DNA of 62,917 nucleotides, filler included. It is 5 parts of 5 records of this genome, joined end to end, with 100 filler letters (N's around TTAATTAATTAA, not from the genome) between each part and the next. Parts side by side here need not be neighbours in the genome. Positions count along the whole stretch, not along the records: positions 1 to 20,655 come from DRR723986_7112; 4 more parts are not named here. One strand, 5' to 3'. The position numbers and the translations under genes are program-made. Positions 1 to 62,917 of the stretch are shown piece after piece. The notes beneath the pieces were generated by a model, which saw only the letters and a list, made by a program, of their open reading frames with translations, was not told the DNA's origin and searched no databases. How positions within the stretch are numbered: position 1 is the first letter of the stretch; every line of letters begins with the position of its first letter.

Positions 1-30
1 TCGTTGGTTCGAATCCAGCCCCCGCTACCA
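1..30 (+). tRNA. 3' end of a tRNA, probably initiator tRNA-fMet (5' part outside window)
   Basis: T-arm GTTGG-TTCGAAT-CCAGC, then acceptor strand CCCCGCT, discriminator A and encoded CCA. Resembles fMet 3' ends. Anticodon not visible. Confidence 0.8.
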
Positions 31-38
31 TATTCATG

Positions 39-74
39 AAAGGCAGATCAATTCTCTTTGATCTGCCTTTTTTT
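39..74 (+). terminator. Rho-independent terminator after tRNA
   Basis: Perfect 13-bp stem AAAGGCAGATCAA / TTGATCTGCCTTT with 6-nt loop, followed by a T run. Confidence 0.85.
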
Positions 75-235
75 GTTTGGCTTATCGGATACCCTTTAAG
101 CATGTGCCTGTCTTCTCTCTACCTTTGCTTGCCTTAAGCCCGCTTATAGTTGGTGATAGTCGATTCATGCCCTGTATTCTTCACCGAGCTTACTATTGTG
201 TTTCCTCTTCCTCAGGAATACTGTTGTATTAGCCC

Positions 236-655
236 TTGTTTGAGGTGAATGACAAGCAGAGTATGGCTATGGGTAATGACATAATAGATGCATCAAAGGT
301 ATCTATATGCGTAGCAGTACTAGTGCTGTTGCTCGTTGGGTGTGGAGGCGGTGGAAGTGGCACGAAAGCTCTCCCCGAGGACTCAGCTCATTTAAGTTGG
401 TCGGCACCGTTGACACGCGTGAACGGCGATTCGATAGCAATGGGTGAGTTGGATAGATATGTCATTCGCTATGGTCGGATTTCAAATAATCTGTCTAGAA
501 TCATCATAGTAGACGGCGCTAGTGAATCTGCAGAAATGTCTTACGTTATCTACAACCTTGACGCCGGTACCTGGTATTTCACCATTCAGGTTCAGGACAC
601 TGCCGGTCTTCTGAGTGAGCCTTCTGAGCCGGTCAGCAAGACCATCCAGTCTTGA
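236..655 (+). CDS. Fibronectin type III domain lipoprotein (true start probably a downstream ATG)
   Basis: Lipobox LVGC, GGGGSG linker, FN3-like motifs LSWSAP, YVIRYG, NLDAGTWYFTIQVQD, SEPSEPV. Confidence 0.7.
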   Translation: MFEVNDKQSMAMGNDIIDASKVSICVAVLVLLLVGCGGGGSGTKALPEDSAHLSWSAPLTRVNGDSIAMGELDRYVIRYGRISNNLSRIIIVDGASESAEMSYVIYNLDAGTWYFTIQVQDTAGLLSEPSEPVSKTIQS

Positions 656-669
656 GCAGGCATGCCGGT

Positions 670-3234
670 TCAGAACATCGGGTCTGCGATTGGTAGCTTC
701 AGGGTGAAAGTGGTGCCTTCGCCCGGCCGTGAGTCTACGCTGATCTCGCCTCGGTGTTTTTCCACCACCGTTTTAACGAATGAAAGCCCCAGGCCGGTCC
801 CATGCGCTCCGGCTATCTCGCTGCGCTTCTGTCGATGATAGCGGTCGAACAGTAAGGGCAGCTCCTCCGGATCAATGCCATAGCCCTCGTCTGATATGGC
901 CAGGCAGGCCAGATGCGCTGCCTGATAGACGTGAACGCTGACTGCGGAGTCCGGGGGGCTGTATTGCACGGCGTTGGTCAAAAGATTGATGACGGCCCGT
1001 TCCAGAAGTTCGGCGTTGCCTTTCAGCCACAGATCTTCGGTACCGTTCAGCACGATCGAAATGCCTTTTTCCTGGGCCTGCTCGCACACACTGTCCCGAG
1101 CGTTCTCAACAATCGCCAGAAATTCGCATTCGTAGAACCGGGTTTCGGTCAGTTGCTCGGCGCGAGCCAGCTGCACAAATTCTTCTGCCAGATGATAGCT
1201 GCGCCGGGCCAATCGTCCGAGCTGGTCGAGTTGATAGGCATCAATATGGCTGGGATCCCGCTTAAGTTGCTCAATTAGCGCCAGTTGGGAGACTAGTGGC
1301 GAGCGGACATCGTGTGAGATAAAGTCGATCGCCTCACGATGCTGGCGCTGCTGCTCCCGAAGTTCGGAAATGTCTGAGATATTGGCAATAATGCCGAACT
1401 GACGACTGTTTTGCAGCTCAAAAGGCGCCAGGTGGATGAGAAAGTCTTTACTGTTCAATGTCAGGTCCACGGTTCGGCTTTGTCTCAGTGTCAGTGTCTC
1501 TGAAATGGTTTCGAACCAGGGCGGCAAGTCCCGGGGATCGTGACCTTCAAGCAGGGTGGCCAGAGGCATGCCGCTCAGACTTGGCATAGGCTCGCGAAAC
1601 CAGTCTTCAATGTGACGGTTGGCAAATCGTATTACCCCCAGTTCGTCGGTCACAATGATGCCATCGGGCATGTGCTCGAAGCTGTGACGAATAAACGCCT
1701 GCATTTCTCCCAGCTTTTGAGTGGCGATACGTACTTTCTCGATACGGGCAGAAATGTTTTCCCGGGGGCCCTGCTGTTGCTCACTATCTACATGGGGCTC
1801 CAGCTCCAGCTGGTTCAGATAGCGCTGGATGACCTCTCGGCTTAGGTCGTTTGGCAGCGTCAGTCCGAGCAGGTAGCTGGTGCCGCCACGAATCATCGTT
1901 ATCCAGCTCTGGTTCTGCTGGTGCTCCCATCGTCCAGGTGTTTCCGTGGGCGGGGCCTGGGCCAGGGTCATTTCCTGTACTTCCAGCAAGTCATCCTGCT
2001 CTGCCAGCAGCCATCCGGGTGGGTGGAACAGCGCACGCAAGTGCATCAGCAGCTGGTGAGGATGCCGGTTCGAAGGTTCAGGCAGGGATAGCCGAGGCGT
2101 TCTGGTCATCTCGTCCAGTTGCCGGTTGAGAAAGCGATTGGTCATGGCAAGCCGGAGTGCGCTGGCAATGGGCATCGCGGCCATCGGCAGAATCAGGGCG
2201 TTGGCTACGGACAGCTGAACCCGGGCCCCAATTAGCAGCAATACATAACCGGCTACCAGTCCTGCGGCAATGGTTGCACATGCCAGCAAGGTGGCAGCAG
2301 GGCGCAGGCGAGGAAGAAGCAGAGCTAACAACAACAGCACGAGCAGGTTCAGTGCGGGTGCTGCCCAGGGCTCCGCCGGCACGATCAGTATATTCTGCTT
2401 GCTCGCGGAATAGACATTGGCATGGAATTCCACCCCGGACATTGGCCGGCTCAGACCGGAAAACGGCGTGGGCAGTATGTCGCCAAACCCCGCAGCGGTA
2501 GCGCCGACCAGGACGGTTTTGCCGGCAAACTCCTGCGGTGAGGGCGGGTGGCTCAGCACGCTCGCGTAGGAGTAGGTGGGTAAGGTGCCGGCCCCGCCTG
2601 CCAGGGGCACCAGCCAATAATCCTCCCGGACGTTGATGTAGTTCGGCAATTGCGCCTGCATCTGATTCGACATTGGCAAGTGAGCGGCGAGTGACAGGGT
2701 CGGCCATAACCGGCCTGCAAGGCCGTTGTACAGATAGAGCCCGCGGGCGACGCCATCAGTGTCCAGCTCGATATGGGCATGCCCGATCGCCCCTGCGGCA
2801 CCTGCCAGGCTGGGTGTGGGGAGTTGTTCACTGATCAGCCGCTCCCGGGTTGGAGCGGTAAGATAGGCTGGCAGAACAACGTTGCCATGGCGGGCCATGG
2901 CGTTAGCCAGTTCCTCATCGCCCGGCCCGGCTTCCGGAAACAGGATGTCGAGCACAATGGTTTCTGCGCCGGCTTGCCGCAAGGTGTCGATCAGCGAGGC
3001 ATGAAGACTTCGGTCCCAGGGCCATCGGCCAACCTGTTCCAGGCTGAACTCATCAATGGCAATGATGGCCACCGAATCATCCATGGGCGCTGGCCAAGTT
3101 GTGATCGCCCTGTCATACATCCAGTCATTGATTCGACTCGGCAGCTCCGTTGCCTGAATCAGTAGCAGGGTGGTGACGAGTAGCAGGCCCAAGGACCACG
3201 GTGTTGTTGTTATCGGTAACCAGTCCCTTCGCAT
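670..3234 (-). CDS. CHASE2-PAS sensor histidine kinase
   Basis: CHASE2 motifs (IIAIDEFSLEQVGRWPWDR, DxDGVAR, MSGVEFHAN), TM helices, PAS (MPDGIIVTD), H-box SHDVRSPL, N-box NLLTNAVQYS, G2 GTGLGLS. Confidence 0.9.
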   Translation of the reverse strand: MRRDWLPITTTPWSLGLLLVTTLLLIQATELPSRINDWMYDRAITTWPAPMDDSVAIIAIDEFSLEQVGRWPWDRSLHASLIDTLRQAGAETIVLDILFPEAGPGDEELANAMARHGNVVLPAYLTAPTRERLISEQLPTPSLAGAAGAIGHAHIELDTDGVARGLYLYNGLAGRLWPTLSLAAHLPMSNQMQAQLPNYINVREDYWLVPLAGGAGTLPTYSYASVLSHPPSPQEFAGKTVLVGATAAGFGDILPTPFSGLSRPMSGVEFHANVYSASKQNILIVPAEPWAAPALNLLVLLLLALLLPRLRPAATLLACATIAAGLVAGYVLLLIGARVQLSVANALILPMAAMPIASALRLAMTNRFLNRQLDEMTRTPRLSLPEPSNRHPHQLLMHLRALFHPPGWLLAEQDDLLEVQEMTLAQAPPTETPGRWEHQQNQSWITMIRGGTSYLLGLTLPNDLSREVIQRYLNQLELEPHVDSEQQQGPRENISARIEKVRIATQKLGEMQAFIRHSFEHMPDGIIVTDELGVIRFANRHIEDWFREPMPSLSGMPLATLLEGHDPRDLPPWFETISETLTLRQSRTVDLTLNSKDFLIHLAPFELQNSRQFGIIANISDISELREQQRQHREAIDFISHDVRSPLVSQLALIEQLKRDPSHIDAYQLDQLGRLARRSYHLAEEFVQLARAEQLTETRFYECEFLAIVENARDSVCEQAQEKGISIVLNGTEDLWLKGNAELLERAVINLLTNAVQYSPPDSAVSVHVYQAAHLACLAISDEGYGIDPEELPLLFDRYHRQKRSEIAGAHGTGLGLSFVKTVVEKHRGEISVDSRPGEGTTFTLKLPIADPMF

Positions 3235-3255
3235 CGGCCTTTTTGTCGTAGAAGG

Positions 3256-4890
3256 TTAGTCGAGATACAGCTCCCTGCCCGGGCCCCAGCGACTGGCAAG
3301 AGGGCCGTCAGAAAGCGCTTTGACGCGGACAAAATACCTTCTTCCGGGAATCAGGCGCAAGGCCGCAGTGGTATCGGCGATATCGGCTTCCTTGATGATA
3401 TTGCGAAACGCCGGCTCTTCAGCCAGTTGCAGACGGTAATCCGTGGCGGTGTCGATGTTTTCCCAGAACACCCGAACCTGGCTGTCCAGATAGTTCACGC
3501 TGATAATCCGGACTGGCGGCAGAGTGCCGTTAACAACGATCTTGCGCGGTTCGGAGGTGGCAACAGAGCTGCCTCCCGCCTCCGTAACCACGCGCCAGTA
3601 ATACTGGCCGGGGCTCAGGGGGCGCGACGGAAGCGCCTGGCTTTCCGGCGCCCACTCGCTGGTTGTCACCAACTGCCGGAAGCTGTCATCTTCGGCGATC
3701 TCCACCCGGGCAACTTCGTTGGCGCCATTAAGTTGCCAGCGGAATTCCGGCATGTCGTCGTTCACGCTCTCGCCATCAGCCGGTGCGGTGAGGTCCGGCT
3801 TTTTTGCCTGAAGGTCTACCTCAAGTTCCGCGGTACCGGGCATTCCGGCAATACCGCGCTGATCAATCGCGGCGAGCTGGATTTCGTAGCGGCCATTGTC
3901 AAGTTGGGCGATGTCGAAACGGGTACCAGCCACATCACGACTCTGCACCCAGGTGCCTGATGCCTGGTCAAAAATGTCCAGCCGATAGGTCGGGTAACCG
4001 CCTGCCTGCCAGGACAGTTCGGCCGGAAGCTGAGTAAGCACCGATGGCAAGGGATTCATGGTTGGCGCTGGCGGAAGTTGCCGAATATTCAGGGCGCCTC
4101 CGTTGGCGGTGGAAACACTCGCGCCATAGCCGGCTGGAATGCGGCGGGTGTTGCCTGGCTGGCCGAAGTCCACCACACCTTCGGTAACCTGCACGCTGCT
4201 GCCGTTGGTGGTGGCTTGAATGGCAAATACCGTACCCCGGACCGCGGCGACAGCGGATGGTGTTTCGATTTCGAAGCGGGCTCCGCCCTCAATGACCGGG
4301 CGAACACGGGTGTGAACCTCGCCCCGTTGCAGGCGAAGCCGGGTGTCGACCATGCCCGATTTGCCAAACTGGGTCAGGCGATTGAACATGAGGCGGGAGT
4401 TCGGGGAGATCCGGAGTTCCGAGCCGTCGGCCAGTTCAATGGTTGCCGATCCGGCACCGGAGAGAATTTCGTCGCCAACCCGGACAATCGAATCTTCGGA
4501 CAGAGGGAGTTTTCGCCCATCCATTCCGGAGATCTGTTGCACGTTGCCGGTGACCGCAATCACCCGGGCCGGTTCGGGCTGACGTTTCAGCCAGTTTGCG
4601 GGAATGCGCAGGGTATCCCCGGCGCCGAGTTTGGCGTTGCTGGCCAGGCCATTATGCTCCAGCAGTCGTTGCTGTGTGGTCTGCTGGGAAAGCAGCGTCT
4701 GGGTTATGCTCGCAACCGTATCACCCTGGCGTAAGGTATAAACCCACTCCGGGGCATTGTCCCGTTGTTGGCTGCCGGATACTGCAGAACCCCGTGCGAT
4801 TGACAGCTCCGCGACCGTGGTCGCTGGCACCATGAACGCCAGTGCAAGGAAGGTCAGGATTTTCAGGTGCTTGCTCAGAGCGTCAGGCAT
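3256..4890 (-). CDS. LysM-FecR domain protein with C-terminal Ig/FN3-like repeats (ORF open to 4926)
   Basis: Signal peptide, LysM-like YTLRQGDTV, FecR-type FEIETPSAVAAVRGTVF, GQYYWRV and RYFVRVKA strands. ATG at 4890 gives an 8-nt overlap with the upstream regulator. Confidence 0.8.
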   Translation of the reverse strand: MPDALSKHLKILTFLALAFMVPATTVAELSIARGSAVSGSQQRDNAPEWVYTLRQGDTVASITQTLLSQQTTQQRLLEHNGLASNAKLGAGDTLRIPANWLKRQPEPARVIAVTGNVQQISGMDGRKLPLSEDSIVRVGDEILSGAGSATIELADGSELRISPNSRLMFNRLTQFGKSGMVDTRLRLQRGEVHTRVRPVIEGGARFEIETPSAVAAVRGTVFAIQATTNGSSVQVTEGVVDFGQPGNTRRIPAGYGASVSTANGGALNIRQLPPAPTMNPLPSVLTQLPAELSWQAGGYPTYRLDIFDQASGTWVQSRDVAGTRFDIAQLDNGRYEIQLAAIDQRGIAGMPGTAELEVDLQAKKPDLTAPADGESVNDDMPEFRWQLNGANEVARVEIAEDDSFRQLVTTSEWAPESQALPSRPLSPGQYYWRVVTEAGGSSVATSEPRKIVVNGTLPPVRIISVNYLDSQVRVFWENIDTATDYRLQLAEEPAFRNIIKEADIADTTAALRLIPGRRYFVRVKALSDGPLASRWGPGRELYLD

Positions 4891-5611
4891 TTGCAGTGTC
4901 ATCGTTCCGAATTTCGTTTGCGTCACCGGGCTTGATCGCTTCGAGCCGATAGCCTCGCTGGTAAATGGTCTTGATGCGAAATCCGTTTTCAGGGTTGAGC
5001 CCGAGCCTTCTCCGAAGGCGGCTCATATGCGTATCCACCGTGCGGGTGTTGATGTCCCTGGTCAATCCCCATACCCGCTCCAGCAGCATTTCGCGGGTGA
5101 GCAGGCGGCCCTGGTTCTGGAACAGGAACAGGGTCAGGTCGAAGTCCTTGTCGGTGAGCGTCAGTGGCTCCCCGTGCAGGAGAATTATGCGTTGGTTGGT
5201 ATTGATCTCGAAGGGCCCGTAGACCAACACCTCCTTTTCAATTTCCGGATTGCTGCGTCGGGCCAGTGCATTGATGCGCGCGACCAGTTCAGCCGCTCGT
5301 GCCGGTTTGGCGATATAGTCGTCGGCGCCGGCATCCAGGGCACGGACGATGTCGGTTTCACTGTCACGCTGGGTCAGGAAAACGGCCGGCACAGGCCAGT
5401 TCAGCTGTGCCCGGATGTTCTCCAGTACCTCAATTCCGGTCATGTCCGGGATCTGCCAGTCCAGAATGATCAGATCATAACTGCGGTGCAAAACGGCACC
5501 GAGAAACGATTGGCCGGTCGGAAAGCTGTCACAGTGATGTCCTTTCTCTGAAAGGATGGACTGGATGTGCTGCGCCTGTTCGTGTTCGTCTTCCAGCAGA
5601 GCAATGCGCAT
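4883..5611 (-). CDS. OmpR-family response regulator
   Basis: Receiver (LLEDE, ILDWQIP, GADDYIAKP) plus winged helix (TRTVDTHMSRLR, IKTIYQRGYRL). Confidence 0.92.
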   Translation of the reverse strand: MRIALLEDEHEQAQHIQSILSEKGHHCDSFPTGQSFLGAVLHRSYDLIILDWQIPDMTGIEVLENIRAQLNWPVPAVFLTQRDSETDIVRALDAGADDYIAKPARAAELVARINALARRSNPEIEKEVLVYGPFEINTNQRIILLHGEPLTLTDKDFDLTLFLFQNQGRLLTREMLLERVWGLTRDINTRTVDTHMSRLRRRLGLNPENGFRIKTIYQRGYRLEAIKPGDANEIRNDDTANA

Positions 5612-5723
5612 TAAGCCTGGCCCTCGATCATGTTGCCTGGTTTATATACCGCAGCGCAGAGCCCTTGGTCAGACCCTGCAGTGTCGGGGATTATCCCAAA
5701 AAATGAGTTCCCGTTCAGTATCG

Positions 5724-7892
5724 TTATGTAGAATTCCGTAAGTCCACCGCAGGCCGGCCGTTGTGGTCATCAACTGTTTGTCGGCAGCCGGGGAAATTGC
5801 TGCAGCCCCAGAACCAGCCTTTTTTGCTTTTGCGCCGCACCAGGGGCGAGAAACAGTGGGGGCAGGGTACCGGTTTCTGGCTGGTTCCGTCCTTGGGTTG
5901 ATCGTCTTCCAGGGGGCGGGTGCCCTTGCAGGCGGGGTACCGGGTGCACGCAAAAAAAGCGCCGAACTTGCCCTCCCGTTCAACCATCGGCGCCCGGCAT
6001 TTCGGGCAGTGAATGGCGGTGCCTGGTGTCTCTGTATTCGCCAAACCCGCAGCGGGCGCTTGCGTCATGAATCCGCGGATTTCATCCTTGAGGGATTCCA
6101 GAAACGCTCTTGGGTCCTCTTCGCCCCGGCGAACGCCCTCGAGAGTGGCCTCCCAGACAGCGGTGCGATCTGGCGTACGAATCGATTCCGGTAGCGCCGC
6201 GATCAGGGATTTCCCCTTGTAGGTGGCGCGGATAAAGCGTTTTTCCCGGAACAGGTAATCGCGGCGGAACAGCGTATCGATAATGGCTGCGCGAGTCGCT
6301 TCGGTGCCAAGGCCATCGGTTTCCCGCAGCGTTTTTCTCAGCTCGTTGTCGGCGACAAAACGGGCGATATTGGTCATGGCCGATAGCAGCGTGGCATCGG
6401 TGAAGTGTTGTGGCGGCTGGGTTTTGCGCTCGTTAGTCTGGGGGTCAGTGCAAAGGACCGGCTCGTTTTTTTCCAGTCTTGGCAACGGAGCTTTTTCTGG
6501 CTCTTGCCCGGGTTCCCGCTTGCGGATTTCCAGCGTTTTCCAGCCTGGCTCGATCACGGCTGTCTCGGTGGCGCGAAAGCGATAGTCCTGAATCGCGACC
6601 GTCAGCCGGCCTTCCCGATGCACGGCGTCAGGTGCAAACTGCATCAGATAGAATCGACTGATCAGATCGTAGATTTTCTGTTCGGCCGAAGACAGCTTGC
6701 CGTTTGGTGCGGGCCGCACTGTGGGAATGATTGCGTGGTGGGCATCCACTTTTTGGTCATTCCAGGCGGCAGAGCGGCGTTCTGTACCGGTTTTCTCGCA
6801 GAATCCGGACAAATCCGGGGCGACACGGGCGATGGCACGAATCACCGCCTCCCGTTGGCTGAAATGCTCCTCTGGCAGGTAGCGGCTGTCTGACCTTGGG
6901 TAGGTAATCAGTTGATGGCGTTCGTACAGGTTTTGGGCGGTGTCGAGCACGTCTTTCGCGCCCATCCGGTATAGTCGTCCAGCCTCTATCTGGAGTGCAG
7001 ACAGCGACAGAGGTAACGGCGGCGGTTCCGTGCGATCGCGAAACCGGGCTTCATCAATTCTGCCGGGTCGACCGCTGATGGCGGCGACAATCTGCTCGGC
7101 TACCGACTTGTCCAGCAGCCGGTTTTCTTCATCCAGATGATCCTGAAATTCGTCACCGGGTGACCAGCGAGCAATGAACGGTCGCTGGTCGGCCTCCGGC
7201 TCGCTGGCCTGGAAGGTGGCTTCGACCCGGTACCAGGGCTTGGGCTGGAAGTGCTCGATGGTGTTGTCTCGATCCACCACCAGGCCCAACACCGGAGTTT
7301 GTACCCGACCCACGGAGAAGACGCCCTGTTCGCCCCGGGTTTGATAGCTGAGGGTATAAAATCGGGTGAGATTGATGCCATAGAGCCAGTCGGCCCGCTG
7401 TCTCGCCAGCGCAGAATGGGAGAGTGGGCGGAACTCCCGGTTTTCTCGGGGGTTCTGTATGGCGCGGGCTACCGCCTTGGGGGTAAGGTCGTTGATCAGT
7501 ATCCGTTTTACCGGTGCCTTGGTGCCGAGATAGCGCAGGACTTCGTCGACCAGTAGCTGGCCTTCACGGTCGGGATCGCCGGCGTGGGTGATGAGGTCGG
7601 CCTTGCGAACCAGGGCTTCAAGAACTTTGAATTGCAGGCGCACGCTGTCTTTGGGCGTCAGTTGCCAGGGTTCCGGGAACATGGGCAGGTCTTCAATGCG
7701 CCATTTTTTCCAGGCCGGGTTATAGCGCGCAGGCTCGGCGGGCTCCAGCAGGTGGCCTATACACCAGCTTACCGTGGCAGCATCCGGTCCTTTACCGCAG
7801 CGTATCCAGCCCTGGCCTTTCTCGTGGGGGCCGGGCAGTGCGGCGGCGATGGCCCTGGCCAGACTTGGCTTTTCGGCGATGTACAGGTGCAT
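5724..7892 (-). CDS. topB: DNA topoisomerase III with C-terminal zinc ribbons
   Basis: IAEKPS, GDPDREG, SVGRVQTP, LITYPRSD, GLGTEATRA, two C4 zinc fingers. Confidence 0.93.
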   Translation of the reverse strand: MHLYIAEKPSLARAIAAALPGPHEKGQGWIRCGKGPDAATVSWCIGHLLEPAEPARYNPAWKKWRIEDLPMFPEPWQLTPKDSVRLQFKVLEALVRKADLITHAGDPDREGQLLVDEVLRYLGTKAPVKRILINDLTPKAVARAIQNPRENREFRPLSHSALARQRADWLYGINLTRFYTLSYQTRGEQGVFSVGRVQTPVLGLVVDRDNTIEHFQPKPWYRVEATFQASEPEADQRPFIARWSPGDEFQDHLDEENRLLDKSVAEQIVAAISGRPGRIDEARFRDRTEPPPLPLSLSALQIEAGRLYRMGAKDVLDTAQNLYERHQLITYPRSDSRYLPEEHFSQREAVIRAIARVAPDLSGFCEKTGTERRSAAWNDQKVDAHHAIIPTVRPAPNGKLSSAEQKIYDLISRFYLMQFAPDAVHREGRLTVAIQDYRFRATETAVIEPGWKTLEIRKREPGQEPEKAPLPRLEKNEPVLCTDPQTNERKTQPPQHFTDATLLSAMTNIARFVADNELRKTLRETDGLGTEATRAAIIDTLFRRDYLFREKRFIRATYKGKSLIAALPESIRTPDRTAVWEATLEGVRRGEEDPRAFLESLKDEIRGFMTQAPAAGLANTETPGTAIHCPKCRAPMVEREGKFGAFFACTRYPACKGTRPLEDDQPKDGTSQKPVPCPHCFSPLVRRKSKKGWFWGCSNFPGCRQTVDDHNGRPAVDLRNST

Positions 7893-8038
7893 GGGTATCT
7901 GGGGATTGGTTGCTGGCAGGGGAATGTGTCGCTTTGAGGCTTTTGTGTCAAGGGCTTCGGGGTTCCGCGGCGTACTGTAGTAGACTGTTTACACAGCAGG
8001 TCGGGACATTGATGCTTAAAGTCCGGAGTAGGTGTTTT

Positions 8039-8395
8039 ATGAAAGTACAGGAAAGCATAGAGGAAAAGCTGGTCGCGGGCTTTAACGCCAGCGTGATTTC
8101 TGTGGAGAACGAAAGCCATATGCATTCGGTGCCACCCAACTCTGAAACCCATTTCAAGGTAACGCTGGTGTCAGCGGATTTTGAAGGGCAGATGAAGGTG
8201 CGGCGCCACCAGGCAATTTACAAGGTTCTGGCGGATGAACTGGCGGGGCCGGTGCATGCTCTGGCATTGCATCTGTATACGCCGGAAGAGTGGACGGCCA
8301 GTGGTCAGGCGTCTCCGGTTTCGCCCAACTGTATGGGCGGGTCGAAAGGTGATGCAGCAATGGACAAGAAGCTTCAACAAGGAGCTAATGGATGA
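8039..8395 (+). CDS. bolA: BolA family protein
   Basis: ENESHMHSVPPNSETHFKV, RHQAIY, VHALALH. ATG at 8039 preferred over the upstream ORF start. Confidence 0.9.
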   Translation: MKVQESIEEKLVAGFNASVISVENESHMHSVPPNSETHFKVTLVSADFEGQMKVRRHQAIYKVLADELAGPVHALALHLYTPEEWTASGQASPVSPNCMGGSKGDAAMDKKLQQGANG

Positions 8396-9015
8396 GCCAG
8401 TTTTTTCAGATTCACCCGGAAACACCGCAAAAGCGTCTGATCAAGCAGGCGGTGGAGATTTTGCGCAAGGGTGGGGTGATTGTCTATCCCACAGATTCAG
8501 GCTACGCACTGGGCTGTCATCTTGGTGACAAGCAGGCGGCAGACCGTATCAAGCGAATTCGGCGCCTGGACGACAAGCACAACTTCACCCTGGTGTGTCG
8601 TGACCTGTCAGACATCGGGGTTTATGCCAAGGTGGACAATACCCAGTATCGGTTACTGAAGAATTTCACGCCGGGCCCGTACACCTTTATTCTGGACGCG
8701 ACCAGCGAGGTGCCTCGCCGGTTGCTGCATCCCAAACGGCGGTCTATCGGCATCCGGGTTCCGGACAACGAGATTGTTCGGGAATTGCTGGGTGAGCTGG
8801 GTGAGCCGATTATGAGCAGCACCCTGATTCTGCCGGGTGAAACCGAACCTTTGACCGATCCTTACGATATTCGCGAGACCCTCGGGCATGAGCTTGATCT
8901 GATTATTGATGGCGGTTTCTGCGGTATGGAGGCTACCACGGTGGTCAACTTTACCGGTGATGTGCCTGAAGTTACGCGGGTGGGCAAGGGTGATCCGGCC
9001 CCGTTTCAGGTTTGA
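8392..9015 (+). CDS. yciO: Sua5/YciO/YrdC family (threonylcarbamoyl-AMP synthase-like) protein
   Basis: MSQFFQIHPETPQ, YPTDSGYALGC, TPGPYTFIL, IGIRVPD. Confidence 0.88.
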   Translation: MSQFFQIHPETPQKRLIKQAVEILRKGGVIVYPTDSGYALGCHLGDKQAADRIKRIRRLDDKHNFTLVCRDLSDIGVYAKVDNTQYRLLKNFTPGPYTFILDATSEVPRRLLHPKRRSIGIRVPDNEIVRELLGELGEPIMSSTLILPGETEPLTDPYDIRETLGHELDLIIDGGFCGMEATTVVNFTGDVPEVTRVGKGDPAPFQV

Positions 9016-9040
9016 TCTTATTAGCAGTTACCCCCGGGCT

Positions 9041-9697
9041 TCAGGCCCGGGTATTCAGGCTGAAGGCGTAGCGTTGCTGCGCTGTGATACCCGTCTCGGC
9101 GGGTGTGGCGGTGCGGCGAAGGCTGTCATAACGGTGGATGACATCTTGCAGTCCATTGAACTGCTGGTTTTCGCTGAGCAGTGAATCCAGCAGGGAATTG
9201 TTCACGCCATAAGCCTGATTGAGCTTGAGCGCATTATCCATGAAGTGCAGGGTGGGTTCGGTCACGCTCAAGCGGCTTAACGCCTCACCAAATCCCCGGT
9301 TGTTGTTGAGATCCTGTTGTATCCTCTCCCGCACCTGGTCGGGAATTTTGCCGTCCAGCTGAATGCTGCCTTGCTCGGTTTTGCTCACGCTCAGCGCCGT
9401 TGCCGGGTGTACGTTGTATTCGGCAAGTTTGTGCCGCAAGGTTTCACGAACGTAGGACAGGTCCTGGGCAACCGTCTGCTTGTACTGGGTCAGTGGCAAT
9501 TGCCGGGTTTTCTGACTGGCCGAGTTGCGCTCCTGCCACTGTGACGGCGTGAAGCGGTCGTCGGTGCTGCTCTGGGGCTCGCCTGTGGCGGCGCCTTCAT
9601 TGCTTTTACCGGCGGGTACGTCAGTGCGCGGCGCACGGTTGTCCATGGCTTGCTGAAAGCGCGTGCTGGCCTGTAACAGTGATGTCAGCAATGACAT
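9041..9697 (-). CDS. Hypothetical protein
   Basis: 218-aa ORF, GGGGAGG RBS upstream of ATG, host-like codon usage. No family recognised. Confidence 0.65.
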   Translation of the reverse strand: MSLLTSLLQASTRFQQAMDNRAPRTDVPAGKSNEGAATGEPQSSTDDRFTPSQWQERNSASQKTRQLPLTQYKQTVAQDLSYVRETLRHKLAEYNVHPATALSVSKTEQGSIQLDGKIPDQVRERIQQDLNNNRGFGEALSRLSVTEPTLHFMDNALKLNQAYGVNNSLLDSLLSENQQFNGLQDVIHRYDSLRRTATPAETGITAQQRYAFSLNTRA

Positions 9698-9961
9698 GGT
9701 TGCCTCCCCTGAACGGAAAATCTCTGCCGGATATCACGGAATTAGTCCGTGATGCATCAGGCTTTGCAGGTTTCGGGCCAATCTGCCTTGCCTTCTGGTT
9801 TGAGTGTGCCGGGACGAATGTAAAACATTGCAAGGAATGACATAGCGGGCGCGTCCGGATGATCTGCGTCATAAAAAAATTGATGCATATCTATAAAGTT
9901 ATGCGCCAATTCGCCGTCATTACTCTTGGATGTCCAGATCATCTTCTGTTGTCGGGGTCAC

Positions 9962-11578
9962 ATGAAAAAACAATACTCAATCCGTTTCCTGTTATTGGCA
10001 GCACTGGCTGCGGCTTTCACCGTCATTCTCGTGTTTACGGTTGTTTACAGCGCGCAGTCCCAGCGAGCCCACCTCGAGGATTTCAGCCACAAATACGTGG
10101 ATGGTCTGGCAAAGTCCTTTTTCGATGGCCTTAACACCATGATGGTGACGGGTACCATTAATAACCGTGATGTTCTACGGGAGAAGGTGATGGCTCCTGA
10201 GGACGTACTGGATGTTCGGGTGATCCGCAGCGATCAGCTTAATGCCATGTACGGTGCAGGTAATGCCGCCGAACAACGCCGTGAGCCGCTGGACATGAAA
10301 GCGCTGGATGGTGAACGGGTAGAGCACTATTCGGAGAACGACGCGGGTCGTGTCTACACGTTGATCGAGCCGGTTATTGCCAGCGAAAACTATCAGGGCG
10401 TGAACTGCCTCGGCTGTCACCAGGCCCAGGAAGGGGACGTGCTTGGCGCTATTCGGGTCGACTATTCTTTGGCGGAGAGCGACGCGCGCCTGCAGCAGCA
10501 GTTGATGGTGAGTGGCGGTATCCAGATTCTGATCTTTGTGGTTATTTTCATACTGACTACCGTAGTGTTGGGGCGCCTGGTGTTTTCCCGCTTACGTCGG
10601 CTACACGACCGAATGGATGAAATCTCCCGCAATTCGGATCTCTCCATAGAGCTGGAGGTAACCCGAAACGATGAGATTGGTTCGGTCTCTCGTGCGTTCA
10701 ATCGGATGGTCGCCAAGATCCGCGCCAGCATGCATACGGTGATGGACAACGCAGAACAGGTTGAAGCGGCGGCCCGCACCATTGCCGGTAAGGCAGAGAC
10801 CACCGAGCAGGAAGTGCTGGCCCAGAAAGACAATACCGACCAGGTGGCCAGTGCCACCACCGAGATGGCCGCTTCCGCGGTGCAGGTTCGAGAGAACGCG
10901 GTGACTACCGCACGGAAATCGGCCGATACCACCAAATCGGCAGAAACCGGAGAGCATCTGGCTAGAAATGCGGTTCAGGGTATTGAATCTCTGAACGCGG
11001 AAGTCCAGAACGGTGCGCAGCGTATTGAGCAGTTGGATCAGCGGACAACGGAAATGGCCTCACGGCTGGAGCTGATTTCCGAGATTGCCGACCAGACCAA
11101 CCTGTTGGCCCTGAACGCGGCGATTGAAGCGGCCAGAGCTGGTGAGCAGGGTCGGGGATTTGCCGTGGTCGCAGACGAAGTCCGGGCGCTTGCCTCGCGC
11201 ACTCAGGCGTCCACTGAGGAGATTCGCCAAACCATTGAGGGGCTGAAAAAAGAGGTGGTGGATTGTGTCGGTACCATGCGCCATGCCTCGGAACTTGCCC
11301 AGCATCAGGTGGATTCAATTCTGAAAGTGGAAACCGAGCTGCAAACCATTGCTGCAGCGGTGCGTGAAATCACGGGGCTGAATGAGGAAATGGAGAGTGC
11401 GGCTAACGAGCAGAGCGAAGTGTCGGACTCCATCAATCAGAACGTGATTGAAATCAGCCGCTCTGCCGAGCAGACCTCCAGCGATGCCCAGGAGACCGCG
11501 CGAATTGCAGGGGATCTGCTGGCCATGGCGGAAACCCTGCGCAAAACCATCGAGCAGTTCCGCCTGTCCCAGAGCTGA
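9962..11578 (+). CDS. Methyl-accepting chemotaxis protein with periplasmic CxxCH motif
   Basis: Two TM helices, HAMP, signalling domain [34 protein letters not shown], periplasmic CLGCH. Confidence 0.92.
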
Positions 11579-11600
11579 AATGGGCGATATACCGGGGCAC

Positions 11601-12248
11601 TCAGCCCCGGTGATCAGACACAAACGGATTGGTGGCGCGTTCCTGGCCAAACGTAGACATGGGGCCGTGGCCACAGATAAAGCTAACGTCATCCCCGAGC
11701 GGGAACAGCTTTTCCCGGATAGAGTGAATCAGGGTGTTGTAATCGCCTTTCGGGAAATCCGTGCGGCCAATGGAACCATTGAACAGCACGTCACCCACCT
11801 GGGCCAGTTTTGAGCCTCGATGGAAAAACACCACATGGCCAGGGGTGTGGCCCGGCGTGTGCAGTACTTCCAGGGTTTCATTGCCAACGGTCACTGTATC
11901 CCCGTCTTCCAGCCATCGATTGGGCGTGAACACCTCCGGCGCCGGAAACCCGAACATCTGTGCCTGCATGGCCAGGCCCTGAATCCAGAAGTTGTCGTCC
12001 TTGTGCGGGCCTTCAATGGGCAGCCCCGCTGATTTGGCTAGCTCCGCCGTGCCGCCGGCGTGATCTATGTGGGCGTGGGTGAGAAGGATCTTTTCCAGAA
12101 TCACGCCTTCGTCCTCGGCTGCCGCCAGAATGCGATCCAGGTCCCCGCCAGGGTCGACCACCGCTGCTTTGTGGGTTTCGGTACACCAGAGCAGGGTGCA
12201 GTTTTGTTCAAAGGGTGTGACGGGTACGATCTTGTACTTCAGCGACAT
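11601..12248 (-). CDS. Metallo-beta-lactamase fold hydrolase (YcbL/GloC-like)
   Basis: THAHIDHAGG, HTPGHTPG, GDVLF-GSIGRTDFP, GHGP. Confidence 0.9.
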   Translation of the reverse strand: MSLKYKIVPVTPFEQNCTLLWCTETHKAAVVDPGGDLDRILAAAEDEGVILEKILLTHAHIDHAGGTAELAKSAGLPIEGPHKDDNFWIQGLAMQAQMFGFPAPEVFTPNRWLEDGDTVTVGNETLEVLHTPGHTPGHVVFFHRGSKLAQVGDVLFNGSIGRTDFPKGDYNTLIHSIREKLFPLGDDVSFICGHGPMSTFGQERATNPFVSDHRG

Positions 12249-12505
12249 ACTGTTCCAGTTTGTTCAGATTTGATTTTGCGGTAGAGAGCATCCGGGGCAA
12301 TGTCTGCTTCGTTGGGCCAGCAGATGGCTCCGAACTCATCAACTTTTGCTTGAGCAAAGAATGCCGGGTCTTTCAGGGGCTCGAACATCGGGCCAAACAA
12401 ACGATCTGCAAGGCTGATCTCGCCGTGAGTACCATCATCGAAGGTGACGGCCAGTACGTAATCGGCCTTGGCTTCCACATGGGTGACTCTGGGCATGCTG
12501 TTCAT
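12239..12505 (-). CDS. DUF2442 family protein (putative antitoxin)
   Basis: YVLAVTFDDG, FEPLKDPAFF, ICWPNEADIAPDALY typical of DUF2442. ATGA overlap with upstream DUF4160 gene. Confidence 0.8.
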   Translation of the reverse strand: MNSMPRVTHVEAKADYVLAVTFDDGTHGEISLADRLFGPMFEPLKDPAFFAQAKVDEFGAICWPNEADIAPDALYRKIKSEQTGTVCR

Positions 12506-12762
12506 TCCAATGGCTCTATCTTCTTCAGTGGCTGGTGCAGCTCGGCAAGGCGCCAGTCTGCGATAAGGTCCTGCCGGTGTTCAAAGGCCCATTCGATAAC
12601 CATCGCTTTGGCTCTTTTGGGCAGTTTGCCCTCAACAATCTCCAGCGTTTCGATCAGAATGATGGCCTCGTGTTCCCCATAATAAGCGTGAAAATGGGGA
12701 GGATTATGGTCATCGTAATACATCCGTATCAGAATGCCGAAGAATTCACTGATGGTTGGCAT
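12502..12762 (-). CDS. DUF4160 family protein (putative toxin)
   Basis: MPTISEFFGILIRMYYDDHNPPHFHA, GKLP, VIEWA. GGAGG RBS before ATG at 12762. Confidence 0.85.
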   Translation of the reverse strand: MPTISEFFGILIRMYYDDHNPPHFHAYYGEHEAIILIETLEIVEGKLPKRAKAMVIEWAFEHRQDLIADWRLAELHQPLKKIEPLE

Positions 12763-12833
12763 GGGCCCTCCGTGGCTCATAAGGTGTCATATTTTGGTAG
12801 ACCGATAATAACAATCTGCGGACAGGTGAGCTA

Positions 12834-13616
12834 TTGAAGAACTACCTCCAGAAAATCCTTCAGGGCCAGGCGATTAACTACGAGGCCTTTCTGAAGAAGC
12901 TGCCGGATTCCCAGCGTCGGCGGCATCGGGAGCTGTTCGCAACGGAGAAGGTTGGCGCCAATCGCTGGCAGATAACCATTCTTGATGAAGCTGCGTTTGC
13001 GGAGTTACATCGACAGGCCGCTTCACCCGTTAGCAGAGTAGATGCGGCGAAGAAGGGCGATTCCCACCGCCACGGCACCGATGTGAGTTTTCTGCTGGTA
13101 TATCATCACGCCCTGACAGGCAACCGGCCGGATTCGGTGGTGATTACCGGAGATTCGGTGGATATCGGTTTTCGGCCAGCGCCCCGGGTGCTGGTGGTGG
13201 AGAATGAGCGAAATTTTTATTACTACCGACAGATGCTGGCATTTGCCGGTGACTGCCTGGGCCAGACAGTTGATCTCACAAACAGCGATGTCGTGCTCGG
13301 TGGCGGCAATCGGATTACCGGTACTGCGGATTTGAACTGGCTGACCAGTTACGATGAGGTGCTCTGCGCCTTTGATTACGATGCCGGCGGCCTGCAGATG
13401 TTTTCATCGGTGCGATCGGCACTGGGCGACAAGGCCTGCTATCTGCAGCCGGCTGACTGGCAACCTTGGCTGAGCCGTTTCCGCAAAACCCCGGACTCCA
13501 CCGAAAGGTTTACAAAAGCCCTGTCGCTGGCGGAAGATCTGGAGTTTGTGTCGCTGGCGCAGGCCTTCCGGGCCACCGGCAAATTCATGGAACAGGAGAT
13601 GATTCTGGATGAGTGA
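12834..13616 (+). CDS. Toprim-domain nuclease, JetD/MksG-like
   Basis: Toprim Glu motif VLVVENERNF, DxD motif FDYDAGGL, C-terminal MEQE. TTG start with AGGTG RBS. First gene of an SMC operon. Confidence 0.75.
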   Translation: MKNYLQKILQGQAINYEAFLKKLPDSQRRRHRELFATEKVGANRWQITILDEAAFAELHRQAASPVSRVDAAKKGDSHRHGTDVSFLLVYHHALTGNRPDSVVITGDSVDIGFRPAPRVLVVENERNFYYYRQMLAFAGDCLGQTVDLTNSDVVLGGGNRITGTADLNWLTSYDEVLCAFDYDAGGLQMFSSVRSALGDKACYLQPADWQPWLSRFRKTPDSTERFTKALSLAEDLEFVSLAQAFRATGKFMEQEMILDE

Positions 13617-16551
13617 TTCACAGGCGAGCGCGAGCACGTTCACCTTCGGCATTCGCCGCCTGGTGCTGGTGGACTCCGCCGGCTTCTGTTACGTGGAAAT
13701 TCCGGTAGACAACCACGGCCTGATTCTGGGGCCGGGCAACCTGGGTAAATCCAGCTTGCTGAACTCCCTGCGCCTGTTCCTGTTGCCAGAGAATAACTTC
13801 AAGAACAGCCGCAAGAAATTTGCCTTCCGCAACGCCAGCGCCGGCAGCTTCTACACCAACGAAGAAAGCTTCCAGCACTACTTCCCCAGCCAGTTCAGCT
13901 TCCTGATTATGGAAGCGGAAAACCCGGCGGGCAGCCATTGCCAGATCCTGTATCGCGACAACGCAAGCCAGCTTAGCTACGGCCGGGCCTTTGTACCGGT
14001 CAGTTACGACCAGTTGCGACCTTTGTTCTGGAACGGCGACGATGAAGATGGCATTGGCCAGGCGGTGCCGGAGCTCTCATTCACCCGGCTGTCGGAGGCG
14101 CTGAAAAAGCTCTCGAAAGAGACCAGGCTGGTCAACGACCCGGCCAAACTGAAAACCATGCTCTACAGCAGTGAGTTGATGAACGCCGACGCGGTGCGCT
14201 ACTCCGTGCTGCCCCTGGGCGAATCGGACGAACGCAGAGTTCAGTCCCTGCGCACCCTGATCCTGCTGCTGTTCGAGATGAAGGCGGACGATCAGGCCAT
14301 GGCCAACGCCGTGGCCAGCATTATCGAAGCGGACAAGAAGTTTGCTGACGATGCCTTTGACTTCAACATCGACGATTTCCTCAATCGCCACGATCAGCTC
14401 AAGCAGCAGCAAAGCCAGCTCAACCGTATCGAGAAAGAGCGACACCGGTTTGAGAAGCTGAACCGGGACTACCAGGCCTACCAGACCCTGCTGCGCAGCC
14501 AGCACGAGTTTGCCGCCTTCCGGGACGGGGTGACCAACGCCTTGGCCGATATTGCTGCCAAACGCGGGGCGGCGCTTGAGGCTTTCAACGATCAGAACGA
14601 CACCCTGCGCCACGTGCTGCAAACCCTGAAAAAACTGGAGCAGGATGCCAGCGGTTTGAAGGGCGAGATTCGCTCCGCCGATCGGCGTATCAAGCAGGCC
14701 GAACAGAGCCAGAAAGACGGTGAGCTGCTGATCTCCCAGTATGGCGACATGACCCTGCAGGAAATTGCAGAGATCCAGACCGAAGAACTGGAAAGCAAGA
14801 AAGGCCACCTTGCTGCCCTGAAAAGCGCCGCCCAGGCGGAAATCCGACTGGAGCAGATTCAGCGCAAAAAGCAGGATCTGGAGCGCAAGCTGGAAACCCT
14901 GAAAGACCGGGAGAGCAAACAGCAGTGGCAGTTGCAGAACCAGCTGGACGAAACGACCGCTGCGCCGTTGCGGGCGGTTGATCCCCGGCTGATGATGGCG
15001 AGCCCCGGCCAGGATCTGGATGCTGATAGCAAAGCCACCATTGAAGCCTTCGCGCGCCTGTTTGCCCCCAACGATCGCGGCTTTGACTGGTTTGATACTG
15101 AATACGAGAACCAGCCTGCCCGGCACACCAACTTTGCCGAGCAACGCCATTATATTGAAGGTGAACTTCATGGTCTGGAGAAAGAACGCTCAGAGCTGGC
15201 TGACACCGCCAATCAGGAACACGACCGACCTCAGTTGATCGAGCGCACGGACAAGGAAATCCGGTCTATCGAGAAAGATCTGGAAACGCTCCAGCGCTAC
15301 CCGGCGGCGGCCACCACCCTGCGGGATGCCACCGAGGAGAAAAAGGCGGCGGAAGAGCAGCTTGCCAAGCTCGACGAGCAGGCCCGGCTGGAGCAGGAGA
15401 AACAGGACGCGGTTCAGGCGAAAGCCACGAGAGCAAAAGCAGAGAAAGATCGCACTGAAGAGCGAGAGCGCGAGCTGGCGGCCCTGAGTAAAAGTGTCGG
15501 CACTGTGGAGCACCGCTTCCCGCACCTGAGAGCGGTTGAAGCGGAGCAGCCACTGGACATTGATCGTGTATCGGCGGCCGCCTTCGACGCCCTGCAAAGC
15601 CAATTGGATGATCTGGAAGAGCGGCGCCGCAACATTCTCGACCACCTTCGCCAGTTTGTGTACCTGGGTATCCATGAAGATACCGAAGGGGAATTGCAGA
15701 AAGACAGCCCCGCGTCGTCTGTTATCCGAAGCACCTTCAAGAGCCTTTCAGATCTGTACGCCGGCATGGCCGAGCGCTGGAGTGTTCTGGAGCAGCAGGT
15801 CGGCATCCACAATGAAACCGTCGCCAGCTACCGCCAGGCCCTGAAGTCCAACCACGAACACATTGCACGGTTCGAGGCCCAGCTCAATCGGGAACTGGAC
15901 GGCGTTCGCATCAACGATCTGGTGGAAATCCGGGTGGACATTCACACCGATCCGAAATTCCGTAACTTGGTGGAAGAAGCCAACAACATTGATCCGTATG
16001 GCAATAAGCTTCAGTCCGATGCTTTCTACGACCGCCTTAGGGTGTTTGTAGCGGACTTTTTCGGGGAGCAGGGCGGCAGCAAGCGCCTCACCATGGATAA
16101 AGTCATCACCGGCATTTCCTACCGCACCCGCAAGGAGAACGCCGCCAATCTGGACAAGAAAGGCCAATCCACCTCTACTACCGCGCTGATCAACCTGGAG
16201 CTGGTTTACCGCCTGCTCAAGCGGGTGCTGTACCCTGGCGTGCAGCTGTCGTTCCCTATGGTGCTCGACGAACTGGCCAGCGTGGATATCAGCCAGATGC
16301 CGTCGTTGCTGGAACGGCTGCGCAAGCAGGGATTCAACCTGTTCTCTGCCGCTACCCACAGCGCCAGCGCCGAAGTGATCTACCTGATTGGCCGGCACCT
16401 GGAGGTGGGGCAGATGCGCACCGCGCGGCCCTACAGCAAGGAACGCACTCTGGTGTTCTGGGGCGGCGCGGAAGGTTTTACTGGTGGTGAACCGCTGAGC
16501 CACTGGGCAGACCAGACCCAGAACAGCTTGCTGGAGCCGGTGGATGAGTAA
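13609..16551 (+). CDS. SMC-family ATPase (MksB/JetC-like condensin subunit)
   Basis: Walker A GPGNLGKS, long coiled coils, signature-position GQSTST, Walker B/D-loop MVLDELASVD, H-loop SAATH. 980 aa. Confidence 0.85.
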   Translation: MSDSQASASTFTFGIRRLVLVDSAGFCYVEIPVDNHGLILGPGNLGKSSLLNSLRLFLLPENNFKNSRKKFAFRNASAGSFYTNEESFQHYFPSQFSFLIMEAENPAGSHCQILYRDNASQLSYGRAFVPVSYDQLRPLFWNGDDEDGIGQAVPELSFTRLSEALKKLSKETRLVNDPAKLKTMLYSSELMNADAVRYSVLPLGESDERRVQSLRTLILLLFEMKADDQAMANAVASIIEADKKFADDAFDFNIDDFLNRHDQLKQQQSQLNRIEKERHRFEKLNRDYQAYQTLLRSQHEFAAFRDGVTNALADIAAKRGAALEAFNDQNDTLRHVLQTLKKLEQDASGLKGEIRSADRRIKQAEQSQKDGELLISQYGDMTLQEIAEIQTEELESKKGHLAALKSAAQAEIRLEQIQRKKQDLERKLETLKDRESKQQWQLQNQLDETTAAPLRAVDPRLMMASPGQDLDADSKATIEAFARLFAPNDRGFDWFDTEYENQPARHTNFAEQRHYIEGELHGLEKERSELADTANQEHDRPQLIERTDKEIRSIEKDLETLQRYPAAATTLRDATEEKKAAEEQLAKLDEQARLEQEKQDAVQAKATRAKAEKDRTEERERELAALSKSVGTVEHRFPHLRAVEAEQPLDIDRVSAAAFDALQSQLDDLEERRRNILDHLRQFVYLGIHEDTEGELQKDSPASSVIRSTFKSLSDLYAGMAERWSVLEQQVGIHNETVASYRQALKSNHEHIARFEAQLNRELDGVRINDLVEIRVDIHTDPKFRNLVEEANNIDPYGNKLQSDAFYDRLRVFVADFFGEQGGSKRLTMDKVITGISYRTRKENAANLDKKGQSTSTTALINLELVYRLLKRVLYPGVQLSFPMVLDELASVDISQMPSLLERLRKQGFNLFSAATHSASAEVIYLIGRHLEVGQMRTARPYSKERTLVFWGGAEGFTGGEPLSHWADQTQNSLLEPVDE

Positions 16552-17971
16552 ACGCTTCAGCACCCTGGACACCACCCGGCTGCTGTTTGAGCACCCGAAA
16601 ATCCTGTTCCGGATGATCGAGCGCATGGACCGCAATGAAGCCCGGTTCATCCGGGAAAGCGACCTGGTGGCCGAGGTGATGGATTACACTCGAGGCCTGG
16701 GCAAGGCCGATCGGGAGCGCGTGCGGCTGGCCCTGAACACCGACAATCTGTTTCGCAGTGGGCTGATCATCGACATCATCAAGGCCGACGGCGAACGCCG
16801 GCTGGTATTTCAGGACGCACTGATCAATCTGATGCGGGCCTGTAACGCCTCGCTCTACCAGGAGCTTACTGACGCCCGCCTGCGCGGCCATCTGGTGACT
16901 CTTCGGGATGTGCGCAATCGCCTGGAAACCAGCAGTTTCAGTGATGCTGATCCGGATTACACCGAGCTGCGGGGCGATCTGAACGAGCGGGTCAGCCAAC
17001 TGATCGGCCTGTTGCGCCAGAACGTGTTGCGCATGCAGACCATCAGTGCCCAGCTGGCGGACCTGTCCGGTGATGCCAGCCGGGCGCCGGAGAAGTACCT
17101 GGAGTTCCGCCAGAATCTGTTTGAGCAGATCGTGACCCTTTATGAACGCCATATCAAACCCACGCTGGTGTTCCTGAACCCGGACACCCGGCTGCCTGAC
17201 GGCAGCAATCTGTTCGAAACCCTGGAAGCCATGGTGCGCCTGCTGGAGGGCCACGATGACCACAGCCTGGCGGATCAGCTGTTCCGTTCCTCTATCAGCC
17301 TGAACGCCCTGTACAAGCCCATTCAGGCGGTGGCCCAGGAGGTCGAACACTTCCTGCGCAAAACCCGCCGGGGTATGGCCCAGTACAACGCCATGGAGCA
17401 TTTCTACGGCAAGCTGCGTGCGCTCAAAGACGACACCGAAACCCTCAGCCTGCGCCGAAAATGGCTCGAAGGCGGCGATTTTGCCCGCAGCACCGGCTTC
17501 CTGGTGGGCCTGCGGGCACAGCAGCGGCCCAAGCATTATGCCTTTGGCCAGTCGTCGAGCTACTACCAGTTGTTGTTCAGCGAACTGGAGCTGCGCCTGA
17601 GCGATCTGCGCCGCCAATCCGAAGTGCCGGTACTGCAGGAAGTGGCCGGAGGCGGCCGCGAAAGCCGGGTAGACCTTCAGCGCATCAACCAATTGTATAA
17701 GTGGCTGGAAACCCTGGAATTGCGGCCCACGGCGGATCTGGTGCGGGAGCTTCACGGCCGGCTGGATGGCTTCATCCCGGGCTACCGTTTTGCGGACCTG
17801 CTGGCAGCCCTGAACCGGCTGGTCAATTCGCCGCCGGAGGGTATGCAGGTGACAACCACTAACCGTTTCCGCACCCTGGAACAGGCGCCGGACTGTGAAC
17901 AGTTTGTGTACCGCAAACGACGCCTTGAAACCGATACGACTGATACAGAACAAGAGCCAGACCATGCCTGA
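16544..17971 (+). CDS. Putative kleisin subunit (MksF/JetA-like)
   Basis: 475-aa mostly helical protein coupled between the SMC and MksE-like genes. Assigned mainly by size and context. Confidence 0.6.
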   Translation: MSKRFSTLDTTRLLFEHPKILFRMIERMDRNEARFIRESDLVAEVMDYTRGLGKADRERVRLALNTDNLFRSGLIIDIIKADGERRLVFQDALINLMRACNASLYQELTDARLRGHLVTLRDVRNRLETSSFSDADPDYTELRGDLNERVSQLIGLLRQNVLRMQTISAQLADLSGDASRAPEKYLEFRQNLFEQIVTLYERHIKPTLVFLNPDTRLPDGSNLFETLEAMVRLLEGHDDHSLADQLFRSSISLNALYKPIQAVAQEVEHFLRKTRRGMAQYNAMEHFYGKLRALKDDTETLSLRRKWLEGGDFARSTGFLVGLRAQQRPKHYAFGQSSSYYQLLFSELELRLSDLRRQSEVPVLQEVAGGGRESRVDLQRINQLYKWLETLELRPTADLVRELHGRLDGFIPGYRFADLLAALNRLVNSPPEGMQVTTTNRFRTLEQAPDCEQFVYRKRRLETDTTDTEQEPDHA

Positions 17972-18587
17972 TTTCGTGGAAACCCGGGATACAGAGAGCC
18001 CCCTGAACGAGCAGGGCGCGACCAGCTTCGAGCAGATCCTGCCGGCTCACAGTGCCGCCATCTACCGGGAGTTCCAGGCTGGCCGGGTGATTGTGCGGGA
18101 TGTGTGGGACAACAACCGCTCGGAACTTCGTGCCAACCCCCTCTACAACCTGCTGTATAACCACCTGTCTCACTTCCGTACTTTCTATGAGCATCTGGGT
18201 AGCGACCTGGTGTTCAATGAAACCGGCGCCTTTTTCTTCCTGAAAGAGAGCAGTGACGACGAAAGCGAAGAGCACGATGAAAACGCTTTCCGGGTGCAGG
18301 TGGTATTGCTTCTGATCGGCCGTTACTTTGCCCGAAGCGGCAGAGATCTGGATTACCTGGGGCGCCCTGAAGCCGGTTTAAACGAGCAGGATCTGGCAAA
18401 TCTGGGGGCGGATGAGGAGTATCAGGACATCCTTCGGGCCGCCCGTTTCGAGAAAGGGTTGAGCGAAGCGCTGGATTACCTGGAAAAACGGAACCTGCTG
18501 TTTCGCTCCGGGGCAGGGCGCTATTTCCTCAGCTCCGCCGGTATTTACTTTTTAAACCAGCTGGTGCAGGAGTACGAGCAGAGCTAG
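17964..18587 (+). CDS. Condensin KITE subunit (MksE/JetB-like)
   Basis: IYREFQAGRVI, NPLYNLL, FRTFYEHLG-LV, FFFL, RYFLSSAG resemble MksE-type tandem winged-helix proteins. ATG at 17964 overlaps the upstream stop. Confidence 0.7.
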   Translation: MPDFVETRDTESPLNEQGATSFEQILPAHSAAIYREFQAGRVIVRDVWDNNRSELRANPLYNLLYNHLSHFRTFYEHLGSDLVFNETGAFFFLKESSDDESEEHDENAFRVQVVLLLIGRYFARSGRDLDYLGRPEAGLNEQDLANLGADEEYQDILRAARFEKGLSEALDYLEKRNLLFRSGAGRYFLSSAGIYFLNQLVQEYEQS

Positions 18588-18594
18588 GCCCCGC

Positions 18595-20439
18595 TCAGGC
18601 AAACGCCAGGTTGTTCCTGCCGCCGGTTTTCACGGAATACATGGCCTTGTCGGCGGTGGCCAGTAGTTGCTCAGCGGTCTGGCCGTTGTCCGGGTACAAG
18701 GCGATTCCCACCGAGGCTCCAATGTGCACAGTCTGGCCCTGAATGTGAAACGGCTCATTCAGGACCTGGATCATTTTGCGAGCAATGGGTTGGGCATCGG
18801 CATCGTTGGTCAATGGCCCGGTTATGATCACGAACTCATCCCCACCCCGGCGCCCCACCACATCATTGGTCCGAATACTGTGCTTGAGCCTTCTCGCGAC
18901 ATTCCGTAGGAGCTCATCGCCAGCCTGGTGGCCCATGGTGTCGTTTACCGGTTTGAATTTGTCCAGATCCAGGAACATCAGGGCGAAGTGATGATGCTGG
19001 CGCCGTGCCTGCTCGATGGCTTGTTCCAGGTGGGTTTCCAAGGCCGTGCGATTTGGCAGGCCAGTGAGCTTGTCGAAATGTGCCAGCCGGAACATCTGCT
19101 TTTCTGCCTGTACCCGTGCGGTAATATCGCTGAAGGTCAGGATCAGTTGCTGGATTTGTCCCCGGGCATTGCGTACCGGCGAAACCGTCAGCAGGTTGGG
19201 GAACGGATCATTATCGGGCCCGGTCAGCCAGACCTCGCCTTGCCAGGCATTTTCCGCGACAAGATGCCGGTGGATTTCTTCCCGGTCTATCTCCTTGCAT
19301 CTGTCACTGTCGATAAATGCCATCAGGTTTGTATTGCGAAGTGTCTTCGTTGTTGCGCCGGTAATCTCGTTGAAGGCCGGGTTAGCACGAATAACCTGTA
19401 AACCGGTGTCACAAATCACGATGGCTTCGTGGGTGTGGTTAAAGACCTGCTGGGCCAGCCGAAGCTCATCGGTAGACCGGGCAATCTGGGAGGCCTGGTT
19501 GACCAGTGCATGCACAATCGGCATCAGTGAACGCCAGACCATTGTGCCGGCAAGGGCGGAGAGCATGAGTATCAGCACAACACTGATAACAATGTCTTCG
19601 ATCACTTTACCGAACACACTGGAAGTCCTGGCGTTCATATGGACTTCCCAGTCATACCCTTCCACTAGTCGCATGAATGCCAGCACACGGGTGCCGTCTG
19701 GAAGCGAAGCCCGGAAAAAGTCGAGGTCTGGTTTGTAATCGATACCTTCCTGTTCGGCCAGGCAGCCATTGGGTGTTGTCAGTTGAAACTGATGACTGCC
19801 CTCGGTCCAGATCAGTCGCCGCGTTCTCTCGACATCAAGCAGGCACAGACTGGAGTCCGCATCCACGCGAAAGATGGGAATCAGTGAGGAGAGTTCGAAC
19901 AGCAGAAGATCATAGCCTACGATCTGTTCATCCACGCGTATCGCAGCGATGACGTGCAGTAACGGCCTCGCTTCGTTATTTGCCCCTACCGGGTAGGACT
20001 GGATATCAAGCCCGGATGGCATAGGCAGGTCAGCGGGAAGTTGATCGTCCAGAGGCCCGACGCGCACAACTTCGGCGCCACTGGCATCAAACCGGACGAT
20101 GGCGGCAAGGTTGTCGATGTTTTTTGCGGCATCGTCAAGCCTGGGGCGAGAAAAGGTCCGCAAGTCAGCGAGTGCCAGGTTTCCCCTGTTGTATTCGACC
20201 ATAACCCGCGCGAGCTCAGAGCGACTGGCGGTTTGTCGCGCCAGATCCTGATGCTGATCGAATACCGCCCGAACGCTCTCGGCCTTGGCATCGGCCACCA
20301 GGCTCGCAGTGTCTGCGGCCTGGGTATGGATCTGATTGATCAGGGGGGTGGAGACCACCACGGCAATACTGATTCCAGTGAGAACAACTGCAACGATGGC
20401 AGTGGTGATAATGCGGCGTTTCTGCTCGAAGATATCCAT
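18595..20439 (-). CDS. Membrane-bound PAS-GGDEF diguanylate cyclase
   Basis: Two TM segments, PAS, FDKLTGLPNR, DLDKFKPVND, I-site RTND, GGDEF. Confidence 0.92.
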   Translation of the reverse strand: MDIFEQKRRIITTAIVAVVLTGISIAVVVSTPLINQIHTQAADTASLVADAKAESVRAVFDQHQDLARQTASRSELARVMVEYNRGNLALADLRTFSRPRLDDAAKNIDNLAAIVRFDASGAEVVRVGPLDDQLPADLPMPSGLDIQSYPVGANNEARPLLHVIAAIRVDEQIVGYDLLLFELSSLIPIFRVDADSSLCLLDVERTRRLIWTEGSHQFQLTTPNGCLAEQEGIDYKPDLDFFRASLPDGTRVLAFMRLVEGYDWEVHMNARTSSVFGKVIEDIVISVVLILMLSALAGTMVWRSLMPIVHALVNQASQIARSTDELRLAQQVFNHTHEAIVICDTGLQVIRANPAFNEITGATTKTLRNTNLMAFIDSDRCKEIDREEIHRHLVAENAWQGEVWLTGPDNDPFPNLLTVSPVRNARGQIQQLILTFSDITARVQAEKQMFRLAHFDKLTGLPNRTALETHLEQAIEQARRQHHHFALMFLDLDKFKPVNDTMGHQAGDELLRNVARRLKHSIRTNDVVGRRGGDEFVIITGPLTNDADAQPIARKMIQVLNEPFHIQGQTVHIGASVGIALYPDNGQTAEQLLATADKAMYSVKTGGRNNLAFA

Positions 20440-20600
20440 AGGTGCCGTCGGACGAAAGCGAGGTTATAAGGACATGGTATCCGTTTTTTGCAACGGGTAT
20501 ACCCACCTAGAGTTGTTTTCTGTAACCGATGTTGACATGTGTCAGCCTTCATGTTGGAGATTTTCCATGTAGACTGAGGTTTTTATAGCAGGAGTACTGA

Positions 20601-20655
20601 ATGACAGAGCCCGCACTGTTCCAGTCCCGGCCCAGACGGCGACTATTGTGGCTGG
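20601..20655 (+). CDS. 5' stub of a gene cut by the gap (possibly a MATE transporter)
   Basis: AGGAG RBS then ATG, MTEPALFQSRPRRRLLWL. Product is a guess. Confidence 0.35.
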
Positions 20656-20755
20656 NNNNNNNNNNNNNNNNNNNNNNNNNNNNNNNNNNNNNNNNNNNNT
20701 TAATTAATTAANNNNNNNNNNNNNNNNNNNNNNNNNNNNNNNNNNNNNNNNNNNN
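20656..20755. other. Artificial contig spacer
   Basis: N44-TTAATTAATTAA-N44 with stops in all six frames. Confidence 0.97.
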
Positions 20756-21200
20756 CCGCCAGCGGCAGACTGCCCCGTTTGCTTTCAATGGCGGATTCCA
20801 GAGCGTCTGTGAGCTCCTCGTCATCCACCTCGGGCAGACAGGCCTCCGCAGCTCGGATAAAACGAATCTCGTAGCGTAACTGATTGATGGGCTGCATCAC
20901 CTTGCCCATCACGGAATTGCGTTCGCCCACCACATACTGGAGCTCGCAGCCGTAAAGCGACAGAAAATCCAGCATGCCCAGATCCAGCTCCGGCAGGGCA
21001 AGTATCCGCTCTCGCCGCCTGGGGGGAATGGAGCCGGCGGGCAGCTCGGCCCTGGGAACGGCCGCGGTATCGAGTACCCGGGCCAAACGTTCCAGGTACT
21101 CATCAGTGAGGGATTCAGCGTCTGAAAAGGGATTGCACCCGAGCAGGCTGAGTGTACACACAGCCGGTAACAGCCATGAATACCAGCGGCGCCCGGGCAT
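20756..21200 (-). CDS. DUF3080-like lipoprotein (3' truncated)
   Basis: Lipobox LLGC, YLERLARVLD, GERNSVMGKV, LRYE. Runs into the gap. Confidence 0.7.
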
Positions 21201-21210
21201 GAATCACCTC

Positions 21211-21903
21211 CTATCGTTTGCGCAACAGCGCATCAACCTCCGAAAAATCCCTGGCCACGACCCGAGCGGTATCCGGCAGTTCGCCCTCTCGTACCAGCCA
21301 GGCGGTTTTCAGGCCCGCTTCCTCGGCCGCACGCAGCTCTTCCTCAACATCGGACAGAAACAGCACTGTGCCCGCGTCTACCCCCAGCTCCGCAAGAATG
21401 TTGCGATAGGACTGGGACTCTTTTTTGCCCCCGACGGCCGTGTCGAAATAACCAGAGAAGAAAACCGTGAAGTCGCCTTCATTGCTATGACCGAAGATCA
21501 GCTTCTGGGCCCTGACGGACCCGGAAGAATATACGAACAGTCTCAGGCCCCGATCATGCCAGCGCTGGAGATAATCCGCGGCATCCGGATAGATATGGCC
21601 TTTCAGTTCACCGCTGTGATACCCCTGCTCCCAGACCATGCCCTGCAGCGCCTTTAGTGAACCCTCCTTGCGGTCTTCGGCAATCCACCCTTGCAGTACA
21701 TCGATGAGGCCATCGATGTCTTTCCGGTCGGTACCGCTGATCTCTGCCACCCGAGCCAGCTGTTCCGCCACCGCCGGCAAGGTGTGATGGTTGGCCCGGA
21801 TAAACTCCGGCAAGTGCTCGCTGGCGTAGGGAAACAGGACATCGTGTACAAAGGAGATCGAACTGGTGGTGCCCTCGATGTCCGTCAGGATCACTCGAAT
21901 CAT
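21211..21903 (-). CDS. mtnC: Acireductone synthase / enolase-phosphatase E1
   Basis: ILTDIEGTTSSISFVHDVLFPYA, LKALQG, YSSGSV, FLSDV. Confidence 0.95.
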   Translation of the reverse strand: MIRVILTDIEGTTSSISFVHDVLFPYASEHLPEFIRANHHTLPAVAEQLARVAEISGTDRKDIDGLIDVLQGWIAEDRKEGSLKALQGMVWEQGYHSGELKGHIYPDAADYLQRWHDRGLRLFVYSSGSVRAQKLIFGHSNEGDFTVFFSGYFDTAVGGKKESQSYRNILAELGVDAGTVLFLSDVEEELRAAEEAGLKTAWLVREGELPDTARVVARDFSEVDALLRKR

Positions 21904-22460
21904 CAGGCCCCTCCCGCCAGGCTCTCATAACGTGGCAGCCGGGAAGCGATATCCTCACCGGTAAAGCTCGCAACCCAGCCTGCCGGGTTGCTGAATAACC
22001 GGATACAGGTGAACTCAGGCTCCGGCCCCATATCAAACCAGTGCCGGGTACCGTCCGGCACACTGATCAGGTCATTCTTCTCGCACAGCAGCGCGTATAC
22101 CTGGTCACCGAAGTGCAGGTAAAACAACCCCTGACCACGAACGAAGAAGCGCACTTCGTCCTCGCTGTGGGTGTGCTCATCCAGAAACTTCTGCCGGAAC
22201 GCGTCTTTCTGGGGATGATCCGCGGTCAGGCTGACCACGTCTGCGATCTGAAATCCCCAATCCTGCTTCAGCCGTGCCACTTCGTCGGCATAGGCCTCAA
22301 GAATCTCCTCCTCGGTGGCGTCGGCAGGCAGATCACGGGTTGCCCAACGATCGAAATGCACACCGTGGGCACTCAGTTTATTCCGGATGGCGTCCGGGTC
22401 TGTTACGACCGTCAGGGCCTGCTCGGGCTGGTTCTGATGAAAAATGCTCAGGGTGGTCAT
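21903..22460 (-). CDS. mtnD: Acireductone dioxygenase
   Basis: KFLDEHTHSEDEVRFFV, HWFDMG, IRLFSNPAGW. Confidence 0.95.
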   Translation of the reverse strand: MTTLSIFHQNQPEQALTVVTDPDAIRNKLSAHGVHFDRWATRDLPADATEEEILEAYADEVARLKQDWGFQIADVVSLTADHPQKDAFRQKFLDEHTHSEDEVRFFVRGQGLFYLHFGDQVYALLCEKNDLISVPDGTRHWFDMGPEPEFTCIRLFSNPAGWVASFTGEDIASRLPRYESLAGGA

Positions 22461-23089
22461 CGGCGTACCCTCATGGTTTCGAGTTCACATTCAAAGAGAA
22501 ATTCAAACGCTTCAATATGGCGCAGGCAATCGGCCATGGTGCGGCCCCAGGTGTAAAGACCATGGCCGCGGATAAGGTATCCAGGCTGTTCCGGGTGCCG
22601 CGCAAACCAGTCCCGGGTTTCCTCCGCCAGTGCCGGAATATCCTGGGTGTTGTCGAACACGGGAACAATCAGCTTACCCTCATGGGTTTGCACGCCATTG
22701 AAGGCTTTCTGTAGCTCATAGCCTTCAAGCTCCAGTGCCCGCCCCGCCGGGATCAGGCGGCTAAGCACGGTAGCCTTGACCGAGTGGGTATGCAGAACGG
22801 CGCCAACCTCGGGATAAAGCTGATAGATCACCGTGTGCAGAAGGGTTTCTGCCGACGAGCGGCAATCGCTTTGTACCGCCTGGCCATGCAGATCCACCAC
22901 CATGACGTCGCCTGCACCCAACTGGCCCTTGTGCCGGCCCGATACCGTAATCGCCACATGGTCGCCATCGATACGGGCCGAATAATTACTGCTGGTGGCG
23001 GGCGACCAGCCGCGGTCGTAAAGAAAGCGGCCGGCCTCGACGATGGATTGGGCGGCGGTGGCGTAGCGGGTTACATCAAACACAGGCAT
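22457..23089 (-). CDS. mtnB: Methylthioribulose-1-phosphate dehydratase
   Basis: WSPATSSNYS, SAETLLH, VLHTHS, LIRGHGLYTWG. Confidence 0.95.
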   Translation of the reverse strand: MPVFDVTRYATAAQSIVEAGRFLYDRGWSPATSSNYSARIDGDHVAITVSGRHKGQLGAGDVMVVDLHGQAVQSDCRSSAETLLHTVIYQLYPEVGAVLHTHSVKATVLSRLIPAGRALELEGYELQKAFNGVQTHEGKLIVPVFDNTQDIPALAEETRDWFARHPEQPGYLIRGHGLYTWGRTMADCLRHIEAFEFLFECELETMRVRR

Positions 23090-23172
23090 CCTCCGGGTTG
23101 GTACGAGCCCTGCCCGGGCGCGAATCTGGCGCCATTATAGAACCACCCCAGCCCGGGTAAAACCGATTCCGC

Positions 23173-25371
23173 TCAGGCTTTAAGCGGCAGACGGCGCTGG
23201 CGCTTACCGGTCAGCGCAAACAAGGCGTTGCCCAGGGCCGGGATCACCGGCGGGACGCCAGGTTCCCCAACGCCGGTGGGCGGTTCTTCGCTGTCGACAA
23301 TATCCACCACCATCTCCGGTACCTGATGCATATGCAGCAGACGATAATCGTGGAAGTTACTTTGCTGTACCTCGCCGCCGTCCAGGGTAATTTCCCCGTT
23401 CAGCGCCGCCGTCAGGCCAAAGACAATGCCGCCGGTCATCTGATCCTCGACAATTCGCGGGTTCACCACCTGACCACAGTCCACACTGCACGTGACCTTA
23501 TGAACGCGAATTCCACCCTGCTCAATACTGGCTTCCACCACCTGGACAACATAGGTACCAAAGCTCTTGAACAAAGCCACTCCGCGCGCCCTGCCCTCTG
23601 GCACCGGCTGGTTCCAGCCCGCCAGCTCGGCAGCCCGCTCCAGAACCCGCCGATGACGGGGCTCACTCTCCAGCAGTTTCAGCCGGAAACTGACCGGATC
23701 TTCGTTGGCCTGGCTGGCGAGTTCATCCATAAAGGTCTCGACCGCGAAACCATTGTGGGAATAGCCCACGGATCGCCACCAGGTAATTGGCACGCCCGGG
23801 TCAGTATGGGTATGCCGAACCCGGACATTGGGTACCGCGTAGGGATAGCCAATAGCCCCCTCAATGGCCGAAATGTCTTTCGGGGTTGCGATACCTTCAA
23901 CCATCAGGCCAACCCGGCCCAATGTTCCGTACAGTAATTTTGGTGCCCAGGGGTACTGGGCTGGTGCAGCGTTCCGGACGTACCAGTCAAGTATCTGCGG
24001 GCCAACAATCTGATGATCCCAGCCCGTCAACTGCCCATCCTCCAGACTGGCCGCCATACGATGCAACATGGCCGGGCGGAAAAAGCCATGGCGGGTGTCT
24101 TCTTCCCGGGACCAGATCAGTTTGACCGGCACTTTCACCCGGTAGGCGACCAGGGCCGCTTCCTCAATGTAGTCCTGAGTCAACCTGCGGCCGAAGCCAC
24201 CGCCAAGAAAGGTCGTGTGGATAGTCACGTCATCCGGAGAGAGATCGGTGTGTCGCGCGGCGGCTATGCGGCCCAGATCCGGCGCCTGGGTCGGCGCCCA
24301 GACTTCCATGCCACCGTCCCGATACCAGGCGGTCGCATTCATTGGTTCCATGGTGGCGTGGGCCAGGTACGGCTGCTCATATTCAGCCTCCACCAGGGTA
24401 CCCGCTTTCTCCAGAACAGCCTCGGGGTCACCGTCCACCCGTTCGTCCTCGCCGGGATCGTCACCGGCGGCCTGACGATAGTGTTTGAACACGTCCGGAT
24501 TGGATAACCCGACGGCCTCGGAAAAATCCCACTCAACCGCCAGCGCTTCCTGAGCCTTGCGGGCTCGCCAGTAGCGATCTGCCACTACGGCCACACCGCG
24601 CTCGGTGATGAAGGCATCAAGCACGCCCGGCATGGCCCGAACCTGATCGCGGTTGAAACTGACCGCCAGTCCGCCATAGCGGGGGCTACGGGTCATAACG
24701 GCATAGACCATATCCGGCAGCTCTACGTCTATCCCGTACATCGCCTGGCCGGTGGACTTGGCCTCGGCATCCAGCCTTCCGGCCTGTCGGCCGATGTATT
24801 TCCACTGGGAACGGGGTTTCAGTGGCACATCACCACGAATCACCTCTTTGTCCGCCAACTCCACCAGTTTGCCATAGGGCATGGAATCCAGGCCGTTGGG
24901 GTGGCGTACGTACCCGCCCTCCGTTTTGCATTGTCCCGGCTCGACCCGCCAAACCCGGGCGGCGGCCATCACCAGCATCAGTCGCGCCGAAGCTCCGGCC
25001 TCCCGCAGGGGCTGCCAACTGGAGGCGACACTGGTGCTGCCACCGGTAAGCTGAAGCCCGAACAACGGGTTACGGTACTCCGGAGCAACCGGGGCAAATT
25101 CCACGCGAATGGCCTCCGGCGCTACATCCAGCTCCTCCGCTATCAAAGTGGTAAGACCGGTGTAGGTGCCCTGGCCCATCTCTACCCGATCGAGGGTGAA
25201 AATAATGTCGTTGTCCCGGGTGAGTTCCAGCCAGGCGTTCGGTTTCCATTCACCGGTTTCAGGCTCATAGCCGGTTTGCACGGAGGCACAACCAGGCAGA
25301 TTCAGCGCCAATAGCAGTCCACCGGAAGCCGAGGTGCTGACCTTCAGGAAATCCCGTCGATTCATCGCCAT
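23173..25371 (-). CDS. Xanthine dehydrogenase-family molybdopterin subunit (IorB-like)
   Basis: Tat motif RRDFLK, EMGQG, TGGSTS, HATMEP, GGGFGRR, GVGEPG. GGAGG RBS before ATG at 25371. Confidence 0.88.
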   Translation of the reverse strand: MAMNRRDFLKVSTSASGGLLLALNLPGCASVQTGYEPETGEWKPNAWLELTRDNDIIFTLDRVEMGQGTYTGLTTLIAEELDVAPEAIRVEFAPVAPEYRNPLFGLQLTGGSTSVASSWQPLREAGASARLMLVMAAARVWRVEPGQCKTEGGYVRHPNGLDSMPYGKLVELADKEVIRGDVPLKPRSQWKYIGRQAGRLDAEAKSTGQAMYGIDVELPDMVYAVMTRSPRYGGLAVSFNRDQVRAMPGVLDAFITERGVAVVADRYWRARKAQEALAVEWDFSEAVGLSNPDVFKHYRQAAGDDPGEDERVDGDPEAVLEKAGTLVEAEYEQPYLAHATMEPMNATAWYRDGGMEVWAPTQAPDLGRIAAARHTDLSPDDVTIHTTFLGGGFGRRLTQDYIEEAALVAYRVKVPVKLIWSREEDTRHGFFRPAMLHRMAASLEDGQLTGWDHQIVGPQILDWYVRNAAPAQYPWAPKLLYGTLGRVGLMVEGIATPKDISAIEGAIGYPYAVPNVRVRHTHTDPGVPITWWRSVGYSHNGFAVETFMDELASQANEDPVSFRLKLLESEPRHRRVLERAAELAGWNQPVPEGRARGVALFKSFGTYVVQVVEASIEQGGIRVHKVTCSVDCGQVVNPRIVEDQMTGGIVFGLTAALNGEITLDGGEVQQSNFHDYRLLHMHQVPEMVVDIVDSEEPPTGVGEPGVPPVIPALGNALFALTGKRQRRLPLKA

Positions 25372-25372
25372 A

Positions 25373-25861
25373 TTACGCATCCTCCCCGGCCGGCTGGTAC
25401 TGACCCACACCACCGGCGACGAACTCAACCGCAGCCACAATGCGAGGATAGGTACCGCAGCGACACAGGTTGCCGGTCATGGCGGTGACGATCTGTTCGC
25501 GATCCGGAGAGGGGTTGTTGGCCAGCAGGTGCGCGGCCGTCATGATCTGGCCAGACTGGCAATAACCACACTGGGGCACCCCCTGTTCCACCCAGGCTTT
25601 CTGTAACGGATGCAACTCGCCATCAGCGGACAGGCCTTCGATGGTGGTGATTTCGGCACCTTCAGCCATCTCCACCGGCGTAGAGCAGGAACGGGCGGGC
25701 TGACCGTTCAGGTGCACAGTGCAGGCGCCACAGAGGCCTGCACCGCAGCCAAACTTGGTCCCTTTGAGCCCAAGTTCATCCCGCAGCACCCATAACAACG
25801 GGGTATCGGGTTCGACATCCAGCGAATGCTGGCGACCGTTCACAGTCAGCGTGAAAGCCAT
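25373..25861 (-). CDS. (2Fe-2S)-binding small subunit (IorA-like)
   Basis: [32 protein letters not shown]. Confidence 0.92.
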
Positions 25862-25920
25862 TCCGTGCTCCTCATCATGTTATTGTTTTGGCAGGTTCGG
25901 CGCGTTTTACCGCCACGCCT

Positions 25921-26112
25921 TTACTTGACGACGTCTTCACCATCCTTGTTTACCCAGATTTTGCGCTCACCGGTTTCCAGCTTGCCGTTGGAATCCCACA
26001 CTTCACGGTTCTGGGTGGCACTTTCCACTTTGCCGTTATCGTTCCAGATTACCCGGTCTTTACAGCCGGCCAATGTCAGTACAGAAATCAAAGCCACAAA
26101 AATCAAACGCAT
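25921..26112 (-). CDS. Small lipoprotein
   Basis: Lipobox LAGC after a hydrophobic signal, GGGAG RBS, repeated W-N/D-x-x-G motifs. Confidence 0.7.
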   Translation of the reverse strand: MRLIFVALISVLTLAGCKDRVIWNDNGKVESATQNREVWDSNGKLETGERKIWVNKDGEDVVK

Positions 26113-26165
26113 CTTAATTCTCCCGATTCGGTGTTTCCGTCGTAGCGAATGATCCAGACGATTCC

Positions 26166-26747
26166 TTATCTGGAACCATGGATCTCCCGATTATGCTGTT
26201 TTTCCCGATCGTTTTTCCTGACCATTACGTAAACCGCGCCGGTGCCACCGTGGTGTTTCTTTGCCGAATGGAAAGCGAGAACGTTGTCCAGCTCCGGCAA
26301 CCACTTCGCCAGGTAGCTCTTGAGCTGGGCGATGCCATCGGGATTGCGTTCGCCCTTGCCGTGCAGGATGATCACCGAGCGTAAACCGTAATGTACGCAG
26401 TCGTTGATAAAACCGAACACTTCCCGGCGGGCTTCTTCCACCGTCATGCGATGCAGATCCAGCCGGGCCTCGATCGGGTACTGACCAAGACGCAGCTTGC
26501 GGAAAACCCCGTGCTGAACGCCTGGGCGTTGCCAGCTGAGAATGTCGTGTGCCGTTAGCGGCTCTACCATATCGGATGTCAGCGGGTTCAGGTCTCGCAC
26601 CGGTTTTTCAACCGCCGCCCTCTGGCGTTCAAGGTGCCCGGGCGTCAGCTCCTTGGGCACCGATACTTCGGCCCGATTGGGTTTGCGTATCCGCTGCACA
26701 TCCTTCATTTCTTCGAGGAAGGCAAGGCGTTCATCTTTACTGGTCAT
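26166..26747 (-). CDS. smrA: Smr-domain endonuclease SmrA
   Basis: FRKLRLGQY, LDLHRMT, IILHGKG, HGGTGAVYV. Start placed at MTSKDER. Confidence 0.85.
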   Translation of the reverse strand: MTSKDERLAFLEEMKDVQRIRKPNRAEVSVPKELTPGHLERQRAAVEKPVRDLNPLTSDMVEPLTAHDILSWQRPGVQHGVFRKLRLGQYPIEARLDLHRMTVEEARREVFGFINDCVHYGLRSVIILHGKGERNPDGIAQLKSYLAKWLPELDNVLAFHSAKKHHGGTGAVYVMVRKNDREKQHNREIHGSR

Positions 26748-26929
26748 GACACTAACTGATTCCGGTTTGACGAGTATCAGAACTCTATCACCGCACCGGT
26801 CTACCATAAAGAAAAGCTCTGCGACGAAAATCGTAGAGCCCCTCCGGGTTCCGCTGAACTACACTGCAAGCGGAGAATAATAACGATGGAGCTCCCCTGA
26901 ACCTGGCTCCCAAGCTTACGGATCGCGAT

Positions 26930-28846
26930 ATGGCCGCAGCAAATCAGGACACTACCCGCCCTCAGAACACCCGAGCGATTATGTCATTCCTGAGGGAACA
27001 TGCCCCGTTCTCCAGCATGGACGACACCCATCTGGCCCATTTTGCCGAGCATGCGACCCTGAGGTTTTACGCCGATGGCGACGAAGTGCTCTCGCCCGAC
27101 GATGGAGTGGTCAAGCGGTTTTATGTGGTCAAGCAGGGACGTATCCGGGGTGAGCGCCACAATGAAAAAGAAGACCGGGCAGAAACCACCTTTGAAATCA
27201 GCCAGGGTGAGTGCTTTCCGCTTGCGGCACTGATTGGCGAGCGCCCGACCCGAACGCTACACAGGGCTTCCGGCGATACCTTCTGCCTCAGTATTGAACA
27301 GAACGCCTTCATCACCCTGTTTTCCGAAAGCGAATCCTTTCGCGATTTCTGCCTGCGGGGCGTGAGCAGCCTGCTGGATCAGGTCAATCAGCGCATCCAG
27401 TCCAAGGCCATGGCTTCCATTGGCTCCAGCAACAGCCTGGACACTCCCCTGGAGCGCTACGCGCTGCGCAACCCGATTGTCTGCTCACCGGATCTGCCGG
27501 TTCGCAAGGCCGTAGCCCGGATGCACGAGAACAATGTGGGCAGCATCATTATCACCGATGACAATCGTCATCCCACCGGCATTTTCACGCTGCGCGACCT
27601 GCGCACCATGATCGCTGAGGAAAAGGGCCCCCTCGACACGCCCATTCGTCAGGTGATGACAGGCAATCCCTGTCGCCTGCCCGCCACAGCGGACGCCTTT
27701 GAGGCGGCAATGCTGATGGCGGAACACCATTTTGCCCATCTGTGTGTGGTCGACGAAGAGGACCGCCTGATTGGCGTGGTATCCGAGCGGGATCTGTTTT
27801 CTCTTCAGCGGGTAGACCTGGTCAACCTGGCGCGAACCATCGGCACTGCCACCCACTTGCGTACCCTGGTCAGCCTTCGCTCCGATGTCTCAAGGCTGGT
27901 CGATGCCATGCTGGCCCACGGCGCGGATTCGGGCCAGGTGGTGAAGATCATTACCACCCTGAACGATGTCACCGTGCGCAGGGTACTCGAACTTAACCTC
28001 AAGAAGAACGACCCTGGCATTCCGTTTACCTGGCTTACCTTTGGCAGTGAGGGCCGCCAGGAGCAAACCCTGCTGACCGACCAGGATAACGGTATTCTGT
28101 TCGAGACACCGGAGGGCATGACCGAAGACCACGTGCGTGAGAAACTGCTGCCCTTTGCCCGCAAGGTCAACGACGAACTGGCAGAGTGCGGGTTCACCCT
28201 GTGCAAAGGCAACATTATGGCCAGCAACCCCAAACTCTGCCTGAGTGACCGGGAATGGGACGACTGGTTTATCCGCTTTATTGATGCCTCAACCCCCCAG
28301 AACCTGGTCTACTCGTCGATATTCCTGGATATGAGAGCGGTTTTCGGCCCCACTGAGCCACTCCATCGTCTGCTGGAGAAGGTGCTCCAACGCATCCGCA
28401 AGAACGCCCTGTTCCAGAAAATGCTCGCTGGCAACGCGCTGCAGCGAAAACCGCCCCTGACCATGTTCCGGAACTTCCGCTATCTGAACGACGAGAAGAA
28501 ACACTCGCTGGATCTGAAACGTCAGGGCCTGGCGCCATTTGTGGAATCCGTAAGGGTGTTCGCACTGGCCCATGGGGTGGAAGCCGCCAATACCCTGGAG
28601 CGCATTGACGCCCTGGCCAGAAAAGACATCTTTGACGCCAAGGACGCCAACGCCTGGAAGGAAGCCTACAGCCTGATTCAGGCCATCCGTATGCGTGCTC
28701 ATCAGGAAATGCTCGACCGGGGCGAGGAGCTGACCAATTACATCGATCCGGACGACCTGAATCCTCTGGACCGGCGCATACTTCGCGAGTCTTTCCGCCA
28801 GGCCCAGCGGCTCCAGCAGAAACTCGAAGTTACGTATCAACTATAG
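26930..28846 (+). CDS. cNMP-binding / CBS pair / DUF294 nucleotidyltransferase-like protein
   Basis: N-terminal cNMP domain, CBS pair, GSEGRQEQTLLTDQDN, CKGNIMASNP, C-terminal substrate-binding domain. Confidence 0.9.
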   Translation: MAAANQDTTRPQNTRAIMSFLREHAPFSSMDDTHLAHFAEHATLRFYADGDEVLSPDDGVVKRFYVVKQGRIRGERHNEKEDRAETTFEISQGECFPLAALIGERPTRTLHRASGDTFCLSIEQNAFITLFSESESFRDFCLRGVSSLLDQVNQRIQSKAMASIGSSNSLDTPLERYALRNPIVCSPDLPVRKAVARMHENNVGSIIITDDNRHPTGIFTLRDLRTMIAEEKGPLDTPIRQVMTGNPCRLPATADAFEAAMLMAEHHFAHLCVVDEEDRLIGVVSERDLFSLQRVDLVNLARTIGTATHLRTLVSLRSDVSRLVDAMLAHGADSGQVVKIITTLNDVTVRRVLELNLKKNDPGIPFTWLTFGSEGRQEQTLLTDQDNGILFETPEGMTEDHVREKLLPFARKVNDELAECGFTLCKGNIMASNPKLCLSDREWDDWFIRFIDASTPQNLVYSSIFLDMRAVFGPTEPLHRLLEKVLQRIRKNALFQKMLAGNALQRKPPLTMFRNFRYLNDEKKHSLDLKRQGLAPFVESVRVFALAHGVEAANTLERIDALARKDIFDAKDANAWKEAYSLIQAIRMRAHQEMLDRGEELTNYIDPDDLNPLDRRILRESFRQAQRLQQKLEVTYQL

Positions 28847-28861
28847 GTCTGCGCACAGAAC

Positions 28862-29569
28862 ATGCTGGAATACATCAAACAGTGGCTGGCCAGAAGGCGC
28901 GGTGGAACGGTCGGCGAACACGATGCCGCCAATCTGCCCAGCCCGAAAACGGTTGGCGACCAGCCCTTGTCCCGGAGCCGGCTGATTGTCCTTGACCTTG
29001 AGACCACCGGCCTGAACGCGTCCAAAGATGAAGTGATTGCCATCGGAGCGGTTGCCATCGAAGGTGGTGTCATCCACCTGAATGACCAGTTTGACCTGAT
29101 ACTGCGCCGCCCTGAACTGGACATTCGGGAAACCGTGCTGATCCATGGCATCGGCCCAGAAGCCCTGACTCAGGGCTACGAAACCCAGGATGCACTGCTC
29201 TACCTTCTGGAATGGATGAACGGGGACCCGATTCTTGCCTACCACTCCGCCTTCGACCAGAAGTTCCTCGAAAAGACACTGAAAAGCCAGTTGGGCTACA
29301 CCCTGCCCCACGTCTGGATGGATGTTGCCGAGCTGATGCCGGCGTTCTTCCCGAAAGCAACGATCAAAGGGCGCGGCCTGGACGACTGGGCGGATGTATT
29401 TGGCCTGGAAATCAGTGAACGCCATCACGCCGCAGCCGACGCGCTGGTTACCGCAGAACTCGCGCTGATAGCCCTCAATAAAGCCCGGAAAAACGACGTC
29501 AAAACTCTCAAAGAACTCAGTGAAAAGCTGCATTATCAACGCCGTTTACAGCATATGCACCGCTATTAG
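28862..29569 (+). CDS. DEDDh 3'-5' exonuclease-like protein (DnaQ family)
   Basis: VLDLETTG, AYHSAFD, RHHAAADA. Confidence 0.88.
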   Translation: MLEYIKQWLARRRGGTVGEHDAANLPSPKTVGDQPLSRSRLIVLDLETTGLNASKDEVIAIGAVAIEGGVIHLNDQFDLILRRPELDIRETVLIHGIGPEALTQGYETQDALLYLLEWMNGDPILAYHSAFDQKFLEKTLKSQLGYTLPHVWMDVAELMPAFFPKATIKGRGLDDWADVFGLEISERHHAAADALVTAELALIALNKARKNDVKTLKELSEKLHYQRRLQHMHRY

Positions 29570-29779
29570 CGGAACAGGATCTACTGGCGATGTCCTTGAC
29601 CAAATACAAGGCAAGTTACTGAGAGTTAGACCATTTGCCAATATCCATAAATCCATTGACCGGTAAAGTCGGAGGAGACAACAAGTCGGAGAAGTACTAC
29701 ATGAATAATAAATTCTCTATCCGCAACACCTCACCAAAAAAACACCCAATCTCCACAACAACAATACAGGAGTGATTGT

Positions 29780-30043
29780 ATGTCAGGTCATAGCTACGAC
29801 GCTGAAAACTACTGGAAGGCGAATCTACGCCTGATATTCGGGAGCCTGATTATCTGGGCCCTGGTATCTTACGGCTTCGCTATTCTGTTACGCCCGATGC
29901 TGGCGGGAATCCCCGTAGGCGGCACCGATCTGGGCTTCTGGTTTGCCCAGCAAGGCTCCATCCTTACCTTCATTGTTCTGATCTTTCACTATGCATGGCG
30001 CATGAACAAGATCGACGAAAAATTCGGCGTGCATGAGGAGTAA
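29780..30043 (+). CDS. DUF4212 small membrane protein (symporter accessory)
   Basis: YWKANLRL, LGFWFAQQGSI. Directly upstream of the symporter. Confidence 0.88.
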   Translation: MSGHSYDAENYWKANLRLIFGSLIIWALVSYGFAILLRPMLAGIPVGGTDLGFWFAQQGSILTFIVLIFHYAWRMNKIDEKFGVHEE

Positions 30044-30049
30044 GGACAA

Positions 30050-31816
30050 ATGAGCCAATTTGCAATCAACATTATGTTCGTAGGGGGCTCGTTCCTCCTC
30101 TACATCGCCATCGCTGTCTGGGCCAAGGCCGGCAGTACCAGCGATTTCTACGTTGCGGGCGGTGGTGTGCATCCTATCACCAACGGCGCCGCAATCGGTG
30201 CTGACTGGATGTCTGCCGCTTCGTTTATCTCCATGGCTGGTCTGATCGCGGCCGGTGGCTATGCCAACTCCACGTTCCTTATGGGCTGGACCGGTGGCTA
30301 CGTCCTGTTGGCCATGCTGCTGGCTCCTTACCTGAGGAAGTTCGGTAAGTTTACGGTTCCGGAGTTCATCGGGGATCGATACTACAGCGCAAACGCGCGA
30401 CTGGTAGCCGTTATCTGTCTGATCGTTGCCTCGGTAACCTACGTTATCGGCCAGATGGCTGGCGCTGGTGTGGCCTTCTCCCGCTTCCTGGAAGTGGATG
30501 CCACCACCGGTCTGATCATCGCAGCGGTTGTTGTATTCGTCTATGCGGTACTCGGTGGCATGAAAGGCATTACCTACACCCAGGTAGCACAGTACTGTGT
30601 ACTGATTGTCGCTTACACGATTCCCGCAGTATTCATTTCCATTCAACTGACAGGCAACCCGATTCCGGGCCTGGGCATGTTCTCTACCCATACCGACTCT
30701 GGCTTGCCGCTGCTTGAGAAGCTGAACCAGGTCATCACTGATCTCGGTTTCAACGAGTATACCGCTGATGTGGACAACAAACTGAACATGGTTCTGTTCA
30801 CACTGTCCCTGATGATCGGTACTGCCGGTCTGCCACACGTTATCATTCGTTTCTTCACTGTGCCCAAGGTGGCTGACGCGCGCTGGTCTGGCGGCTGGGC
30901 CCTGGTCTTCATTGCCCTGCTGTACCTGACGGCTCCTGCTGTCGCTTCCATGGCTCGCCTGAACCTGATGACCACTATCTACCCGGACGGAACCCAGGCC
31001 GCCCCCATCGAATATGATGAGCGCCCGAACTGGGTCAAGGAATGGGAAGTAACGGGTCTGATTCAGTTTACCGACAAAAACGAAGACGGCCGTATCCAGC
31101 TTTACAACGACGTACCTGCGTTTGAAGCTGAAGCCCAGGCCCGCGGCTGGAACGGCAACGAACTGGTGGTTAACCGTGACATCCTGGTACTGGCCAACCC
31201 CGAAATCGCCAACCTGCCAGGCTGGGTCATTGGCCTGATCGCAGCCGGTGGTCTTGCAGCCGCGCTGTCGACAGCCGCCGGCCTGCTGCTGGCGATTTCC
31301 TCGGCGGTGAGTCACGACCTTATCAAGGGACGATTCAACCCCAGTATCAGTGATAAGGGCGAACTGATGGCTGCCCGGATATCCATGGCCGTTGCCATTG
31401 TGGTCGCCACCTATCTCGGTGCAAACCCGCCAGGGTTCGCGGCTCAGGTGGTTGCCCTTGCCTTCGGTATTGCGGCTGCCTCGCTGTTCCCGGCACTGAT
31501 GATGGGTATCTTCTCCAAACGCGTAAACAACGTGGGCGCGACTCTGGGCATGCTGTCCGGCCTGATCTTCACTCTGGTGTACATCTTCGTGTACAAAGGC
31601 TGGTTCTTCATCCCGGGCACCAACAATCTGGCAGACACTCCCGAGAACTGGGTGCTGGGTATTTCCCCGCTGTCTATCGGTGCCATTGGTGCGATCGTCA
31701 ACTTTGCGGTAGCCTTCGCAGTATCCAAGGTGACTGCAGAGCCGCCCGTTGAAATTCAGGAACTGGTTGAAAGCGTCCGCTACCCGCGTGGTGCCGGTAC
31801 TGCCCAGGATCACTGA
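30050..31816 (+). CDS. Sodium:solute symporter, ActP-like (acetate/monocarboxylate)
   Basis: FYVAGG, NGAAIGADWMSAASF, GTAGLPHVIIRFFTV, AAALSTAAGLL, many TM helices. Confidence 0.9.
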   Translation: MSQFAINIMFVGGSFLLYIAIAVWAKAGSTSDFYVAGGGVHPITNGAAIGADWMSAASFISMAGLIAAGGYANSTFLMGWTGGYVLLAMLLAPYLRKFGKFTVPEFIGDRYYSANARLVAVICLIVASVTYVIGQMAGAGVAFSRFLEVDATTGLIIAAVVVFVYAVLGGMKGITYTQVAQYCVLIVAYTIPAVFISIQLTGNPIPGLGMFSTHTDSGLPLLEKLNQVITDLGFNEYTADVDNKLNMVLFTLSLMIGTAGLPHVIIRFFTVPKVADARWSGGWALVFIALLYLTAPAVASMARLNLMTTIYPDGTQAAPIEYDERPNWVKEWEVTGLIQFTDKNEDGRIQLYNDVPAFEAEAQARGWNGNELVVNRDILVLANPEIANLPGWVIGLIAAGGLAAALSTAAGLLLAISSAVSHDLIKGRFNPSISDKGELMAARISMAVAIVVATYLGANPPGFAAQVVALAFGIAAASLFPALMMGIFSKRVNNVGATLGMLSGLIFTLVYIFVYKGWFFIPGTNNLADTPENWVLGISPLSIGAIGAIVNFAVAFAVSKVTAEPPVEIQELVESVRYPRGAGTAQDH

Positions 31817-31862
31817 AGCGAAAGACAATCTGATTCATCGCACCTGATGACAGGTTGAAACC

Positions 31863-31899
31863 GAACGGGCTTCCTCAGTGAGGGAGCCCGTTCTTTTTT
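31863..31899 (+). terminator. Rho-independent terminator
   Basis: GAACGGGCTTCCTCA / TGAGGGAGCCCGTTC hairpin followed by T6. Confidence 0.85.
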
Positions 31900-31913
31900 G
31901 AGGAAACCGTTGT

Positions 31914-32420
31914 ATGTTCTGGACTTTTGTAGCCACCGTTTTTTGCGGTCTTGGTGCCGCTGGCATTGCCATGGGTATTCGCGCGGCCACCGCCAAAAAA
32001 GCCCCGAAGTGGCTGATTCCGGTCTTTGCCGGTGCGGGCATGCTGGGTTATCTGATCTATGGAGAATACACCTGGTATGACCACAAACGAGCCATGCTGC
32101 CGGAAGAAGCTGTGGTTGTGGCCACCGAACAGGAGAGAATTTTCTTTCGCCCCTGGACCTTTGTGTTTCCCTACGTGACCTCATTCTCTGCGGTCGACAA
32201 GGAAAGTATCAGCCGTGATACCGGTGATCAGAACATTGTTCGCTTCACCCTTTATCGTTTCGAGCAGACGGTCACCGATGCGGTTTCGCATCGGATTCAT
32301 CTCATTAACTGTGGCAGCCGGGAGCTGGTACCACTGGGTTCCGACGGGGCGCCGAGAGTAGATAACATGAAGTTGCTGGAGAGCGACGATCCACTCTATA
32401 CCATCATTTGCAGAAGCTGA
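31914..32420 (+). CDS. Hypothetical membrane-anchored protein
   Basis: Two N-terminal TM segments and a soluble C-terminal domain. GAGG RBS. Confidence 0.7.
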   Translation: MFWTFVATVFCGLGAAGIAMGIRAATAKKAPKWLIPVFAGAGMLGYLIYGEYTWYDHKRAMLPEEAVVVATEQERIFFRPWTFVFPYVTSFSAVDKESISRDTGDQNIVRFTLYRFEQTVTDAVSHRIHLINCGSRELVPLGSDGAPRVDNMKLLESDDPLYTIICRS

Positions 32421-32447
32421 GACCACAGGAGCGGATAACAAGACCCC

Positions 32448-35400
32448 ATGATTAGCGCCTGGCTGCTTGTCCTTATATCGATCACTTACATTTCACTGCT
32501 GTTCCTGATCGCTTGGGCAGGTGACCGGCACCCGGGGCTCTACAAGCGCCGTCTGGCCAGAACCCATATTTACGGTTTGTCCCTGGCCGTCTATTTCACG
32601 TCATGGACCTTCTATGGCGCAGTTGGTCGGGCCACCCAGGAAGGTCTGGCATTTCTCCCCATCTACCTGGGCCCGTTACTGGTATTCATTTTCTTTGCGC
32701 CACTGCTCCGGCGCATCATCTACATCAGTAAACGCAACAACAGCACCTCCATTGCCGACTTTATTGCCTCGCGTTACGGCAAATCCCAGGTGCTGGCGGC
32801 CATGGTGGCCATCTTTGCCCTGATCGGCAGCGTTCCCTACATTGCCCTTCAGCTCAAAGCCATTGCCCTGGGGTTTAATGTCCTCTCGGGCACCGGTGAC
32901 AGTTATCAGGAATTGAGTACAGCGGCCTGGAACGACTCTGCCTGGTACATCACCCTGGCTCTGGCGGTCTTTACCGTGCTGTTCGGAACCCGGCACCTGG
33001 AGTCCACAGAACATCATCGGGGCATGATCCAGGCCGTTGCCTTTGAATCACTGATCAAGCTCATCGCCTTTGTGGCGGTGGGGCTGTTTGTTGGCTACGG
33101 GCTGTACGATGGCTTCGGGGACCTGTTTACCCGAGTCCGCGAAGCTGACCTGATGGGCACGCTTACCACAGAGTCGCTGGAAGCCCCTGCGTTCCTCACA
33201 CAGACGCTGGTTGCCATGCTGGCCATCATCTGCCTGCCACGGCAATTTCACGTGATGGTGGTGGAGAACACCGATCACCGGGATTTTGAGGTCGCTCGCT
33301 GGGCGATGCCGATCTATCTGATCATCGCCAGCGCATTCGTCATTCCCATTGCCGCAGCCGGACTGTTGAGCACTCACCTGGCAGGCAGCGATCCGGACAT
33401 CGTCATCCTGCAACTGCCGATCATGGCAGGGGAACACTGGCTTGCCGTACTGGCGTTTCTGGGCGGTGGATCAGCGGCGGCTGCCATGGTGATTGTCTGT
33501 TCCGTCGCCATAGCCACCATGGTGAGCAATGAAATCATCATGCCGGGCCTGCTCAAGTTCTTCCGACCAGGCATGAACCGACGAACCGATCTCAGCTTCC
33601 TGCTGCTGACGATCCGGCGGGTTGCCATCTTTGTAGTACTGCTGACCGCCTACGGCTTCTACCGCATGGCTGGCGAAGACTACAGCCTGACGGCGTTTGG
33701 CTTACTGTCCTTTGCCGCAGCGGCCCAGTTTGGTCCCGCGCTTGTGGGCGGTATTCTCTGGCGCCAGGGTAACTTCACCGGAGCTGCCTGGGGCCTTGGG
33801 CTGGGCTTCCTTATGTGGTGTTACACCTTGCTGTTGCCCGCGCTGGTATCCACCGGGTGGGTTGCGGATACCCTGATTGAGCACGGCCTGTTTGGCTGGA
33901 ACTGGACCCGACCAACAGCCCTGTTCGGTTCCGACCTGGATCAGATTAGCCATGGCATTCTTTGGAGTCTGGGGGTAAACACCGGGGCCTATATTCTGCT
34001 CTCCCTGATTACCCGGCAACGTATTCGGGAGAAGATTCAGATTGCCGCGTTCTTCCACGATGCGCAGCCCAAAGCCGAGAATGCCCAGCACCAGAGCTGG
34101 CAGGGTGAGATTCTTACCTCCGACCTGCAGGCCCTGACTGACCGGTTCATGGGGGAAGAACGTTCCGAAAGCATTTTCAGGAACTACGAACGACGTAATG
34201 CCATCCGGCTCTATCCTCAGCGGCCAGCTTCCACCCACCTGATGAAGTACATAGAGCGCCAGCTGGCATCGGTGATTGGAGCCTCCACCGCCCGCGTGGT
34301 TCTGGAGTCGACCCTGACTGGCCGCGATATGCAGATTGAGGACGTGGTCAGCATTGTCGATGAAGCCTCCCAGGCCATGACCTTCAGCCGGGAGTTACTG
34401 CAGTCTGCCATCGAGAACATCAGCCTGGGCGTGTCCGTGGTCAACCATCAGCAGCAACTTGTCGTCTGGAACCATCGCTATCTCGAGCTGTTCAACTATC
34501 CCAAGGGCTTTGTCCGGGTTGGCCGGCCGGTTGAAGACCTGATGCGCTATAACCTCACCAACGCCAACCTGTCTGCCCGTCGAATTGACGACATCGTCGA
34601 GAACCGCTGTAACAGCATGCGCGAAGGCAAACCCATGTCTTACGAGCGTCAGCGGCCCGATGGCACGGTCGTCCGGGTGGATGGCAGTCCGATTCCAGGC
34701 GGTGGCTATGTCACCACATTCCAGGACATTACCGCCATGCGCAGGACCGAGCAGGCCCTGAAGGAAACCAACATCTATCTGGAGCAAAGGGTCCGGGAGC
34801 GTACCCAGGAACTGCAGGTGATCAATGAGCAGATGCTCAAGGCCAAGTCGGTAGCCGAGCAGGCGAACCAGAGTAAAACCCGCTTCCTTGCCTCTGCAAG
34901 CCACGACCTGCTGCAACCCCTGAACGCAGCAAGACTCTTTACCTCCGCGTTGTCCGGCAAAGTGAACGAGGGCGAAACCCGGGATCTGGTAGACCACATC
35001 GACAGCTCGCTGGGCGCGGCTGAGGAGATCATCAGTACACTGCTGGACATTTCAAAGCTTGATGCCGGGGCACTTGAGCCGGATATTGGCGTGTTTCCGG
35101 TCAACGAGCTGCTTCGGCATCTGGCCACCGAATTTTCAGCCATCGCCAAGGATCAGGGGCTGGAACTGCATGTGGTCCCCAGTACCGCCTGGGTCCGTTC
35201 CGATGCGAAACTTCTGCGTCGTGTGGTACAGAACTTCCTTTCCAATGCCATCCGCTACACCGCAAGCGGCAAGATTCTGATGGGCTGCCGACGCCTGAAA
35301 GGCTATCTGCGCATTGAAGTCTGGGACACCGGACCGGGTATGTCAGATGACCAGCTTAATCACATCTTTGAGGAGTTTCGCCGATTCCAGCATGGTCGCG

Positions 35401-35966
35401 ACAAGAAGGGGCTGGGGCTTGGCCTGGCCATTGTTGATCGTATCAGCGGCATGCTTAACCACCCGGTCACCGTGCACTCCATCCAGGGCAAAGGCAGCGT
35501 ATTCGGGATCACGGTTCCGGTCGCCCCGGCCGATCAAAGCCGGCTGGATTCCCAGAAAAGTGGCAGCAGTTCAAGACGGGTCTCCAATCTCGGGGGCCTG
35601 CACGTTCTGTGCATCGACAATGATGCAGCCATTCTGCAAGGCATGGTCGCGTTGCTGGGCAACTGGCAGTGTGATGTCACTGCCGCCGAAAGCCTGGACG
35701 ATGCCCTGGACAAACTGGACGGACGCAGGCCCGATATTATACTTGCTGATTATCAGCTGGATGATAACCGCAATGGACTGGATGCCATGGACAGCATAAG
35801 GGAACATCTGGGAAGCGATATTCCCGGCATCCTCATTACCGGCTATATGGCGCCGGAGGTACGTGACGACGCAGGCAACCGGGGCTACCAGGTACTGTAC
35901 AAGCCAGTGAAGCCTGCAGCCCTGCGAGCGCTCGTAAACAAACTACTTAAACAAAAGCGGCCATGA
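32448..35966 (+). CDS. SLC5-STAC-PAS hybrid histidine kinase (CrbS-like)
   Basis: SSS-like N-terminus (SLAVYFTSWTFYG, LPRQFHV), STAC (ERQLASVIGASTAR), PAS, H-box ASHDLLQPL, HATPase, receiver. Confidence 0.9.
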   Translation: MISAWLLVLISITYISLLFLIAWAGDRHPGLYKRRLARTHIYGLSLAVYFTSWTFYGAVGRATQEGLAFLPIYLGPLLVFIFFAPLLRRIIYISKRNNSTSIADFIASRYGKSQVLAAMVAIFALIGSVPYIALQLKAIALGFNVLSGTGDSYQELSTAAWNDSAWYITLALAVFTVLFGTRHLESTEHHRGMIQAVAFESLIKLIAFVAVGLFVGYGLYDGFGDLFTRVREADLMGTLTTESLEAPAFLTQTLVAMLAIICLPRQFHVMVVENTDHRDFEVARWAMPIYLIIASAFVIPIAAAGLLSTHLAGSDPDIVILQLPIMAGEHWLAVLAFLGGGSAAAAMVIVCSVAIATMVSNEIIMPGLLKFFRPGMNRRTDLSFLLLTIRRVAIFVVLLTAYGFYRMAGEDYSLTAFGLLSFAAAAQFGPALVGGILWRQGNFTGAAWGLGLGFLMWCYTLLLPALVSTGWVADTLIEHGLFGWNWTRPTALFGSDLDQISHGILWSLGVNTGAYILLSLITRQRIREKIQIAAFFHDAQPKAENAQHQSWQGEILTSDLQALTDRFMGEERSESIFRNYERRNAIRLYPQRPASTHLMKYIERQLASVIGASTARVVLESTLTGRDMQIEDVVSIVDEASQAMTFSRELLQSAIENISLGVSVVNHQQQLVVWNHRYLELFNYPKGFVRVGRPVEDLMRYNLTNANLSARRIDDIVENRCNSMREGKPMSYERQRPDGTVVRVDGSPIPGGGYVTTFQDITAMRRTEQALKETNIYLEQRVRERTQELQVINEQMLKAKSVAEQANQSKTRFLASASHDLLQPLNAARLFTSALSGKVNEGETRDLVDHIDSSLGAAEEIISTLLDISKLDAGALEPDIGVFPVNELLRHLATEFSAIAKDQGLELHVVPSTAWVRSDAKLLRRVVQNFLSNAIRYTASGKILMGCRRLKGYLRIEVWDTGPGMSDDQLNHIFEEFRRFQHGRDKKGLGLGLAIVDRISGMLNHPVTVHSIQGKGSVFGITVPVAPADQSRLDSQKSGSSSRRVSNLGGLHVLCIDNDAAILQGMVALLGNWQCDVTAAESLDDALDKLDGRRPDIILADYQLDDNRNGLDAMDSIREHLGSDIPGILITGYMAPEVRDDAGNRGYQVLYKPVKPAALRALVNKLLKQKRP

Positions 35967-37603
35967 ATCCATCCGACCGGAAAGACGCAGTAAATCCGTT
36001 TGGCAAGCTTACTTTTCTTGTTGTCGACGATTTCGAGAACTTTCGGCTATCCATGCGGCAGATGCTCCGCAGTTGTGGTGCCGACAAGATTGAACTGGTT
36101 GCTCACGCCACGCCCGCCATCCAGTACTGTACCTACAATCACGTCGATGTCGTGCTGTGCGATTACAACCTGGGGGAAGGCAAAAACGGCCAGCACGTAC
36201 TGGAAGAGCTGAGGCACAAGAAACTCCTCAAACGCTCATCGCTGTTCCTGATGGTAACCGCGGAAACCTCCAAGGAAATGGTCATGGGGGCACGGGAATA
36301 TCAGCCTGACGGCTATCTGACAAAGCCCATTAACCGTGCCATGCTGGAGCAACGTCTGGGCAGCCTGATCAAACAGCGCAATGCCCTGCTCCCCATCACC
36401 CGGGAGATCGATCGGGAAAACTACCCGGAAGCCATCAGTCTTTGCCTGCAAACCCTGCCCAAACAGCCGCGCTACAAAACCTGGCTGATGAAGACACTCG
36501 GAGAACTCTACTTCATGGTCGGCGACCTGGCCCACGCCCAGAAAGTCTACGATGATGTTCTGAATCAGCGGGAGCTGTCCTGGGCCCGGCTAGGCCGGTG
36601 CAAGGTGTTGCTGGCCAACCGGAACTTTGATCAGGCTGTCGACGGCCTCAAAGCTCTGATTGAAAAACACCCGGACTATATGGAAGCCTACGACCTGCTG
36701 GCCGAAGGCCTTCAGAAACAGGGACGATCGGCCCAGGCCCAACAGGTTCTTGAGAAAGCGGCTGAACATTCCCCCAACGCTCTGCTCCGCCAGAAGCATC
36801 TCGCTGAACTGGCCGGCGCAAACCAGGATATTGACACCGCCTCCCAGGCGTGGCGACAGACGGTGTCTCTGGGCACCTATTCCATACACGACAATGCAGA
36901 GCATTACCTGTCGCTCGCCCAGAGCCTGTCCGATCTGAGCGAGGGCGATCTGGACGAAGAAGGCGCGGCGCGCTCGTCAGAAGCCCTCTCTGTGCTTACG
37001 AAAATGGAGAAACGCTTCGACAACGATGAAACCATCGGGCTCAAAAGCCGGATCGTGCAGTGCCGTCTCCATGCCGGACAAGGCCGCCACCGGGAGGCCG
37101 AAAAGATTCTTACCGCGGTCAGCTCGGAGCTCGAGAGCCTGGAGGAACTCCCGGCCGATATGGGGCTGGATTTCGCAAAAACCCTGTTCCGGATGGGCCG
37201 GGAAGATCAGGCCAAGAGAATCCTCGGCGATCTGGCCTCACGATTTGATAACGACCCCGACACCTTGCAGAAAATTGAAAACCTCCTGGACGAGCCCGTT
37301 GGCTTCCGTCAGAAACTGGAAGCACGCAGCATGAACCGGGATGGCATCAAAGCGTTTGAGGCAGGCGACCTCGACGCTGCAGTGGAAGCCTTCAACAAAG
37401 CCCTGGCGATCGTTCCGGACCATGCTGCCCTGAACCTGAACCTGGTTCAGGTGTTGATGAAGCAATATGACCAGAACCCGGAGCCTGCGTTACTGGCTGC
37501 CTGCCAACAGCGCCTGGACCGTCTGAGCAAGCTGCCAGAGCAGCATCGTCAACACCGTCGATACCTGGCCCTCACCCGAAAACTGAAAGGACTGACCGCA
37601 TGA
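35963..37603 (+). CDS. Receiver-TPR response regulator
   Basis: Receiver (LVVDD, LCDYNL, YLTKP) followed by TPR repeats. ATGA overlap with the kinase. Confidence 0.85.
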   Translation: MNPSDRKDAVNPFGKLTFLVVDDFENFRLSMRQMLRSCGADKIELVAHATPAIQYCTYNHVDVVLCDYNLGEGKNGQHVLEELRHKKLLKRSSLFLMVTAETSKEMVMGAREYQPDGYLTKPINRAMLEQRLGSLIKQRNALLPITREIDRENYPEAISLCLQTLPKQPRYKTWLMKTLGELYFMVGDLAHAQKVYDDVLNQRELSWARLGRCKVLLANRNFDQAVDGLKALIEKHPDYMEAYDLLAEGLQKQGRSAQAQQVLEKAAEHSPNALLRQKHLAELAGANQDIDTASQAWRQTVSLGTYSIHDNAEHYLSLAQSLSDLSEGDLDEEGAARSSEALSVLTKMEKRFDNDETIGLKSRIVQCRLHAGQGRHREAEKILTAVSSELESLEELPADMGLDFAKTLFRMGREDQAKRILGDLASRFDNDPDTLQKIENLLDEPVGFRQKLEARSMNRDGIKAFEAGDLDAAVEAFNKALAIVPDHAALNLNLVQVLMKQYDQNPEPALLAACQQRLDRLSKLPEQHRQHRRYLALTRKLKGLTA

Positions 37604-38280
37604 CCGACCCAAACATCGACTTTTCGATGGTGCTGGCCTCTGCCGTGCACGACATGAAAAATTCTCTCGGCATGTTACTGAACAGCCTCGACGAACTTCG
37701 TGGTGAACATGAGCAATCCCTTGCTGGCTCCGACAAATTCAACATGCTCCAGTACGAAGCCGAGCGTATGCATAACGATCTGGTTCAGTTACTCGGTATC
37801 TATCGCCTGGGAGAAAACAATCTCTCTGCGCACATTGACGAGCATTTTGTGCCAGATTTCCTGGAGGAGCACCTCGCCAGGCACATCCCTTTGTTGCAGG
37901 GACTCGGCCTCAAATATTCAATTGCCGCAGATGACATCAATGGTTTTTTCGACGAGGACCTGTTGACCGGTGTACTCAACAACACCATCAACAACGCCAT
38001 CCGTTATACCAAAAGCCAGATACGGCTTATTGCGCGCGAAGAAGACGGTTATCTGGTGCTGGGGGTTGAAGATGATGGCCAGGGCTACCCGGAAAGCATG
38101 CAACATACTGGTACCCTGAGTTTCAAGTCGCTGGACTTCAATACCGGCAGTACCAGCCTGGGGCTGTTCTTCGCCTCGTCTGTGGCCGCACTGCATAGCG
38201 AAGGCGAGCGAACCGGCTCCATCAAACTGCACAACGGCGGCAGCCTGGGTGGGGGTGTATTCGAAATCTGGCTGCCCTGA
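37600..38280 (+). CDS. Small sensor-less histidine kinase
   Basis: H-box VHDMKNSL, N-box NNAIRY, G1 EDDGQG, G2 STSLGL. Confidence 0.85.
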   Translation: MTDPNIDFSMVLASAVHDMKNSLGMLLNSLDELRGEHEQSLAGSDKFNMLQYEAERMHNDLVQLLGIYRLGENNLSAHIDEHFVPDFLEEHLARHIPLLQGLGLKYSIAADDINGFFDEDLLTGVLNNTINNAIRYTKSQIRLIAREEDGYLVLGVEDDGQGYPESMQHTGTLSFKSLDFNTGSTSLGLFFASSVAALHSEGERTGSIKLHNGGSLGGGVFEIWLP

Positions 38281-38428
38281 CGCAAAAATGAAATGGGAGT
38301 CTCAAAAACGGAACCCGGGCCCGCCAACCCACTGCATATTTTCTGAGCTGCACTTATAGTGCCCGAGTCTTTCGGACTGATTCATCACGGCGTAACAACG
38401 TCTGTCACTTCCAGGGAGGAGCTCTCTC

Positions 38429-39181
38429 ATGCCGCGAGGGCACGCACTGATCATCGAAGACTCGTCAACGGCCCGTATTCTGTTGTCCCGGCTGCTTGAA
38501 CGGGCGGATATCTCTACCAAAGGGGTTGCCACTGCAGAGCAGGCCTTTCCCCTGCTTCAGCAGGAACATTTCGACCTTATCTTCCTTGATCATCTCCTCC
38601 CGGGTATGAATGGCTTTCAGGCACTGGAGAGACTCAAGCAGCAGCCGGAGACGCGGGACATCCCGGTATTCATGTATACCTCCCAGAACGCAGAGCGTTA
38701 CCTACAGGAAGCCAGAGCCCTCGGTGCTGCCGGCGTCATTCGCAAGCAGGTTGACCGGGACCAGCTGATGCGAACTCTGGATATCATTCTGTCTAACGTG
38801 CCTGATCAGGAACAAAGTGAAGCCATCCGCCTGGCCGTTGAGGAAGGAGGACATCACGGGTTGGAAGCAACGGAACAGAACTCCCGGGGCATGACCGGGC
38901 GCCTGTCCACGCTGGAAATTGCCTATGAAGAGCTGGAGGAAGAAATCCGTGAGTTGCGCGCTGCCTTTACCGAATGTCAGCTACAACAGGTTCAGAAGTT
39001 AGACCAGCAACAACGGCAAATGCGCTGGCTCGGCGGCTTATCCATTGCGGGTTTGGTGGCACTGGTTTGGCTTGTCACATGGCAGGGAGGGGTTCTGGAC
39101 GAGTATATTGCGCGCACCGATGAACAATTCAGTTTGCTGCACAGCATTGTTGGCGGCGTTATTGAATTAATCGGTCGCTAG
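38429..39181 (+). CDS. Receiver protein with coiled coil and C-terminal TM helix
   Basis: IIEDS, FLDHLLPGMNG, IRKQ, then hydrophobic WLGGLSIAGLVALVWLV. Confidence 0.8.
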   Translation: MPRGHALIIEDSSTARILLSRLLERADISTKGVATAEQAFPLLQQEHFDLIFLDHLLPGMNGFQALERLKQQPETRDIPVFMYTSQNAERYLQEARALGAAGVIRKQVDRDQLMRTLDIILSNVPDQEQSEAIRLAVEEGGHHGLEATEQNSRGMTGRLSTLEIAYEELEEEIRELRAAFTECQLQQVQKLDQQQRQMRWLGGLSIAGLVALVWLVTWQGGVLDEYIARTDEQFSLLHSIVGGVIELIGR

Positions 39182-39227
39182 TGACCATAAAGGCAGAAAT
39201 AAAAAACCCCCGACAGCGAAGCTGTCG

Positions 39228-39327
39228 NNNNNNNNNNNNNNNNNNNNNNNNNNNNNNNNNNNNNNNNNNNNTTAATTAATTAANNNNNNNNNNNNNNNNN
39301 NNNNNNNNNNNNNNNNNNNNNNNNNNN
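39228..39327. other. Artificial contig spacer (boundary between gamma- and alphaproteobacterial-like sequence)
   Basis: N44-TTAATTAATTAA-N44. Confidence 0.97.
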
Positions 39328-39564
39328 GTCCATCAGCATCGACTTGCCACGCCCGACCCCACCCCAAAGGTACAGTCCGCGCGTGCCCTCTGGCACCGTT
39401 GGCTTGAAGAACCGACCCAAAAAGCCGGTTGGCTTGGCCGGACGCTCCTCCAGTTTTTCGCGCAGATCTTCCAAAAGCAGCAAAATCTCTCGCTGTGCCG
39501 GATCGGGGCGCAGCAGGCCCTCGGCAACGCGGGTGTCATAGATGGCTTGCAGATGCTGAGACAT
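39328..39564 (-). CDS. zapE: Cell division ATPase ZapE/AFG1 (5' part only)
   Basis: PDPAQ, GLYLWGGVGRGKSMLMD. Runs into the gap. Confidence 0.88.
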
Positions 39565-39692
39565 ATCAGGTTCGTAGCGCGAAGCCGCGCCGGTGATCCA
39601 CAAGAAAACTGACGTAACGGATCAAGAAATCTGATTTGACAGGGCAGCAATGCTGACCGATTGTCCGGGGACGCGAATTTGGATCCCCTGTC

Positions 39693-40937
39693 ATGCCCCC
39701 AAAACCCTCCGTCTTTACGCCGGTTCTGATCGGTGGCTGCCTGATCATCCTGCTGTCATTTGCCGTAAGAGCCAGTTTTGGTGTGTTCCAGATACCAATT
39801 GCGTCGGAATTCGATTGGCCAAGAGCAGAATTCAGCTTGGCAATCGCCATTCAAAACCTTGCCTGGGGCATCGGTCAGCCGCTGTTCGGCGCATTTGCAG
39901 AGCGGTTTGGTGATCGAAGAGCACTCGTCATTGGGGCGCTTTTCTATGCCCTTGGGCTGGTTCTGTCTGCGGGGGCGACACTTCCCATTCAGCATCAATT
40001 GTTGGAAATTCTAGTTGGTTTTGGCATCGCAGGCACCGGCTTTGGTGTCATTCTTGCGATCGTTGGACGAGCCACCTCGGATGAAAACAGGTCTATTTCC
40101 CTCGGAATCGTAACTGCTGCCGGGTCCGCAGGCCAGATTGTTGGTGCACCCATTGCGGAGGCTTTGCTCGGCGTTTTGAGCTGGCAAATGGTCTTTGTAA
40201 TCTTTGCAGGAGTCATCTTGCTGACGGTGCTGATTCTGCCTTTGCTGAAAGCACCGCCGATGGCCAGCAAAGCCGAGATCGAAGAAAGCATGGGGCAGAT
40301 CCTTAAGAAGGCCTTCCGCGATCCGTCCTTTACTTTGATCTTCATCGGCTTCTTTTCTTGCGGCTATCAGCTTGCCTTCATCACCGCGCATTTTCCCGCT
40401 CTTGTTACTGAAATGTGCGGGCCGATCGTGCCCGGCTCGATGCTGCACAATATCGGGATCACCTCGACCTCTACGCTTGGGGCAGTGGCGATTTCATTGA
40501 TCGGGATTGCGAATGTGGCCGGGACGATTTTGGCCGGTTGGCTTGGCAACCGCTTCCCCAAGAAATACCTGCTGGCGCTGATCTATCTGGGCCGCACAAT
40601 TGCGGCGGCGATGTTCATCATCCTGCCGATCACGCCCGTGACCGTCGTCGCGTTTTCCATAGTCATGGGGTCGCTGTGGCTGGCCACCGTGCCGCTGACC
40701 AGCGGGTTGATCGCCTATCTTTATGGGCTGCGCTACATGGGCACGCTGTATGGAATCGTGTTTTTCAGCCACCAGTTGGGCGGGTTCCTGGGCGTGCTTC
40801 TGGGTGGCTGGATGTATGACCTTTATGGCGACTACAGCGCGGTCTGGTGGATCGGCGTGGCGGTTGGGGCGTTGTCGGCGGTGGTGCATCTGCCGATCAA
40901 CGAAAAACCCCTGAAGGATCGCGCCATCGTGGCCTAA
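39693..40937 (+). CDS. MFS transporter
   Basis: About 12 TM helices, QNLAWGIGQP, GAFAERFGDRR, FFSCGYQ, HQLGGFLG. Confidence 0.9.
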   Translation: MPPKPSVFTPVLIGGCLIILLSFAVRASFGVFQIPIASEFDWPRAEFSLAIAIQNLAWGIGQPLFGAFAERFGDRRALVIGALFYALGLVLSAGATLPIQHQLLEILVGFGIAGTGFGVILAIVGRATSDENRSISLGIVTAAGSAGQIVGAPIAEALLGVLSWQMVFVIFAGVILLTVLILPLLKAPPMASKAEIEESMGQILKKAFRDPSFTLIFIGFFSCGYQLAFITAHFPALVTEMCGPIVPGSMLHNIGITSTSTLGAVAISLIGIANVAGTILAGWLGNRFPKKYLLALIYLGRTIAAAMFIILPITPVTVVAFSIVMGSLWLATVPLTSGLIAYLYGLRYMGTLYGIVFFSHQLGGFLGVLLGGWMYDLYGDYSAVWWIGVAVGALSAVVHLPINEKPLKDRAIVA

Positions 40938-41848
40938 GCCGGGCCGATAGCCTGTGCGACCTGCGTGGTATGGGTATAGGTCAGTCGGTGGTCCGCATCC
41001 GCAAGGACAACCTGCCGCGCCAAGGGATTGAGCACTGACAGCCTGTCTAGACACCGGATCGGAATGACTGTGTCCGCCTCACCCCAGATCGCCAGAACGG
41101 GCACATTCTTTGCCGCGAGATCACCATGCAGGTTGGATTGATCGTCCGAGAGGATGCCGCGCTGTGCGGATAGGATGGCCCGCAGGGTGCCTTCGACCGC
41201 CAATTCATCCAACGCCCGGTTGGTGATTGCATCGGCAATCGGGTTCTCACCATCTCCTCCGCCATAGCCTCCGCGCAGGGCCTTTGCGCCCAGAACCTCT
41301 ATCATCCAGTCGCCAAGGATAGGACTTCTGGTGACGACGTCAGAGAACCGGCCAAGGGCGAGGCCCAGACCTGCGGGGGCCAGAAGGATCAGGCGCGAAA
41401 CACGACCGGGGCACGCAGCAGTGAATGCGGTCGAGATTGCGCCGCCCATGGAATAGCCAGCAAGTGCAAACGGTTCTGCCACCCCTTCCGCATCCAGAAG
41501 ATCCTGCAACTGACGCTGGAAGAACGCGGAGTCCTGTCGGCCCGGCACCCGACCGGAATAGCCGCGCCCGTAAAGGTCGTAGGTCAGCACCCGATAGCCC
41601 AGACCCGTCAGATGCGGCAGCAACGGAGCCCATACGAAAGACGGGGTAGACAGGCCGTGGACACAGACCAGAACAGGTCCCTCCTCCGGCCCATGCCACT
41701 GGGCATGTGTCTGGCCTTGCGACAGGGGCACCAATCGTCCGGGCATGGTCGCGCGCAGATCTACAAGCCGCCGCCGGTTCAGGCGCGCACCCAGATAGGT
41801 GCCACCAAGGGCCAGCGCCGCCGCGCCTGCAATCAGCGGGACTGCCAT
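40934..41848 (-). CDS. Alpha/beta hydrolase
   Basis: VHGLS, YDLYGRGYS, nucleophile GYSMGG, WGEADTVIP, ADH. Confidence 0.9.
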   Translation of the reverse strand: MAVPLIAGAAALALGGTYLGARLNRRRLVDLRATMPGRLVPLSQGQTHAQWHGPEEGPVLVCVHGLSTPSFVWAPLLPHLTGLGYRVLTYDLYGRGYSGRVPGRQDSAFFQRQLQDLLDAEGVAEPFALAGYSMGGAISTAFTAACPGRVSRLILLAPAGLGLALGRFSDVVTRSPILGDWMIEVLGAKALRGGYGGGDGENPIADAITNRALDELAVEGTLRAILSAQRGILSDDQSNLHGDLAAKNVPVLAIWGEADTVIPIRCLDRLSVLNPLARQVVLADADHRLTYTHTTQVAQAIGPA

Positions 41849-42750
41849 GCGTCCAGGATGTAGCGGCTGGTCATCAGGTCCAGATGCGCGCCGCCGCCGT
41901 TTTTGAAGAGGGTGATTTCATCGTCACTGCGGCGGGTCATCTTGCCCGCCTCAAGGTCGTAGAAGTCAGAAAGGATATCGGCTCCGGTGATCACCCCGCG
42001 ATCAATCGGGTCTTGAATCTCGCCGATATGGCCGATGGTGGTGTCCCGGCTGTCCACATGGATCGCGCTTCGCCGCATTGCCTCGTCGTTCACCTCTCGC
42101 ATGTCGGGGCGATACGCGCCGATGATGTCGATATGCTGACCGGGGTGGAACCATTCGCCGTTCAGGATGGGATCTGTCACCATGGTGGCGGAGGTCACGA
42201 TATCAGCGCCACGCACAGCGGTTTCCAGATTGGGCGCGACCTCTGTTCCCGGATAGTCAGCGGCAAACACCTCGGCCTTGGCAAGGGTGCGGTTCCAGAT
42301 CTGAAAGCGGGCATTGGGGAACAGGGCTCCATATGCCTCGCGCAGGGAATGGCCCACAGCACCGGCACCGACGATCAGAATCGTGTCGCTATCCTTGCGG
42401 GCTAGCTGCGCCGCGCCGAGCAAGCTGCCGCCCGCCGTTTTCCACTTGGTGACCAGCTCGAAATCTACCAATGCCAGCAGTCCGCCGTCGAGATCGGAAT
42501 AGACATTCACCGCCCCAAGGATCAGCGGTTTGCCATTAGCGGGATTGCCGGGGAAGATATTCGCTGTCTTCACCGCTGACCCAACCCCGTCGATCCAGGC
42601 GGCGCGGGATAGGAGCGTGTCTTCGCCACGATAAAGCAACGTGTCACCGATTTCGGCTTTCGGCAATTTGTGCCCGTCCCTCAGCGCATCCATCAAGCCC
42701 TGCCAGGTCAGATGCGCTTCTGCCTCTGGTCCGATGATGTCGATGCTCAT
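41833..42750 (-). CDS. Ornithine cyclodeaminase / mu-crystallin family protein
   Basis: VTKWKTAG, IVGAG, IGAYRPDMREV, FKNGGGAHLDL. Confidence 0.88.
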   Translation of the reverse strand: MSIDIIGPEAEAHLTWQGLMDALRDGHKLPKAEIGDTLLYRGEDTLLSRAAWIDGVGSAVKTANIFPGNPANGKPLILGAVNVYSDLDGGLLALVDFELVTKWKTAGGSLLGAAQLARKDSDTILIVGAGAVGHSLREAYGALFPNARFQIWNRTLAKAEVFAADYPGTEVAPNLETAVRGADIVTSATMVTDPILNGEWFHPGQHIDIIGAYRPDMREVNDEAMRRSAIHVDSRDTTIGHIGEIQDPIDRGVITGADILSDFYDLEAGKMTRRSDDEITLFKNGGGAHLDLMTSRYILDAWQSR

Positions 42751-43370
42751 GGGCGGCTCTCCTGTTCGGTCAGAAGGTTGTGGTCGATAAGCACCTTCGC
42801 AAAGCGATCTGGCGATGTGAAGAGATGTGTCTTCCAGCCACGGGCGCTGGCGGCATCAATGTTGTCCTGGCGATCGTCCGTGAAAAGAAGAGATCCATCC
42901 GAAAGACCTGAATCAGTCTCTAACAAGGCGAAAAAGGCTGCATCGGGCTTGGCCATGCGATGATGGGCCGAGATGTAGCGGCGGTCGAATTCATCGAGAA
43001 ACGGATATGCCTTTTGAGCGATCTCAAAGCTTTCCGCCCCGAAATTGGACAATGCAAAGACCGGAATACCCTTTTGGCGCAGCTTTCGCAGCAGGTGAAC
43101 ACTGTGTGGTATGGCCGGGCTGGCCATCTCGATCCAATGATCATGCCAAACCCGTATTTCGTCTCTAAACAAGGGGTTTTCATCTGCAAATGCATAGATG
43201 ACATCTCGAAATCCTTCGCCCAGATCCACCCGGTCATTCATGCCCGCCAGATCAACGGCGGCGAAAATCTCTCGCCGCCGGATCTCGCCAAACAGCCTGT
43301 CATAGAGCCGTTCAGGCGCCCATTCGATCAGGACGTTCCCGATGTCGAAAACGACCGCCTCAATCGTCAC
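42747..43370 (-). CDS. HAD family phosphatase
   Basis: FDIGNVL, ALSN, KPD, FTDDR-DN. Confidence 0.88.
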   Translation of the reverse strand: MTIEAVVFDIGNVLIEWAPERLYDRLFGEIRRREIFAAVDLAGMNDRVDLGEGFRDVIYAFADENPLFRDEIRVWHDHWIEMASPAIPHSVHLLRKLRQKGIPVFALSNFGAESFEIAQKAYPFLDEFDRRYISAHHRMAKPDAAFFALLETDSGLSDGSLLFTDDRQDNIDAASARGWKTHLFTSPDRFAKVLIDHNLLTEQESRP

Positions 43371-44206
43371 GAGGTGACGCCATAAAGCGCCTCGGCATGG
43401 AAGCTGATGTGATCTTCGATGAAGGTAGAGACGAAGAAATAGGAGTGGTCATAGCCCGGCTGCATGCGGATTGATCCGGGCTGGCGGCGGGCCGTCATGG
43501 CCTCTGCCAGTGCTTCGGTCTTCAGCAAATCGCCGAACTGATCCGCGGTGCCGGTGTCGATCAGGACCGGGCCGGGGAAGCCCTTGGCGCGCATCAGCAT
43601 GGTCGCGTCATGCGCTTCCCACAGGGCGGTGTTGTCGCCCAGATAGGCACCAAGCTGCTTGCGGCCCCAGTCGCTCTCCATCGGGTTGCAGATGGGCGAA
43701 AATGCCGAGACGCTGGCGAACCGGTCGGGGAAGTTCATGGCAATGGTCAACGCGCCGTGGCCGCCCATGGAATGCCCGGTGATGCCCTGACGGCTGGCGT
43801 CCAGCGCGAAGCGGTCGAAGATCAGCGTCGGCAGTTCCTCGGTCACGTAGTCCCACATCTGGAAATGTTCGGCCCACGGGTCTTGCGTGGCATTCACGTA
43901 GAAGCCGGCGCCCTGGCCGAGATCATAGGCATCGTCATTCGGCACACCCGGCCCACGCGGGCTTGTGTCAGGGAAAATCAGCGCGATCCCCTGTTCGGCG
44001 GCCCAAAGCTGCGCCCCTGCCTTAACCATCGCGTTTTCATGGGTGCAGGTCAGGCCGGACAGATACCAAAGCACTGGAACCGGGCCGTCCTCTGCCTCGG
44101 CCGGAAGGAACAGGCCAAATGTCATGTCCGTGCCCGTGGCGCTGGAGGCGTGGCGATAGACGCCCTGGGTGCCGCCAAAACACCGGTTTTCCGAAATCGT
44201 TTCCAT
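43367..44206 (-). CDS. fghA: S-formylglutathione hydrolase
   Basis: [35 protein letters not shown] before ATG at 44206. Confidence 0.95.
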   Translation of the reverse strand: METISENRCFGGTQGVYRHASSATGTDMTFGLFLPAEAEDGPVPVLWYLSGLTCTHENAMVKAGAQLWAAEQGIALIFPDTSPRGPGVPNDDAYDLGQGAGFYVNATQDPWAEHFQMWDYVTEELPTLIFDRFALDASRQGITGHSMGGHGALTIAMNFPDRFASVSAFSPICNPMESDWGRKQLGAYLGDNTALWEAHDATMLMRAKGFPGPVLIDTGTADQFGDLLKTEALAEAMTARRQPGSIRMQPGYDHSYFFVSTFIEDHISFHAEALYGVTS

Positions 44207-44267
44207 GGGTCGTCCTCCGCAAAAGCTTTCGCCAAGGGGTAGCGCGGGCAGGCCCATGCGGCAAGCG

Positions 44268-45200
44268 CTAGAGCAGCGGTGTGACCCACGCGATGACGAG
44301 AGAGACAGTCACGATGGAAATCGCCGTGGACACAAGGATCGCCGCTGACACCCGCTGCGGGGCGACGCCGTAGTGCTGCGCAAGGATGTAGACGTTTCCG
44401 GCCACCGGCAGAGCCGAGGCCGAAATCATCACCGCCGCGTCAAAGGCTGCAACCGGAAACAACCACAGTGCCGCAATGGCGACGGCACCAGGATGCAGAA
44501 CCAGTTTGCAGAAGCTGAGCCAAGCGGCGACGGACATGCGTTCCGCCGATTTCCCGGCCAGCGAGGCCCCGATTGCAAACAATGCGCCGGGGGTCGCGGC
44601 AGCGCCAAGGATGCCAAGAAACTCATTCGCAACGTCAGGGATCGGCAAGGCCAGAGCCGACCAGACCAGACCAAGCGCGATGGACACGATCATCGGGTTG
44701 CGCAGCAGCCCCTTGCCCACGGTGCCCAGAATGGCCATTGACATGCGCCCGTCACGCGACCCGGTGATCAGGATCGTGATCAGGCTGGAAAACACGATAA
44801 GGTCGATGGCCAGTACCATCAAAACCGGCCCGGCAGCGTTTTCACCCAGAAGGACAACCAGCATCGGTACACCGAGAAATCCCGTGTTGCCGATCACCGA
44901 ACATTGAGCCTCGACAGCAGCTTCTTGCAAACCGACGCCCCGGAAGAAGGCAACCGCAGTGGCCAACAGATACACCACGCCGCATCCCCACAGATAGGCC
45001 GCGACAAACCACCAATCGAAGATTTCCGACAGTGACAGGTTGGCAGCAAAACGGAACAGCATGGCCGAAAGGGCAAAGTAGAAGACAAACTTTGTCAGAT
45101 AGGCCGTCGCCTCAGCCGTGAAGAACCCGGTCCGGCCTGACTGGAACCCGAGCGCGATCAACGCGAAGAAGGGCAGGGTCTTGAGAAATATCTCGATCAT
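44268..45200 (-). CDS. AEC family transporter
   Basis: Highly hydrophobic. FVFYFALSAMLF, NTGFLGVP, ALPVAGNV. Confidence 0.88.
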   Translation of the reverse strand: MIEIFLKTLPFFALIALGFQSGRTGFFTAEATAYLTKFVFYFALSAMLFRFAANLSLSEIFDWWFVAAYLWGCGVVYLLATAVAFFRGVGLQEAAVEAQCSVIGNTGFLGVPMLVVLLGENAAGPVLMVLAIDLIVFSSLITILITGSRDGRMSMAILGTVGKGLLRNPMIVSIALGLVWSALALPIPDVANEFLGILGAAATPGALFAIGASLAGKSAERMSVAAWLSFCKLVLHPGAVAIAALWLFPVAAFDAAVMISASALPVAGNVYILAQHYGVAPQRVSAAILVSTAISIVTVSLVIAWVTPLL

Positions 45201-45254
45201 GTGGGCATCGCTAGGGCAACATTCGGACCCTGTCCAGCACCTGCTTTGCTTGAT

Positions 45255-45275
45255 GAACTAAACAGGTCAGTCTAT
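45255..45275. promoter_or_regulatory. Putative TetR operator
   Basis: GAACTAAACAGGTCAGTCTAT, 16/21 identical to the motif upstream of the orthologous tetR at 51898-51918. Confidence 0.55.
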
Positions 45276-45300
45276 TGTACAGATGTCAGTAGGAGGCAGC

Positions 45301-45918
45301 ATGAACATCAACGCGCCGCTCAAGAAAGGCCGGAAATTCGACCAGGTTCTTGCCGGGGCGAGAGAGGTGTTTCTGCGCGAGGGATTCGAGGGGGCCAGCG
45401 TTGACCAGATCGCTCGCGATGCGGGTGTATCCAAGGCAACGCTCTACAGCTATTTTCCCGATAAACAGGCTCTGTTCATGGCGGTTCTCACCTCGCAGTG
45501 TCAGATGCAATCGGAACAGGCCATGGGGATCGAGATCCTGCAGCGCCCGGTGCCAGAGGCGCTTCATTCCATCGCGCTTTCCTTCCTGAATTTCCTAATG
45601 TCGGATTTCGCGATCCAGGTGTTCCGTGTGTGCGTCGCCGAATCGACCCGTTTCCCGGAACTGGGCCGCGCTTTTTACGACAGTGGCCCCAAACAGGTGC
45701 TGGATCAGATTGCCGCCTATCTTGGCAGCGAAAAGGTCAGTCAGGAACTGCGGATCGACGATCCCTACATGGCAGCCGATCAGTTCCTTCAGCTTTGCCG
45801 GGCCGACATGCTGCTGCGTCGGATTCTCAATGTCGATACCGATGTTTCGCCCGAAAAGATGGACCGCGTCGCGCGGGAAACGGTGGCGACTTTCCTCGCG
45901 CGCTATCGCCGCGCCTGA
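45301..45918 (+). CDS. TetR/AcrR family regulator
   Basis: GFEGASVDQIARDAGVSKATLYSYFPDK, RFPELG, FYDSGP. Confidence 0.92.
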   Translation: MNINAPLKKGRKFDQVLAGAREVFLREGFEGASVDQIARDAGVSKATLYSYFPDKQALFMAVLTSQCQMQSEQAMGIEILQRPVPEALHSIALSFLNFLMSDFAIQVFRVCVAESTRFPELGRAFYDSGPKQVLDQIAAYLGSEKVSQELRIDDPYMAADQFLQLCRADMLLRRILNVDTDVSPEKMDRVARETVATFLARYRRA

Positions 45919-46629
45919 TCAATCCACCCGGCGTACGAACAGCTGGTTGTTTTCGGCCCGCCGGGTTTCCAGCGTTTTCACATCCGCAACGATATCCGAC
46001 AGCTTCTTCTTGCCATAGCTGCGCGTGTCGAAATCAGGATTGGCGGCCTGAATCTGCTGGCCAAGGGTGCCCAGGTTGAACCAGTCGCTGTCCTGGTCGA
46101 TGGAATCCATCGCCCGGTAGATCAGGTCGCGCACCTCTGTCAGCTTGGCGGCGGGTTTGGGCGCGCCATCGGCGGGCTTGGAGGTCTCGCCTTCGATATT
46201 CTCGATAAAGATAAACCGCTTGCAGGCTTGCCGGAAGGCGTCAGGGGTTTTCTTTTGCCCGATCCCGTAGACCTCCAGCCCCTGTTCTCGGATACGACTG
46301 GCCAGACGCGTGAAATCGCTGTCGGAACTGACCAGGACGAATCCGTCAAACCGCGCTGTGTGGAGCAGGTCCATTGCGTCGATCACAAGGGCGATGTCGC
46401 TTGCGTTCTTGCCCACGGTGTTAGCTGGCTGATGGAACGGAACAAGGCCATGTTCCGCCTGCACCCGGTTCCATCCCGCCATCTGCTGGGACGAAAAATC
46501 CCCGTAGATCCGGCGTACGCTGGCCTCACCAAACCGGGCGATCTCGTCAAAGATCGCCTTGACGTGTTTGGGGGACGTGTTGTCCGCATCGACCAGCACC
46601 GCCAGAAGGGGAGTTTTCGTTTGGGTCAC
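45919..46629 (-). CDS. NYN (LabA/DUF88) domain protein with C-terminal OST-HTH/LOTUS domain
   Basis: VLVDADN, GKNASDIALVIDAMDLL, VSSDSDFTRLA, PDFDTRSYG. GTG start with AGAGGA RBS. Confidence 0.88.
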   Translation of the reverse strand: MTQTKTPLLAVLVDADNTSPKHVKAIFDEIARFGEASVRRIYGDFSSQQMAGWNRVQAEHGLVPFHQPANTVGKNASDIALVIDAMDLLHTARFDGFVLVSSDSDFTRLASRIREQGLEVYGIGQKKTPDAFRQACKRFIFIENIEGETSKPADGAPKPAAKLTEVRDLIYRAMDSIDQDSDWFNLGTLGQQIQAANPDFDTRSYGKKKLSDIVADVKTLETRRAENNQLFVRRVD

Positions 46630-46689
46630 GGACCGATCCTCTTGTTCCGGGCCGACCTGGCCCTTTCGCAAACAGGATGACGTCCCCGG

Positions 46690-46916
46690 ATCGGGAAGTC
46701 GAGGGCAAGCTCCAGCTAAGGTCTTTGCGTGATGTCATTTAAGCCTGACACCACGGAAAGGATCTGTTCAGGCGAAATGAAGTGGTCCTGTCCGGACACG
46801 CGCAGTTCCATCACAGCGACGCCCGGCGACGGCGCGGTCGGGGTGGCTTCAGCAGGCCAGACAAGCGCGGTCATGAGTCCGCTCAAATTTCACACGCCAG
46901 TGGGTTCACGCCTCAT
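46690..46916 (-). pseudogene. Possible decayed gene for a secreted protein
   Basis: A single frame reads MRREPTGV*NLSGLMTALVWPAEA...ELRVSGQDHFISPEQILSVVSGLNDITQRP*LELALDF with two internal stops. Confidence 0.3.
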
Positions 46917-46949
46917 CCTTCACGGCCGGACCGTGCCGGGTTGCCCAGG

Positions 46950-47342
46950 TTACTTGCCCGGTGTCGGTGGCGCATAGGTACCGGCCACTTGCTGATCCCA
47001 GATTTCATCCAGACGATCGGCCACGGTTTCCCGCGCATCATTGTCGGAGTCGGTGTTGAATACGATCAGAAAGGGCGCGACAATTCCGGCCTCGATCGGA
47101 CAGATGATCAGCGCGTCCACAACCTCGCCCCGCAGGTCATAGCCGCCAATGGTCCATTCGCTACGGCCGGTGAAGCCATCGCCGCCATACGTGGCGCGAT
47201 ACGCGTCAATGGTTGCTTCGGCCAGACGCATGCATTCGGCACGCTCGTCTACGGAACCCAGGTCGGTGACCGTCCATCCCTCGGCCAGTGCCATCGAGCT
47301 GGCGAGAATGGCGAGCCCGGATAAAAGAGCCTTGGTCTTCAT
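46950..47342 (-). CDS. Hypothetical secreted protein
   Basis: Signal peptide ending ALA-E, AAGGAG RBS, two Cys. Confidence 0.75.
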   Translation of the reverse strand: MKTKALLSGLAILASSMALAEGWTVTDLGSVDERAECMRLAEATIDAYRATYGGDGFTGRSEWTIGGYDLRGEVVDALIICPIEAGIVAPFLIVFNTDSDNDARETVADRLDEIWDQQVAGTYAPPTPGK

Positions 47343-47366
47343 CTGAAATCTCCTTTCTTGAATGTC

Positions 47367-47392
47367 GCCGCACCCCTGAGTCGGGGTGCGGC
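47367..47392. terminator. GC-rich hairpin after the class III alcohol dehydrogenase gene
   Basis: GCCGCACCCC-TGAGTC-GGGGTGCGGC perfect 10-bp stem. Confidence 0.6.
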
Positions 47393-47409
47393 CAAATCAG
47401 TATACCACG

Positions 47410-47444
47410 TCAATAGACCACGACGGATCTGATGGATTCGCCTT
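47410..47444 (-). CDS. 3' end of S-(hydroxymethyl)glutathione dehydrogenase (class III ADH)
   Basis: Translates GESIRSVVVY*, a characteristic C-terminus. fghA lies nearby. Confidence 0.7.
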
Positions 47445-47544
47445 NNNNNNNNNNNNNNNNNNNNNNNNNNNNNNNNNNNNNNNNNNNNTTAATTAATTAA
47501 NNNNNNNNNNNNNNNNNNNNNNNNNNNNNNNNNNNNNNNNNNNN
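47445..47544. other. Artificial contig spacer
   Basis: N44-TTAATTAATTAA-N44. Confidence 0.97.
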
Positions 47545-48022
47545 GACGGTCGAGATCAACAACACCGACGCCGAAGGGCGGTTGGTTCTGGCCGATGCAT
47601 TGGCCTTGGCAGATGAGGAAAAACCGGACCAGATCATTTCCATGGCCACGCTTACCGGCGCGGCGCGTGTGGCTGTAGGGCCTGATCTTGCGCCCTATTT
47701 CTCCGACGATGCAGGGTTTGTGACCGCTCTGGAAGGCGCGGCGGCAGCACAGGCCGATCCTGTTTGGCGGCTGCCGTTTCACGACCCTTACGAGGCGATG
47801 ATCGAACCGGGCATCGCCGATCTGGACAATGCGCCAAAGGGTGGCTTTGCCGGATGTATCACTGCCGCGTTGTTCCTACGCCGCTTTGTCACTCAGAGCC
47901 GCTATGCCCATTTTGACATCTATGGCTGGCAACCTGCCGCAGCGCCGGCGCGGCCTAAGGGCGGCGTTGGGCAAGCCACGCGTGCGCTTTTCGGCGCCTT
48001 GGACGAGATCCTCACGCGATGA
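47545..48022 (+). CDS. Leucyl aminopeptidase (M17) C-terminal part
   Basis: VEINNTDAEGRLVLADAL, ATLTGAA, HFDI. Confidence 0.92.
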
Positions 48023-48792
48023 CCGACAGGCGCATCACACCGGACCCGGATAAAACCAGCCGATCAGATCCTGCGCAGATCGCGGTCAGCGTTGCTGATC
48101 TGTGCCGCGCGCCGGACGGTCCCCGTGACAGGCAGCTGATCTATGGCGATGCCGTCACGGTGCTTGGCGATGCTGGGGGCTGGCGGTATGTGCAATCGGC
48201 CAAAGATGGTTACTGCGGCTATGTTCAGAGCCAAACGCTTGGTCCGTTGCAAGATGCCAGTCACCACGTCAGTTCCCCGGCGACCCATGCCTATGAGGCC
48301 GCCAATTTCAAATCACCTGATCTGTTCTCGCTTAGTTTTGGCAGTCGAGTCATGGTCACGGCAATCGAAGGGGATTTTGCGCAGACCTCCCTCGGGTTTA
48401 TTCCGCTCAATCACCTTGCTCCTCTGGATAGAATTCACTCCGATCCGGCAGAGATCGCGGCCCGCTTTCTTGGCACGCCGTATCTTTGGGGTGGCAACAG
48501 CCGCTGGGGCATTGATTGCTCCGGTCTGGTTCAGGCCGCGCTTTTGGCCTGCGGAACGCCCTGCCCTGCGGACAGTGACCAGCAGGCAACCTTGGGCCAT
48601 GCCACCAATGAGGCTTACCAGCGCAACGATCTGCTGTTCTGGAAGGGGCATGTGGCGATTGTCAGTGATCCGCAAACCATTCTGCATGCCAATGCTGGCG
48701 CGATGAGCACGGTTTATGAACCGATCGACGATGCCATCAAGCGGATCGAGGCGCAAGGCGATGGGCCGGTGACCGGACACCGCCGCCTTTGA
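48019..48792 (+). CDS. NlpC/P60 (C40) peptidase
   Basis: GTPYLWGG, GIDCSGLVQ, FWKGHVA, LHAN. Confidence 0.92.
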   Translation: MTDRRITPDPDKTSRSDPAQIAVSVADLCRAPDGPRDRQLIYGDAVTVLGDAGGWRYVQSAKDGYCGYVQSQTLGPLQDASHHVSSPATHAYEAANFKSPDLFSLSFGSRVMVTAIEGDFAQTSLGFIPLNHLAPLDRIHSDPAEIAARFLGTPYLWGGNSRWGIDCSGLVQAALLACGTPCPADSDQQATLGHATNEAYQRNDLLFWKGHVAIVSDPQTILHANAGAMSTVYEPIDDAIKRIEAQGDGPVTGHRRL

Positions 48793-48798
48793 TCACGT

Positions 48799-49146
48799 TC
48801 AATCGACAGATCGGATAAGCTTGCGTTCCAACACCCGCAGGACCGCCTTGAGATCGTGACCGCGGCGCATGATCTGGCCGCCTGTGCCAACAATCGCATA
48901 CATGCCTTGCTTGTTGCGCAGCTTTGGTCGTTTCTCGATACGGTACAGCGGGATCTCGGCGGTGCGCCGGAACACCGAGAAAACCGCCACTTCCTTCAGA
49001 CATGAAATCCCGTAATCGCGCCATTCACCGGCAGCGACCATGCGTCCATACAAAGACAAGATCACGGACAGCTCCGTGCGGTGAAAGGCAACTTGCTCGG
49101 GCGGGCGCTCAAACGGGGTGACCTGAGAAGGGGAAAGCATCGTCAT
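48799..49146 (-). CDS. DUF2794 family protein
   Basis: FHRTEL, YGRMVAAGEWRDY, PLYRIEKRPKL. Confidence 0.82.
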   Translation of the reverse strand: MTMLSPSQVTPFERPPEQVAFHRTELSVILSLYGRMVAAGEWRDYGISCLKEVAVFSVFRRTAEIPLYRIEKRPKLRNKQGMYAIVGTGGQIMRRGHDLKAVLRVLERKLIRSVD

Positions 49147-49264
49147 GTGAATACAGTTGCGCTGTTGGCGCGACAAATCAAGCCCGATGGCCGATCAAAA
49201 AGGATTGAAAGCGTTACAAAGTTGTGCAAATGTCCCGATTTATGAAACATATGTGCGACGTGAA

Positions 49265-49702
49265 ATGACCCCTCAGACCTGTGCCGAAAAATGTGCCGAG
49301 ATCATGTATGCCAAAGATCCCGCTTCGAGCGGGCTGGGCATGCGCATCACCAAAATCGCCCCGGGCCAAGCGACGCTGACCATGCGCGTTCGGCCTGATA
49401 TGCTGAACGGACATGGCATTTGCCACGGCGGGTTTACCTTTGCGCTGGCCGACAGCGCCTTTGCTTTTGCCTGCAACACCTACAATCAACTGACTGTCGC
49501 GCAGCAAAACCAGATCACCTATCTGACCCCCGGAGCGGATGGTGAGTTGCTGACCGCCACCGCCGCCGAGGTGTCAAAAACCGGGCGATCCGGCGTTTAT
49601 GATGTCAGCGTCACCGGAGAAGACGGCAGGACCATCGCCCTGTTCCGCGGTTTGTCCCGCACCGTCAAAGGCCAACATTTTCCCCAAGAGGTTCCATCCT
49701 GA
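49265..49702 (+). CDS. paaI: Hydroxyphenylacetyl-CoA thioesterase
   Basis: MLNGHGICHGGFTFALADSAFAFACN. Upstream of paaK. Confidence 0.9.
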   Translation: MTPQTCAEKCAEIMYAKDPASSGLGMRITKIAPGQATLTMRVRPDMLNGHGICHGGFTFALADSAFAFACNTYNQLTVAQQNQITYLTPGADGELLTATAAEVSKTGRSGVYDVSVTGEDGRTIALFRGLSRTVKGQHFPQEVPS

Positions 49703-51015
49703 TGAAAGATCTGACGCCCGCCAAATCCACACTGGACCCAATTGAAATTGCCAGCCGCGACGAGATACAGGCGCTACAGCTTGAGCGGATGAAATGGTCG
49801 CTGCGCCACGCCTATGACAACGTGCCGTTTTACAAGAACAGTTTTGATGCGGCAGGTGTCCACCCGGATGACCTGCACTCACTGGCCGATCTGTCGAAGT
49901 TTCCCTTTACGGTCAAAAACGATCTGCGCGACAATTATCCGTTTGGGCTCTTTGCTGTGCCGCGCGAACAGGTTGCACGGTTGCATGCCTCCTCGGGCAC
50001 AACGGGCAAGCCAACGGTTGTGGGCTATACCAAGAACGACCTCGATAACTGGGGATCGGTTGTGGCGCGGTCGCTGCGGGCGGCGGGTCTTTGTCCCGGT
50101 GACATGTTGCACAATGCCTATGGCTACGGGCTGTTCACTGGCGGGATGGGCATCCATCTGGGATCTGACTATCTGGGGCTGACGACGGTGCCTGTCTCTG
50201 GTGGCATGACCCCCCGGCAGGTCCGGTTGATCGGTGATTTTCAGCCCAAGGGCATCACTGTGACCCCTTCTTATGCCCTGTCTATTCTGGACGAATTTGC
50301 CGCGCAGGGCGTCGATCCGCGCCAATCCTCATTGGAGGTCGGCATCTTTGGCGCTGAGCCGTGGACCAACGCGATGCGGCTCGAAATCGAAGAGGCATTC
50401 GATATGCATGCCGTAGATATCTACGGGTTGTCCGAGGTGATGGGGCCGGGTGTTTCCATGGAATGTGTGGAGACAAAGGACGGGCTGCACATCTGGGAAG
50501 ACCATTTCTATCCCGAGATCATCAACCCCGAAACCGGAGAGCCTGTTGCCGATGGCGAACGCGGCGAGTTGGTGTTCACCTCCCTGACCAAAGAGGCCTT
50601 TCCGATCATCCGCTACCGGACCCGCGATTTGACCCGCCTGCTGGCCGGCACGGCGCGGTCCATGCGGCGGATGGAAAAGGTCACCGGGCGCACCGATGAT
50701 ATGATCATCCTGCGCGGTGTGAATATCTTTCCGACCCAGATCGAAGAAGCCCTGATGGAGGTCAAAGCACTGGCGCCGCATTTCCAGATCGAGCTGAGCC
50801 GACCGGATCGGATGGACCAAATGCGGGTGATCTGCGAATGCGCGGACGCATCAATGACCGAAGAAAACCGCACCGCCGCGGCGAGACAATTGTCCGCGAA
50901 GGTCAAACAAACCGTAGGCGTCAGCATCAAAGTGGATGTGGCAGACGTGGGCGGCGTGCCGCGATCCGAGGGCAAGGCCGTGCGGATCGTCGACAACCGC
51001 CCCAAGGGTCAATAA
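49702..51015 (+). CDS. paaK: Phenylacetate-CoA ligase
   Basis: HASSGTTGKPT, YGYGLFTGG, DIYGLSEVMGPG, RYRTRD. Confidence 0.95.
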   Translation: MKDLTPAKSTLDPIEIASRDEIQALQLERMKWSLRHAYDNVPFYKNSFDAAGVHPDDLHSLADLSKFPFTVKNDLRDNYPFGLFAVPREQVARLHASSGTTGKPTVVGYTKNDLDNWGSVVARSLRAAGLCPGDMLHNAYGYGLFTGGMGIHLGSDYLGLTTVPVSGGMTPRQVRLIGDFQPKGITVTPSYALSILDEFAAQGVDPRQSSLEVGIFGAEPWTNAMRLEIEEAFDMHAVDIYGLSEVMGPGVSMECVETKDGLHIWEDHFYPEIINPETGEPVADGERGELVFTSLTKEAFPIIRYRTRDLTRLLAGTARSMRRMEKVTGRTDDMIILRGVNIFPTQIEEALMEVKALAPHFQIELSRPDRMDQMRVICECADASMTEENRTAAARQLSAKVKQTVGVSIKVDVADVGGVPRSEGKAVRIVDNRPKGQ

Positions 51016-51254
51016 CAGGCCAGTTTTGCAATCTTGCCCTGTGCGTCGATCTCAGCATTGAGCCGCGCAGGGTTGAAATCCATCGTCACCGCATCGCCGG
51101 GGTGAATGATCCGCAAATCTTTCCCGATAACGGACAACGCGGCCTCGGGCTTGCCCAGCAAGCTGCGCCACTGGTCCGCACCGCAGGCGTTTATCGCAGG
51201 CTCTCCGCTGCACCCTGCCAAAACCAAAAGCGCCAATGCGATGGTGCCCCTCAT
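51009..51254 (-). CDS. I78 family peptidase-inhibitor lipoprotein
   Basis: Lipobox LAGC, RIIHPGDAVTMDFNPARLN. Confidence 0.85.
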   Translation of the reverse strand: MRGTIALALLVLAGCSGEPAINACGADQWRSLLGKPEAALSVIGKDLRIIHPGDAVTMDFNPARLNAEIDAQGKIAKLACY

Positions 51255-51868
51255 ACGCCATACCTCGCCAGAAATGTATCGACAGCGTTTTCCACAACAT
51301 AGTTAATTTCTTCTTCGCTGACTGTTTTTGCCACGCCAAAAATCAAACGGGTCCAGATATCGGCTTTGCACAGGTCGCCAAACTGGTCCGCCGCCAACAT
51401 CTTGTCCTTGATCCGCAACTCGCCCCGCGCTTCGGCCATTTCGAAATACTCGGCCATCTCGGCTCGCATCACAGCAGGGCCGGAGTTGTAGAACTGTTGA
51501 CCCAACTCGGGAAAACGGTCCTTCTCTGCGACGCACATGCAAAAGATCTGCTGTCCGAATTCCGAGGTGATGAACCTGACAAAATGGCAGCCGGTTTCCA
51601 TCAGCACTTTGCGTGGTGGTGCTTCAAAATTGATTTGGTCCATCGCCTCATCTGATTGGCGGCAACATTCAGCGTTGGCCACTTCGAGAAACAGCAGCCG
51701 CTTGTCAGGGAAATAGCTATAAAGCGTGGCCTTGGACACGGCGGCAACACGGGCAATTTCATCCACGCTGGCGCCTTCGAACCCATCGGCCATAAACACC
51801 TCGCGGGCACCGGCAAGAACCTGATCGAACTTGCGGCCTTTGCGAATCTGTTGTGCGAGTGCTGTCAT
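51251..51868 (-). CDS. TetR/AcrR family regulator (ortholog of 45301-45918)
   Basis: KGRKFDQVLAGAREVF, VSKATLYSYFPDK. GGAG RBS before ATG at 51868. Confidence 0.92.
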   Translation of the reverse strand: MTALAQQIRKGRKFDQVLAGAREVFMADGFEGASVDEIARVAAVSKATLYSYFPDKRLLFLEVANAECCRQSDEAMDQINFEAPPRKVLMETGCHFVRFITSEFGQQIFCMCVAEKDRFPELGQQFYNSGPAVMRAEMAEYFEMAEARGELRIKDKMLAADQFGDLCKADIWTRLIFGVAKTVSEEEINYVVENAVDTFLARYGV

Positions 51869-51897
51869 GGATGCTCCAGAATGTTGAATATGAGAAT

Positions 51898-51918
51898 ATA
51901 AACCGTTTTGTTTAGTTC
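51898..51918. promoter_or_regulatory. Putative TetR operator
   Basis: Minus strand GAACTAAACAAAACGGTTTAT contains the inverted repeat TAAAC-N6-GTTTA. Conserved with 45255-45275. Confidence 0.55.
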
Positions 51919-51974
51919 CAAGGAATAAATCCCTTTCCGTCACGCAAAGTCGGTTGTTCTCGCCACACGCAAGT

Positions 51975-51991
51975 ATTAGAATCATTCTAAT
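51975..51991. promoter_or_regulatory. Irr iron control element (ICE)
   Basis: ATTAGAA-TCA-TTCTAAT palindrome matching the ICE consensus TTTAGAA-N3-TTCTAAA, just upstream of the mbfA RBS. Confidence 0.8.
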
Positions 51992-52009
51992 TAGCCGGAG
52001 GATACTGCC

Positions 52010-52984
52010 ATGCGCTTCTCGCTTGCCCGCAAACGTTTCAAGGATCTGACTGAACAAGAGGTTCTGGCGCTTGCCATTTCTTCCGAAGAAGATGATGCGC
52101 GGATTTACCGTGGATATGCCGAACATCTACGTGAGGATTTTCCTGACACCGCGGCCGTGTTTGACGGGATGGCCGCCGAAGAGGACACGCATCGCAAGCG
52201 GTTGATTGACCTACATGAGGCACGGTTCGGGTCCACCATTCCGCTGATCCGGCGCGAGCATGTGTCAGGTTATTACGCCCGCCGTCCGGTCTGGCTGGTT
52301 GAGAACCTCGGGCTTGAGCGCATCCGCGAAGAAGCCGCCGCGATGGAGCGGGATGCCGAAAATTTCTATCTGGCGGCAGCAGCACGCACATCCGACACGG
52401 CAACGCGCAAGCTTTTGGGCGATCTCGCCGCAGCCGAAGCGGGGCACCAGTCCACCGCGTCTGAACTAGCAAAGGCCCATCTGTCCGGCGATGCCCAGAC
52501 GGAAGAGGACAATCGTGCGCATCGGCAATTTATCCTGACATGGGTTCAGCCGGGGTTGGCGGGGCTGATGGACGGGTCGGTTTCGACCCTTGCGCCGATT
52601 TTTGCCACCGCCTTTGCCACCCAGGACACATGGACAACCTTTCTGGTGGGTTTGGCGGCCTCAGTCGGTGCCGGGATTTCCATGGGCTTTACCGAAGCGG
52701 CCTCAGACGATGGAGAATTGTCGGGCCGGGGATCGCCTTGGAAGCGCGGCTTTGCCTCCGGGATCATGACCACGGTTGGCGGATTGGGCCATGCGCTGCC
52801 TTATTTGATCCCGGATTTCTGGACTGCGACGATCACCGCATTTGTCGTTGTCTTTATTGAACTCTGGGCGATTGCGTGGATTCAAAACAAATATATGGAA
52901 ACGCCGTTCTTCCGTGCCGCCATGCAGGTGGTGCTTGGCGGTGCGTTGGTCTTTGCGGCGGGTGTTCTGATCGGATCAGGCTGA
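52010..52984 (+). CDS. mbfA: Iron exporter MbfA (ferritin-like plus VIT1 domains)
   Basis: LALAISSEEDD, EEDTH, QPGLAGLMDGSVSTLAP, SMGFTEA. Confidence 0.93.
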   Translation: MRFSLARKRFKDLTEQEVLALAISSEEDDARIYRGYAEHLREDFPDTAAVFDGMAAEEDTHRKRLIDLHEARFGSTIPLIRREHVSGYYARRPVWLVENLGLERIREEAAAMERDAENFYLAAAARTSDTATRKLLGDLAAAEAGHQSTASELAKAHLSGDAQTEEDNRAHRQFILTWVQPGLAGLMDGSVSTLAPIFATAFATQDTWTTFLVGLAASVGAGISMGFTEAASDDGELSGRGSPWKRGFASGIMTTVGGLGHALPYLIPDFWTATITAFVVVFIELWAIAWIQNKYMETPFFRAAMQVVLGGALVFAAGVLIGSG

Positions 52985-53035
52985 CGGGCCGCCGAGGCAC
53001 CTTGCGCCCGCCCCTCTGGCTGGTTACCCAAGGCT

Positions 53036-53965
53036 ATGCTGGCGATCTTTTTCAAGACCTTGCCGTTCTTTTTGCTGATCGGTCTGGGGTACTGGGCCGG
53101 GCGCACCCGCTTTTTCAGTGAAGAGGCGACCGCCTATCTGACCAAATTTGTTTTCTACTTTGCCCTGTCGGCCATGTTGTTCCGGTTTTCGGCAAACCTG
53201 TCGCTGGCCGAGGTCTGGGATGGGCGTTTGGTGGCGGCCTATCTGTGGGGCACGGCGTTTGTATACGGAATCGCCACGATTGTCGGCTTTCTGCGCGGTT
53301 TGGACGTACCGACCACCGCGATTGAGGCGCAATGCGCCGCCATCGGAAACACCGGTTTTTTGGGTGTTCCGATGCTGACGCTGCTGCTGGGCGCAGAGGC
53401 GATTGGCCCGGTGTTGCTGGCACTGGCCGTTGATCTGATTGTGTTTTCCAGTCTTATTGTGATCTTGATTACCGGGGCCCGTGACGGCCAGATCAGCCTT
53501 CGGATGGTCCGGTCTATTGCGCTGGGTCTGGTGCGCAATCCGATGATCGTGGCGATCTCGCTTGGGTTCATTTGTGCCGGCTTGGCCCTGCCGATCCCTG
53601 AGCCGATCAACGATTTCCTTGGTATTCTGGGCGGTGCCGCCACACCCGGCGCCTTGTTTGCCATCGGTGCGTCTCTCGCGTTCAAATCCGCCGAACGCAT
53701 CGAAGTGGCGGGATGGCTCAGCTTTTGCAAACTGGTGCTGCATCCGGCATTGGTCGGCATTGCCGCGCTTTATGTGTTTGATGTGGACCCGTTCAAGGCA
53801 GGGGTGATCATTGCGGTCTCCGCCCTGCCGGTGGCAGGCAATGTGTTTATCCTATCCCAACATTACGGCGTAGCCCCCGCACGGGTCTCCACTGCCATTC
53901 TATTCTCTACCGCCCTCAGCATTGTCACAGTCAGCCTAGTGATCGCGGGGGTGACAGGGGGCTGA
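53036..53965 (+). CDS. AEC family transporter (ortholog of 44268-45200)
   Basis: Shares FVFYFALSAMLFRF and NTGFLGVP motifs. Confidence 0.88.
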   Translation: MLAIFFKTLPFFLLIGLGYWAGRTRFFSEEATAYLTKFVFYFALSAMLFRFSANLSLAEVWDGRLVAAYLWGTAFVYGIATIVGFLRGLDVPTTAIEAQCAAIGNTGFLGVPMLTLLLGAEAIGPVLLALAVDLIVFSSLIVILITGARDGQISLRMVRSIALGLVRNPMIVAISLGFICAGLALPIPEPINDFLGILGGAATPGALFAIGASLAFKSAERIEVAGWLSFCKLVLHPALVGIAALYVFDVDPFKAGVIIAVSALPVAGNVFILSQHYGVAPARVSTAILFSTALSIVTVSLVIAGVTGG

Positions 53966-54027
53966 TCTTTCCAGTACTGACTGTTGCAAGGTCCGGCCCG
54001 GCGTGGCGGACATGACAAAAGGATCCG

Positions 54028-54864
54028 ATGATGAAAACCATTTCCGAAAATGCCTGTTTCGGCGGCACCCAGGGTGTTTATTCCCATACCTCAGCGGCGT
54101 GCAGCTGCGAGATGACCTTTGGCCTGTTCCTGCCCGCAGAGGCAAGCGATGGCCCCGTGCCGGTGCTTTGGTATCTGTCCGGTCTGACCTGCACACATGA
54201 GAACGCGATGACCAAGGCAGGCGCACAATCATGGGCCGCCGAACACGGGATCGCGCTGGTGTTTCCAGATACGTCCCCGCGCGGTGACGATGTCGCCGAT
54301 GATGAGGCCTATGATCTGGGCAAGGGGGCAGGATTTTATGTCAACGCGACCCAAGACCCGTGGCAGCCGCACTTTCAGATGTGGGACTATATCGCAGACG
54401 AACTGCCCGCACTGATCGGCGCAAATTTTGCCGTTGATCTGACGCGGCAGGGCATCACCGGCCATTCGATGGGTGGCCATGGGGCGCTGACTTTGGCGAT
54501 GAACTTGCCGGGGCGGTATACGTCTGTTTCGGCCTTTGCGCCAATTGCCAACCCAACCGCCAGCGATTGGGGCCGCAAACAATTGACCGCCTATCTGGGC
54601 GAGGATGATGCCGCTTGGGCCAAACATGACGCGACCTTGCTGATGCAGGAAAAGGGTTTTGACGGGCCGGTTTTGATCGACCAAGGCGCATCAGATCAAT
54701 TTCTTGATCTGCTCAAGCCCGAGGCACTGGCCGCCGCGATTGCCGCCAAGCGGCAGCAGGGCACATTCCGTATGCAACCGGGGTATGACCACAGCTATTT
54801 CTTTGTCTCAACCTTTATGGAAGATCACATCGCCTTTCACGCCGATGCGCTCTACGGAGCCTGA
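54028..54864 (+). CDS. fghA: S-formylglutathione hydrolase
   Basis: [27 protein letters not shown]. Confidence 0.95.
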
Positions 54865-54869
54865 AACCA

Positions 54870-55322
54870 TTGACTGCGCTCTACATTGACGCCGACGCCT
54901 GCCCTGTCAAAGCCGAGGCAGAGCGGGTCGCGACCCGGCACAAGGTGCGGATGTTCGTGGTGTCCAACGGCGGATTGCGACCCTCGCAAAATCCGCTGGT
55001 GGAAACCGTGATCGTCCCCGATGGGCCGGATGTGGCGGATATGTGGATCGCGGACCGTGCGGGCACTGGCGATGTGGTTGTAACCGGCGACATCCCCCTT
55101 GCCGCCAAATGCGTGGAGGCGGGTGCGAAGGTTCTCAAACACAATGGCGAGGCATTGACGGCGGCCAATATTGGCAACGTTCTCGCAACCCGCGACCTGA
55201 TGGCGGATCTGCGCGCCGCTGATCCATTCAGGCAAGGCGGCGGCAAAGGGTTTACCAAGGCTGACCGGTCCCGCTTTCTGGACGCATTGGAGCGGGAGCT
55301 GCGTGCGGCGGCGCGGCTATGA
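54870..55322 (+). CDS. YaiI/YqxD family protein
   Basis: [21 protein letters not shown]. Confidence 0.9.
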
Positions 55323-55365
55323 GCGGTTCTTTGAACATTACCGACGCAAAGATGAGGACAAGCGC

Positions 55366-55986
55366 ATGAAACCCAAAGCCGTGGTTTTTGACATCGGCAA
55401 TGTTTTGATCGAATGGCTGCCAGAGCGGTTCTTTGACGCGCAAATTGGCGCGGCACGCCGCCGCGCGATGTTTGCCGAGGTTGATCTGCACGGCATGAAC
55501 GACCGCATTGATCGCGGCGAAACCTTTCGTGATGTGATCTATGACACCGCCGAAATCTATCCGCAGTGGCGGGCCGAGATCCAGCTCTGGCATGACCGCT
55601 GGATCGACATCGCCGCCCCCGTGATCGACCATTCTGTCCGCCTAATGCAGGCCTTGCAACGGGCAAATGTTCCGGTGTTCTCGCTCACCAACTTCGGCAT
55701 TCAGACCTATGATCTGGCGGCAGAGCACTACCCGTTTCTCCGGCAATTCGATGGGGATTATATCTCGGGTCATTTGGGGGTCATCAAACCGGATGCGGGC
55801 ATCTATGCCGCGCTTGAGGATCGCAGCGGCGTTGATCCAAAGGCGCTGTTGTTCACCGATGACCGGATCGACAATATCAACGCCGCCGCCGCTCGCGGTT
55901 GGCAAACCCACCATTTCACCGGGCCGGAAGGCTGGGCCAACCGGTTGGTGATGGCAGGGCTCTTGGCCCAAGAGGACGCAAAATGA
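55366..55986 (+). CDS. HAD family phosphatase (ortholog of 42747-43370)
   Basis: FDIGNVLIEW, KPD, FTDDR. Confidence 0.88.
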   Translation: MKPKAVVFDIGNVLIEWLPERFFDAQIGAARRRAMFAEVDLHGMNDRIDRGETFRDVIYDTAEIYPQWRAEIQLWHDRWIDIAAPVIDHSVRLMQALQRANVPVFSLTNFGIQTYDLAAEHYPFLRQFDGDYISGHLGVIKPDAGIYAALEDRSGVDPKALLFTDDRIDNINAAAARGWQTHHFTGPEGWANRLVMAGLLAQEDAK

Positions 55987-56864
55987 CCGACATTCCCTTT
56001 ATCCCTTTTGACGCGGGCGAGGCGGTGCTGGACTGGATCGGCCTGACCGACGCTTTGGCCGCTGGCCATGCCCTGCCCAAGGCCGAGATTGGTGATACTT
56101 TTCTCTATCGCGGCGATGACACCTTGCTGAGCCGGGCGGCATGGATTGACGGGCTGGGGATTGCGGTCAAATCCGCCACGGTGTTTCCGGGCAATCCGGC
56201 CAATGATACCCCGATGATCAATGGCGGGCTGAACCTTTATGCGGACGCGAACGGCATGCTTGAGGCGATTGTCGACTTTCACCTCGTGACCAAATGGAAA
56301 ACCGCCGGTGATAGCTTGCTGGCCGCGCGGCGATTGGCCCGGCCAGACAGCAAGAACATCCTGATCGTGGGCGCTGGCAATCAGGGCCGCGCCCTCTATG
56401 CCGCCTATCGTGCGGTGTTTCCTGATGCACAGTTTACCGTCTGGAATCGCAGCGCCGCCAATGCGGAAAATATGGCGGCAGAACTGCCCGGCCTGCGCAT
56501 CGCCACGGATCTGCGATCCGCGGTGGAGGCGGCAGACATCATCACCAGCGCAACGATGTCTACCGATCCGCTGATCAAGGGCGATTGGCTGCAACCGGGA
56601 CAGCACGTTGATCTGATTGGCGCGTACCGCCCCGATATGCGCGAGGTGGATGATACCGCAATCACCCGCGCGCGGGTCTTTGTGGACAGTTTTGACACCA
56701 CCATTGGCCATATCGGCGAGATCAATATACCGCTTGAAACCGGTGTGATCGCTCGGGATCATCTGGTGGCAGATTACTACGATCCAGCCAATTTCACACG
56801 CAGCTCAGATGACGAAATCACCCTGTTCAAAAACGGCGGCGGGGCGCATCTGGATCTGATGACC
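55983..56864 (+). CDS. Ornithine cyclodeaminase family protein (3' truncated)
   Basis: VTKWKTAGDS, FKNGGGAHLDLMT. Runs into the gap. Confidence 0.88.
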
Positions 56865-56964
56865 NNNNNNNNNNNNNNNNNNNNNNNNNNNNNNNNNNNN
56901 NNNNNNNNTTAATTAATTAANNNNNNNNNNNNNNNNNNNNNNNNNNNNNNNNNNNNNNNNNNNN
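56865..56964. other. Artificial contig spacer
   Basis: N44-TTAATTAATTAA-N44. Confidence 0.97.
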
Positions 56965-57521
56965 CCCTTGTCATAGCGCGATTGCATCCAGGCCTTGGAC
57001 ATGTCGATGCTGTCGGCGTGGATGATCGGGGCGATGGCGTCGAAAAAGGCCAGGCTGTCCTGTCCAGCCTCGGTCGCAATCGCTTGCGCCAGGGCGCCGG
57101 AGGTCAGCGGGCCGGTGGCGATGATCGTCGGGCCATGATCGGGCAGAGTGGTTATTTCGCCTTCGATGACCGTGACCAGCGGATGCGCACGCAGCCGGTC
57201 GGTGACGGACTGGGCGAAGGGATCGCGATCAACGGCCAGCGCGCCGCCGGCGGGCAGGCGATGACGGTCGGCCATTTCCATGATGAGGCCGCCGGCCTTG
57301 CGCATTTCCCAATGCAGCAGGCCGACGGCGTTTTGTTCGTCATCGTCGGAGCGGAACGAATTGGAACAAACCATTTCGGCCAGATTGCCCGTCTGGTGGG
57401 CAAAGGTGCCGACCTTGGGGCGCATCTCGTGGATAACTACGGGAACGCCCAGGGATATTGCTTGCCACGCGGCTTCGGACCCGGCCATGCCGCCGCCGAT
57501 GATATGGATCTCTTTTGTCAT
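56965..57521 (-). CDS. trmFO: tRNA m5U54 methyltransferase TrmFO (5' part)
   Basis: [43 protein letters not shown]. Confidence 0.95.
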
Positions 57522-57563
57522 GGCTAGCGATGTAGGCCAGAGCCTCGGGCTTGCCAAGTGGGC

Positions 57564-57956
57564 TTAGGCTGACAGGCTCCAGCCGCGCCGGTAGATTGCA
57601 AAGGGTCCACCGCCAAGAAACAACAGGGGCAGGGCAAGGACAGCGCTGAAGGCAAGCTGCGTAAGGCCATAGCTTGGGTCCAGACCGATGGCGCGGAACC
57701 AAAGAAACTGTCCGGAATACAGCATCAGGCCGAAAACTGCGACAACCCGGCTTCGCAACCCGAACAAAAGCCAGGTGGACGCGAACATGAGCATGCCCGA
57801 AACCACAATGGCCCCGGCCCATTCAATCTGATGCAATCCACCGGTCCCGTGATGACTGGCGACGGCGGTTATCGACAGCCCTTCCAGCGCGAAAACCAGA
57901 AAGGACAATGCCAAAAGAAGCCTGCAAAACAGGTGTGACAGGGTCAGGAAGGTCAA
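57564..57956 (-). CDS. Small 4-TM protein, divergent DoxX-like
   Basis: WLLFGLRSRVVA and C-terminal LGGGPFA. TTG start. Confidence 0.6.
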   Translation of the reverse strand: MTFLTLSHLFCRLLLALSFLVFALEGLSITAVASHHGTGGLHQIEWAGAIVVSGMLMFASTWLLFGLRSRVVAVFGLMLYSGQFLWFRAIGLDPSYGLTQLAFSAVLALPLLFLGGGPFAIYRRGWSLSA

Positions 57957-58062
57957 TGCTGTGCCTCGGATTTTTTATTATGGCTTTTGATGGTTAGCTT
58001 ATCGCAATTGGTGAATTCGAAAAGGTTTAGAAACGCAAATCAGTCTTTGCAAAGCTTGTAGA

Positions 58063-58923
58063 TCAGGCAACTTGAGTGGCAATGGATTCCTGATGTTCCG
58101 CCTGAAAACACCGAGCAATCCAGGCCACGGTATCCTGAATGGCGGCATCCGTTTTTCGGGACAAATGGTACGCAACCCAAATATCAACAGAAATTGCGGG
58201 TGCAGCCGGATCAAGCGGAATGAAATTTTCATCCGTCTGGGCCAGTTTTTCAGGAAGGGGTGCTGCCATTCGCGCGGATTGAGCCAACGAGAAAAGCTGC
58301 GCGATCTGCGTGGTTCTGAGCGTGGGAAGGGATTCGAAGTGTTTGAGGGCTATTCGCATCGGCGGATAGTCGTTGAATTCTTCAGTCAGTCCGGCCCAGG
58401 TGTCCGGGTTGTCAGTCTGTTTGTGGCGATAAAGCCGGAAAGCGAGGTCCCCGACTTTTCGGGTGATCAGACGTCCGTGTTCCGGTTGTCCCGCCCGCAG
58501 CAGGATGTCCATGTCCCCCAACCCCGCGCCATTCACCCGATCATGAAGCGCGATGGAATAATATGGATGATTTTCAAGGCTTTCCCAGATTCTCGGGGAC
58601 AGGATATGCGAATTTACAAAGGGCGGGGCACCAATGCGCAGATGCGCGGTTGTGCTGGCATTCGATGTGGCTTTCAGCTGGCGCATCTCGTTTTGCAACG
58701 CGCCCTCAAAACTTTCCGTGATCTCAAGCAAGCCGTGTATGGAGGGATTTAGCTGCCATTGCCCCGCGGATTTGATGAATGGCGCGGTGCCCAGTTCGTC
58801 GCCCAATCGGTCAATCCGACGTGACACAGTTGCAACATTGGCATCGAGGACCTGAGCTGCCGCAACCATTGTGCCTGCACGGTGAACTGCCAGTAGATAT
58901 TTAAAGTCATCCCAGTTCTGCAT
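58063..58923 (-). CDS. LysR family regulator
   Basis: NWDDFKYLLAV, GTMVAAA, ATVSRRI, LRIGAP. Confidence 0.88.
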   Translation of the reverse strand: MQNWDDFKYLLAVHRAGTMVAAAQVLDANVATVSRRIDRLGDELGTAPFIKSAGQWQLNPSIHGLLEITESFEGALQNEMRQLKATSNASTTAHLRIGAPPFVNSHILSPRIWESLENHPYYSIALHDRVNGAGLGDMDILLRAGQPEHGRLITRKVGDLAFRLYRHKQTDNPDTWAGLTEEFNDYPPMRIALKHFESLPTLRTTQIAQLFSLAQSARMAAPLPEKLAQTDENFIPLDPAAPAISVDIWVAYHLSRKTDAAIQDTVAWIARCFQAEHQESIATQVA

Positions 58924-59067
58924 TTCGCGCCCTTTCCATTTGATGGGAGAACTTCGGAACGCACCGAAAGACTATTTTATTAACTTACCTTAATGAACAC
59001 TGAGTACAAATGCAATATGAGGCAATTGCAAAAAACAATTGCCTCATGTTCTCAATGGTTTGGGTAT

Positions 59068-59496
59068 TTAAACGGCGTGCCGGTGCTCGTTCCGATCTGC
59101 ACTGGCGAGGTTGAGAGATTCTTTCACCTCGTAGAGCGTGTAACGTCCACCGCCGTAGAGAATGAGCGGAACCGAGAAAACCGAGACAAGTGTGATCTTT
59201 ACGGCAAGGGCCGGATCGCCATTGGGGTTGGTCATGATCGCGGGCAGCACCAGAAGCGCCATGGCCATTGCGGCGACCATCGAGGTGCGAATGCCAAGGA
59301 TCAGCCAGAAGCTGAGGACAAAGTAAAGCGCTGCGAGCGCGGCAGAGTGATATTCCAGGCCGTCCATGCCACCGACGACGGTCGGGATATTACAGTCCCG
59401 AAGTTGGGGAACCAGGCCAATCGCGGCCTCGATCATGAGGGTCGCCGAGAGGCAGACCCGGAAGTTCAGGCGAAGCCATTCGGTAAGATTGTTCAT
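59068..59496 (-). CDS. Small 4-TM protein, divergent DoxX-like
   Basis: WLILGIRTSMVA and C-terminal YGGGRYTL. Start placed at MNNLTEW. Confidence 0.6.
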   Translation of the reverse strand: MNNLTEWLRLNFRVCLSATLMIEAAIGLVPQLRDCNIPTVVGGMDGLEYHSAALAALYFVLSFWLILGIRTSMVAAMAMALLVLPAIMTNPNGDPALAVKITLVSVFSVPLILYGGGRYTLYEVKESLNLASADRNEHRHAV

Positions 59497-59764
59497 CGTC
59501 GTTGTCCCGTTAAGGTTAATTGCTCGATGGTTACAGTGTCGTTGCCAATTGGGGCAGGACAAGGCCGATGCCGGGGAACCTTCTGGGTGTTTTGGACGTT
59601 GTTTTGGCTTTAGTGGCTGAACTGGATACTGATTGTTCACAAATCAGAAACCTAACCTGACCTTTTAGGCAGGTCCGTGCCATATTGTGCGACCAAGTTT
59701 TCACGGAAACACGGGATTGTTTACCACTCTGACAAGCTCGGCGGCGCATGACCGGCATAATAGA

Positions 59765-59801
59765 AAGCGCCGCGCCTTCACCTTGGGAAGACGCGGCGCT
59801 T
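59765..59801 (-). terminator. Terminator-like hairpin
   Basis: AAGCGCCGCG(C)CTTC / GAAG(A)CGCGGCGCTT stem just downstream of the 59824 gene. Confidence 0.6.
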
Positions 59802-59823
59802 GGGACACCCCCGGAGCAGGGGA

Positions 59824-60423
59824 TCAGCCAGTTGCAGCGAGGTCTGCAAAAATGTTGTCGACCGCATCGGGCAGGTTCGCTGCCGACTTTCTGCGGCTGA
59901 CGAAGCTTGCGATGGGATGTTCAGTGACCGCGGCGGGCACCCGGCGCGGAACGGCCGGAGCCACGGGGCGGGCGCGGTGCGGATGTTCAACCGGAGCAAC
60001 CCGGCGCGGGGTAACCTTGCGGCGGATGGCGCTGCGCATCCGGTAGTCACGCGGTGCGTTTTCGGCATAGGTCAGCATCAGCGCCGCGATCAGCACGAGA
60101 TCGCGCCAGAAGGTGCCCAGTTCGTCGGCGACACCCAGTTCGATCATTTGCAGGTAGCTTGCAAACAGGGTCATCAGACCAAGGACCAATGCGGCAGGGC
60201 GCATATAAAGGCCGATCATGACCAGAAAGGCGAGCGCGAACACGATCATCGCCGACAGCGGCTCTGCCACATGGGTGGGCAGCACCTGTTGGGCAAGGAT
60301 GTTCAGGTTGGTTCCGGGGATCAGGTTCAACCCGACAGCCAGAAAGTAAGAGGCGATGACAATCCGCAAGAGGTTCTGGGCGGTGGCATTCAATGTGATG
60401 CGTTCGGCGCTCGGATTGGTCAT
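59824..60423 (-). CDS. DoxX family membrane protein with basic C-terminal tail
   Basis: LLRIVIASYF, LVMIGLYMRPAAL, FWRDLVLIAALML. Confidence 0.7.
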   Translation of the reverse strand: MTNPSAERITLNATAQNLLRIVIASYFLAVGLNLIPGTNLNILAQQVLPTHVAEPLSAMIVFALAFLVMIGLYMRPAALVLGLMTLFASYLQMIELGVADELGTFWRDLVLIAALMLTYAENAPRDYRMRSAIRRKVTPRRVAPVEHPHRARPVAPAVPRRVPAAVTEHPIASFVSRRKSAANLPDAVDNIFADLAATG

Positions 60424-60663
60424 GACCAAGATCTTCTCTGGTTCGCGGCCTTGCGGCTCGGCGTGCGCCCCCCGGCGTGTCGCTCCAGTGGGTCCAATCT
60501 GGGTCTGAAATCGGGCGCTTTTATTATGTATTTGAGGAAAAGGCGGTGCATTCACAGGGCAAGGCGGCGGCGGAAATGCGGCCAGACTGTGATCCCGCCT
60601 GAAAACACAACCGCCACGGGCAGGATTGCTCGCGGCGGTTGAAATTGACCATTTTCAGCGAAA

Positions 60664-61062
60664 TCAGGCCAGAGCAGGGCGCGCCAAGCGGTTATCCACA
60701 GAGAACGCCCCGGCACCATGGGCGGCAAAGGCAAGGTAACCGCCTGCCATGGCCAGATTTTTCAGAAACATGACCTGTTGCATCTGGTTGCCCATATCGA
60801 AGTGATAAAGAAACGCCGTTACCACGGAAAACGCAGCAAGCGCGAGAGCCACCGGCCGGGTCATGAAGCCCACCAGAAGAGCGAGTCCCGCGAGGATTTC
60901 GAACAGAACGGCAGGCCAGGCCAGGAAGGCGGGAATGCCGCCAGAGGCCATGTAGCCTGCGAAACCCTGTACGTCGCCAAGTTTGCCAAGACCGGCAACA
61001 ACGAAGATCAGGGCCATCAGAATGCGGCCAGCGGGGTGGGCATAGGTTTGAAGCGCGGACAT
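60664..61062 (-). CDS. DoxX family protein
   Basis: GRILMALIFVVAGLGK, E-LAGLALLVGFMTR, FLKNLAMAGG, GAGAFSVD. Confidence 0.9.
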   Translation of the reverse strand: MSALQTYAHPAGRILMALIFVVAGLGKLGDVQGFAGYMASGGIPAFLAWPAVLFEILAGLALLVGFMTRPVALALAAFSVVTAFLYHFDMGNQMQQVMFLKNLAMAGGYLAFAAHGAGAFSVDNRLARPALA

Positions 61063-61164
61063 GGGAAACTCCTGTTCAAGGGCGCGGAAACTGCCCGGGG
61101 TTTGCCCTGTCTGAATATGTTTCTCAATGCACCGATATGCGCGAAATCGCGCTGTATCTGTGCA

Positions 61165-61560
61165 CTATTGCGCGGGCTTGGGCTCGATCAGATCCCACCG
61201 GTTGCCATAAAGATCGCGGAACACGGCGACGGTGCCATAGAATTCGTGCCTCGGGTCTTCCTCGAAAACGACGCCAGCGGCCAGCATCCGGGTGCGGCTG
61301 GCCTCGAAATCATCGGTATGCAGGAAATAGCCCACACGCCCGCCCGCGTGCTGCCCGATCGCGTCCACCTGATCCTCGACAGCACGGGCAATCAGAAACT
61401 GGGTTGTTGCATCGTCATCGGGGGCCATCCGCACCCACCGTTTGCCGCCGCCCATGTCGGTATCTTCCAGCAATTGCCAATCCAGCGCCGCGCGAAACCA
61501 GGCAATGGCCTCGTCATAGTCACGCGCAAGAAAGGCCACGAGAGCCAGCCGATTGGTCAC
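61165..61560 (-). CDS. VOC (glyoxalase/bleomycin resistance) family protein
   Basis: DYDEAIAWF, KRWV, FLHTDDF, YGTVAVFRDLYGNRWDLI. Confidence 0.9.
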   Translation of the reverse strand: MTNRLALVAFLARDYDEAIAWFRAALDWQLLEDTDMGGGKRWVRMAPDDDATTQFLIARAVEDQVDAIGQHAGGRVGYFLHTDDFEASRTRMLAAGVVFEEDPRHEFYGTVAVFRDLYGNRWDLIEPKPAQ

Positions 61561-61796
61561 GCATTGCGCTCCAACGCCGTGGCGATGCGGTCCAGCAGGG
61601 CGTTTTGTTCGCTGAGCAGCGCGTTATGCGCCTTTTGCTGCTCGATCTGTTGGGTCTGGTTGGCCGTGACTTTCTCAGTCTCTGCCGTGTGTCGCGCCAG
61701 ATAGTCCTGATAGCGGCCCGATTGATAACGGGCCAGAAGCCCCATCGCCAGAATAACCGCTGCCCCGAACAGGAACAGCGGTATCCAATCATACAT
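61557..61796 (-). CDS. Small TM plus coiled-coil protein
   Basis: N-terminal hydrophobic helix, Gln-rich coil, LDRIATALE. Overlaps the gyrA stop and the VOC start. Confidence 0.65.
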   Translation of the reverse strand: MYDWIPLFLFGAAVILAMGLLARYQSGRYQDYLARHTAETEKVTANQTQQIEQQKAHNALLSEQNALLDRIATALERNA

Positions 61797-62916
61797 CGGC
61801 ATCTACGGCCTCTTCCTCGTCGCTTTGTTCGGCGATCCAGGCGACCGAGACGACCTCTTCGCCCTTGGCGGTGTTGAAGACCTTCACCCCACCGGCCGAG
61901 CGTGAGCGGAACGAAATGCCGTCAACGGGGCAGCGGATCGATTGGCCCTTGGAGGTTGCGAGCATGATCTGGTCGCTCGTCTCTACCGGGAAGCAGGCCA
62001 CCAAGGCCCCGCCGCGCATCGCCTTGTCCATCGCAGCGACGCCCTGACCGCCACGGCCACGCACCGGGTAGTCATGCGACGAGGACAGCTTGCCCGATCC
62101 CTTGGCGGTGATCGTCAGGATCAGATCCTCGGCTGCTGACATCTGTGCGTATTGTTCCGGGCTCAGCGCGGTATCGGCCACGGTCTCCTCGTCGCTGTCT
62201 TCCGCCTCTTCGGTCACGCCCGCCACGGCGCGGCGCATCTTGAGATAGGCGGCGCGGTCTTCGGCACTGGCTTCGAAATGGCGGATCACGGCCATGGAGA
62301 CCACGGTTGCGCCATCGGACAGGCGAATGCCCCGGACACCGGTGGAATCGCGGCCCTTGAAGACGCGCACATCGGTGGTGCGGAAGCGGATCGCACGACC
62401 CGCATCGGTGACCAGCATCACATCGTCATCTTCGGTGCAGATGCGCGCGTTCACCATGCTGACGGACCCGTCCTCGGGCAGTTTCATAGCGATCTTGCCA
62501 TTGGATCGCACATTGGCGAAATCCGACAGCTGGTTGCGGCGCACATCGCCCGCCGTGGTGGCGAAAACGATCTGCAACTCGTCCCAGTGATCTTCATCCC
62601 GGTCAATGGGCAGCACCGCAGCCACGGACACGCCGGTCGGGATCGGCAGGATGTTGACGATCGCCTTGCCCTTGGATGTGCGCCCGCCCTGCGGCAGACG
62701 CCACGTCTTCAGCTTGTAGACCATCCCGTCAGTGGTGAAGAACAACAGCGGCGTGTGGGTGTTGGCCACGAAGAGGTTGGTAACAACGTCATCTTCCTTC
62801 AGCTCACCACCCGACAGCCCCTTGCCACCGCGCTTTTGCGCCCGGAAATCGGCCAGCGGCGTGCGCTTGATATAGCCGCCCGAGGTCACGGTCACGACCA
62901 TGTCTTCGCGTTCGAT
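61789..62916 (-). CDS. gyrA: DNA gyrase subunit A, C-terminal domain (5' part outside window)
   Basis: GYIKRTPL, GyrA box QKRGGKG, beta-pinwheel repeats, acidic tail. Confidence 0.95.
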   Translation of the reverse strand: MEREDMVVTVTSGGYIKRTPLADFRAQKRGGKGLSGGELKEDDVVTNLFVANTHTPLLFFTTDGMVYKLKTWRLPQGGRTSKGKAIVNILPIPTGVSVAAVLPIDRDEDHWDELQIVFATTAGDVRRNQLSDFANVRSNGKIAMKLPEDGSVSMVNARICTEDDDVMLVTDAGRAIRFRTTDVRVFKGRDSTGVRGIRLSDGATVVSMAVIRHFEASAEDRAAYLKMRRAVAGVTEEAEDSDEETVADTALSPEQYAQMSAAEDLILTITAKGSGKLSSSHDYPVRGRGGQGVAAMDKAMRGGALVACFPVETSDQIMLATSKGQSIRCPVDGISFRSRSAGGVKVFNTAKGEEVVSVAWIAEQSDEEEAVDADV

Positions 62917-62917
62917 C

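Follow-up and report, generated by a model that had tools for sequence, protein, structure and literature searches.

The locus described here raises the question of whether an operon that appears to encode an SMC ATPase, a kleisin-like protein, a KITE subunit and a Toprim nuclease, arranged unlike described systems of this composition, belongs with the Wadjet/MksBEFG complexes, and whether it serves in defence. The operon lies on a Marinobacter chromosome and occupies positions 12834–18587 of the window, i.e. the whole 62,917-nt stretch of DNA that was analysed. Its four genes, referred to as D, C, A and B in their order along the + strand (Table 1), overlap successively by 8 nt, the sequences of the three overlaps being ATGAGTGA, ATGAGTAA and ATGCCTGA. 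All four frames are uninterrupted and the overlaps are coupled, and the original observation of four co-oriented, overlapping genes was borne out. The longest ORF for B (17895–18587) would encode 230 aa; the internal ATG at 17964 gives a 207-aa form, which agrees with homologues of 207–208 aa. Public (NCBI) annotation already labels two of the four genes, as 'Wadjet JetD domain-containing protein' and 'condensin complex protein MksE'.

Table 1. Positions of the four genes of the operon and of the predicted catalytic motifs of D in the window.
Feature	Position	Strand	Description
D	12834–13616	+	260 aa, TTG start; predicted short JetD/MksG-type Toprim nuclease
C	13609–16551	+	980 aa; predicted SMC-family ATPase, Mks type
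A	16544–17971	+	475 aa; candidate kleisin (MksF-like), family without Pfam model
B	17964–18587	+	207 aa; predicted MksE-type KITE subunit
Toprim catalytic motifs of D	E123-N124, 13200–13205; D181-x-D183-x-G-G, 13374–13391	+	

The identities proposed originally for the four products found support at the sequence level. B matches the Pfam MksE family (E 8.2e-23; 82 bits, cut-off 27). In hhalign comparisons it scored 97.7% (E 2e-12) against eight MksE proteins and 89.3% against nine type I JetB proteins, and its match to the PADLOC JetB1 model is weak (E 6.3e-5). Close homologues of B carry the NCBI name 'condensin complex protein MksE', and B is predicted to be a KITE subunit of the JetB/MksE/MukE family.

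In C, the Walker A residues G46 and K47 and the Walker B residues D887 and E888 are invariant among eight aligned homologues, and a signature-like motif (Q853 S854 ... T857 T858) is invariant in eight sequences. A crude composition and conservation profile indicated two conserved head halves (about residues 1–250 and 750–950) and a middle of ~500 aa with weaker conservation, coiled-coil-like composition and a Pro/Gly-rich break at about 453–522. In Pfam, C reached only a P-loop match below the threshold (AAA_29, E 0.015). Comparison with nine Mks SMC subunits gave 100% over 846 columns (E 1e-42), whereas a single type I JetC gave just 37.6%, in the P-loop region; the PADLOC JetC1 match (E 5.1e-7) covers the coiled coil only. 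The C homologue in genome G055 matches NCBIfam NF040859 over its full length (E 2.6e-13). C has the Walker A and Walker B motifs, and the predicted coiled-coil arms, that mark the SMC ATPase of the Wadjet/MksBEFG group.

The Toprim domain of D, about residues 115–257, matches Pfam JetD_C over that interval (E 6.6e-8; 32.5 bits, cut-off 22), and D matches PADLOC JetD1 weakly (E 1.5e-5). The D family scored 94.2% (E 1.2e-7) against six JetD proteins, in the Toprim part only, with 0.3% for the reversed control, and 88.8% against two DUF7281 proteins encoded in Mks operons, over almost the full length. Residues S77, H78, E123, N124, F128, D152, G158, N159, D181, D183, G185, G186, E253, Q254 and E255 are invariant in seven aligned proteins with identity down to 21%; a second alignment of the catalytic residues comprised nine sequences. 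D is accordingly predicted to be a Toprim nuclease with the E and DxD residues characteristic of the Wadjet/MksBEFG group. Its N-terminal region of about 110 aa, compared with about 215 aa in canonical JetD, matched no known family. In Pfam searches, DUF3322, the N-terminal CAP/arm region of JetD, matched neither D of the window nor any further D protein that was scanned, while canonical JetD proteins of G002 and G055 match it at E 1e-34 to 1e-40. D lacks this region, so its control may differ from that of JetD.

A gave no match in Pfam, PADLOC or NCBIfam. Its family comprises 82 representative clusters among 1.84 billion, and none of 54 aligned members matched a kleisin Pfam family. Profile comparison with nine Mks kleisins gave 95.3% (E 2.1e-8; A 6–298 against 37–309), with 0.9% for the reversed control. 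The similarity is confined to the first ~300 residues, and the C-terminal 175 aa had no detectable match. Atlas language-model features of two close A homologues are nearest to MukF (0.96) and JetA (0.95). Similarity of A to type I JetA (DUF3375) and to E. coli MukF was not detectable, in comparisons that lack power because the Mks kleisin control failed them too. A is a candidate kleisin; kleisins of the Wadjet/MksBEFG group have N- and C-terminal winged-helix domains and bridge the SMC heads.

The order of the genes was examined at 24 loci of the family. C, A and B follow one another on one strand at all of them. D is intact and directly upstream of C at 13; at ten others this position holds a D remnant or nothing, and C, A and B are still intact ORFs; at the G055 locus D is absent. 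The order kleisin-KITE-SMC-nuclease was not found at any of the 24. In the same order-level genome samples, kleisin-KITE-SMC is retained at 9/9 Mks-like and 9/9 type I Wadjet loci. The arrangement D-C-A-B, which is no circular permutation of A-B-C-D, had been predicted to set the operon apart from described systems, and both the order, with D missing in places, and its absence from the 18 canonical loci held. In a FastTree phylogeny of 29 SMC subunits, the 13 sequences from D-C-A-B loci form one group with SH-like support of 99, sister to nine Mks sequences, with seven type I JetC sequences apart. D-C-A-B is thus fixed within a separate clade and no accident of the window genome; the distinct subtype proposed at the outset would correspond to this clade. 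Single departures were also seen: the D nuclease is relocated in one genome of the genus, A contains an internal TAG in G017, and C is broken into two ORFs in G402.

The operon resembles type I Wadjet (JetABCD = MksBEFG = EptABCD) in its SMC ATPase, kleisin-like and KITE components and in a JetD_C Toprim protein with E and DxD, and also in a patchy distribution associated with defence islands. It differs in gene order (A-B-C-D at 9/9 type I loci), in the size of the nuclease (JetD is about 400 aa with DUF3322, D is 260 aa without it) and of the SMC subunit (JetC is 1105–1161 aa, C is 980 aa), and in A, which has no detectable similarity to DUF3375/JetA. The type I order is given as mksFEBG in PMC10123090. 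As had been anticipated for standard models, the Wadjet I–III models of PADLOC-DB v2, applied protein by protein, gave no JetA match and only weak JetB1, JetC1 and JetD1 matches. None of the subunits matched solved Wadjet or MukBEF chains in a profile-to-sequence search.

Pseudomonas-type MksBEF is the system most closely related to the operon, in profile comparisons for C, A and B and in the tree for C. It likewise has a short SMC subunit (about 920–980 aa) and a KITE subunit in Pfam MksE, and differs in the order F-E-B(-G) at 9/9 loci. DUF7281 Toprim proteins of Mks relatives (G020, G564; 291–293 aa) have a short architecture like that of D. In three genomes with equivalog MksBEF (G556, G061, G438), a DUF7281 Toprim partner was not found. 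Against the NCBIfam equivalogs NF040857–NF040859, B reached 16 bits (cut-off 400), and neither C nor A matched at E ≤ 1. MukBEF has the same SMC-kleisin-KITE logic, and its MukF clusters are those nearest to the A homologues in language-model features, but it is nuclease-free and ordered mukF-mukE-mukB in the E. coli K-12 annotation, and MukB is much longer than C. Lamassu (LmuABC/DdmABC) likewise pairs an effector with an SMC-like ATPase and occurs in defence islands; its effectors are different and it lacks the kleisin-KITE pair. The PADLOC LmuB match to C (E 1.1e-7) is weak, confined to the coiled coil and the only Lamassu-like trait of C; LmuC matches B weakly (E 0.005), and no LmuA-like effector was detected in the operon with PADLOC. 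Membership in Lamassu was rejected on the grounds of the coiled-coil-only LmuB match, the lack of LmuA and the presence of a KITE and a kleisin-like protein. No experiments on the D-C-A-B family were found in the literature.

The system proved not to be universal. Of the 191 genomes of the genus, 101 carry A and about 90 lack the system. A was found in one of 24 further genera from the order, and in 3/400 sampled genomes of the class, the nearest relative included. Besides Marinobacter, D-C-A-B-type systems are present in Vibrio, Shewanella, Pseudomonas, Pseudoalteromonas and Photobacterium. When 121 flanking ORFs of 14 loci were scanned with PADLOC models (E ≤ 1e-12), known or candidate defence genes were found at nine loci, or 7/12 distinct contexts, and none at the other five. 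These neighbours include Gabija GajA/GajB with PDC-M49, Cas3f, a type IV restriction enzyme, PDC-S36, Azaca ZacABC, ThsB/WYL/PDC-S06 and a DruE-like helicase. One copy is carried on a 599-kb Photobacterium plasmid, adjoining a type I-F CRISPR-Cas locus. The window locus is flanked by housekeeping genes at a site common to several species, and its surroundings to a distance of 7 kb contain neither an integrase nor a tRNA nor any recognised defence gene. The site is polymorphic: G002 shares the left flank as far as the MBL-fold gene and has no system.

The operon is under purifying selection. In comparisons with two orthologues, C, A and B have dN/dS of 0.06–0.09 and D has 0.21, values that are rough because dS is saturated, and C, A and B remain below 0.1 in comparison with G016, a genome without D. 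Identity to the G008 proteins is 61% for D and 77–84% for the other three.

Taken together, the operon probably represents a rare, separate clade of MukBEF-like (Mks)/Wadjet SMC complexes that would restrict DNA in the manner of Wadjet. The SMC ATPase would be a dimer of C, with A as the kleisin closing the ring at its heads and B as a KITE dimer bound to A; cleavage would fall to D, as a shortened Toprim nuclease of the JetD/MksG type. If the complex works as characterised Wadjet does, C-A-B would be a motor that loads on DNA and extrudes loops, and complete extrusion of a foreign DNA that is small and circular would lead it to license cutting by D, so that plasmids or similar elements are restricted. 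It is by this analogy that we infer physical assembly of the complex, loop extrusion and the nature of the DNA target. A defence role is suggested by the genomic context and the patchiness. D has been deleted in roughly a tenth or more of the carriers within the genus, and their C, A and B are intact; the motor may therefore serve without a nuclease, or with one supplied from elsewhere.

The close relationship of C, A and B to Pseudomonas-type Mks proteins would also suit a chromosome-organising MksBEF-type condensin, in which C-A-B folds or segregates the host chromosome and D is accessory or vestigial, not an immune effector. The position of the window locus among housekeeping genes, at a shared site, points the same way, as does dN/dS below 0.1 for C, A and B even against the D-less G016. 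Deletion of D with retention of intact C, A and B, seen in at least ten genomes, is explained by a nuclease-independent role no less well than by defence. A condensin is nevertheless improbable: the system is missing from about half of the genus and uncommon beyond it, a pattern unlike that of a core chromosome function, most carriers retain an intact D with invariant catalytic residues, and seven of the 12 contexts are defence neighbourhoods. Functionless decay of the operon to a relic, to which the D deletions and the interrupted A of G017 and C of G402 might be ascribed, is very improbable given the intact frames and coupled overlaps in the window, dN/dS well below 1 and catalytic residues invariant across genera.

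The neighbours themselves, mainly anti-phage (Gabija, Thoeris ThsB, Azaca, CRISPR), would accord with a defence system that has a trigger or target other than that of Wadjet, such as phage DNA or DNA ends as in Lamassu, and in which D would cut nucleic acid of the phage or the host. The much shorter and different N-terminal region of D agrees with this, as do its faster evolution, with dN/dS of 0.21 against 0.06–0.08 for C, A and B, and the weak LmuB match to C. The combination of kleisin and KITE, however, defines the Muk/Mks/Wadjet group and not Lamassu, an LmuA-like effector is lacking, the LmuC match to B is weak, and the Toprim domain is of the JetD and not the OLD type, all of which make a non-Wadjet trigger unlikely. 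Wadjet-like restriction of DNA by a separate Mks/Wadjet clade remains the preferred reading. A bolder version of it, tentative and rather doubtful, is that the clade constitutes a fourth Wadjet type, with a minimal CAP-less Toprim nuclease recruited and licensed by the SMC-kleisin-KITE motor in a way unlike JetD, and that the losses of D are an immune-to-chromosomal SMC conversion in progress.

To our knowledge, Wadjet is the one SMC complex whose loop extrusion feeds directly into an enzymatic read-out, and we know of mechanistic work on type I only, plus one type II structure. Although its sister group, the Pseudomonas Mks condensin, is nuclease-free, the D-C-A-B clade has a nuclease, of half the usual size, and hence offers a compact, divergent test system that could show on which parts of JetD licensing depends. 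Present defence-finding models would undercount systems of this type. Conversion of an immune SMC complex to a nuclease-free one is a proposed route to the origin of MksBEF and MukBEF; if the bolder version is true, repeated loss of D within one genus captures such a transition to a nuclease-free chromosomal complex as it occurs. The 191 genomes of the genus form a natural series, with many intact D genes, at least ten deleted, one relocated and about 90 genomes without the system, that could be used to test how an immune SMC complex turns to housekeeping.

The four plus-strand genes predicted originally for this operon are all present at the expected positions in the window ORF list. Neighbouring genes overlap by 8 nt, at the D/C (ATGAGTGA), C/A (ATGAGTAA) and A/B (ATGCCTGA) junctions, an arrangement typical, judging by sequence, of translational coupling. 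A simple promoter and terminator scan gave no signal exceeding chance. RNA-library contigs from four runs of four studies span the operon, and the C/A and A/B junctions are bridged by single contigs. Such contigs (62 kb long in one run) do not by themselves prove transcription or a single transcript and are hence counted only as a weak hint that the operon is expressed.

Coordinates of the operon genes and of other features in the window and in compared loci
Feature	Sequence	Coordinates	Strand	Description
D, JetD-type Toprim protein	window	12834-13616	+	260 aa; TTG start with AGGTGA before it
C, SMC ATPase	window	13609-16551	+	980 aa
A, candidate kleisin	window	16544-17971	+	475 aa
B, MksE-type KITE protein	window	17964-18587	+	207 aa from ATG; homologues 207-208 aa
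N-terminal extension of B	window	17964-18070		~30 aa; conserved F-[ED]-x-[IV]-L-P
DUF4160 protein	window	within 12239-12780	minus	92 aa; E 6.2e-23
DUF2442 protein	window	within 12239-12780	minus	88 aa; E 6.6e-19
Type IA topoisomerase	window	5724-7892	minus	722 aa; Toprim, Topoisom_bac, zinc ribbons
Esterase/permease/regulator set	window	43367-45918		PF00756, PF03547, TetR_C_7
Esterase/permease/regulator set	window	51251-54864		PF00756, PF03547, TetR_C_7
Canonical-order operon	L025 (G020:C20:314000-332000)	7356-12876		F(424)-E(197)-B(923), then 293-aa DUF7281 Toprim-like protein
C/A insert	L014 (NZ_CP090497.1)	7216-7990		DUF5406 family protein and 147-aa hypothetical protein
Orphan D	L060 (G004:C11)	9146-9985		279 aa, intact, window-type
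Lone canonical JetD	L026 (G055:C2)	7655-8851		398 aa; DUF3322 and JetD_C

Gene order was compared in 24 loci of the D-C-A-B family. D-C-A-B is found on one strand in 13 of them: the window, genomes G009, G030, G008, G017 and G019, a second, divergent copy in G020, a Photobacterium damselae plasmid, G402, G385 and three Pseudomonas genomes (the Pseudomonas loci were found with a single Pseudomonas homologue as query, and gene order was checked in three of seven). G055 has C-A-B with no adjacent D, and at the C-A-B loci of ten Marinobacter genomes D is gone or shrunk to a remnant of 20-90 codons. No other order occurs in the 24 loci. The 18 canonical comparison loci, drawn from the same order-level genome samples (9/9 Mks-like and 9/9 type I Wadjet), have kleisin-KITE-SMC, with any nuclease gene coming after these, which agrees with a published account in which the mksFEBG structure is said to be conserved (PMC10123090). 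Thus, the order proposed to be unusual is indeed so, being fixed in the family and unlike that of the canonical loci. In the Photobacterium plasmid copy, two small genes lie between C and A.

Pfam gave for C a P-loop match alone, below threshold. The Walker A and Walker B residues are invariant across the C family, and the family aligned with nine Mks SMC subunits over 846 columns (hhalign probability 100%, E 1e-42), confirming the assignment of C as an SMC ATPase. The reversed-sequence control reached 87%, restricted to the coiled coil; hence, the evidential weight lies on the head regions, and matches confined to the coiled coil (PADLOC JetC, LmuB) carry little weight. One C-family member matches NCBIfam NF040859 along its entire length (E 2.6e-13). 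In a FastTree tree of 29 SMC subunits, a small sampling without MukB and without type II or III JetC, the 13 D-C-A-B rows cluster together with SH-like support of 99; this group is sister to nine Mks rows, and seven type I JetC rows lie apart.

D reaches the gathering score of Pfam JetD_C (E 6.6e-8, residues 115-257) and is matched weakly by the PADLOC JetD models. Across seven D proteins, the most distant at 21% identity, E123-N124, D181-x-D183-x-G-G, S77-H78 and E253-Q254-E255 are invariant, which indicates that the metal-binding residues of the Toprim domain have been retained. The JetD_C match and these motifs bear out the identification of D as a Toprim protein. The D-family profile matched six canonical JetD proteins with 94.2% probability (E 1.2e-7), limited to the Toprim part, and two DUF7281 proteins from Mks operons with 88.8% across almost their whole length. 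None of the D proteins scanned matched DUF3322, the JetD N-terminal domain. D is the least conserved of the four proteins, with 61% identity to its G008 counterpart as compared with 77-84% for the others.

D has been lost in G016, G004 (contig 3), G037, G601, G612, G628, G657, G582, G598 and G618; two fragmented assemblies were left out of this assessment. In all ten genomes C (979-981 aa) and A (466-480 aa) are intact, as is B wherever the retrieved sequence extends to it. The D remnants end at differing points, and G657 is without any trace. Genome tables for A and D suggest six further D-less genomes (G728, G705, G693, G646, G670 and G709). Relative to the window, the C, A and B genes have dN/dS of 0.08-0.09 in G016 and of 0.06-0.08 in G008, where D has 0.21; these values are rough, since dS is above 1. 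Apparent internal stops in the genome tables were considered as marks of pseudogenes and rejected, the stop in G014 being a natural stop that had been read through; the only verified internal stop is a TAG in A of G017. G004, with its D-less C-A-B on contig 3, also has an intact D elsewhere, on a contig where none of the other three genes adjoins it. G055, whose C-A-B has no D, carries a canonical JetD that stands alone beside a HipA-like kinase.

A gave no match to Pfam, PADLOC or NCBIfam, and none of 54 aligned members of its family matches a kleisin Pfam family. It is a small family, of 82 representative clusters among 1.84 billion. The A profile matched nine Mks kleisins with 95.3% probability (E 2.1e-8; residues 6-298 on 37-309; reversed control 0.9%), and the alignment superposes the most conserved motifs of each family. 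Two close homologues of A lie nearest, by language-model features, to the MukF (0.96) and JetA (0.95) clusters. The alignment of the A family gave no hhalign match to 12 JetA proteins; Mks kleisins likewise fail to match JetA, so this result is not evidence against a kleisin. Neither this alignment nor that of the Mks kleisins matched E. coli MukF, and hence the comparison is without power; PF03882, the MukF domain, was present in 0/151 class genomes drawn, so that no MukF alignment could be built. Profiles of the four proteins and of the Mks kleisin gave nothing significant against PDB sequences. Residues 6-298 of A are kleisin-like by their match to Mks kleisins, in line with the predicted assignment. 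The last 175 residues match nothing, the C-terminal part having no hhalign match to Mks or JetA C-termini either, which likewise does not speak against a kleisin.

Pfam identifies B as MksE (E 8.2e-23), and hhalign matched it to eight MksE proteins with 97.7% and to nine type I JetB proteins with 89.3% probability, as expected for the MksE-like subunit proposed. The B proteins of the Marinobacter clade have a common N-terminal extension, which is absent from the distant members G385, G402 and G055. Type I JetB contacts JetD through an N-terminal motif.

By composition, the four-gene system is placed on sequence grounds in the wider Mks/Wadjet group. Unlike the described Wadjet types, it has the D-C-A-B order, is without the JetD N-terminal domain and is unrecognised by the PADLOC type I-III models, as anticipated by the suggestion that standard models may miss it. 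Unlike Mks condensin, it misses the NCBIfam Mks equivalog cut-offs. Its nearest relatives are Pseudomonas-type Mks proteins and a small canonical-order Mks branch whose last gene encodes a DUF7281 Toprim protein (G020 and G564); no DUF7281 protein is present in genomes with true equivalog MksBEF. G020 has three Mks-like systems, namely the orthologue of the window system, the divergent D-C-A-B operon beside Gabija (L012) and a canonical-order operon ~25 kb from the orthologue.

Public annotation already gives suggestive names to two of the four genes. The searched text of papers on Wadjet and Mks subunits yielded no description of a D-C-A-B arrangement and no mention of a 'type IV Wadjet' or of DUF7281, and 'Wadjet-like' was found in other contexts only. 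According to Burmann et al. 2025 (PMC7617805), Wadjet-group operons were catalogued using iterated profiles, with subunit assignments and an optional flanking nuclease (MksG), and the D-C-A-B family may already be in that catalogue. In that paper, MksB denotes the SMC and MksF the kleisin. The NCBIfam names are the reverse of this usage: NF040857 'condensinMksB' (412 positions) matches a kleisin-sized protein and NF040859 'condensinMksF' (926 positions) an SMC-sized one.

Homologue names place the window in Marinobacter. The proposed survey of patchiness across the genus and its relatives found A in 101 of 191 Marinobacter genomes (85 of 153 high-quality ones), in one of 24 other genera of the order and in three of 400 class-wide genomes drawn, the nearest relative counted in; the system is thus patchy. 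D is present in 92 of the 191 genomes. Homologues with an organism name, each annotated as 'hypothetical', come from Vibrio, Photobacterium, Shewanella, Pseudoalteromonas, Pseudomonas, Allohahella, Pistricoccus and Corallincola. An MBL-fold hydrolase gene precedes the system in the window, G008, G017, G019 and G004. In G002 the left flank is as in the window, similarity ends with the MBL-fold gene and no system is present there. G009/G030, G016 and G037 carry the system at other chromosomal sites.

Defence genes were sought with PADLOC (E <= 1e-12) among 121 ORFs within 7 kb of 14 loci, and matches were found beside nine of these, or seven of 12 distinct contexts. The second G020 copy adjoins GajA (9e-174), GajB (3e-229) and PDC-M49A/B, and the Photobacterium copy has Cas3f adjoining an annotated Csy1. 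Neighbours elsewhere are a type IV methyl-directed restriction enzyme (G016), PDC-S36 (G037), ZacA, ZacB and ZacC (Pseudomonas sp. NA-150), ThsB, WYL and PDC-S06 (three related Pseudomonas loci) and, as a weaker match, a DruE-like helicase (P. aestuarii). No match at this threshold and distance was found at the window, G009, G402, G385 or G055.

Direct support extends to the composition of the system, its conserved catalytic residues, coupled genes, separate family position, patchiness and neighbours. From association alone, we infer a defence role. By analogy, the D-C-A-B system would work like Wadjet/MksBEFG: C dimers, closed by A and carrying a B dimer, would load on DNA, the C-A-B motor would extrude loops with ATP, and a D dimer, licensed by the motor, would cut small circular DNA of foreign origin. 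These steps are modelled on characterised relatives as presented in a review (PMC10586767). Given that D is without a CAP-like region, evolves faster and has been lost repeatedly, control of the nuclease may differ from that in type I, and the motor may also function where the nuclease is missing.

The window operon is flanked by housekeeping genes. Two small overlapping minus-strand ORFs, for a DUF4160 and a DUF2442 protein, separate the MBL-fold gene from D; they are missing at the same site of G008, where the MBL gene abuts D directly. Pairing of DUF4160 with DUF2442 is often regarded as a toxin-antitoxin-like module. The GGDEF gene 3' of the operon has many paralogues and was for this reason dropped from the synteny markers. 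The type IA topoisomerase matched the PADLOC defence gene DpdF (E 7e-93), which was read as due to shared topoisomerase domains rather than to a Dpd system. Two similar sets of an esterase, a Mem_trans permease and a TetR_C_7 regulator occur in the window, ~8 kb apart.
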